From Kineococcus radiotolerans SRS30216 = ATCC BAA-149 (GTDB lineage: Bacteria > Actinomycetota > Actinomycetes > Actinomycetales > Kineococcaceae): a stretch of DNA of 32,000 nucleotides. Within the stretch, counting starts at the first letter, position 1. Each line of letters opens with the position of its first letter. The stretch is from contig NC_009664.2 of NCBI RefSeq assembly GCF_000017305.1, positions 210,001 through 242,000 on the forward strand. The letters run 5' to 3'. Position numbers and translations under genes: made by a program. Positions 1 to 32,000 of this stretch are shown here, piece after piece. The notes under the pieces are model-generated. The model ran no database searches. It saw nothing but the letters and a program-made list of their open reading frames with translations, and was not told the origin of the DNA.

Positions 1-1749
1 CTCCTGCACGGGCACCCGGGCCAGGCTCGCGGCGGTGCCGGCCAGCTCCCGCAGACCCGCGTCGATGTCGCGGGTGCCTTCGACGAGCCCGTCGGTGTAC
101 AGCACCAGGCTCTCCCCGGCGGCGAGCACCGCTTCGGCGACGGCGCAGCTGCCCGGCGAGGGGTACCCGATCCCCCGCCCCTCCGCGGTGATCTCGCGCG
201 CGCCGTCGGCGCCGACGAGGATCGCCGGCGGGTGCCCGCCCCCGGCCAGGCGCAGCCGGCCGCTCGCCGGGTCCAGGACGGCGATGAGCACGGTGGCCAT
301 CAGCTCCGGGTGCGTGACCTCCAGCACCGCCGCGGCCCGGGCGACCAGCTCACCCAGCGGGCACCCGGCGACGGCGAGGGTCCGCACCGTGGTGGTCACC
401 GCCAGCGCCTCGCCGGTGGCGGCGGTGCCCCGGCCCATCGCGTCGACCACGATGAGCAGGACCTCGCCCGAGGGCAGCCGCAGCCAGTCGTAGAGGTCCC
501 CGCCGGCCGGCGCGCTGGCCGCCGGCTCGTAGGCCACCGCCGCCTCCAGACCCGCCACGCGCAGCGCCGGGGGCCGCACCGCGGCCGACAGCGCCGCGAC
601 GTCCTCGCGCTGAGCGCGTTCGCGCGCGGTCGAGTCGACCAAGGCGCGTTCGGCGTCCTGCGCGCGAACGGTGCTGGACAGGTCCCGCAGGGTGACGACG
701 GCCCGTACCCGGTCGTCGCGACCCTCGCCGAGGTGACCGCCGGGCACGGGCGCGACCGTGATGGCCACCGGGGTGCAGCGGTCGCCGCGGCGGACGCTGC
801 CGCGCCGGGTCGAGACGTGCCCCCCGGCCGCCCGCGCCGGGCCGGGCACGTAGCCGTCCACCAGCTCCTCCAGCCGACGGCCGGTCACGGGAGCGGCGTC
901 GCGCGCTCCCCCGGGCAGGGGGTCCCGGGCCGGGGGGACCGGAGCCAGCAGCTGCAGCGCGGCCGGGTTGGCCTCCAGCACGCGGCCCTGCTCGTCCAGG
1001 GCCACGATGCCGTCAGCCACCGTGCCCACGATGAGGCGGCTGCGGGCGCCGAGCTCGCTCAGGCGGCCCCGGACCAGCTCGTCGGCTCGCCAGGAGGCGA
1101 CGCCGACGGCCGCGGCGAGGGCCAGCAGCCCGCCGTGGACCAGGGCCCACCGCCACGGGTGCTCCTGCGCGGCGGGGTGGTTGAAGATGGGGTGCCCCGG
1201 CGCGGAAGCGAGCACGCCGTGGTGCAGCACGACGAAGCCGATGGCCGTCAGGAACGGCGCCCACGTCTGGTAGGCGGCGCCGGCGCCGACGGCGACGAAG
1301 AAGAGGAAGTGCGCCTCGGTCAGCCCGTGGCTGAGGTGCACCGCCACCGCCGAGGCGGTCATGAGGGCCAGCATCACCGCGGACGAGGCCGCTTCCCGCC
1401 TCCACCGCCGGCTGCCCGCGCCGGCGCCCACGTCGACGCCGCCCGCGCCGGCGTCGGCGTCGGCGCCCGGGCGGGATCCGAGGCCGATGGTGGCCAGGCT
1501 GCCCAGCAGCGCGGCCGCGGCGATGGGCAGGCAGTCCAGCAGGGCGTGCCCCACGCCCTGGGCGACGGTCGCCCACCCGAAGGTCGCCAGGCAGACCAGC
1601 CAGGTCGCGATCAGGAAGCTGCGGTGGCGCGTCATCCAGACGTCGTCGGGCAGGGGGGTGCCGTGCGGCAGCAGCCGGCCCCGCTCCCGGCGGACGTGCG
1701 TCCGGCGATCCCGTTCGTGCGCCGTCGCCTCGACGGTCGTGACGTGCAC
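1..1749 (-). CDS. Membrane-anchored sensor PP2C-family (SpoIIE/RsbU-like) serine phosphatase. The C-terminus runs off the left edge of the window.
   Basis: This ORF is absent from the supplied track because it has no stop inside the window. I translated the minus strand by hand from the GTG at 1749, which is in frame with position 1 (583 codons). The N-terminus is hydrophobic and His-rich (WLVCLATFGW, HFLFFVAVGAGAAYQTW, FVVLHHGVL). A PAS-like segment follows (GTVADGIVALDEQGRVLEANPAA). PP2C motifs are GGDLYDW, VVDAMGRGTAA and LVLYTDGLVEG. GC3 is very high in this frame. An alternative ATG start lies at 1635. Confidence 0.8.
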   Translation of the reverse strand, partial: MHVTTVEATAHERDRRTHVRRERGRLLPHGTPLPDDVWMTRHRSFLIATWLVCLATFGWATVAQGVGHALLDCLPIAAAALLGSLATIGLGSRPGADADAGAGGVDVGAGAGSRRWRREAASSAVMLALMTASAVAVHLSHGLTEAHFLFFVAVGAGAAYQTWAPFLTAIGFVVLHHGVLASAPGHPIFNHPAAQEHPWRWALVHGGLLALAAAVGVASWRADELVRGRLSELGARSRLIVGTVADGIVALDEQGRVLEANPAALQLLAPVPPARDPLPGGARDAAPVTGRRLEELVDGYVPGPARAAGGHVSTRRGSVRRGDRCTPVAITVAPVPGGHLGEGRDDRVRAVVTLRDLSSTVRAQDAERALVDSTARERAQREDVAALSAAVRPPALRVAGLEAAVAYEPAASAPAGGDLYDWLRLPSGEVLLIVVDAMGRGTAATGEALAVTTTVRTLAVAGCPLGELVARAAAVLEVTHPELMATVLIAVLDPASGRLRLAGGGHPPAILVGADGAREITAEGRGIGYPSPGSCAVAEAVLAAGESLVLYTDGLVEGTRDIDAGLRELAGTAASLARVPVQE

Positions 1750-1866
1750 GTCTCAGCCCTCCGGGTGCGGTGGGAGTGGACCCTCCCCCACCGCCTCATC
1801 GGCAGGTCCCGCCCACACCTTGATAGCCCGGCCCGGTGAGCCCCGGTGAGCCCCGGTGCCGCCCGG

Positions 1867-1893
1867 CCCGGCCCGCGGACGGCGGGGCCGGGC
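1867..1893 (-). terminator. GC-rich hairpin immediately after the GGDEF gene stop; candidate intrinsic terminator or attenuator
   Basis: cccggcccgc (1867-1876) pairs with gcggggccggg (1882-1892), with one bulged G and a 5-nt loop ggacg. It abuts the stop codon (tca, 1894-1896). There is no U-tract, which is common in high-GC actinobacteria. Confidence 0.3.
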
Positions 1894-3570
1894 TCAGCGG
1901 GCGACGAGGCGGTCGCGGCCCCCGCGCTTGGCCGTGTACAGGCGCCGGTCGGCGGCGGCGAGGAGCTCCGCGAGGGAGGCGCCCCCCTCGCGCGTCGAGG
2001 TCAGGCCCGCGCTGGCCGTCACGCGCAACCCCGGGGCCACCTCGTCCCAGTCGTGCTGCCGGACGGCCTGCAGCACGGCCCGCACCCGGTCCCGGGCCCC
2101 CCGGGCGTCCTGGCCGGGCAGGAGCAGGACGAACTCCTCCCCGCCGATGCGCGCCACCACGTCGCCCCCGGCGCCCGTGGCCGCGAGGAGGCGCCCGAAC
2201 CGCTGCAGGACGGCGTCACCGACCTGGTGGGAGCGGGTGTCGTTGATGCGCTTGAAGTGGTCGATGTCCAGGAGGGCCAGCGAGGAGGACGCGCCGACGG
2301 CGGAGGCCGCGGACAGCACCGCCGGGGCCACCTGCTCCAGGTGGCGGCGGTTGAACAGCCCCGTGAGGTGGTCCCGTTCCGCCAGCTCCTGGAACCGGTC
2401 GCTCGCGCGACGGGCTTCGACCGTCTCGTAGACGGCGGCCAGGACGCGCGCGCGGGCGTCCTTGCGCTCGGAGAGCCGCTCCATCTCCAGGACGTGGAAG
2501 CGCCGGTACAGCTCGTACGCCGCCCGGAAGTCCCCACCGGTCGCGGCCAGCTCCGAGCGCTCCAGCACCAGGGCGGTGCGCACCTCCCCCAGGTCCCGCT
2601 GCTCGCACTGCGCCTCGGCCGCGTCCAGGCTGCGGGCGGCCTCCCGCAGCTGCCCGAGGTTGCGCTGGCAGACCGCGAGGTTGATCTGCAGGGTGGCGGT
2701 GTCGGCGGCGTCGGTGAGGCACCCGGCCTGCCCCATGGCCGCGAGGAGCGTCGCCTGCGCCGCGGACCAGTCCCCCACGCTCATGCTCACCTTGGCGACG
2801 GTGTCCCACGCGCCGGCGCTCAACGGGATGGCCAGCTCCGCGGAGGTCTGGACCAGCTCGCGCGCCAGCCGGGCCGCTTCCGCGGTGCGTCCCGCGGTCA
2901 GCTCCACGTAGGCGAGGTTGTTCAGCGTCCGCACCCGGGTGCGCGCGTCCCCGTCGGCCCGCGCGGCGGCGAGCAGCCGGGTGAACCGCTCGCGGGCCTG
3001 CTCGAAGGCCCCCAGCTGCAGCTGGGCGCCGCCCAGCGCCGTCTCGTGGTCGACGCCGACCCACGCGGGCACCCGGGGCCCCTGCGCGGGCACCGCGTCC
3101 AGGGCCGCGACGGCGGCGACGGCGTGCTCCAACGCCGACGCGGAGTCGCCGATGACCTCGTGGAAGGTGGCCAGCAGGCGGTGGGCCCGGGCCTGCACGT
3201 AGGCGTCGCCCGCCGACTCCCCCCAGGCCAGGGCCCGGCGGGCGACGAGGCCGAGCTGCGCGGTCCCACCGCGCCGGCCGTCGACGTCGGCGCCGACCAG
3301 CCGCGCCTGCCACAGCAGCCCGGCCTCGCCGGACACCTGCTCCCACGACGCCGCCCGCTGCGTCAGCGCGTCGAGCTGCGCGGCGGCGCCGTCGGCGTCC
3401 CGCCCGGCCAGGAACGCGACGTCGAACAACGCCGCCTGCAGGTCCTCGAACCCGGGCCGAGGTCCGGGGTCGGCGGTGGCCCGCGGCTGCGGCAGCCCCG
3501 GGACCGGGGGTTCGGCGGGGCGGGTGAGCGCGGTGCGCGGCAGGTCGGCGCAACGGCTCCCGCCGTTCAC
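1894..3570 (-). CDS. TPR-repeat sensor diguanylate cyclase (GGDEF domain)
   Basis: This is the C-terminal 558 aa of track ORF 1894..5187. The GGDEF domain shows DHLTGLFNRRHL, LALLDIDHFKRINDTRSHQVGDAVL, ARIGGEEFVLLLPG and RRLYTAKRGGRDRLV. Upstream are Ala/Leu-rich TPR-like repeats (LNNLAYVELTAGRTAEAARLARELV and similar). I chose the GTG at 3570 because the track ORF further upstream overlaps the EAL gene in another frame and reads as Arg/Gly/Pro junk. GTG 3570-3568 overlaps the EAL stop TGA 3569-3567 as GTGA. Confidence 0.85.
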   Translation of the reverse strand: MNGGSRCADLPRTALTRPAEPPVPGLPQPRATADPGPRPGFEDLQAALFDVAFLAGRDADGAAAQLDALTQRAASWEQVSGEAGLLWQARLVGADVDGRRGGTAQLGLVARRALAWGESAGDAYVQARAHRLLATFHEVIGDSASALEHAVAAVAALDAVPAQGPRVPAWVGVDHETALGGAQLQLGAFEQARERFTRLLAAARADGDARTRVRTLNNLAYVELTAGRTAEAARLARELVQTSAELAIPLSAGAWDTVAKVSMSVGDWSAAQATLLAAMGQAGCLTDAADTATLQINLAVCQRNLGQLREAARSLDAAEAQCEQRDLGEVRTALVLERSELAATGGDFRAAYELYRRFHVLEMERLSERKDARARVLAAVYETVEARRASDRFQELAERDHLTGLFNRRHLEQVAPAVLSAASAVGASSSLALLDIDHFKRINDTRSHQVGDAVLQRFGRLLAATGAGGDVVARIGGEEFVLLLPGQDARGARDRVRAVLQAVRQHDWDEVAPGLRVTASAGLTSTREGGASLAELLAAADRRLYTAKRGGRDRLVAR

Positions 3571-4895
3571 GGAGCCACCAGCCGCGCGCCCAGGGCCTGC
3601 GCGGTGCGGGGCGGGGAGAACAGGTAGCCCTGCGCGGTCGTGACGCCCAGGTCGGCGAGCATCCGGGCCTGCTCGGGCGTCTCCACCCCCTCGGCGACGA
3701 CCCCGCACCCCAGCTGCAGCCCCAGGCCGATCAGGGAGGACGTCAGCAGGTCGTCGCGCTCCGAGCGCCCCAGCGCGGCCACGAAGCAGCGGTCGATCTT
3801 TACCACGTCGGGCTGGAAGCGCTGCAGGTAGGCGTAGCTGGCGTAACCGGTGCCGAAGTCGTCCAGGGCCAGCCGCACCCCCCTCGCCCGGATCGCCGCC
3901 AGCGCGGCGTCCACCTGCGCGCCGGTGCCGGCCAGGGACGTCTCGGTCAGCTCCAGCGTCAGCGCCTGCGCGGGCAGACCGCTGACGAGCAGCGCGTCGG
4001 TGATCACGTCGACCACGTCCGGCTCGCCGAGCTGGCGTCCGGAGAGGTTGACCGCCACGTGCAGGTCGCGCGCCCCGCCACCGGCGCCGCCGCCCGTGGG
4101 CGGGGTGTCGCGCCACAGCGCCACCTGCGTGCACGCCAGCGTCAGCACCTGCCGTCCCAGCGGGACGATCAGACCGCTGGCCTCGGCCACCGGCAGGAAC
4201 GCCGCCGGGGCCAGCAGACCCCGCTGGGGGTGCTCCCAGCGCACCAGCGCCTCCACGCCCTCCCAGCGCCCGGTGGGCAGGTCCACCACCGGCTGGTAGT
4301 GCACCACCAGCTCCTGCGCGTCGATGCCGGCGCGCAGGGCGTGGCTCTCGTCCAGCACGTGGCGGGACCCCAGCCCGGCCGCGGCGTCGAGCCGGCGCAG
4401 CTCCAGCAGCTCCGCCACGCTGGTCGCCAGCGCGCTGAGGGCCTGCACGTCCGCCTCGGCGAAGTCGCGCGCCTCGCGGTCCATGACGCACAGCGCCCCC
4501 AGCGGCAGCCCGTCGCGGCCGATGATCGGGGCGCCGGCGTAGGCGCGGACCTGCTCCGGGCCGGTGACCATGGCGTTGTCGGCGAACCGCGCGTCGGTGC
4601 GGGCGTCGGGCACCACCAGCGTCCGCTCCTGCGCCACCGTCCAGGCGCAGAAGGACACGTCCCGCGACGTCTGCGGGGTCTCGTAGCCCAGGACCGCGCT
4701 CAGGTCGCGGGTGGAGGCGAACCACTGCCGGTCCTCGTCCACCAGGGAGATCGTGGCGGTGGGAGCGTCCAGCAGCCGCGCCGTCGCCGCCGCCAGGGCG
4801 TCGAGGGCCGCGTCGGCACCGGTGTCCAGCACCCGGTAGCTGCGCAACGACGCCAGCCGCTCGCCCTCGCGAGGGTGCAGAGGCGCTGCGGGCAC
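3567..4895 (-). CDS. GAF-EAL cyclic-di-GMP phosphodiesterase
   Basis: Track ORF 3567..4931. The N-terminal GAF reads ERLASLRSYRVLDTG...LLDAPTATISLVDEDRQWF...YAGAPII...GALCVMD. EAL motifs are YQPVVDL, VEALVRWEHP, ELTETSL, LDDFGTGYASYAYL, KIDRCFV, AEGVETPEQ and QGYLFSPP. I prefer the GTG at 4895 because GGAAGAGGAG lies 6 nt upstream. The track start at 4931 (GTG) is the alternative. Confidence 0.85.
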   Translation of the reverse strand: MPAAPLHPREGERLASLRSYRVLDTGADAALDALAAATARLLDAPTATISLVDEDRQWFASTRDLSAVLGYETPQTSRDVSFCAWTVAQERTLVVPDARTDARFADNAMVTGPEQVRAYAGAPIIGRDGLPLGALCVMDREARDFAEADVQALSALATSVAELLELRRLDAAAGLGSRHVLDESHALRAGIDAQELVVHYQPVVDLPTGRWEGVEALVRWEHPQRGLLAPAAFLPVAEASGLIVPLGRQVLTLACTQVALWRDTPPTGGGAGGGARDLHVAVNLSGRQLGEPDVVDVITDALLVSGLPAQALTLELTETSLAGTGAQVDAALAAIRARGVRLALDDFGTGYASYAYLQRFQPDVVKIDRCFVAALGRSERDDLLTSSLIGLGLQLGCGVVAEGVETPEQARMLADLGVTTAQGYLFSPPRTAQALGARLVAP

Positions 4896-5207
4896 GGTGG
4901 GCTCCTCTTCCCTCGCCCGCCGGCCGGCCACCCCGCGCGGGCTGCGCTCGGGTGGGCGGACGGGCGGTGGACGACATGCGGTCGGCTGGTGCTCGTCGGG
5001 ACGTGCGGGCGCCGCGAGGCGCCTGCCTCCAAGACCTCGGTGCCGGAACGGTCACCCTCGATCGCCCACCCGGGTGGTCGCGCCGCGTCCCCGGGGCGGG
5101 GTCCGTCCCCGGGCGCCGGAGCGGGCGGGGTGATCGGGGATGATGAGGCGCCCACCCGGGGCAGCTGGCACGACGCCAGACGACCACCTGGCGTCAGGAG
5201 GGACCAC

Positions 5208-8006
5208 GTGCCCAGCGGAGGAGACCACGTCCCCGGCCGGTCGCCCGGACCCCTGGCGGGCGGGCGACCCGACGGCGACGCCGCCGCGTCCTCCCCGGCG
5301 ACCGCGGTGGAGGCCGCCGCCCGGGCGCTGCGCGCCGACCCCGCCCGGCTCGCCGCCGCCCGCCGGCTGAGCCCCGGCGGGACCACCCTGCCCGGCCTGG
5401 ACCAGCTGGCCCACCTCGCCACCCAGCTCCTCGGTGCCCCCTCGGCGCAGATCTCCCTGCTCACCGACGTCGAGGCGATCGCCGGTGGGGTCGGGCCCCA
5501 GGCGGGGCGGGCCGGTGAGCAGGGGCCGCTCGGCCAGGCGCTGTGCTCGCTGACCGCCGCGTCGGGTGCTCCCCTGGCCATCGCCGACACCCGCGCCGAC
5601 CCCCGCGTCGCCGACCTGGACCCGGTCTCCTCCGGGGTGGTGGGGTCCTACCTGGGCATACCGCTCGCCGCCGGCGGGGGTGACGTGGTGGGTGCGGTGT
5701 GCGTGGGTGGCCCCGACCCCCGCGCGTGGAGCGAGCAGGACGTCGCCCTGCTGGAGCAGATCGGCGCCGCCGCCGCGGCCGAGCTGGAACTGGCCGCCCT
5801 CTCCGGCGAGCACGTCGCCGACCGGGCGCTGCTGCAGCTGACGGTCGACGCCGCGCAGCTGGGCACCTTCGACCTGGACCTCGTCACCGGGCGGCTGAGC
5901 ATGAACGAGCGGCTGCTGCAGCTGTCCGGGCTGACTCCGGAGACGTTCGACGGCACCCCTGAGGACGTGTACTCCCGCATCCACCCCGACGACCGCGAGG
6001 CCGCCGTCGCCGCGGTGAGGGCGGTCACCGCCGCCGGCGGGGTCTACGCCGCGGAGTACCGCATCCTCGACCCCGACGGCAGCACCCGCTGGCTCGCCGC
6101 CCGGGGCAGCACCCTGCCGGCCGGCGGCCCCGGGCCCGACGGGGCACCGGTGCGGCTGCTGGGCGTCGTCCACGACATCACCGCCGTGCGCGAGGGCGCG
6201 CAGCGCGTGGAGGAGATCCTGGACTCCATGGCCGTGGCCTACCTGGCCGTGGACGCGGGGTGGACGATCACCTACGCCAACGTCGAGGGCGAGCGGATCG
6301 CCGCCACCCCCCGCGAGGAGCTCATCGGCCGCAGCTTCTGGGAGGCCTTCCCCGCCACCGTCGGCACCGTCTTCGAGGACGGCTACCGCCGCGCCGTGAC
6401 CACCGGCGAGACGGTGACCTTCGACGCCTTCTACCCCGCCCCCCTGGACGTGTGGGTGGAGGTGCGCGCCGTGCCGGGGAACGGCGGGCTGGGCCTGTAC
6501 TTCCTCGACATCACCGCCCGCAAGACCGCCCAGCGGTCCGCCGAGGACGCGCGCCGGACCGCCGAGGCCGCCAACACCCGCCTGGCGCTGCTGGCCGCGA
6601 CCTCGCGGCAGATGTCGGAGACCCTCGAGGCCGAGCAGGCCGTGGCGCGCCTGGCCGAGCTGGTGGTCCCCGCCCTGGGCGACTGGTGCGTCATCAGCCT
6701 CCTCGACGACGACACCCCGGCCCGGACCTCGGCCTCCGCGCGCGCCGGCACCGCGGCCGGGCGCCCCGAGCGGCTGCGGCGGGGGCTGCACGACGCCGGG
6801 TCCTGGCACCACGACGAGAGGCTGCGCCCCCTGGTGGAGGAGTACGCCGCGCACCGCCTGGAGGAGCTGACCGACGCCGCCTTCGTGTGGCGGTCGCTGC
6901 GCCAGGCCCGCCCGGTCCTCGTCCCCGACGCCACCCGCGCCATCGGCGCCGTGCTGCGCCCGGACGGGCGGGTGCGCCCCCTGCTGGCCGAGCTCGCCCC
7001 CAGCTCCGCGGCGATCCTGCCGCTGCGCGGGCGCGGGCGCACCGTCGGGCTGATGACCCTCTTCGCCGGACCGGACCGCGCGCCCCTGGACGCCGAGGGG
7101 CTGACGGTGGCCGCCGAGGTCGCCGACCGCGCCGGCCTGGCCCTGGACTCCGCCCGCCTCTACCGCCAGCAGCGCGACCTGGCCGCCGCCTTCCAGCGCT
7201 CCCTGCTGAGCGAGCCGCCGGAGCCGGACCACGGGCAGATCGTCGTGCGCTACAGCCCCGCGGCCGAGGCCGCGCAGGTCGGGGGCGACTGGTACGACGC
7301 GTTCATGCAGCCGGGCGGGGCCACGGTGCTGGTCATCGGCGACGTCGTCGGCCACGACACCGAGGCCGCCGCGGCCATGAGCCAGGTCCGCACCATCGTG
7401 CGTTCCATGGGCGCCCTCGGCGACGAGTCCCCGGCGCGCGTCCTGGCCAAGACCGACCAGGCCATGGCCAACCTCATGATCTCCACCACCGCCACCGCCA
7501 TCGCCGCCCGCCTGGAGCAGAGCCTCGACGAGCGCGAGCGCGGGGTGACCCGGTTGCGCTGGTCCAACGCCGGGCACCCGCCGGCGATGGTCGTCCACCC
7601 CGACGGCAGCGTCCTGCCGCTGGTGAACCTGCACCCGGACCTGCTGCTGGGGGTGGTGCCCGGCACCGACCGCCGCGACACCGAGGTCGTCCTCGACCGC
7701 GGGTCCACCGTCCTCCTCTACACCGACGGCCTCGTGGAGCGCCGGGACCAGCCGCTGCAGGAGGGCCTGGAGGAGCTGCAGGCGGTGCTGGAGGACCTCG
7801 CCGCGCAGGACCACGACCTGGACACCCTCGTGGACCGCGTGCTGGCCCGGATGCTGCCGCCCACCCCGGAGGACGACGTGGCCGTCGTCGCGGTGCGCCT
7901 GCACCGCCAGGACCGGCCCCGCCCCGCCGAAGCCGGCCCGCAGAGGGTCCCGCCGCACGTGCCGCCGGAACCGGACGTCACGGGGCGGCGGCCCCGCCGG
8001 CGCTGA
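5208..8006 (+). CDS. Cytoplasmic GAF-PAS-PAS-GAF sensor fused to a PP2C (SpoIIE-like) serine phosphatase
   Basis: This is the downstream part of track ORF 4059..8006. GAF reads LLGAPSAQISLLTD...YLGIPLAA...GAVCVGG. PAS 1 reads FDLDLVTGRLSMNERLLQLSG...IHPDDREA...EYRILDPDGSTRWL...HDIT. PAS 2 reads LAVDAGWTITYANVEGERI...FLDITARK. A second GAF-like block reads GDWCVISLL...LPLRGRGRTVGLMTLF. PP2C motifs are GGDWYDAF, VIGDVVGHDTEAAAAM, WSNAGHPPAMV, LLYTDGLVERRD and DDVAVVAVRL. The GTG at 5208 is preceded by AGGAGGG (5196-5202). The GTG at 5130 is an alternative start. Confidence 0.85.
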   Translation: MPSGGDHVPGRSPGPLAGGRPDGDAAASSPATAVEAAARALRADPARLAAARRLSPGGTTLPGLDQLAHLATQLLGAPSAQISLLTDVEAIAGGVGPQAGRAGEQGPLGQALCSLTAASGAPLAIADTRADPRVADLDPVSSGVVGSYLGIPLAAGGGDVVGAVCVGGPDPRAWSEQDVALLEQIGAAAAAELELAALSGEHVADRALLQLTVDAAQLGTFDLDLVTGRLSMNERLLQLSGLTPETFDGTPEDVYSRIHPDDREAAVAAVRAVTAAGGVYAAEYRILDPDGSTRWLAARGSTLPAGGPGPDGAPVRLLGVVHDITAVREGAQRVEEILDSMAVAYLAVDAGWTITYANVEGERIAATPREELIGRSFWEAFPATVGTVFEDGYRRAVTTGETVTFDAFYPAPLDVWVEVRAVPGNGGLGLYFLDITARKTAQRSAEDARRTAEAANTRLALLAATSRQMSETLEAEQAVARLAELVVPALGDWCVISLLDDDTPARTSASARAGTAAGRPERLRRGLHDAGSWHHDERLRPLVEEYAAHRLEELTDAAFVWRSLRQARPVLVPDATRAIGAVLRPDGRVRPLLAELAPSSAAILPLRGRGRTVGLMTLFAGPDRAPLDAEGLTVAAEVADRAGLALDSARLYRQQRDLAAAFQRSLLSEPPEPDHGQIVVRYSPAAEAAQVGGDWYDAFMQPGGATVLVIGDVVGHDTEAAAAMSQVRTIVRSMGALGDESPARVLAKTDQAMANLMISTTATAIAARLEQSLDERERGVTRLRWSNAGHPPAMVVHPDGSVLPLVNLHPDLLLGVVPGTDRRDTEVVLDRGSTVLLYTDGLVERRDQPLQEGLEELQAVLEDLAAQDHDLDTLVDRVLARMLPPTPEDDVAVVAVRLHRQDRPRPAEAGPQRVPPHVPPEPDVTGRRPRRR

Positions 8007-9585
8007 GGGCGTCGGCGGGCAGGCCCGCCCGCAGCACGTCGAGGAGGGCCGCCTCCGGGCGCGGGGGGCTGTAGAGGTAACCCTGGACGGTGTCGCAGCC
8101 GTAGCGGCGCAACGACTCCGCCTGCTGCGGGGTCTCCACCCCCTCCGCCACCACCGACAGGCCCAGCGCGGCGCCGATGCTCAGCACCGCCCGCACGACC
8201 GCGTCGCAGCTGGGGTCGCGGCCCAGACCGGCGACGAAGGTGAGGTCGATCTTCAGCAGGTCCACGGGCAGCTCGGTCAGGCGGGCCAGGCTGGAGTAGC
8301 CGGTGCCGAGGTCGTCGATGGCGATGCGCACCCCGAGTTCGCGCAGGCGCTGCAGGTCACCGAGCAGCGAGTGCGTGATCCTCGGCATCGTGGTCTCGGT
8401 GAGTTCCAGGACCAGGCGGTGCGCGGGCAGCCCGTGGCGCCGCAGCGCACCGAGCACGTCCTCGCTCAGGGACGCGGACTCCAGTTGGCGCCCGGAGACG
8501 TTGACGTGCACCGCCGGCGCGGCCGGGCCCAGGGCCGCGCCCCAGCTGGCGGCGAGCCGGCAGGACTCCTCCAGCACCCGCCGGCCCAGGGCCAGCATGA
8601 GGGGGCTGTCCTCGGCGACGTCGAGGAACTCGGCCGGGGAGAGCAGGCCGCGGGTGGGGTGCTGCCAGCGCACGAGGGTCTCCACCGCCACGGGGTGCCC
8701 GGTGGCGAGGTCGAGCACGGGCTGGCCGTGCACGACGAGCTCGTCGCGTTCCAGCGCGGTGCGCAGTTCGGGCAGGATCCGGGCGGCGCGGTGGCTGCGG
8801 ACCTGGTGCTCGTCGCTGCCGTCGTCGAGGTGGACGCGGTTCTTGCCCCCGCGCTTGGCCTCGTACATGGCGCGGTCGGCGCGGGCCAGGGCCTGCTCGG
8901 CGCAGGAGCGGACGTCGCGGTCGCCGCCGGACGGGGTGGGTGCGCCGGTGGGGACGACGAGGTGGGTCCCGACGCTGACCCCCACGGCGAACGTGCCCGC
9001 CCGCACGGTGACCGGCTCGCGCAGGGAGTGCAGCAGCCGTTCGGCGACGACCTGCAGGCCCTGGCGGTCGGCGAGGTCGGGGCAGACGACGGCGAACTCG
9101 TCCCCGCCCAGACGCGCCAGGGTGTCGCCCGGGCGCAGGCACCCGCCGAAGCGGGCCGCCACCTCGCGCAGCAGCTCGTCGCCCGCGGCGTGCCCGGCGG
9201 AGTCGTTGACCGCCTTGAACCCGTCCAGGTCGCAGAACAGCACCCCCACCCCCGCCCCGCTGCGCCCGGCCGCGGCCAGGGCGTGCTCGAGGCGGTCGTG
9301 CAGCAGGGTGCGGTTGGGCAACCCCGTCAGCCCGTCGTGCAGCGCCTGGTGGCGCAGCGCCAGCTCGGCGGCCTTGCGGGCGGTGACGTCCTCGATGAGG
9401 CACAGCAGCTGCGGCCCGGAACCGGCTGCGGCGGAACCGGTGACGCCGCTCATGGCGGTGGCCGAGAGCAGACCCCACCGCACCGTGCCGTCGGTGTGGC
9501 GGAAGCGCAGTTCCAGCTCGTCGTGGGTGCGTTCACCCAGCAGCAGCGGCGCGAAGGCCAGCAGGGAGTCGGCCTGGTCGTCGGG
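7978..9585 (-). CDS. C-terminal fragment of the frameshifted gene: second half of the fourth PAS domain, GGDEF and EAL
   Basis: GGDEF motifs are HDGLTGLPNRTLL, VLFCDLDGFKAVNDSAGHAAGDELL, RPGDTLARLGGDEFAVV (an RxxD I-site plus GGDEF) and MYEAKRGGKNRV. EAL motifs are GQPVLDL, VETLVRWQHP, ELTETTM, IDDLGTGYSSL, KIDLTF, AEGVETPQQ and QGYLYSPP. Only the homology-supported part is given. No convincing independent start was identified. Confidence 0.55.
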   Translation of the reverse strand, partial: PDDQADSLLAFAPLLLGERTHDELELRFRHTDGTVRWGLLSATAMSGVTGSAAAGSGPQLLCLIEDVTARKAAELALRHQALHDGLTGLPNRTLLHDRLEHALAAAGRSGAGVGVLFCDLDGFKAVNDSAGHAAGDELLREVAARFGGCLRPGDTLARLGGDEFAVVCPDLADRQGLQVVAERLLHSLREPVTVRAGTFAVGVSVGTHLVVPTGAPTPSGGDRDVRSCAEQALARADRAMYEAKRGGKNRVHLDDGSDEHQVRSHRAARILPELRTALERDELVVHGQPVLDLATGHPVAVETLVRWQHPTRGLLSPAEFLDVAEDSPLMLALGRRVLEESCRLAASWGAALGPAAPAVHVNVSGRQLESASLSEDVLGALRRHGLPAHRLVLELTETTMPRITHSLLGDLQRLRELGVRIAIDDLGTGYSSLARLTELPVDLLKIDLTFVAGLGRDPSCDAVVRAVLSIGAALGLSVVAEGVETPQQAESLRRYGCDTVQGYLYSPPRPEAALLDVLRAGLPADALSAGGAAAP

Positions 9586-11528
9586 TGGATGAGGTCGTGC
9601 ACGTCGCGGGTCAGCAGCTGCGCGGCGCTGAGGCCGGTGAAGGCGCACGAGGTGGAGTTGACCTGCAGGACGCGCGCCGCGTCGTCCTCCCCGAGCCCGA
9701 CGATCACCATCGCGACCGGCGCGGTGTCGAAGGCGAGGCGGAAGCGCTGCTCGGACTCGGCCAGGCGCTCCCGGTCGGCGCGCTGGCGGGTGACGTCCTC
9801 GACGTGGGTGACCGCGTAGCGGGCCTCGCCGTCCTCGCCGTGGATGACGGCGACGTCCAGCGCGACCCAGATCACCGCCCCGTCGGCCCGGACGTACCGC
9901 TTCTCCAGGTGCACGGTGGACGCCTCCCCGCTCAGCAGCCGGCGCACCTGCGCCTGGGAGGAGGGCAGGTCCTCGGGGTGGGTGACGTCGGCGAAGGTCT
10001 TGCCCAGCAGCTCCTCGCGCAGGTGGCCCAGCATCGTGCACGCGGTGGGGTTGACGTCGAGGAAGCGCCCCGCCTGCTCACCGCTCAGGGCGGTGAGCAG
10101 CACGCCGGTGGGGGCGTGGGTGAAGGCGAGGCTGAAGCGCCGTTCGGCCTCGCGCAGGGCGGCCTCCGCGCGCAGGCGCTCGGTGATGTCGCGCGCGGCG
10201 ATGGAGGCGCCCACGACGGCGCCGGCGGCGTCGAGCACGGGGGAGACGGTGATCGAGACGTCGACGGCGCTGCCGTCGCGGTGGCGCCCGACCTGGTCGG
10301 CGGCGGTGGTGGAGGTGACGTCCTCCCCGGCCGCGGCCCGGACCAGCCAGCCGCCGAGGCGCTGCACGTCGTCGGCGGAGGCGACGAGGTGCAGGTCCGC
10401 GCCGACCGCGTCCTCGGCCGGGTAGCCGTACAGCTGCTCGGCCGCGGCGTTCCAGGACGTGATGCGCCCGGTCAGGTCCACGGCGACGATCGCGTCGCGG
10501 GCGCCGGCGACGATGCCGGCCAGGGAGTGCAGTTCCCGTTCCATGCGGCGGCGGTCGGTGACGTCGCGGATCGCGGCGTAGACCCGGCGCTGCTCCCCGG
10601 TCCGCACGGGGGTCAGGGTCAGCTCGATGCTCAGCGCGGCGCCGTCGCGGCGGACGGCGGGGACCTCCAGGGTGCTGCTGAGCTCGCGGGTCCCGGTGCG
10701 CAGGAACCGCTCGAAACCCCCTGTGTGGGCCGCGGCCATCGCCGGCGGCACGATCGTGTCCACCAGGCTGCGCCCCACGGCCTCCTCGGCCGTCCACCCG
10801 AACAACCGTTGCGCGGCAGCGTTCCAGGACGTGATGCGCTGGTCCTCGTCGACGGCCAGGAAGGCGTCGCTGGTCGCGGCCAGCACCAGGCGCAGTTCCG
10901 CGTCGCGGGCGCTCAGCCGCTCCGCCCGGGCGGCGTGCTCGCGGGCCTGCTCGGCGTTCCGGCGCGCCTGCTGCGCGTACTCCTCGGCCAGCCGGGCCTG
11001 GCGGCGGCGCTCGAAGAGGGCCACCACGACCCGGGCCAGCCGCTCCAGCGCGCTGAGCTGGGCCGGGGTGAGCTCCCCGGGTTCGGTGTCGAACACGCAC
11101 AGGCTGCCCAGGGCGTGCCCCTGCGGGCTGATCAGCGGCGCGGAGGCGTACAGCCGCACCCGACCCAGCCGGCCGTCCACCCACGGGTTGGTGCGGTAGC
11201 GCTCGTCGAGGGCGGCGTCGGGGAGGTGCACGACCTCGCCGCCGGTGAAGTGCAGCGCGCACATCGAGTCCGCGCGGGCGGAGTCGGTGCCCTCGAAGCC
11301 GACGGTGGTGAGCTGGCACTGGCGGTGCTCGTCGATGAGGTTCAGCGTCGCGTGGGGCACCCCGGCGACCATCGCCGCGGTGTGCACGACGTCGTCCAGT
11401 TCCGCGTCCGCGGGGGCGTCCAGCACGCCGTAGGCGTGCAGCACCGCCAGCCGCTGCCGCTCGACGGACAGCCCGGGGTGTTCCTGGTCCTCGATCACGG
11501 GCGTCACGGGCTTCACCTGCGCGGTCAT
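9450..11528 (-). CDS. N-terminal fragment of the frameshifted gene: GAF, a coiled coil, three PAS domains and the first half of a fourth
   Basis: GAF reads QRLAVLHAYGVLDAPADAELD...ATLNLIDEHRQ...LYASAPLISPQGHALGSLCVFD. The PAS domains carry LAVDEDQRITSWNAAAQRLFGW, VAVDLTGRITSWNAAAEQLYGY and FLDVNPTACTMLGH...THPEDL. After the shift point this frame reads 44 non-homologous codons and stops at 9450. Confidence 0.6.
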   Translation of the reverse strand: MTAQVKPVTPVIEDQEHPGLSVERQRLAVLHAYGVLDAPADAELDDVVHTAAMVAGVPHATLNLIDEHRQCQLTTVGFEGTDSARADSMCALHFTGGEVVHLPDAALDERYRTNPWVDGRLGRVRLYASAPLISPQGHALGSLCVFDTEPGELTPAQLSALERLARVVVALFERRRQARLAEEYAQQARRNAEQAREHAARAERLSARDAELRLVLAATSDAFLAVDEDQRITSWNAAAQRLFGWTAEEAVGRSLVDTIVPPAMAAAHTGGFERFLRTGTRELSSTLEVPAVRRDGAALSIELTLTPVRTGEQRRVYAAIRDVTDRRRMERELHSLAGIVAGARDAIVAVDLTGRITSWNAAAEQLYGYPAEDAVGADLHLVASADDVQRLGGWLVRAAAGEDVTSTTAADQVGRHRDGSAVDVSITVSPVLDAAGAVVGASIAARDITERLRAEAALREAERRFSLAFTHAPTGVLLTALSGEQAGRFLDVNPTACTMLGHLREELLGKTFADVTHPEDLPSSQAQVRRLLSGEASTVHLEKRYVRADGAVIWVALDVAVIHGEDGEARYAVTHVEDVTRQRADRERLAESEQRFRLAFDTAPVAMVIVGLGEDDAARVLQVNSTSCAFTGLSAAQLLTRDVHDLIHPTTRPTPCWPSRRCCWVNAPTTSWNCASATPTARCGGVCSRPPP

Positions 11529-11618
11529 CGGCAGGTGAGCCCCGCGCCTTGAGCCCCCTCGCCCGAACCGTCCGGCGACCCGGTCACGTCCCCCGGCCGG
11601 ATCGGTCAGGATGATCCC

Positions 11619-12368
11619 GTGAGCCACAGCCCCGGAGAACAGCAGCCACCCCGCGAGGCGGCGCCGGTCACCCCGGCCGGCGAGGAGCGCCTCGAGCAGC
11701 ACCTGGCCCGCCTGGCCCTGGAGCTGCACGAGGAGGAGTCCCCCCAGGCGGTGATGGAGCGCATCGTGGCCGCCGCGGCCGCGCTGGTACCCGGCGCCCA
11801 GGACGCCACCATTACCCGGGTGCGCGGCAAGCACGTCACCTCCGCCGCCGCCACCGACGACCGTGGGCGCGGCCTGGACGCCCTGCAGGACCAGACCGGC
11901 CAGGGACCCTGCCTGAGCACCCTCTTCGAGCAGGACCTCACCCTCGTCGGGGACCTCAGCACCGACGAGCGCTGGCCGGAGCTGGCCGCGCGGGTAGGGG
12001 AAGTGGGTTTGCGCAGCATGCTGTGCCTGCGTCTCTACGTCGCCGGGGACAACCTCGGCGCCCTGGACCTGGTCTCCTCCACCCCCGGCGCCTTCGACGA
12101 GGAGTCGGCGGAGATCGGGCAGCTGTTCGTGAGCCACGCGGCGGTCGCGCTGGCCGCGACGGAGAAGATGAGCAACCTGCGGGTGGCCGTCGCCAGCCGC
12201 GACGTGATCGGGCAGGCCAAGGGCATCCTGATGGAGCGGTTCAAGATCACCGCTGACCAGGCGTTCGCCCTGCTCAGCCGCGTCAGCCAGGACACCAATC
12301 GCAAGCTGCGCGAGGTCGCCGACGAGCTGGCCACGACCGGGCACCTGCGGCGGCCGACGCAGCGCTGA
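11619..12368 (+). CDS. GAF-ANTAR RNA-binding (antitermination-type) regulator
   Basis: Track ORF 11619..12368, GTG start. The GAF-like N-terminus reads GQGPCLSTLFEQ...LRSMLCLRLYVAGDNLGALDLVS. The C-terminal ANTAR signature reads LRVAVASRDVIGQAKGILMERFKITADQAFALLSRVSQDTNRKLREVADEL. Confidence 0.85.
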   Translation: MSHSPGEQQPPREAAPVTPAGEERLEQHLARLALELHEEESPQAVMERIVAAAAALVPGAQDATITRVRGKHVTSAAATDDRGRGLDALQDQTGQGPCLSTLFEQDLTLVGDLSTDERWPELAARVGEVGLRSMLCLRLYVAGDNLGALDLVSSTPGAFDEESAEIGQLFVSHAAVALAATEKMSNLRVAVASRDVIGQAKGILMERFKITADQAFALLSRVSQDTNRKLREVADELATTGHLRRPTQR

Positions 12369-12668
12369 ACCCGGACCCTGCCCTGGGGGACGCCGAACCA
12401 CTGACCTGCCGGGTCCGTCTCGCGGCCCCGGCGGCGTGCAGCGCGGCACCCGCACGACGACCGTTTTCCCGAAATCCAGTGCACTGCAGCAGATGTGCTG
12501 GACACTGCGATGCAGGCGGGTTGGGGCGCAACGACTCCCCACCCCACCCAACCCCACCTCCGGTGGCGCGAGGGCGATCACCAGTCGTACCGTCATCCCC
12601 AGTCGGGCTCCTGCACGGCCCCGGCGACCCGAACGACCCGGTCACACCCCACCCGCAGGAGGAACCCC

Positions 12669-13235
12669 GTGAACAAGACCGAGATGGTCGACGCCCTCGA
12701 AACCCGACTCGGCGGCCGCAAGGAAGCCACCGCCGCCGTCGAAGCCGTCATCGAACTCATCCAGCTCACCGTCGCCAAGGGCGACAAGATCGCCATCAGC
12801 GGCTTCGGCACCTTCGAGAAGCAGGCCCGCAACGCCCGCACCGGCCGCAACCCCCGCACCGGCGAAGCCGTCAAGATCAAGAAGACCTCCGTACCCCGCT
12901 TCCGCCCCGGCACCGCCTTCAAGGAGATCGTCTCCGACACCAAGGCCCTGCGCGCCTACCAGGGCGAGCTGAAGGCCAAGACCACCGGCACCGCACCCAC
13001 CGCGAAGACCGCCACCAAGACCGCCACCAAGACGGCCACCGCGAAGACGGCCACCCCGGCCCGCACGGCGGCGACGAAGACCGCTCCGGCCAAGACCGCT
13101 CCGGCGCGCACCACCGCGACCAAGACCACCCCGGCCAAGACCACCCCGGCCAAGACCACCCCGGCCAAGACCACTGCGACCAAGACCACCGCAGCGAAGA
13201 AGACCACCACCCGCCGGACCGCCACGAAGGCCTGA
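12669..13235 (+). CDS. hupB: HU-family nucleoid-associated protein with a long Thr/Lys/Ala/Pro repeat C-terminal tail (actinobacterial HupB/Hlp/HupS type)
   Basis: The HU fold motifs are NKTEMVDAL, GDKIAISGFGTFEKQARNARTGRNPRTGEAVKIKKTSVPRFRPG and FKEIV. The tail reads AKTATKTATKTATAKT...TTPAKTTPAKTTPAKT...KKTTTRRTATKA. The GTG at 12669 has AGGAGG (12657-12662) 6 nt upstream. The track start at 12495 adds 58 non-HU residues and is rejected. Confidence 0.9.
   Translation: MNKTEMVDALETRLGGRKEATAAVEAVIELIQLTVAKGDKIAISGFGTFEKQARNARTGRNPRTGEAVKIKKTSVPRFRPGTAFKEIVSDTKALRAYQGELKAKTTGTAPTAKTATKTATKTATAKTATPARTAATKTAPAKTAPARTTATKTTPAKTTPAKTTPAKTTATKTTAAKKTTTRRTATKA
13128..13172 (+). repeat. Three perfect tandem copies of the 15-bp unit ACCCCGGCCAAGACC (encoding TPAKT) inside the HU tail
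   Basis: The copies were read directly at 13128-13142, 13143-13157 and 13158-13172. Degenerate copies flank them across about 12970-13232. Confidence 0.9.
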
Positions 13236-13261
13236 CCCGCGACGACCTCGTCCCGGCCGCC

Positions 13262-13296
13262 CGAGGCCCCCGCCCCTCCACAGTGCGGGGGCCTCG
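13262..13296. terminator. Bidirectional GC-rich hairpin between the convergent HU and acyltransferase genes
   Basis: cgaggcccccgc (13262-13273) pairs perfectly with gcgggggcctcg (13285-13296) as a 12-bp stem with an 11-nt loop. It lies 27 nt after the HU stop and 8 nt after the acyltransferase stop. Confidence 0.5.
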
Positions 13297-13303
13297 CACT
13301 GCC

Positions 13304-14554
13304 TCAGCGGCGCTCCCCCGGCGAGCTCGCCCGGGTGACCCAGGCGGCGTCCTTCCAGCCCAGGACCGGGTGCTCGACGAGGTTCCAGGACAGGGCGGCG
13401 ACCACGGCGGTGACGGCCAGGCTGAGCAGGACGAACGGCACGGTCGTGACGGCGGTGGCCCCGGCGGCGACCAGGACCTGCGCGATCGGCCAGTGCCACA
13501 CGTACACGCCGTAGGAGAGGTCCCAGCGCAGGTTGCACCGCAGCGGCGACCGCACCACCGCGTAGAGGACGACGTAGGCGAAGGCGGGCCCGGCCAGGGC
13601 GCGGTGGTCGGGCAGCAGGTACAGGCCGGCCACGACGAGGACGACGCTGACCAGGGCCAGGCTCCCGCGGACGGGGACGCGGTCAGCGAACAGGTGCGCG
13701 GCGGCACCGAGCAGGAAGACGAACGCGAAGCGCAGCATCAACTCCGAGCCCAGCGGGTTGAACCCGGCGGTGGCGGCGATGGTCAGCACCCACAGCCCGC
13801 CCAGCAGGGCCAGCACCACCCACCGCCGGCGACGGAGGACGCCGAGCACGCCGAGGACGGCGACGATCCCGTAGCAGGCGGCTTCGAAGAACAGCGTCCA
13901 CAACGCCCCGTTGAGCACGTCCGGGGCGCCACCGAGACCGGGCAGTCCGGCGATGCCGAACTGGCGCATCAGCAGGGCCGCGTTGGCGCTGAGGTAGCTC
14001 AGCGCGGAGTCCGGGCCGGTGAAGACCGAGGTGGCGGAGCGGCCGGTCAGGACCGCGAGCAGGGGGGCGATGACCGCGGCGGTCAGCAGCAGGCTGAGCC
14101 AGAAACCGGGCAGGATGCGCAGCGCCCGGTGCCACAGGTAGCGGCGCAACGAGTTCAGCCGCAGGTAGCTGGCTGCCACCAGGAACCCGCTGAGGACGAA
14201 GAAACCGTCCACGGCCAGGCTGCCCAGGTCGGTGGAACCGGTGCGAGGCTGGTGGCCGAAACCCAGCAGCGTGGTGTGCACCACCGCGACGGTGGCGGCC
14301 AGGACCAGGCGCAGGACGTCGAGGGAGTTGCTGCGCGGGTCGAAGGCCGTGGCCAGCGTGGACCCGGTTCTCCTCGCGGCCGCCGGGGGCGACGAGGGCG
14401 CGGCGGCGCGCGGACGGGGGAAGAGCGGACGGGAGCGGTCGCCGGTCCCCGCCGCGGGCGGGGGCTCGGGCGGGGGGCCGGGTGCGGACGCACCGGGGGG
14501 CACGCGCCGGGAGGGGTCCGCCGGTGGCGTGGGGCGGTCGGGGGCAGGGCTCAC
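13304..14554 (-). CDS. Integral-membrane acyltransferase, family 3 (O-acyltransferase type)
   Basis: Track ORF 13304..14554. The family signature reads NSLDVLRLVLAATVAVVH...DGFFVLSGFLVAASYLR...RALRILPGFW, followed by about 10 hydrophobic segments. The first roughly 85 aa are Pro-rich with no recognisable domain, so the start (GTG at 14554) is uncertain. Confidence 0.8.
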   Translation of the reverse strand: MSPAPDRPTPPADPSRRVPPGASAPGPPPEPPPAAGTGDRSRPLFPRPRAAAPSSPPAAARRTGSTLATAFDPRSNSLDVLRLVLAATVAVVHTTLLGFGHQPRTGSTDLGSLAVDGFFVLSGFLVAASYLRLNSLRRYLWHRALRILPGFWLSLLLTAAVIAPLLAVLTGRSATSVFTGPDSALSYLSANAALLMRQFGIAGLPGLGGAPDVLNGALWTLFFEAACYGIVAVLGVLGVLRRRRWVVLALLGGLWVLTIAATAGFNPLGSELMLRFAFVFLLGAAAHLFADRVPVRGSLALVSVVLVVAGLYLLPDHRALAGPAFAYVVLYAVVRSPLRCNLRWDLSYGVYVWHWPIAQVLVAAGATAVTTVPFVLLSLAVTAVVAALSWNLVEHPVLGWKDAAWVTRASSPGERR

Positions 14555-14625
14555 TCGTCGCTCACTCGCCGCTCACCCGTCGCTCGCTCGTCGTTCGGTC
14601 ATCGCTCGCTCGTCCTGGTCTCGTC
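14549..14625. repeat. Seven tandem 11-bp repeats (consensus GCTCRCTCGTC) at and upstream of the acyltransferase start
   Basis: The units read GCTCACTCGTC, GCTCACTCGCC, GCTCACCCGTC, GCTCGCTCGTC, GTTCGGTCATC, GCTCGCTCGTC and CTGGTCTCGTC. An 11-nt period is not a multiple of 3, so this is not a peptide repeat. Confidence 0.8.
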
Positions 14626-14729
14626 GTGCCGGCGCGACCGCCGCCTCCGGGCGCGGAGCCTCCTCGCGCAGGAGCGCTCGGTGGCCGTCGCCGGGGGTGG
14701 CGGTGGCAGGTGCCGATGTCTCGCGCCCG

Positions 14730-14757
14730 GACTCTACCCTTACGTGAGGGTAGAGTC
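14730..14757. promoter_or_regulatory. 28-bp near-perfect palindrome: candidate operator overlapping divergent -10-like hexamers
   Basis: The sequence is GACTCTACCCTTACGTGAGGGTAGAGTC. The 11-bp arms are exact reverse complements, and the inner TACGTG core has one mismatched pair. It is markedly AT-richer than its surroundings. TAGAGT (TANNNT-like) occurs on both strands. It lies in the 527-bp gap between the acyltransferase (minus) and the small membrane protein (plus). Confidence 0.4.
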
Positions 14758-15081
14758 GAGGACGTACCGGGACGCGCGTGCTCGATCGGCGCAACCTCGC
14801 CGGCGCGCGCCGGGATCCGGGTCATCCGACTGCCCCGCAGGCCTTCCCGCGCGGCCACGGCCGGGCCGATCGCCCGGCGGCGGGGACACCGCGGGCTCAC
14901 CGGGGGTCGCGGCGCTGCCCACCACGGAACGTGCAGAACCCCTCACCACCGGGTGACCGGCAGTGCCCGTGCCCTGCCCGATCCGCACCTCGCGGGAACC
15001 GGCCCCCGTGAACGCACCTCGTGCGGACGGGCAGCCCGCGGTTCCCTCGACCGCCCCCCTCCCCGCCGCTAGCCTGACGGC

Positions 15082-15429
15082 GTGGCGCGGACCCGCTCGC
15101 CGTCCCCGCCCGTCGGCGCGGTGCTCACCCTGGGCCTGGCCGGCGGCGCTGCGCTCGTGTTCGCCGTCACCGACGCGGTCGGGTTCCGGAGCGAGCGCGC
15201 GGAGTCGCTGTCCACACCCCTCTGGGTCCTCGGGTGGGCCCTGCTGGTCTGGGCGACCATCGCCGGCGGGGTCTGCGCGACGCACCTCGCGCACCGCCTC
15301 CTCTCCCCCCGACCTCCCGCGCGGGCCGAGACCCTGCTCCGGCTCCTCCTCCTGCTCACCAGCGCCGCCCTCATCACCGCGGTGGTCCGGACGCACCCCC
15401 TGTGGGGAAGCGGCTCGGGCACGGGGTAG
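15082..15429 (+). CDS. Hypothetical small membrane protein (115 aa, 3-4 predicted transmembrane segments)
   Basis: Track ORF 15082..15429. GC3 is very high in this frame. Hydrophobic segments are VLTLGLAGGAALVFAV, LWVLGWALLVWATIAGGVCA and LLRLLLLLTSAALITAVV. I recognise no family motif. Confidence 0.5.
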   Translation: MARTRSPSPPVGAVLTLGLAGGAALVFAVTDAVGFRSERAESLSTPLWVLGWALLVWATIAGGVCATHLAHRLLSPRPPARAETLLRLLLLLTSAALITAVVRTHPLWGSGSGTG

Positions 15430-15948
15430 CGGCCACCCGCGGCCACCGCGCCGCGCACGTGGCGGACGGAACCACCGCGCCCGTCCCGGTCCGGGGCCGG
15501 CCCGCCGTGGAGCTCCCGACGGGTCGGCGGACCGGTTGCGCCGCAGCGGGAGGTACAGCCTGCTGTACCCCGGGAACACCAGCTGGCGGGATGGTCGACG
15601 GGCCCCGACCACCCCTAGCTTCAGGCATCGAGCCGGCACCCCTCCCGGGGCGCCCGTCCGGCCGCACCGCACCGCGACCTCCCAGGAGCACCCCTTGCCC
15701 GCCGTGGTCAGCACGCCACCCCGCGGCGGCGTCGCCCCGCACGTGCGCCCGGCCGGCGCACCGCACCCGCTGAGCACGCCGGCCGGCGCGTGGCCGCCAC
15801 CGCGGGCGCGCGGAACTCACCCGTGGGGATGACTCCCGTCGCCCGCACGGGCGAGCCCGGTGCGGTGCGGATGTGGCCCGCGCGGGCGTCCCGCCGGTCC
15901 CCGCGCCGCTCCTACCGTCGCAGCACGCACCGAACGCAGGAGGAAGCG

Positions 15949-16905
15949 ATGATCGAGGCCACCGGCCTGACCAAGCGGTACGGGGACAAGACGGCCGTCG
16001 ACGGCGTGAGCTTCACCGTCCGTCCCGGCGTGGTGACCGGTTTCCTGGGGCCCAACGGCGCCGGGAAGTCCACCACGATGCGGATGGTCGTGGGCCTGGA
16101 CCGCCCCAGCGCCGGGTCGGTGACCGTGAACGGCGCGGCCTACGCGCGCCACCGCGCTCCCCTGGGGGAGGTCGGCGCGCTGCTGGAGGCCCGGGCCGTG
16201 CACCCGGGCCGTTCCGCCCACGACCACCTGCTCGCCCAGGCCGCCACCCACGGCATCGGCCGGCGCCGCGTGCAGGAGGTGATCGAACTGGCGGGCCTGG
16301 CGTCCGTGGCGCGCGAGCGCGCCGGCACGTTCTCCCTCGGCATGGGCCAGCGGCTGGGGATCGCCGCCGCGCTGCTGGGCGACCCGCACACCCTGATCCT
16401 GGACGAGCCGGTCAACGGCCTGGACCCCGAGGGGGTGCTGTGGGTGCGCACCCTGCTGCGCGAGCTCGCCGGGCAGGGCCGCACCGTGTTCCTCTCCTCG
16501 CACCTGATGAGCGAGATGGCGCTCACGGCCGACCACCTCGTCGTCGTGGGGCGGGGGCGGGTGATCGCCGACGCCTCCGTCGCCGAGATCGTCGCGCGGG
16601 TGCCGTCGGAGGTCGTGCGGGTGCGGACACCGGACGCCGACCGGCTGGAACCGCTGCTGCGCCGGGGAGCGGGCGTGCGGGTCGCCCGGGTCCAGCCCGA
16701 CGTGCTGGAGGTCACCGGCAGCGACGCCCCGCGGATCGCCACCGCCGCCGCCGCGGCGGGCCTGGTGCTGCACGAACTGGTTCCCGTGCAGGGCTCGCTG
16801 GAGGACGCCTACCTGCAGCTGACCGCCGGCGAGGTCGAGCACCGTTCCGCCACCGGACCGGGAACCCCCGTTCCCGCCCGCACCCCCGAGGGAGCGCCCC
16901 GATGA
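15949..16905 (+). CDS. ABC transporter ATP-binding protein (ABC-2 exporter type)
   Basis: The ATG at 15949 is preceded by AGGAGGAAG (15938-15946). Walker A is GPNGAGKST, the signature is FSLGMGQRLG and Walker B is LILDEPVNGLD. The track start at 15790 adds 53 Arg/Pro-rich residues and is rejected. Confidence 0.9.
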   Translation: MIEATGLTKRYGDKTAVDGVSFTVRPGVVTGFLGPNGAGKSTTMRMVVGLDRPSAGSVTVNGAAYARHRAPLGEVGALLEARAVHPGRSAHDHLLAQAATHGIGRRRVQEVIELAGLASVARERAGTFSLGMGQRLGIAAALLGDPHTLILDEPVNGLDPEGVLWVRTLLRELAGQGRTVFLSSHLMSEMALTADHLVVVGRGRVIADASVAEIVARVPSEVVRVRTPDADRLEPLLRRGAGVRVARVQPDVLEVTGSDAPRIATAAAAAGLVLHELVPVQGSLEDAYLQLTAGEVEHRSATGPGTPVPARTPEGAPR

Positions 16906-17741
16906 CCACCACGTCCACCGCACGCCCCGACCGGCGCGCGGTCGCGCACCCCACCAGCGCCCGGCGGCTCCTCACCGCGGAGTGGGTCAAGTTCCGGTCC
17001 CTGCGCTCGAACTGGTGGGTCCTCGGCCTCGGGGTGCTCTCCATCCCCCTCTTCGCGGTCTCGCGGGTGGTCAGCATCGCCCGGGTCCCCGAGGCGGTCG
17101 GCGCCGCCGGCACGGTCGGCGCGGTGTACGTCACCGCCGGGGTGGCGCTCACCCAGCTCGCCTTCTGCACGCTGGCCGTCCTGGCGGTCACGACCGAGTA
17201 CGGGACCGGGCAGATCCGCTCGACCTTCGCCGCCGCGCCCCGGCGCCTGCACGCGCTGGGCGCCAAGCTGGCGGTCACCGTCCTCGTCGTCCTCCTCGCC
17301 TCGCTCGTCGCCGTCGCGCTGGCCTGGGCGGCCAGCGCGCCCTGGTTCGCGCGGATCGGCACGTCCGTCGACCTGCTGCGGGGTGAGGACGCGCGGATCG
17401 TCCTCGGCGCACCGCTCTACCTGGCCGCCGCGAGCGCGCTGGCCTTCGGCGTCGGCACGATCGTGCGCAACTCCGCGGCCGGGGTGGCGCTGGTGCTGGG
17501 ACTGCTGCTCGTGGTGGAGAACCTGCTGTCCCTCGTCCCGTGGGCCTCGGTCCAGACGTTCGCCGCGCACCTGCCCGTCACCGCCGGCAGCGCGCTGCTG
17601 CGCGCGGAGGCCGTCGGTTCGGTCCTCACCACCTCCGGCAGCAGCGCGCTGTCGCCGTGGGGGGGTTTCGCCGTGATGCTGGCGTGGGTCGCCGCGGTGC
17701 TCGTCGTGGCCGCCGTGCTCGTGCGCCGGCGGGACGCGTGA
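16902..17741 (+). CDS. ABC-2 family transporter permease
   Basis: The ATG at 16902 overlaps the ATPase stop as ATGA. The sequence reads LLTAEWVKFRSLRSNWWVLGLGVLSIPLF, followed by about 6 hydrophobic segments. It corresponds to the downstream part of track ORF 15873..17741. Confidence 0.85.
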   Translation: MTTTSTARPDRRAVAHPTSARRLLTAEWVKFRSLRSNWWVLGLGVLSIPLFAVSRVVSIARVPEAVGAAGTVGAVYVTAGVALTQLAFCTLAVLAVTTEYGTGQIRSTFAAAPRRLHALGAKLAVTVLVVLLASLVAVALAWAASAPWFARIGTSVDLLRGEDARIVLGAPLYLAAASALAFGVGTIVRNSAAGVALVLGLLLVVENLLSLVPWASVQTFAAHLPVTAGSALLRAEAVGSVLTTSGSSALSPWGGFAVMLAWVAAVLVVAAVLVRRRDA

Positions 17742-19255
17742 GCGTGGCGCCGGCCGTCGGGGCGAGGTGGCCGCGGTCCCGTGCGCACCGCGCGGTCGGC
17801 GCCCCGGGCACGACCCGGTCGGCCGCGGCGCCGGTCCCGGGTCTCACCGACCTCGGCTCGGCCGAGCTCGGCCCGGTGCGCCGCTTCCTGGTGCGGCGGC
17901 CGGGGGTCGTGGACGCCGGCGTCGTGCTGGTCTTCACCGGGTGGGCCGTGTTCACCGGGGTCGGCGCGGACTCGATGTACGGGCTCGACGCCCACCTCGG
18001 CGGGCAGCAGGTCCAGCGGATGCAGGTGGCCTCGCTCGCGCTCACGGCGGCCGGCGCACTGGCGCTGACCCGCCGGCGGGGCCGTCCCGCGCTCGTGGCC
18101 GCGGTCGTGGGCGTCCTCGGTGTCCTCGCGCTGGCCACCACCGGGGCGACCTCGGGGTTCGAGCTCGGTCTCGCGCTGGCCCTGTACGCCCTCGCGGCTC
18201 GCGAGCGGCCGGTGGTGACGTGGGTGGTGACCGGCGCCACCGTCGTGGCCCTGCTGGCCGCGGCGCGGGTGCTGCCGCTGCCGCTGACCGTGAACGCCCT
18301 CGTCCTCGGGGCCGACCCGGCGCAGGCCGGCGGGCTCGAGGCGGTGGAGCGGCGGGCGCGGGGCGACGCCCTCTTCAGCGTCGTGTGGGCGCAGACGGCC
18401 GTGCCCGTCCTGGTGCTCGCGCTGCTCGCCGTCGCGGTCGGCACGAGCGTGCGCAACCGGCGGATGCACGTCGCCCGGATCCTGGAGGCCGCCGACGCGC
18501 TCGGGCGCGAGCAGGAGCAGCGCCTGCGGCTGGCTCAGGCGGGCGAGCGGGCGCGCATCGCGCGCGAGATGCACGACATCGTCGCGCACAGCGTCTCGGT
18601 GATGATCGCCCTCGGCCACGGCGCGTCGGTCGCGCTCGACCACGCACCCGAGCGCTCCCGCGCCGCGCTGGAGGACCTCGTCGCGACCGGGCGCTCGGCG
18701 CTGGGCGACATGCGCCGCATCCTCGGGGTCCTGCACGAGGACGGCACCGCCCCGCTGCCCTCCCCCGCGGCACCGCCCGCCGGGGGCCCGCACAGCGCGG
18801 CGCCGGCGGCGCCGATGCAGCCCCAGCCGGGCGGCCTGGACCTGGACGCGCTGCTCGAGGGGTTCCGCCGCGCGGGGCTGCCGGTGCGCGCCGCGGTCTC
18901 CGACCGGGCGGGCCGGGAGGGTCCGGAGCCCCTGGAGGAGCTGGACGCGAACCTGGGGCTGGCCGTGTACCGCATCGTCCAGGAGTCCCTCACCAACGCG
19001 CTGCGGCACGCGGGCGGGACCGCCGGGGTCGAGGTGCGCGTCCTCGTCGGCGACGAGCACGTCGAGGTCGTCGTCACCGACGCCGGTGCGCGCCCCGGCG
19101 ACGGACCGGGCCCGGGCACGGGTCCGGGGTCGCAGCGAGGGCTGGTGGGCCTGCGCGAGCGCGCGGCGGCCTTCGGCGGCACCCTCGAGGCGGGCCCGCA
19201 CGGGACCGGCTGGCGGGTGCGCGCGCGGCTGGCGCGGAACGGGGCGGGGACGTGA
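17738..19255 (+). CDS. Membrane sensor histidine kinase, HisKA_3 (NarX/DesK/LiaS-like) class
   Basis: The GTG at 17738 overlaps the permease stop as GTGA. The N-terminus is hydrophobic. The H-box is ERARIAREMHDIVAHSVSVMIAL. The ATPase region reads ESLTNALRHAGG, VVVTDAG and GLVGLRERAAAFGGTLEAG. Confidence 0.85.
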   Translation: MSVAPAVGARWPRSRAHRAVGAPGTTRSAAAPVPGLTDLGSAELGPVRRFLVRRPGVVDAGVVLVFTGWAVFTGVGADSMYGLDAHLGGQQVQRMQVASLALTAAGALALTRRRGRPALVAAVVGVLGVLALATTGATSGFELGLALALYALAARERPVVTWVVTGATVVALLAAARVLPLPLTVNALVLGADPAQAGGLEAVERRARGDALFSVVWAQTAVPVLVLALLAVAVGTSVRNRRMHVARILEAADALGREQEQRLRLAQAGERARIAREMHDIVAHSVSVMIALGHGASVALDHAPERSRAALEDLVATGRSALGDMRRILGVLHEDGTAPLPSPAAPPAGGPHSAAPAAPMQPQPGGLDLDALLEGFRRAGLPVRAAVSDRAGREGPEPLEELDANLGLAVYRIVQESLTNALRHAGGTAGVEVRVLVGDEHVEVVVTDAGARPGDGPGPGTGPGSQRGLVGLRERAAAFGGTLEAGPHGTGWRVRARLARNGAGT

Positions 19256-19929
19256 TCCGGGTCCTGCTCGTGGACGACCACGCCCTGATCCGGGTGGGTT
19301 TCCGGCTCGTGCTCGAGAGCGCCGGCGACATCGAGGTGGTGGGCGAGGCCGGCGACGGGCGCACCGCGCTCGAGCAGGCCGCCGCCCTGCGACCCGACGT
19401 CGTCCTGATGGACGTGCGCATGCCGAACCTCAACGGCATCGACGCCACCGCCCGCCTCGTCGAGGCCCGGCCCGAGGCGCGCGTGCTCATCCTGACCACG
19501 TTCGACCTCGACGAGTACGCCTTCGCGGCCCTGCGCGCGGGCGCCAGCGGTTTCCTGCTCAAGGACGTCGCCCCGGTCGACCTGATCGGCGCGGTGCGCA
19601 CGGTGGCGGGTGGTGAGGCCGTGGTCTCCCCGCGCATCACCCGGCGCATGCTGGAGCTCTTCGCCCACCGCCTCCCCGAGAGCGGGGAGGTCCCCCGGTC
19701 GGACGCCGTGCACCCCCGGCTCGCGGACCTCACCCCCCGCGAGCTGGAGGTGCTGCGCCACATCGCCGGTGCGCGCTCCAACGCCGAGATCGCCGCGCAC
19801 CTGTTCCTGTCCGAGGCGACCGTGAAGACCCACGTCGCCCGCGTGCTGGCCAAGCTGGGCGTCCGCGACCGCGTGCACGCCGTCGTGCTCGCCTACGAGA
19901 CGGGGTTGGCGTGCGCAGCGCCCGGCTGA
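19252..19929 (+). CDS. NarL/LuxR-family response regulator (REC plus GerE-type HTH)
   Basis: The GTG at 19252 overlaps the kinase stop as GTGA. REC reads IRVLLVDDHALIR...PDVVLMDVRMPNLNGI...ILTTFD. The HTH reads LTPRELEVLRHIAGARSNAEIAAHLFLSEATVKTHVARVLAKLGVRDR. Confidence 0.9.
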   Translation: MIRVLLVDDHALIRVGFRLVLESAGDIEVVGEAGDGRTALEQAAALRPDVVLMDVRMPNLNGIDATARLVEARPEARVLILTTFDLDEYAFAALRAGASGFLLKDVAPVDLIGAVRTVAGGEAVVSPRITRRMLELFAHRLPESGEVPRSDAVHPRLADLTPRELEVLRHIAGARSNAEIAAHLFLSEATVKTHVARVLAKLGVRDRVHAVVLAYETGLACAAPG

Positions 19930-19996
19930 GCCCCCCGCGCTCCTCCCCCGGCGCGACCCGGGGAGCGGGAACCCGACCCACGAGGGAGGAACGACG

Positions 19997-20896
19997 GTGA
20001 ACTCTGCGGCACCGGGGTTGGGCCGGTACCTGCGCGGACGGCGGGAGGCGTTGCAGCCCGAGGACGTCGGACTGCCGCGTCAGGCGCGCCGACGCGTCCC
20101 CGGCCTGCGGCGCGAGGAGGTCGCCCACCTCGCGGGGATCAGCGTCGAGTACTACGTGCGCCTCGAGCGGGGTGTGGACCACCAGCCGTCCCCGCAGGTG
20201 CTCGCGGCGCTGGCCGGTGCGCTGCAGCTGGACGCGGACGGGCGCTCGTACCTGGTGCGCCTCGCGCAGCCGCCGCGGCGCACCTCCCGCGGCCCGGAGC
20301 GCACGACGCCCCTCGACGCGGGCCTGACCGCCGCGATGGAGGCCGTGGGTCACCTGCCCGTGTTCGTCACCGACCCCAACCGCGACGTGATCGCGAGCAA
20401 CAGCGTCGCGAACGCCATGCCCGGCGGGTTCTGGCGGGTCGGCCGCAACGCGGTGCTGGGGACTTTCGCCCCCCGGGTGAAGGCGGGGATGCCCGGGTGG
20501 GAGGGGTTCGCGCAGCGCCTCGTCGCCGGTCTGCGCGCCACCGCGGACCCGGGTGACGCCCGGTTGCAGGAGATCGTCGGGACGTTGTCGGTGCGCGACG
20601 AGGACTTCCGGCGCTGGTGGGCCGAGCACGACGTCGTGCGCACCTCCTCGGGGCGGGTGTCGTACCCCTTCGACGACGTCGGCCTGACCGAGGTGCGCTG
20701 GCAGGAGCTGGAGGTGCCCGGGCACCCGGGCCACCTGCTGACGATCCTCCACGCCGACCCCGCCACCCCCGCCCACCGGGCCCTGGCCGCGCTGGCCGCG
20801 CGCGCGGCGGCCGGCACCGCGTCCCCCCACGTCGCGGAGGAGGCACCGGCCCCGCCCGGTGAGCGGCGGCCGAGCCCGGTGGGGGTCGACCCGTGA
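19997..20896 (+). CDS. MmyB-like transcriptional regulator (XRE-type HTH plus MmyB-like ligand-binding domain)
   Basis: Track ORF 19997..20896, with GAGGGAGGA upstream. The HTH reads LGRYLRGRREALQPEDVGLP...RRRVPGLRREEVAHLAGISVEYYVRLERG...PSPQVLAALAGALQLD. The C-terminal domain reads PVFVTDPNRDVIASNSVA...ELEVPGHPGHLLTILH. Confidence 0.8.
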   Translation: MNSAAPGLGRYLRGRREALQPEDVGLPRQARRRVPGLRREEVAHLAGISVEYYVRLERGVDHQPSPQVLAALAGALQLDADGRSYLVRLAQPPRRTSRGPERTTPLDAGLTAAMEAVGHLPVFVTDPNRDVIASNSVANAMPGGFWRVGRNAVLGTFAPRVKAGMPGWEGFAQRLVAGLRATADPGDARLQEIVGTLSVRDEDFRRWWAEHDVVRTSSGRVSYPFDDVGLTEVRWQELEVPGHPGHLLTILHADPATPAHRALAALAARAAAGTASPHVAEEAPAPPGERRPSPVGVDP

Positions 20897-20921
20897 GGAG
20901 GGGTGCCGGCTCCCCGCGCGC

Positions 20922-21695
20922 TCAGGCGCCGGCCGTCACGCTCCCGGCGGCGGCGACCGCGGCGAGGACGGCGGTGGCCACGGCGTCGGGGTGGGAGACC
21001 CCGACGGCGTGCGACGCCCCCTCGACGACCGTGCTCCCCCGCACACCGGCGCGTTCGGCCATGGACGCCAGCGCCGCCGCGGGGATGTTGAGGTCGCCGT
21101 CGCCGTACACCGCCCACGACGGCAGCCGCTTCCACGCCGGTTCCACCGAGAGCGCCTCGGTGAGGGCGGCCTCGGTGACGGGGCGCTGGGTGAGCGCCAT
21201 CGTCGCGGCCAGCTCGGCGGGCACGTCGGCGGCGAACTGCGCGGCGAAGCGCGCGGGGTCGATGCGGAACTCGTTCCCCCCGGTGGCCACCGGGTAGGCC
21301 AGCAGCGTCTCGCCGAGGGTGCTGCCGGGGTGACGACCGGAGAGTTCCAGCGCGCTCTCCCCCCGCTCGGGCACGAACGCGGCCACGTAGACGAGCGCGC
21401 GGACCTGCTCGCCGAGGGCGTCGGCGGCCTGGGTGATGACCATGCCGCCGTAGGAGTGCCCGACCAGGACGACGGGACGGCCCAGGCCGCGGACGACGTC
21501 GGTCAGGTAGGCGGCGTCGCCGGCCACCGAGCGCAGCGGGTTGGCGACGGCGACGACGTCGAGGCCGTGCGAGCTCAGGGTCTGCGCGACCTCGGCCCAG
21601 CTGGCGGACTCGGCGAAGGCGCCGTGCACGAGCACGACGGTGGGTGCTCCGGCGGTGGGAGCGGTGGCCGCGGGCAGGGTGGGGTTCTCGGACAC
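20922..21695 (-). CDS. Alpha/beta-fold hydrolase
   Basis: Track ORF 20922..21695. The sequence reads VVLVHGAFAESASW, with nucleophile elbow VGHSYGGMV (GxSxG) and C-terminal ASHAVGVSHP. GAGAGGAAG lies upstream of the GTG at 21695. Confidence 0.85.
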   Translation of the reverse strand: MSENPTLPAATAPTAGAPTVVLVHGAFAESASWAEVAQTLSSHGLDVVAVANPLRSVAGDAAYLTDVVRGLGRPVVLVGHSYGGMVITQAADALGEQVRALVYVAAFVPERGESALELSGRHPGSTLGETLLAYPVATGGNEFRIDPARFAAQFAADVPAELAATMALTQRPVTEAALTEALSVEPAWKRLPSWAVYGDGDLNIPAAALASMAERAGVRGSTVVEGASHAVGVSHPDAVATAVLAAVAAAGSVTAGA

Positions 21696-21805
21696 GGGTT
21701 TCTTCCTCTCGGGGGTGGGACGGGGAACGGGTGGTCACGACGGCGGGATCCGCCGGCGCGGGGTCCAGCTCGCCGGGTGCTGCTCGCGCACCGGGTGGCG
21801 GCGGG

Positions 21806-22435
21806 TCAGCGGGGAGAGCGGGGAGGACCGGGCGGTCCGGTGGTGCGCAACTGCTGCAACCGGTCGCGGGAGAGCGCGTCGACGGCGCGCCAGAGGATGA
21901 GCACCGCCCCCTCGTCCTCCGGGCCGGTCTGCAACTCCTGGTACGCCAGGCGCATGCCGCGCACGAGGGGGTGCCGCACGGTCAGGCTGCCCGACCCCGC
22001 GGGTGCGGGCCGGCGTTCGGCCCACGCCCGGCTGAAGTCGTCGCTGCGGGCCGCGAGCTCCCCGACCAGGGCCCGGAAACCGGCGTCCTCCAGTTGCGAC
22101 TCGAGCGAGGACCGCAGGGACGCCACCACCAGGTGGGCCACCTCGCTCGGGTCGTCGGTACCGGTCGGCACCCCGGGGTCGAGGAACGCGAAGCGCGCCA
22201 TGTTGACCCCGGGTTCGAACGCGGCGCTGAGCCGGCGTGCCAGGTCGTTCGAGGCCAGCACGTCCAGGTGCCGGCTGCGCAGGACGACGGGTACCTCGTG
22301 CAGCGAGTCGACGACCTGACGCAAACGACCGGCGGTCGTCTGCTCGACCTCGGCCGGACCGGCGCCGTCGGCACCGGCCGGACCTCCTGCTTCCCCTGGC
22401 ACGCCGAGGACTCTAGGAACCGCGCGGCCGCTCAT
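21806..22435 (-). pseudogene. MmyB-like regulator remnant: the ligand-binding domain is intact but the HTH core is missing or degenerate
   Basis: The ligand-binding region (LRQVVDSLHEVPVVLRSRHLDVLASNDLA...LTVRHPLVRGMRLAYQELQ) parallels the intact paralog at 19997-20896. Upstream in the same frame only a ghost of the family N-terminus remains (GRLRFGARGPELRAAATGILPG...VPGLR). The roughly 50-aa REEVA..AG.S..YY.RLERG helix-turn-helix is replaced by unrelated sequence. The only nearby in-frame start is the ATG at 22435. It could still be expressed as a protein with the ligand-binding domain alone. Confidence 0.55.
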
Positions 22436-22625
22436 CCAGGCCCTGTCAGGGGCTGGATCCGCCCGCAGTCCCGGCACCAGCATGCCGCTCGTCCGCTCGC
22501 GCGACCGGCACCCCGGGAGGATCCCGGTTGCGGCCGCACGGAGTTCGGGCCCCCGGGCGCCGAAACGCAGGCGTCCCGTCGACGCGTCACCCCGACGCGC
22601 GTTCCCCGTGAAGAGGGTTCCTCCC

Positions 22626-23199
22626 GTGTCCGGAAACCCCAGGAACACCTCCCTCGAACCCGCCGCCCAGGCCTTCGTCGACGCCACCAGCGAACCCCCG
22701 TTCCTCCACCAGCTCGCCCCCGAGGACGGGCGCAAGGCCGTCGACTCGGTGCAGGACGAACCCATCGACAAGCCCGAGGTCGAGGAGCAGTGGATCACCG
22801 TCGACGGCGGCCCCACCGGCAGCGTCCCGGTGCATCGTCAAACCCCTCGGCGCCACCGGAACTGGAACCGGTGCTGCGCTGCAGCGGGTCGTGGCCTCCG
22901 GCGCCGCCCACGGCCTCGACGCCACCCGCATCGCCCTGGCCGGGGACTCCGTGGGCGGGAACATGGCCATCGCCTTGACGCTGGTGGCCGAGGAACGCGG
23001 CGGGGTCGACCTGCGCGCGCAGGTGCTGTTCCACCCCGTCACCGACGCCGCCTTCGACACCGCCTCGTACCACGAGTTCGCCGAGGGCTACTTCCTCACC
23101 CGCGAAGGCATGCAGTGGTTCTGGGACCAGTACACGACCAGCGAGTCCGACCGCGCGCAGATCACCGCCTCCCCCCTGCGCACCGCACTGCACGACTGA
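22626..23199 (+). pseudogene. Hormone-sensitive-lipase-family esterase relic with a frameshift, an internal deletion of the HGGG region and a C-terminal truncation
   Basis: The N-terminal cap lies in one frame: VSGNPRNTSLEPAAQAFVDATSEPPFLHQLAPEDGRKAVDSVQ...WITVDGGPTGSVPV. The frame changes near 22829-22832 to IVKPLGATG..., which runs straight into ALQRVVASGAAHGLDATRIALAGDSVGGNMA. Only about 32 aa separate VKP from GDSVGG, where family members have about 85-90 aa including the HGGG oxyanion motif. The ORF stops at ...ASPLRTALHD, before the catalytic Asp and His. Confidence 0.65.
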
Positions 23200-23226
23200 G
23201 CCGCGGGCGCCGTTCCGGCCGAACCG

Positions 23227-24459
23227 TCAACCCTCGACGGGGATGGTCACCCGCAGCACCGTCGGCCCACCCGGGGGGCTGTGCAGGTGCACGGCGCCGT
23301 CCAGCGCCTCCACGCGGCGCCGGATCCCGCTCACCCCGCTCCCGCCGGTCTCCCGGGCGCCACCGGCGCCGTCGTCGCTGACCTCGACGACGAGCCGGCC
23401 GCCGGTCACCTCCAGCCGCACGTCCGCGCGACGGGCCCCGCTGTGCCGGGCGACGTTGGTGAGCCCCTCGGCGACCGCGGCGTAGGCCGCGGCCTGCACC
23501 GCGGCGGGCAGGAGGGGCAGTGCCCCGGTCTGGACGGCGCACGGGACGGCGCTGTGCGCCGCCAGCCCCGACACCGCCTGCGCCAGACCGCGATCGGCCA
23601 GGACCGGCGGGTAGATGCTGCGCACCACCGCCCGCAGGTCCGCCAGCGCCTGATCGGCGGCGGCGTGCGCGGTCTGCACGATCGGCAGCGCCGCGGCCGG
23701 GTCGCGGCGCAGGGCGCGTTCGGCCATGCCCAGGTGCACCACCACCGCGACCATGCGGTTCTGGATGCCGTCGTGCAGGTCGCGCTCGATGCGGCGCAGC
23801 TCGGTGGCGTGCGCGTCCAGGGCCGCGGACCGGGTCGCCGTCACCTCGGCCAGCCGCTGCACCAGCAGCGTGCGCGGCGGGGCCAGCAGCGAGGCGCCGA
23901 CGCGCGGGTACCACCGCGACAGCGGCGGCACCACGAGGGGGCCGAGCGCGGCGTAACCCGCGGCCAGCAGCAGCGCGAACCCCGCCTGCGGCCAGCTCTG
24001 CACGGGTGTGGCCAGCGTCGTCTCCGCGCCGGGGATGAACGGCCACAGCAGGGCCAGCACCACGTTCTGCACGGCGCCGATCGGGGAGCTGACGGCCACG
24101 ACCCCGGACAGCGTGCCGACGACGGCGTGCAGCAGCAGGAACGCGGCGTCGCGGCGCACGGCCGGGTCCGTCAGGACCGCCCGGGCCGTCGCCGGGACCG
24201 GGGGTGGTTGCGGGATCCGCACCCCGAGGTGGCGGGCGATCCGGCCGCGCTCGAGCGCGGTGAGAGAGCGCGCCGCCCGCGCCGCGCGGGGCAGCAGCGG
24301 CAGGGGGAGCACGAGCACGACGCACGCCAGGGACACGAGCAGGAGGAGGCAGGCGGCCGCACCGGTGGCCAGGCCGTCGACGAGGAAGCGGAAGCCGCGC
24401 AGCTGCCGCTGGATCCGTCCCGGCGAGGAGGGGGTGTCCACTGCGTCGTCCTTGTCCAC
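23227..24459 (-). CDS. Membrane sensor histidine kinase, HisKA_3 class
   Basis: This is the downstream part of track ORF 23227..25182. Hydrophobic N-terminal sensor segments are followed by the H-box ELRRIERDLHDGIQNRMVAVVVHLGMA. The ATPase region reads EGLTNVARHSGA, VEVSDDGAGG and GSGVSGIRRRVEALDGAV. The start is the GTG at 24459, with 24441 as an alternative. The track ORF upstream of it is antisense to the adjacent response regulator. Confidence 0.8.
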   Translation of the reverse strand: MDKDDAVDTPSSPGRIQRQLRGFRFLVDGLATGAAACLLLLVSLACVVLVLPLPLLPRAARAARSLTALERGRIARHLGVRIPQPPPVPATARAVLTDPAVRRDAAFLLLHAVVGTLSGVVAVSSPIGAVQNVVLALLWPFIPGAETTLATPVQSWPQAGFALLLAAGYAALGPLVVPPLSRWYPRVGASLLAPPRTLLVQRLAEVTATRSAALDAHATELRRIERDLHDGIQNRMVAVVVHLGMAERALRRDPAAALPIVQTAHAAADQALADLRAVVRSIYPPVLADRGLAQAVSGLAAHSAVPCAVQTGALPLLPAAVQAAAYAAVAEGLTNVARHSGARRADVRLEVTGGRLVVEVSDDGAGGARETGGSGVSGIRRRVEALDGAVHLHSPPGGPTVLRVTIPVEG

Positions 24460-24627
24460 GGTGCCCGGCGCTCCGTCAGCCGCCGAGCATGGCACGCGGT
24501 GGGGGGTCCCGGCGGCCGGGGTGCCGTGCGCCGGGCTCGGCGCGCGGTGGGAGGCTGGCGGCGAGCAGGGGCGGCCGGCGGTGGTCCGCCCGGTCGAGGA
24601 CGCGAGGAGCCTGGAGGTGCGGTCGCC

Positions 24628-25284
24628 GTGCGGATCGTGATCGGCGAGGACGACGCCCTGCTGCGCGAGGGACTGGGCTCGCTGCTGCGCGCCGAGGGCC
24701 TGGACGTGCTCGCCACCGCCGCCGACGCCGAGGGTCTGCTCGCCGCCGTCGACGAGCACCGGCCCGACGTGGCGATCGTCGACGTGCGGATGCCCCCCAC
24801 GCACACCGACGAGGGGATCCGCGCCGCGGTGGAGGCACGACGACGTCAACCGGAGCTGGCCGTGCTGGTGCTGTCGGCCCACGTCGAACAGGCCTTCGCC
24901 ACCGAACTGCTCACCGGCGGCGCCCGCAAGGTGGGTTACCTGCTCAAGGAGCGCGTCGGGCACGTGGAGGAGTTCCTCGAGGCCCTGCACCGGGTCGCCG
25001 CCGGCGGGACCGCGGTCGACCCGGACGTCGTCGCGCAACTGCTGACCGCGACCCGCCCCGACACCGGCCTGGAGCGGCTGTCCGCCCGGGAGCGGAAGGT
25101 GCTGGAGCTGATGGCCGAGGGCCTGGGGAACACCGCGATCGCCGGCCGGCTCGTCGTCACCGAGGGCGCGGTGCACAAGCACATCCGCAGCATCTTCGCC
25201 AAGCTCGACCTCGCGCCGAGCGACGAGGCGGACCGGCGGGTCTCCGCCGTCCTGCGCTACCTGCGGGCCACCGACACCCGGTGA
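24628..25284 (+). CDS. NarL/LuxR-family response regulator
   Basis: The GTG at 24628 has GGAGG at 24613-24617. REC reads RIVIGEDDALLREGL...PDVAIVDVRMPPTHTDEG...VLSAH...GYLLKERV. The HTH reads LSARERKVLELMAEGLGNTAIAGRLVVTEGAVHKHIRSIFAKLDL. It is transcribed divergently from the kinase at 23227-24459. Confidence 0.9.
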   Translation: MRIVIGEDDALLREGLGSLLRAEGLDVLATAADAEGLLAAVDEHRPDVAIVDVRMPPTHTDEGIRAAVEARRRQPELAVLVLSAHVEQAFATELLTGGARKVGYLLKERVGHVEEFLEALHRVAAGGTAVDPDVVAQLLTATRPDTGLERLSARERKVLELMAEGLGNTAIAGRLVVTEGAVHKHIRSIFAKLDLAPSDEADRRVSAVLRYLRATDTR

Positions 25285-25427
25285 GCCGCGGACGGTGGAC
25301 TCGGGGCACCTGAGCGACGCGCCCCGTGCGCGCCCGCACCGGCGAGCACCCGCAGGCGGGTCCGCGGCACGATCGGGTGACGGTCAGGTCGTCACGCCAC
25401 CCGGTCGCGCCGCGGGCCCCGGTGGTC

Positions 25428-26330
25428 TCAGCGGCGCTGGTCGCCCAGATCCGCTGCGGGGGCGTCGGAATCGAGGTCGATGTGCTCCTCGTGGACCTGG
25501 GCGTGGACGGTCTCGGTACCCTCGACGACCTTCTTGCCGACCTGGACGCGCTCGACCGGGACGGTCTGCTTCGCCGCCACCGCGTGCTCCTCGGTGAGCA
25601 CGACCTCGTGCTCCTCCTCGGTCAGGTCCCCACCCGAGAGGGCCGCGTCGCGGTTGGCCTCGGTGATGGGCTCGCGCGTCAGGGTCACCTCCTCGTGGGT
25701 CACGGGGACCTCGCGGGACACGGTCTCGCTGGTGATGTACTTCCGCAGGCGCGCGCGGCCGGCGATGCGGGACGCGGTGCCCACGTGGAGCTCCTCCTTG
25801 GACCGGGTCATCGCGTCGTCGGTGTCGGGCCCGGAGGTGTCGTGGCCCGCGCCGCCTCTCGTGGTGGCGCTCGTCGTGCCGGTCGTCGTGCCGGTCGTCG
25901 TGCCGGTCGTCGTGCCGGTCGTCGTGCCGGTCGTGGTGGTGGTGGTCGTGGTGGTGCCGGTCGTCGCGCTGTCGTCGGCGAGGTCGACGCGGGTTCCCGT
26001 CGAGGTCTCGGACGACGTGCCGCTCACCCCGTAGTAGCGGTACAGGTCGTCCTCGTCGGCGGCGCTGAGCTCACGACCCGGGTCGTGGTGCGGGGCGTCC
26101 TTCACCGTGGCCTTGTCGAAGGGCACGGTCACGGTGTCCCCGGCCAGGCTGGCCTGGGCCAGGGGCAGGAGGGAGACGTTGGAGCCGAACAGGCCGGTCT
26201 TGACCGACACCCACTCCGGCTGCCCGCTCCGGTTGTCCAGGAAGACCTCGTCGACCTTGCCGATCCTGTCGCCGTCGGTGCCGGTGACGGTGGCGCCGAC
26301 GAGGCTTTCGGGGGTGAAGTCGCGAGCCAT
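25428..26330 (-). CDS. PRC-barrel / DUF2382 (YsnF-like) stress-response protein with a poly-Thr/(GTTT)n linker
   Basis: The ATG at 26330 is preceded by GGAAGGA. The PRC barrel reads LVGATVTGTDGDRIGKVDEVFLDNRSGQPEWVSVKTGLFGSNVSLLPL. The DUF2382-type repeats read MTRSKEELHVGTASRIAGRARLRKYITSE...VPVTHEEVTLTREP and VVLTEEHAVAAKQTVPVERVQVGKKVV. The track start at 26555 is rejected. Confidence 0.85.
   Translation of the reverse strand: MARDFTPESLVGATVTGTDGDRIGKVDEVFLDNRSGQPEWVSVKTGLFGSNVSLLPLAQASLAGDTVTVPFDKATVKDAPHHDPGRELSAADEDDLYRYYGVSGTSSETSTGTRVDLADDSATTGTTTTTTTTTGTTTGTTTGTTTGTTTGTTSATTRGGAGHDTSGPDTDDAMTRSKEELHVGTASRIAGRARLRKYITSETVSREVPVTHEEVTLTREPITEANRDAALSGGDLTEEEHEVVLTEEHAVAAKQTVPVERVQVGKKVVEGTETVHAQVHEEHIDLDSDAPAADLGDQRR
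25869..25958 (-). repeat. 12-bp tandem repeat GGTCGTCGTGCC: four perfect copies plus one copy with a single mismatch, then a poly-ACC/ACG tract. It encodes (GTTT)n and T9.
   Basis: The perfect copies lie at 25881-25892, 25893-25904, 25905-25916 and 25917-25928. The degenerate copy is at 25869-25880. The tract 25929-25958 encodes GTTTTTTTTT on the minus strand. Confidence 0.9.
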
Positions 26331-26695
26331 CACGTGTCCTTCCGTTGCGTCTCCCCGCGGCGGGTGCGGCGGGGTCGTCGATCGTTCCCCGGTCGCCGCA
26401 GCACCCACGAGGACGTCCGTGGGCCGTCGCCGCGGCCGGGGCTCGCCGACGATGCTGCCGCCGTCGGGGGTGACCGCAACTCGAAGCGCTCGCGCGCCGC
26501 TCCCACCAGAACCGGCTCTCCCACCTCGGGAACGTTGCCCTGCAACGGCTTCCACGCCCTGTGGACGGACGTCACGGTCACACCGCGTAGTGCGCTCATC
26601 CAGTTCGCGTGAGCAGTCCGCTCCAGGGACACCCTGGTTTCCGCGTGGTCACCGAGGTGCACGCCCCGGTCGACCGGCGTCCCTCCACCACGACG

Positions 26696-27346
26696 TCAGG
26701 GCCGGGGCGGGCCCCACGGGCGGACGGGACCCGGCATGGCCCGGCGCAGCACCACGGGCAGCTCGGTCAGCACGTCGACGTAGGCCTGCGCGAGGTCGTC
26801 GGTGCGCGCACCGGCGGCGCGCCAGCGCTGCTGGGCGACGACGGAGGCGGCGCCGAAGACCGCCACGACGAGCACCGCCTCGTCGCGGCGGGCGGGCCCG
26901 AAGTCCTCCCGGGCGACGAGGAGCTCGACCAGTTCGGCCTGCCGTTCGCCCTCGCGCAGGACGGCGCGGGCGCGGATCGAGTCCACGGCCGCCACCTGCT
27001 CCTGCACGATGCGGATCTGCGTGCCGTCGGCCTGGCCGAGCGTCTCGGTCAACGCGTCGGTGAGCGCCGTCGCGAGGGTCTGGAACACCGGGGCGCTCGC
27101 GCCGAGCTCGGCGACGCGTTCGACGAACCGGTCGTTCGCGGTGTCGGCCAGGGAGAGGACCAGGTCCTCCTTGGTGGCGAAGTGGCGGAACACCGTCTGG
27201 TGCGAGACCCCCGCCTGCCGGGCGATCTCCTCCACGGTCACCCGGGCGAAGCCGTGGCGCTCGAAGAGGTGCAGAGCGGTGGTCCGGATGGCGGCGCGCC
27301 GCTCGGCCACCCGCTGCCGGCGGAGGGACGGTTCGGGCTGTTCCAC
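26696..27346 (-). CDS. TetR-family transcriptional regulator
   Basis: Track ORF 26696..27346. The HTH reads RRAAIRTTALHLFERHGFARVTVEEIARQAGVSHQTVFRHFATKEDLV. AGGAGG lies 9 nt upstream of the GTG at 27346. Confidence 0.9.
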   Translation of the reverse strand: MEQPEPSLRRQRVAERRAAIRTTALHLFERHGFARVTVEEIARQAGVSHQTVFRHFATKEDLVLSLADTANDRFVERVAELGASAPVFQTLATALTDALTETLGQADGTQIRIVQEQVAAVDSIRARAVLREGERQAELVELLVAREDFGPARRDEAVLVVAVFGAASVVAQQRWRAAGARTDDLAQAYVDVLTELPVVLRRAMPGPVRPWGPPRP

Positions 27347-27444
27347 GGGTGGGGTCCTCCTGCTCGTCGCCGACGGCCTGCGGGGTGGGCGGCGACCGGC
27401 CCGGTCGGGCGAGCAGACCCCCGCCGCGCGGCTGCGACGCTCGG

Positions 27445-27654
27445 TCAGACCTCCAGGGAGCGCACGGCGCGCACAGCGCTGAGGAGGTCCAGGCCAGTGC
27501 GCCGGCGCAGCAACCGCACGGCGGCGACCTCCCCGTCGCGTCCGCGCGCCGCGGACACCTCAGCGCGCAGGGGTTCCGGCAGCAGGACCGCCACCGGGTC
27601 GGCGTCCACGGTGACACCGCTCTCGCGGATCCGCCGGATCCATCCACGCACCAC
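27445..27654 (-). CDS. Small protein (69 aa) with a ribosomal L7/L12 C-terminal-like segment
   Basis: Track ORF 27445..27654. A strong AGGAGGAG lies 6 nt upstream of the GTG at 27654, and GC3 is high. The segment EVAAVRLLRRRTGLDLLSAVRAVRSL resembles the L7/L12 C-terminal helix pattern (IKxVRExTGLGLxEAKxxV). The resemblance is by eye only. Confidence 0.55.
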   Translation of the reverse strand: MVRGWIRRIRESGVTVDADPVAVLLPEPLRAEVSAARGRDGEVAAVRLLRRRTGLDLLSAVRAVRSLEV

Positions 27655-27695
27655 GCCGCACTCCTCCTGAGACCCGCCGGACGTCGCCCACCTTG

Positions 27696-27719
27696 GTGTG
27701 AGTCACTAACACCTGTCAA
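27696..27719 (-). promoter_or_regulatory. Candidate promoter (TTGACA, 18 nt, CAAGGT on the minus strand) overlapped by a 17-bp imperfect palindrome, a possible TetR operator
   Basis: Plus-strand tgtcaa at 27714-27719 reads TTGACA on the minus strand. GTGTGAGTCACTAACAC (27696-27712) is an 8-1-8 palindrome with 7 of 8 arm positions matching. The region is AT-richer than its flanks. It sits about 40-65 nt upstream of the start of the small gene that heads the small-gene/TetR pair. Confidence 0.35.
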
Positions 27720-27852
27720 GCACGAGCTGGACCCGGCGCTGGGCACCTCGGCGGCCACCGGAACCCCGGTCAACGCGGCGCTCCTCGACCTCGACCGCTC
27801 CGAGGTCCCCGTCGACACCCACGGTCACGCCGCCGGGGACCCGCAGCGGCGT

Positions 27853-28677
27853 TCAGCCACCCGAGCAGCAGCGCCGGGTCTGCTCGACGAGCCGTCCGGC
27901 GGCGTCCAGCGCGATCGTGAGCCCGCCCGGCCCACCGCCGACGGCCGCGAAGATCGAGTCGACCTCCTCACCGAACGCCTCGGGCGCTCCCGGCAGTCGC
28001 CCGGTGGCCGCGACCAGGCCCTTCTCGTTCACCACCCAGCGTCCGGCGCGGGCGTGCAGGGCGTGGGCGCACAGCATGACCGCGCGGAACAGGCAACCGG
28101 CCACGTAGGCGCCGTCGCCGCGCGGTGCGGCCTTGCGGGCACCTCCGACGATGAACTCCGCTTCCGCGAGCGCGTCGACGACCGCGTCGCGCAGCGGTGC
28201 GGGGTAGGTGCCGGCAGCCACGTGCAGGGCGGTCAACTCCCCGGTGGTGTCGGCCAGGACGACGGCCAGGGCCGCTTCCCCGGCGTAGGCGAAACTCGGG
28301 AAACCCAGCGGGTGCCCGACCTGGAAGTGCCAGGCGAACCTGCCCCCGCGCGCCTCCTGCCAACTGCGCTGGACGCGGTCCAGGTCCCGGTAGATCCAGT
28401 CCACGGCCGTGCCGTCGATGGTCAACCAGCCGCCGCCGTCGACCCACGGCCCCCACTGCCCGACCGGCGTCACCCGCGCCTCGTCGCCGGCGACCCGGCG
28501 GGCCAGGGCGCCCAGCGCGGCCACGTCCAGCGGCGGGCGGTAGTACAGCCCGAGGTCGACGTCGGAGGCCGGGGTGTGATCACCCCGGGCCCGGCTGCCG
28601 CCGAGCGCGACGGCCTCGACGCCGGCCACCCCCACCAGCTCCCGGGCCAGCGTCCGCAGGTACGCATCGCTGAGCAC
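27853..28677 (-). CDS. Nucleotidyltransferase-domain protein (Pol-beta superfamily, KNTase/ANT-like architecture with a helical C-terminal domain)
   Basis: Track ORF 27853..28677. The NTase signature is ALGGSRARGDHTPASDVDLGLYY (GS-x9-12-D-x-D). The C-terminal helical region contains FRAVMLCAH, an R-x6-H pattern as in HEPN-like domains. The substrate is unknown. Confidence 0.8.
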   Translation of the reverse strand: MLSDAYLRTLARELVGVAGVEAVALGGSRARGDHTPASDVDLGLYYRPPLDVAALGALARRVAGDEARVTPVGQWGPWVDGGGWLTIDGTAVDWIYRDLDRVQRSWQEARGGRFAWHFQVGHPLGFPSFAYAGEAALAVVLADTTGELTALHVAAGTYPAPLRDAVVDALAEAEFIVGGARKAAPRGDGAYVAGCLFRAVMLCAHALHARAGRWVVNEKGLVAATGRLPGAPEAFGEEVDSIFAAVGGGPGGLTIALDAAGRLVEQTRRCCSGG

Positions 28678-28883
28678 CGGGACAGTCTGCCGCGACCGGC
28701 CCGGGCGCGCGCGCCCCTCCGGCCCGCAGCGCAGGCGCCGGGCCCGCGGGTTAACCTCGTGGAGGGTGATCGCCGGTCACCCACCTGCTACCCAGGAGAA
28801 GAGCAGATCATCACCAGTCCCACCCGTTCGTCGTCCGGCCAGGTCACCACCTGGACCCCCGCGCTCGCGCACCGGGGGGTCTG

Positions 28884-31280
28884 ATGGCCACGGGTGCGTC
28901 GATGCAGCCGGGGTCGTTCACCCCCGGGTACGGGGCGGTCGACCTGACCACGTGCGAACGGGAGCCGATCCACATCCCCGGCGCGATCCAGCCGCACGGG
29001 GTGCTGCTGGCCGTGGAGCGGGGCGACCACCGGGTGGTGGTGGCCTCCGCGAACGCCGCGGGGTTCTTCGGGCGACCGCTGCCGGAGGTCCTGAGCAGTT
29101 CCCTGGCCGACCTGCTCGGTGCCGACCTCACCGAGCGGGTGCGGGGCGCCGACCTGCTGGACAACCTGGACGAGGTCCTGCACGCGCGCCTGCCGGGGCC
29201 CGGGGGTTCGGCCGGCGCCGACGCGGTGGAAGCCGACGTGGTGCTGCACGTCTCCGGTGAGCGGCTCGTGGTGGAGATCGAACCCTCCCCGCCGCACACG
29301 GCTCCGGTGAGCTACCGCGCCACCCGCGGCGCCATCGCCCGCCTGGCGGGAACCCGCGGGATCGAGGGGTTGTGCGAGCGCCTGGTGCGCGAGGTCCGGG
29401 TCCTGACCGGTTTCGACCGGGTGATGGCCTACCGCTTCGACGCGCAGTGGAACGGCGAGGTCATCGCCGAGGACCGCCGCGAGGACCTCGACACCTTCCT
29501 GGGCCTGCACTACCCCGCCTCCGACATCCCCGCCCAGGCGCGCCGGCTGTACACGCTGAACTGGATGCGGCTGATCGCCGACGTCGACTACGTCCCCTCC
29601 CCCCTGCACCCCCTCCTCGACCCCGGCACCGGCGCGCCGCTGGACCTGTCGCACTCGGTGCTGCGCAGCGTCTCGCCCATCCACGTCGAGTACCTGAAGA
29701 ACATGGGCGTGGGGGCGTCCATGTCCATCTCCCTCATCGTCGAGGGACGCCTGTGGGGGCTGGTCGCCTGCCACCACTACTCCGGCGCCCACCGGCCGGG
29801 CTACGACGCCCAGTCGGCGGCGGAGTTCCTGAGCCAGACCGCCTCCCAGCTCATCGGGGAACGGGCCCGCTCCCAGGAGCGCGACGGGGCCCTAGCCGCG
29901 CAGGAACTCCTCTCCGACATCACCGCCGCCGTCTCAGCCAGCGGCCGCGAACCGCTGACCACCCTCATCGAGGAACCCCGCCTGCTGCAGCTGCTCGACG
30001 CCGGGGGCGCGGCGCTGTGGACGGGGCACGAACTGCTCACCAGCGGGCAGGTGCCGCCGTCGGCGCAGTTGCGCCGCATCGCCGCGCTGCTGGCCCGCGC
30101 CGACGGCGCTCCCACCTTCACCGACCACCTGCCCACCCTGGACCCGGGCCTGGCGGAGGTCGCCCAGACCGCGGCCGGGGCGCTGCGGGTGGGGATCGAC
30201 GGCACCGGGTGGCTGCTGTGGCTGCGTCCGGAACGGCCCCGCCTCCTGGACTGGAGCGGGGATCCGCACCACGCCGAGATCACCCGGGTCGAGGGCCTGG
30301 AGGTGCGCATCAGCCCCCGCAAGAGCTTCGAGAAGTGGAGCGAGGTCGTGCGCGGTCGCAGCACCACCTGGCGTTCGTGGCACGCCGCCACCGCGGACCG
30401 GCTCCGCACCCAGGTCACCGGGATCATGCTGGGGCGCTCCCGCGGCCAGATCGCCATCGCCGAGTCCCTGCAGCGGGCCGTCGTGCTCGACGAGGCACCG
30501 CACGTGCCCGGCGTGGAGGTCCTGGCCCGCTACCGCCCCGCCGAGGGCAGCCAGCTCGGCGGGGACTGGTGGGACGTGCTGCCGCTGGAGGCGGGGCGGG
30601 TGGCCATCGTCGTCGGTGACGTGGCCGGGCACGGCGTGCACGCGGCGGCCGCGATGGCGCAGCTGCGCACGGCGCTGCGCGCCTACCTGCTGGAGGGGCA
30701 CTCCCCCGCCTCCGCGCTGGACCGGCTCGACACCCTGGTGAGCACCCTGCTGGGCAACCACACCGCCACCGCCCTCATCGCCGTGGTCCACCCCGCCGGC
30801 GACCACGCCGACGGCGGCGGCGTCGATCCCGGCCGCGATCCCGGTCCCCGCGTCGACGACGGGGCGGCGACGATCGAACTGGCCAGCGCCGGGCACCTCC
30901 CGCCCCTGCTCGTCGACGCCGCCGGCACCAGCGTCGTCCACGTGCCGTCGCGTCCGATGCTCGGCCTGGGTTTCGGCCCCACCGCCGGTCTGGTCAGCGA
31001 GAGCGTCCGGGCTCCCCTGCCGCCGGGCGCGGTGCTGCTGATGTACACCGACGGCCTGGTGGAACGACGCGACGCCGGTCTGGAGGAGACCACCGGCGTG
31101 CTCGCGGAGACGGCCACCCGCGCGGCCGCGGACCTGCTCCCCCGGTCCCGAGGGGGGATGGCGGCGGTGGCGGACCGGCTGCTGACCGCCGTGCCCGGTG
31201 ACGCCGGCGACGACACCACCCTGGTCCTCGTCCGGCCGGCGCACCCCGCCGCGGAGCCGGCGGCCCGCACCGAGGGGTGA
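28884..31280 (+). CDS. bphP: Bacteriophytochrome photosensory core (PAS2-GAF-PHY, biliverdin type) fused to a PP2C/SpoIIE-family phosphatase output
   Basis: Track ORF 28884..31280. The chromophore Cys context is VDLTTCEREPIHIPGAIQPHGVLL. GAF reads FDRVMAYRFDAQWNGEVIAE, HYPASDIPAQARRLY, RSVSPIHVEYLKNMGV and LWGLVACHHY. The PHY tongue reads ISPRKSFEKWSE. The output domain has GGDWWDVL, VVGDVAGHGVHAAAAMAQLR, SAGHLPPLLV, LLMYTDGLVERRD and DDTTLVLVR. There is no H-box or HATPase motif. Confidence 0.9.
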   Translation: MATGASMQPGSFTPGYGAVDLTTCEREPIHIPGAIQPHGVLLAVERGDHRVVVASANAAGFFGRPLPEVLSSSLADLLGADLTERVRGADLLDNLDEVLHARLPGPGGSAGADAVEADVVLHVSGERLVVEIEPSPPHTAPVSYRATRGAIARLAGTRGIEGLCERLVREVRVLTGFDRVMAYRFDAQWNGEVIAEDRREDLDTFLGLHYPASDIPAQARRLYTLNWMRLIADVDYVPSPLHPLLDPGTGAPLDLSHSVLRSVSPIHVEYLKNMGVGASMSISLIVEGRLWGLVACHHYSGAHRPGYDAQSAAEFLSQTASQLIGERARSQERDGALAAQELLSDITAAVSASGREPLTTLIEEPRLLQLLDAGGAALWTGHELLTSGQVPPSAQLRRIAALLARADGAPTFTDHLPTLDPGLAEVAQTAAGALRVGIDGTGWLLWLRPERPRLLDWSGDPHHAEITRVEGLEVRISPRKSFEKWSEVVRGRSTTWRSWHAATADRLRTQVTGIMLGRSRGQIAIAESLQRAVVLDEAPHVPGVEVLARYRPAEGSQLGGDWWDVLPLEAGRVAIVVGDVAGHGVHAAAAMAQLRTALRAYLLEGHSPASALDRLDTLVSTLLGNHTATALIAVVHPAGDHADGGGVDPGRDPGPRVDDGAATIELASAGHLPPLLVDAAGTSVVHVPSRPMLGLGFGPTAGLVSESVRAPLPPGAVLLMYTDGLVERRDAGLEETTGVLAETATRAAADLLPRSRGGMAAVADRLLTAVPGDAGDDTTLVLVRPAHPAAEPAARTEG

Positions 31281-31289
31281 ACCGCACCG

Positions 31290-31352
31290 CGCCGCCGGAT
31301 CCGGCGGCGGACGGCAGCACGGGAACGGACCGGCGCCCGACGGGGGCGCCGG
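31290..31352 (+). terminator. Two tandem GC-rich hairpins in the 89-bp spacer between the phytochrome and heme oxygenase genes; possible partial terminator or processing site
   Basis: CGCCGCCGGATCCGGCGGCG (31290-31309) is a perfect 20-bp palindrome. CCGGCGCCC (31330-31338) pairs with GGGCGCCGG (31444-31352 is not implied; the pairing arm is 31344-31352) around a 5-nt loop. Neither hairpin has a U-tract. Confidence 0.35.
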
Positions 31353-31369
31353 CAAACGGTGGGAGAACG

Positions 31370-32000
31370 GTGGACGGGAACGACGTGCGGCGGGGAGCGG
31401 GACCGGGCGGCCCGGGCGCGCTGGAGCGGGTGCGGGCCGCCACGGCGGCTGCCCACGAGCGCCTCGACGCCGGCCTGGACGTCCTGCAGCGCCCCTGGAC
31501 CCTCGACGTGCACCGGCAGTGGCTGTCGCTGACGTGGGGGCTGCTCGCGCCGCTGGAACGCGGGCTGGCCGCCTGGGCCGCCGCCGACCCCGGTGCGCTG
31601 GACGTGCGCGAGCGCGCCCGCGCCGACCTCGCCCGGGCGGACCTGCGCGAACTGGGCGTCGACGACGCCGAGCTCGCCGCCCTGGCCGAGTGCCCCGACG
31701 TGCCGGTCCCCACGACCCGCGCCGCGGCCCTGGGCGTCTGCTACGTCCTCGACGGGTCCACCCTCGGCGGCCGGCTCATCGCCCGGGCGGCGGTGGCCGC
31801 CGGGGTACCGCCGCGGGCGTGCACCTCGCTGACCGGGCGCGAAGGGTCCGGGCGGCGGTGGAAGGACACCACGGCCGCGCTGAACGCCGTCGACGACGAC
31901 GCCGTCGACGAGATCTCCGACGTCGCCACCGCGACGTTCACCGCCTACGAGCGGTGGCTGGCGCCCCTGAGCGCACGGCGAACTCCCCCCGCGGGGAGCG
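31370..32000 (+). CDS. bphO: Heme oxygenase-like protein (BphO-type, biliverdin-producing). The 3' end runs off the window.
   Basis: This ORF is absent from the track because it has no stop in the window. I translated it by hand from the GTG at 31370: VDGNDVRRGAGPGGPGALERVRAATAAAHERLDAGLDVLQ...WLSLTWGLLAPLE...AALGVCYVLDGSTLGGRLIARAA...FTAYERWL. The AAHERLD His and the YVL(E/D)GS.LGG motif are heme oxygenase hallmarks. GC3 is very high. The start is uncertain, with the GTG at 31385 as an alternative. Confidence 0.7.
   Translation, partial: MDGNDVRRGAGPGGPGALERVRAATAAAHERLDAGLDVLQRPWTLDVHRQWLSLTWGLLAPLERGLAAWAAADPGALDVRERARADLARADLRELGVDDAELAALAECPDVPVPTTRAAALGVCYVLDGSTLGGRLIARAAVAAGVPPRACTSLTGREGSGRRWKDTTAALNAVDDDAVDEISDVATATFTAYERWLAPLSARRTPPAGS

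Follow-up and report, generated by a model that had tools for sequence, protein, structure and literature searches.

The Kineococcus radiotolerans gene at positions 28884..31280 (plus strand) of our 32-kb window, by which we mean the whole stretch of 32,000 nucleotides analyzed, is predicted to encode a bacteriophytochrome in which a PPM serine phosphatase output replaces the histidine kinase, and profile searches and residue-level alignments confirm that this architecture is real. The 798-aa product, which we call phytochrome-PPM, has the order PAS_2-GAF-PHY-linker-SpoIIE/PPM. Its ATG at 28884 is the earliest start codon 3' of the in-frame stop upstream of the ORF, GC3 in this reading frame is 0.94, and the protein is 100% identical to the NCBI entry "SpoIIE family protein phosphatase" from Kineococcus radiotolerans. 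The initial annotation, made from the DNA sequence alone, had described a biliverdin-type phytochrome fused to a complete SpoIIE/PP2C domain and had suggested profile searches as a check. In those searches, Pfam matched PAS_2, GAF, PHY, and SpoIIE on the protein, all four above their curated cut-offs, with no HisKA or HATPase match, and the pocket residues and metal ligands described below agree with that reading. All of the motifs that the annotation quoted are present: TTCEREPIHIPGAIQPHG at aa 22 (containing Cys24), PASDIP at 211, SPIHVEYL at 264, PRKSFEKW at 478, GDWWD at 560, GDVAGHG at 578, YTDGLVERRD at 721, and DDTTLVLV at 776. The AlphaFold2 (AF2) model of the protein, computed as a monomer, has a mean pLDDT of 87.5.

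Upstream, a divergent intergenic region of 206 bp (28678..28883) separates the gene from a nucleotidyltransferase-like gene on the minus strand (27853-28677). This region presumably holds the phytochrome gene promoter; neither a sigma-70 consensus nor a terminator was found in it, which is a weak test in an actinobacterium with 75% GC.

The explanation that we favor overall, and consider reasonably likely, is that a biliverdin phytochrome gates a PPM phosphatase acting on a phospho-STAS antagonist. The neighboring heme oxygenase would make biliverdin from heme, and Cys24 would attach it, seated in the GAF pocket. Red/far-red light would interconvert Pr and Pfr, the PRxSF tongue of PHY would refold, and the movement would travel along a fixed-length helix (aa 498-533), unbroken from PHY into the first phosphatase helix, where it may alter the competence of the metal site. 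The active phosphatase, which could correspond to either Pr or Pfr, would dephosphorylate a STAS anti-sigma-factor antagonist at its conserved Ser, and the antagonist, now free of phosphate, would capture an RsbW-like anti-sigma kinase, freeing the sigma factor. Counting against this explanation are the Kineococcus loci without a linked STAS gene, the marginal score of the heme oxygenase, and a 25-aa insertion in the PPM domain.

A partner-switching substrate had been proposed as the most plausible one, and the neighborhoods of related genes support this. Among 78 related loci, 22 have a STAS gene no more than 2 kb from the phytochrome-PPM gene, mostly directly adjoining, and 11 of those 22 have both STAS and an RsbW-like kinase; the cases of adjacency come from Nocardioides and Aeromicrobium relatives at ~50% identity, and the counts are uncorrected for shared ancestry. 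The STAS ORFs are found in four distinct arrangements, and nearly all of them (32/33) lie within the nearest 23% of the flanking DNA. In one example, the neighbors of the phytochrome-PPM gene include a STAS gene (6e-12 in Pfam) and an RsbW-like gene with HATPase_c_2 (8.9e-20), and in Nocardioides deserti phytochrome-PPM, STAS, and RsbW-like kinase are encoded side by side. The phospho-site of the adjacent STAS proteins in these relatives is Ser in 22/23 and Thr in 1/23. The likely substrate, presumably in K. radiotolerans as well, is a phospho-STAS anti-sigma antagonist. The window itself has no STAS or RsbW-like gene in either a six-frame HMM search or Pfam scans of the called genes, as the initial annotation had also stated. 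It has no sigma-factor gene either.

The protein may instead be a light-regulated phosphatase that acts in Kineococcus on something other than a STAS antagonist, for instance a Ser/Thr-kinase target or another signaling protein from the many sensor genes nearby. This would fit the Kineococcus loci, in none of which we found a STAS or RsbW-like gene within 10 kb, except for distant RsbW-like matches in loci L006 and L007, and the closest of which have no sigma-factor gene in that range either. It would also fit the APH-like kinase-fold gene located 3' of the heme oxygenase in locus L001, as well as the presence in the window of two further SpoIIE phosphatases along with several regulators of the c-di-GMP and ANTAR types. 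We nevertheless consider it unlikely, given that Pfam places the PPM domain in its SpoIIE/RsbU family and that Rv1364c is its closest solved relative, that STAS genes are strongly enriched beside orthologs with identical linker and catalytic residues, and that actinobacterial phosphatases of this PPM subfamily usually have their substrates encoded elsewhere in the genome.

The phospho-STAS reading starts from a biliverdin-binding photosensor. TGC at 28953..28955 encodes Cys24, to which biliverdin is predicted to attach, and this residue aligns with the Cys of DLTNCDREPIHIPGAIQPHG in the Stigmatella BphP structure 6bap. It is followed, all on the plus strand, by the PAS_2 domain (aa 24-134, 28953..29285; PF08446, 7.5e-17), the GAF bilin-pocket domain with the DIP Asp214 and His267 (aa 161-323, 29364..29852; PF01590, 3.1e-14), and the PHY domain with its tongue (aa 348-518, 29925..30437; PF00360, 3.2e-47), which contains the PRxSF motif P478-R479-K480-S481-F482 (30315..30329). 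C24, D214, H267, P478, R479, S481, and F482 are each invariant in 118/118 relatives, and His297/His298 of the CHH motif are likewise invariant across the family. The residue preceding His267 is Ile (SPIH rather than SPCH), so the GAF-domain Cys is absent. All full-length representatives of the divergent clusters have the N-terminal Cys and lack the GAF Cys, where one N-terminally truncated representative was left out of the scoring. The photosensory module matches Stigmatella BphP at E = 4.7e-105 (PDB phmmer), and Foldseek comparison with solved PAS-GAF-PHY modules gives target-normalized TM-scores of 0.8-0.87. By these sequence criteria, phytochrome-PPM is a biliverdin-type knotted PAS-GAF-PHY bacteriophytochrome, and it would be expected to bind biliverdin and photoconvert between Pr and Pfr.

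One could also propose that this module is no longer a reversible photoswitch and reports heme or biliverdin availability, redox, or temperature, so that the phosphatase simply follows chromophore loading. Photoconversion is not provable from sequence, the tongue is modeled by AF2 at low confidence, and temperature is an additional signal for some bacteriophytochromes. Against this, the invariance of Cys24, the DIP Asp, the three pocket histidines, and PRxSF, together with 33-39% identity to photoactive BphPs over the whole module, makes the loss of photoswitching very improbable.

Chromophore supply for the favored phytochrome-gated phosphatase appears to be encoded next door. A BphO-like heme oxygenase gene (31370..32000, plus strand) continues past the window end, and its frame is open from GTG 31370 through the end of the window (210 codons). 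The match to PF01126 (Heme_oxygenase) covers positions 5-202 of the 204-position profile but is marginal, at 24.5 bits against a cut-off of 23; in the PDB, the top sequence match is weak (5.5e-4). Database names of its homologs include "biliverdin-producing heme oxygenase" and "bacteriophytochrome heme oxygenase BphO"; a single homolog is labeled beta/delta-forming by one source. The start is ambiguous: GTG 31370 has a GGGAG Shine-Dalgarno sequence 4 nt upstream, while the public gene call starts at GTG 31277 and overlaps the phytochrome stop as GTGA. Based on the complete gene in locus L001, the two starts give full-length proteins of 219 aa and 250 aa, respectively. At least 95% of 38 homologs conserve both the predicted proximal His (H29 when numbered on the 219-aa form, H60 on the 250-aa form) and the motif YVxxGSTLGG (Y156-V157-x-x-G160-S-T-L-G164-G165 in the 250-aa form), which we take to be the proximal heme ligand and the distal Gly-rich helix. 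The Pfam match and these motifs bear out the on-site heme oxygenase of the initial annotation, but the 89-bp gap that it gave between the two genes holds only if translation starts at GTG 31370. Thirteen other Kineococcus-type loci also have a heme oxygenase homolog next to the phytochrome gene; the heme oxygenase is downstream of the phytochrome in K. radiotolerans and upstream in other Kineococcus loci.

The output domain, a SpoIIE/RsbU-type PPM phosphatase domain, spans aa ~540-785 (30501..31238, plus strand; PF07228, 1.4e-36) and scores 126.7 bits against a cut-off of 25. The match is in two stretches, the best covering aa 657-784, because it is split by a Gly/Asp/Pro-rich insertion of ~25 aa (aa ~637-661, 30792..30866, plus strand) that we identified by comparing C-terminal segments. 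None of the 17 diverse relatives in that comparison has the insertion, which is predicted to be disordered (AF2 block pLDDT 53-66). Among solved structures, the domain is closest to 3ke6, the Rv1364c phosphatase of M. tuberculosis (1.2e-23, or 7.6e-44 with the family profile), a partner-switching phosphatase; the family profile matches the SpoIIE structure at 7.8e-12. The predicted metal ligands are D561, D579, D723, and D776/D777, and the motifs that contain them align to D610, D628-G629, D746, and D795 of SpoIIE, whose metal ligands are named in PMC3517971. Absent metal-binding Asp residues would have spoken against the initial annotation, and the alignment shows that all are kept: each of the 118 relatives has D561, D564, D579, G582, H583, G584, D723, D776, and D777. 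We infer that the output is a Mn2+-dependent serine phosphatase of the RsbU/SpoIIE type. The least probable reading, that the domain is a non-catalytic adaptor or scaffold of the RssB pseudo-phosphatase type in which light alters binding rather than hydrolysis, can draw on the RssB-like response regulators with PPM folds among the distant PDB matches and on the additional disordered insertion, and is scarcely credible given that the metal-binding Asp residues, GDVAGHG, and TDGLVE are kept in every relative, as expected of an active enzyme under purifying selection.

In the phospho-STAS reading, the signal would travel along the linker between the two halves of the protein. AF2 predicts a continuous helix from aa 498 to aa 533 (30375..30482, plus strand; block pLDDT 84-97) joining PHY to the PPM domain. 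This helix contains the conserved motif A526-E527-S-L-Q530-R531, which we take to be the PPM alpha0 helix. Phytochrome PDB matches extend to ~aa 532 and generic PPM homology begins at ~aa 519-526. PRxSF and GGDWWD lie 81 aa apart in all 120 relatives measured and 80-81 aa apart in 50/51 more divergent representatives, the remaining one being a +15 outlier, and there is no gap column from aa 478 to 564 in the 118-sequence alignment. Crossing helical linkers have been found to dimerize and activate PPM domains, a mechanism that was proposed to be general for sensor-PPM proteins (PMC12143880). In phytochrome-PPM the signal probably passes via the linker in a parallel homodimer, a dimeric arrangement of the linker that our monomeric AF2 model cannot show.

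To our knowledge, the outputs of characterized bacteriophytochromes are histidine kinases, diguanylate cyclases, or protein-protein interaction. Phytochrome-PPM resembles DrBphP of Deinococcus radiodurans and SaBphP2 of Stigmatella aurantiaca in its PAS_2-GAF-PHY order, its N-terminal Cys, DIP, and PRxSF motifs, the helix leaving PHY, and the adjoining bphO-type heme oxygenase, but differs from them in having a SpoIIE/RsbU-type PPM output instead of DHp and a catalytic ATPase; on the NCBIfam BphP equivalog NF041576 it scores 382 bits against a cut-off of 1040, covering profile positions 7-517 of 622. As in IsPadC and the PadC family (PMC9587094), a bacteriophytochrome would drive a non-kinase enzyme through a length-constrained helical linker, although the effector is a serine phosphatase rather than a GGDEF domain, and where the PadCs have several linker-length families, phytochrome-PPM has essentially one, of 81 aa, with a rare 80-aa form and the single outlier. 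The N-terminal sensor, helical linker, and SpoIIE-family PPM domain with conserved metal ligands are shared with RsbU, RsbP, RsbZ, OsaC, and Rv1364c (PMC12143880, where phytochromes are not mentioned), whose sensors, in contrast, are not a full phytochrome photosensory module. As with YtvA (LOV-STAS) and the Bacillus sigma-B stressosome, light would enter a partner-switching or sigma-factor pathway, with the differences that the chromophore would be a bilin rather than a flavin, that the light would be red/far-red rather than blue, and that the photoreceptor would be the phosphatase itself and not an upstream stressosome component. Fusions of LOV photoreceptors to SpoIIE have been catalogued in surveys (PMC4844311).

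The phytochrome-PPM architecture is widespread in actinobacteria, not rare. We count at least 80 and up to 531 species-level loci, and the family is found in Kineococcus, Nocardioides, Aeromicrobium, and Motilibacter. The K. radiotolerans gene is already annotated and the architecture already catalogued, SpoIIE/PPM being listed among bacteriophytochrome effector types in a 2022 domain survey (PMC9587094). Full-text literature searches gave no biochemical characterization of phytochrome-PPM and the PDB no solved structure, which matches the initial annotation's statement that the architecture was known from surveys and uncharacterized. Nor did our literature search find a demonstration of direct photoreceptor control of a PPM, a biochemical demonstration for any phytochrome of signaling into partner switching, or a tested case of a phytochrome with phosphoserine hydrolysis as its readout.

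The value of phytochrome-PPM lies in experiment rather than discovery. The Nocardioides deserti trio offers naturally matched partners for reconstitution in vitro, and it addresses a question left open in PMC12143880, that of the control of PPM phosphatases by shared sensor domains. With its near-invariant 81-aa spacing, the family would allow a clear-cut test of whether the same sensors can drive kinases, cyclases, and PPM phosphatases through a single helical-linker mechanism. Optogenetics would profit from a Ser/Thr phosphatase that light can switch, and phytochrome-PPM could serve as a template for one. In K. radiotolerans there are three SpoIIE phosphatases within 32 kb and no linked STAS gene. 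The light input of the Kineococcus protein might be shared with other stress inputs in this radiation- and desiccation-tolerant organism. We see about an even chance that the family is a serine phosphatase naturally switched by red/far-red light, through which light acts directly on sigma-factor partner switching. If the light control is real, the family would connect red/far-red sensing with alternative sigma factors in actinobacteria that are common in soil and on leaves.

The protein that we call phytochrome-PPM is encoded on the plus strand by an ORF at 28884-31280 (ATG start, 798 aa), the position assigned to it in the initial annotation, and its third-position GC of 0.94 is as expected of a real gene in 75% GC DNA. 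The quoted motifs were all found where expected, and Pfam matched all four of the proposed domains well over the curated cut-offs: PAS_2 (aa 24-134), GAF (aa 161-323), PHY (aa 348-518, 3.2e-47), and SpoIIE (1.4e-36, split in two stretches). The protein is 100% identical to the NCBI record 'SpoIIE family protein phosphatase [Kineococcus radiotolerans]', so the gene is already annotated. NCBIfam has no model specific to this architecture.

According to a 2022 paper, bacteriophytochromes can control 'phosphatase activities', and the colour key of its Fig. 2 has 'SpoIIE/PPM-type phosphatase domain' among the effector classes (PMC9587094). LOV-SpoIIE fusions have been catalogued likewise (PMC4844311). 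A full-text literature search that had most subscription journals outside it gave no study of a phytochrome-PPM, whether biochemical, structural, or genetic, which together with the listed effector class agrees with the earlier view that the architecture had been noted in surveys and was uncharacterised. When a profile of the tongue (the PRxSF-bearing segment of PHY) plus PPM was searched against the PDB, none of the 60 matches listed spanned both parts: each covered either PPM or the phytochrome. A BphP of K. radiotolerans carrying a PP2C domain was reportedly shown by Karniol et al. 2005 (Biochem J), and mid-2000s surveys and later reviews from the Vierstra lab are said to draw it the same way. 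Phytochrome-PPM is an annotated gene with a catalogued architecture, and hence already known.

A nucleotidyltransferase-like gene and a TetR regulator lie upstream of phytochrome-PPM in divergent orientation, and an APH-like gene lies downstream of the heme oxygenase. Pfam on called genes and a six-frame HMM search detected no STAS, RsbW-like, or sigma-factor genes in the window, upholding the initial annotation's statement that no substrate is encoded there. The window has two other SpoIIE phosphatases, also with no STAS gene: a PAS-SpoIIE protein at 1-1749 on the minus strand, cut by the window start, and a GAF-PAS-PAS-SpoIIE protein on the plus strand at about 5052-8006, for which the listed ORF (4059-8006) probably begins later because a GAF-EAL gene fills 3567-5051 on the opposite strand. 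On the minus strand, an ORF with a GAF and four PAS domains (9450-12596) and a GGDEF-EAL ORF (7978-10041) are in different frames and overlap by ~590 nt, and third-position GC switches frame near 9500-9590, upstream of the stop of the former; 7978-12596 could hold two genes that overlap or a single GAF-PAS-GGDEF-EAL gene with a frameshift, the latter reflecting either a pseudogene or an error of assembly. An HU-family DNA-binding protein is encoded at 12495-13235 on the plus strand (Pfam Bac_DNA_binding, 7.9e-26), with a Lys/Thr/Ala/Pro-rich C-terminal tail whose DNA at 13005-13190 is a 15-nt tandem repeat, AAGACCACCCCGGCC x 7.6 (KTTPA), and this repeat accounts for the AT skew (+0.35) and lower GC of 12001-14000. 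Minus-strand ORFs over this gene were rejected as spurious gene calls.

A tblastn scan of one genome per species gave up to 531 candidate loci for phytochrome-PPM relatives, an upper bound because the threshold could let in other SpoIIE proteins or phytochromes. Only the best 80 of the 531 were inspected; all span the tongue-plus-PPM query end to end, and their hosts are Kineococcus, Nocardioides, Aeromicrobium, Motilibacter, and actinobacterial MAGs. A proteobacterial MAG, 'MAG: Janthinobacterium lividum' (P0015, locus L018), and a Paenibacillus assembly, 'Paenibacillus sp. TRM 82003' (P0039 and P0141), contain phytochrome-PPM and heme-oxygenase proteins with 60-65% identity to those of Kineococcus. 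At L018 a heme oxygenase gene resembling that of Kineococcus precedes the phytochrome gene. We read these cases as probable mis-binning of, or contamination by, Kineococcus contigs, not as horizontal transfer.

Using a simple GC3-based gene caller backed by six-frame HMM searches, we clustered the neighbours of these genes and noted a recurrent small STAS protein (Pfam 6e-12) and a recurrent 138-aa HATPase_c_2 protein with the RsbW-type kinase fold (Pfam 8.9e-20). In 22/78 loci a STAS gene is found no more than 2 kb from phytochrome-PPM, often 1-40 nt away or overlapping, and 11 of those 22 loci have an RsbW-like gene too. At Nocardioides deserti locus L043, for instance, phytochrome-PPM (8606-10855) is followed by STAS (10919-11227) and an RsbW-like kinase (11200-11616). 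Nearly all of the flanking STAS ORFs (32/33) sit in the nearest 23% of the flanking DNA, with a binomial p of about 1e-19 that ignores relatedness. Four arrangements occur: same-strand STAS genes lie downstream (14) or upstream (12) of phytochrome-PPM, and the others are divergent and upstream (5) or downstream in the opposite orientation (1). The adjoining STAS proteins keep the phosphorylatable residue, as Ser in 22/23 and Thr in 1/23. This adjacency is the main new evidence for a putative partner-switching substrate, in relatives at ~50% identity and not in Kineococcus.

Within the Kineococcus loci, representative sequences of the conserved neighbours were judged by eye: they resembled an aldo-keto reductase, regulators of the ANTAR and GAF-ANTAR types, arsenic-resistance genes, a sugar-binding protein, and a LacI regulator, and none was like STAS or RsbW. 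The partner-switching substrate proposed initially thus gains from the STAS and RsbW-like genes beside the relatives, but not from the Kineococcus loci, and that Kineococcus uses a substrate other than STAS is in our judgment unlikely, though a reading to be taken seriously. GAF-ANTAR and small ANTAR-like genes (ANTAR by eye) precede the heme oxygenase-phytochrome pair by one or two genes at L013, L016, and L032, and the window has a Pfam-confirmed GAF-ANTAR gene at 11553-12368 on the plus strand, 17 kb from phytochrome-PPM; the recurrence of ANTAR near the pair may be coincidental.

On the plus strand, the frame of the BphO-like heme oxygenase gene is open from a GTG at 31370 up to 32000, where the window stops, and we finished it on L001, a public contig. 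The complete protein has 219 aa from this GTG or 250 aa from a GTG at 31277 that overlaps the phytochrome-PPM stop codon; we favour 31370 because a GGGAG box lies 4 nt upstream and homologs are 195-217 aa long. Its identification as heme oxygenase-like in the initial annotation is backed by Pfam, with a match that is full-length yet marginal (24.5 vs 23 bits), and by homologs named 'biliverdin-producing heme oxygenase' or, for one at 36% identity, 'bacteriophytochrome heme oxygenase BphO'; NCBIfam has no specific model. At least 95% of 38 homologs keep a His and a YVxxGSTLGG stretch, which we take to be, respectively, the proximal ligand of heme and the distal helix of this enzyme class. Neighbouring heme oxygenases were located by tblastn on DNA; gene calls had fused upstream ones into the phytochrome ORF. 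In 13 other Kineococcus-type loci (L005, L009-L013, L015, L016, L018, L019, L032, and L065 among them) a homolog directly precedes the phytochrome gene, it is downstream only in K. radiotolerans, and tblastn found none adjoining in the Nocardioides and Aeromicrobium loci. Several Kineococcus genomes have two phytochrome-PPM paralogs with a heme oxygenase detected next to just one, as in SYSU DK003 (L019 with it, L006 without). A promoter and terminator scan of 28500-32000 returned nothing and is silent on co-transcription of the two genes.

Residues 14-519 align with the photosensory module of Stigmatella aurantiaca BphP (E = 4.7e-105), placing Cys24 on the Cys of 'DLTNCDREPIHIPGAIQPHG'. C24, D214 (DIP), H267, and P478, R479, S481, and F482 (PRxSF) are invariant in 118 full-length relatives, as are H297 and H298 in a 71-sequence alignment. 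His267 is preceded by Ile, not Cys, the mark of a biliverdin-type rather than a phycocyanobilin-type phytochrome, and among divergent cluster representatives (37-50% identity) the N-terminal Cys is kept and none has the GAF Cys. Because the photoconversion residues are intact, we think it quite improbable that the sensor reports chromophore loading, redox, or temperature instead of light colour. In an AlphaFold2 model built from the 71 sequences (mean pLDDT 87.5), the N-terminal 500 residues match solved PAS-GAF-PHY modules with target-normalised TM-scores of about 0.8-0.87 (Foldseek), and confidence in the tongue (aa 457-485) is low, so the resting state is not readable from the model. With the whole model, the 50 Foldseek matches listed are phytochrome sensor modules only, and the PPM half therefore has no structural comparison from this search.

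The closest solved relative of the PPM domain is the M. tuberculosis Rv1364c phosphatase domain (1.2e-23 with the single sequence, 7.6e-44 with the family profile), followed by SpoIIE and RssB-type proteins. The profile alignment places GGDWWD, GDVAGHG, YTDGL, and DDTT over SGDSYS, SDGMGNG, SDGI, and DDMT of SpoIIE, respectively, the motifs that hold its metal ligands Asp610, Asp628/Gly629, Asp746, and Asp795 (PMC3517971). The predicted ligands D561, D579, D723, and D776/D777 are invariant in 118/118 relatives, so the loss of metal-binding Asp residues that could have spoken against a PP2C phosphatase did not turn up, and with catalytic residues invariant it is hardly credible that the domain is a non-catalytic adaptor. 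The K. radiotolerans domain also has a 25-aa Gly/Asp/Pro-rich loop insertion (aa ~637-661, 30792-30866, plus strand), predicted to be disordered and not in the 17 diverse relatives compared.

Between the two halves, AlphaFold2 predicts a single helix (aa 498-533) leading from PHY directly into the phosphatase. PDB phytochromes align as far as about aa 532, and alignment of unrelated sensor-PPM proteins begins at about aa 519-526, at a conserved AESLQR motif, so the fusion point lies inside the continuous helix. PRxSF and GGDWWD lie 81 residues apart in 120/120 close relatives, with zero gap columns across aa 478-564, and among 51 more divergent representatives the spacing is 81 in 44, 80 in 6, and 96 in 1, while overall protein length outside the linker varies (730-870 aa). 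P0243, a divergent 364-aa fragment with GGDWYD, has the 96-residue spacing, +15 residues or roughly four helical turns, and may be a natural linker-length variant. The linker's hydrophobic periodicity peaks at 3.6 residues, not 3.5, which supports an amphipathic helix and does not prove a coiled coil. The near-constant length fits register-sensitive transmission of the kind described for PadC cyclases (PMC9587094) and suggested more broadly for sensor-PPM phosphatases (PMC12143880).

We consider it reasonably probable that phytochrome-PPM is a light-gated phosphatase acting on a phospho-STAS antagonist, a mechanism whose architecture, conserved residues, constant linker, and gene adjacency are observed here and whose light, chromophore, catalysis, dimer, and K. 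radiotolerans substrate parts we infer. Biliverdin would be supplied by the heme oxygenase and bound by Cys24, and red/far-red light would switch the sensor between Pr and Pfr with refolding of the tongue. The PHY-to-PPM helix, fixed in length and probably paired with its counterpart in a parallel dimer, would then shift the regulatory helices of the phosphatase and alter the competence of the metal site. The active enzyme would remove phosphate from the phospho-STAS antagonist, which once dephosphorylated would capture an RsbW-like anti-sigma kinase, so that a sigma factor would be freed.
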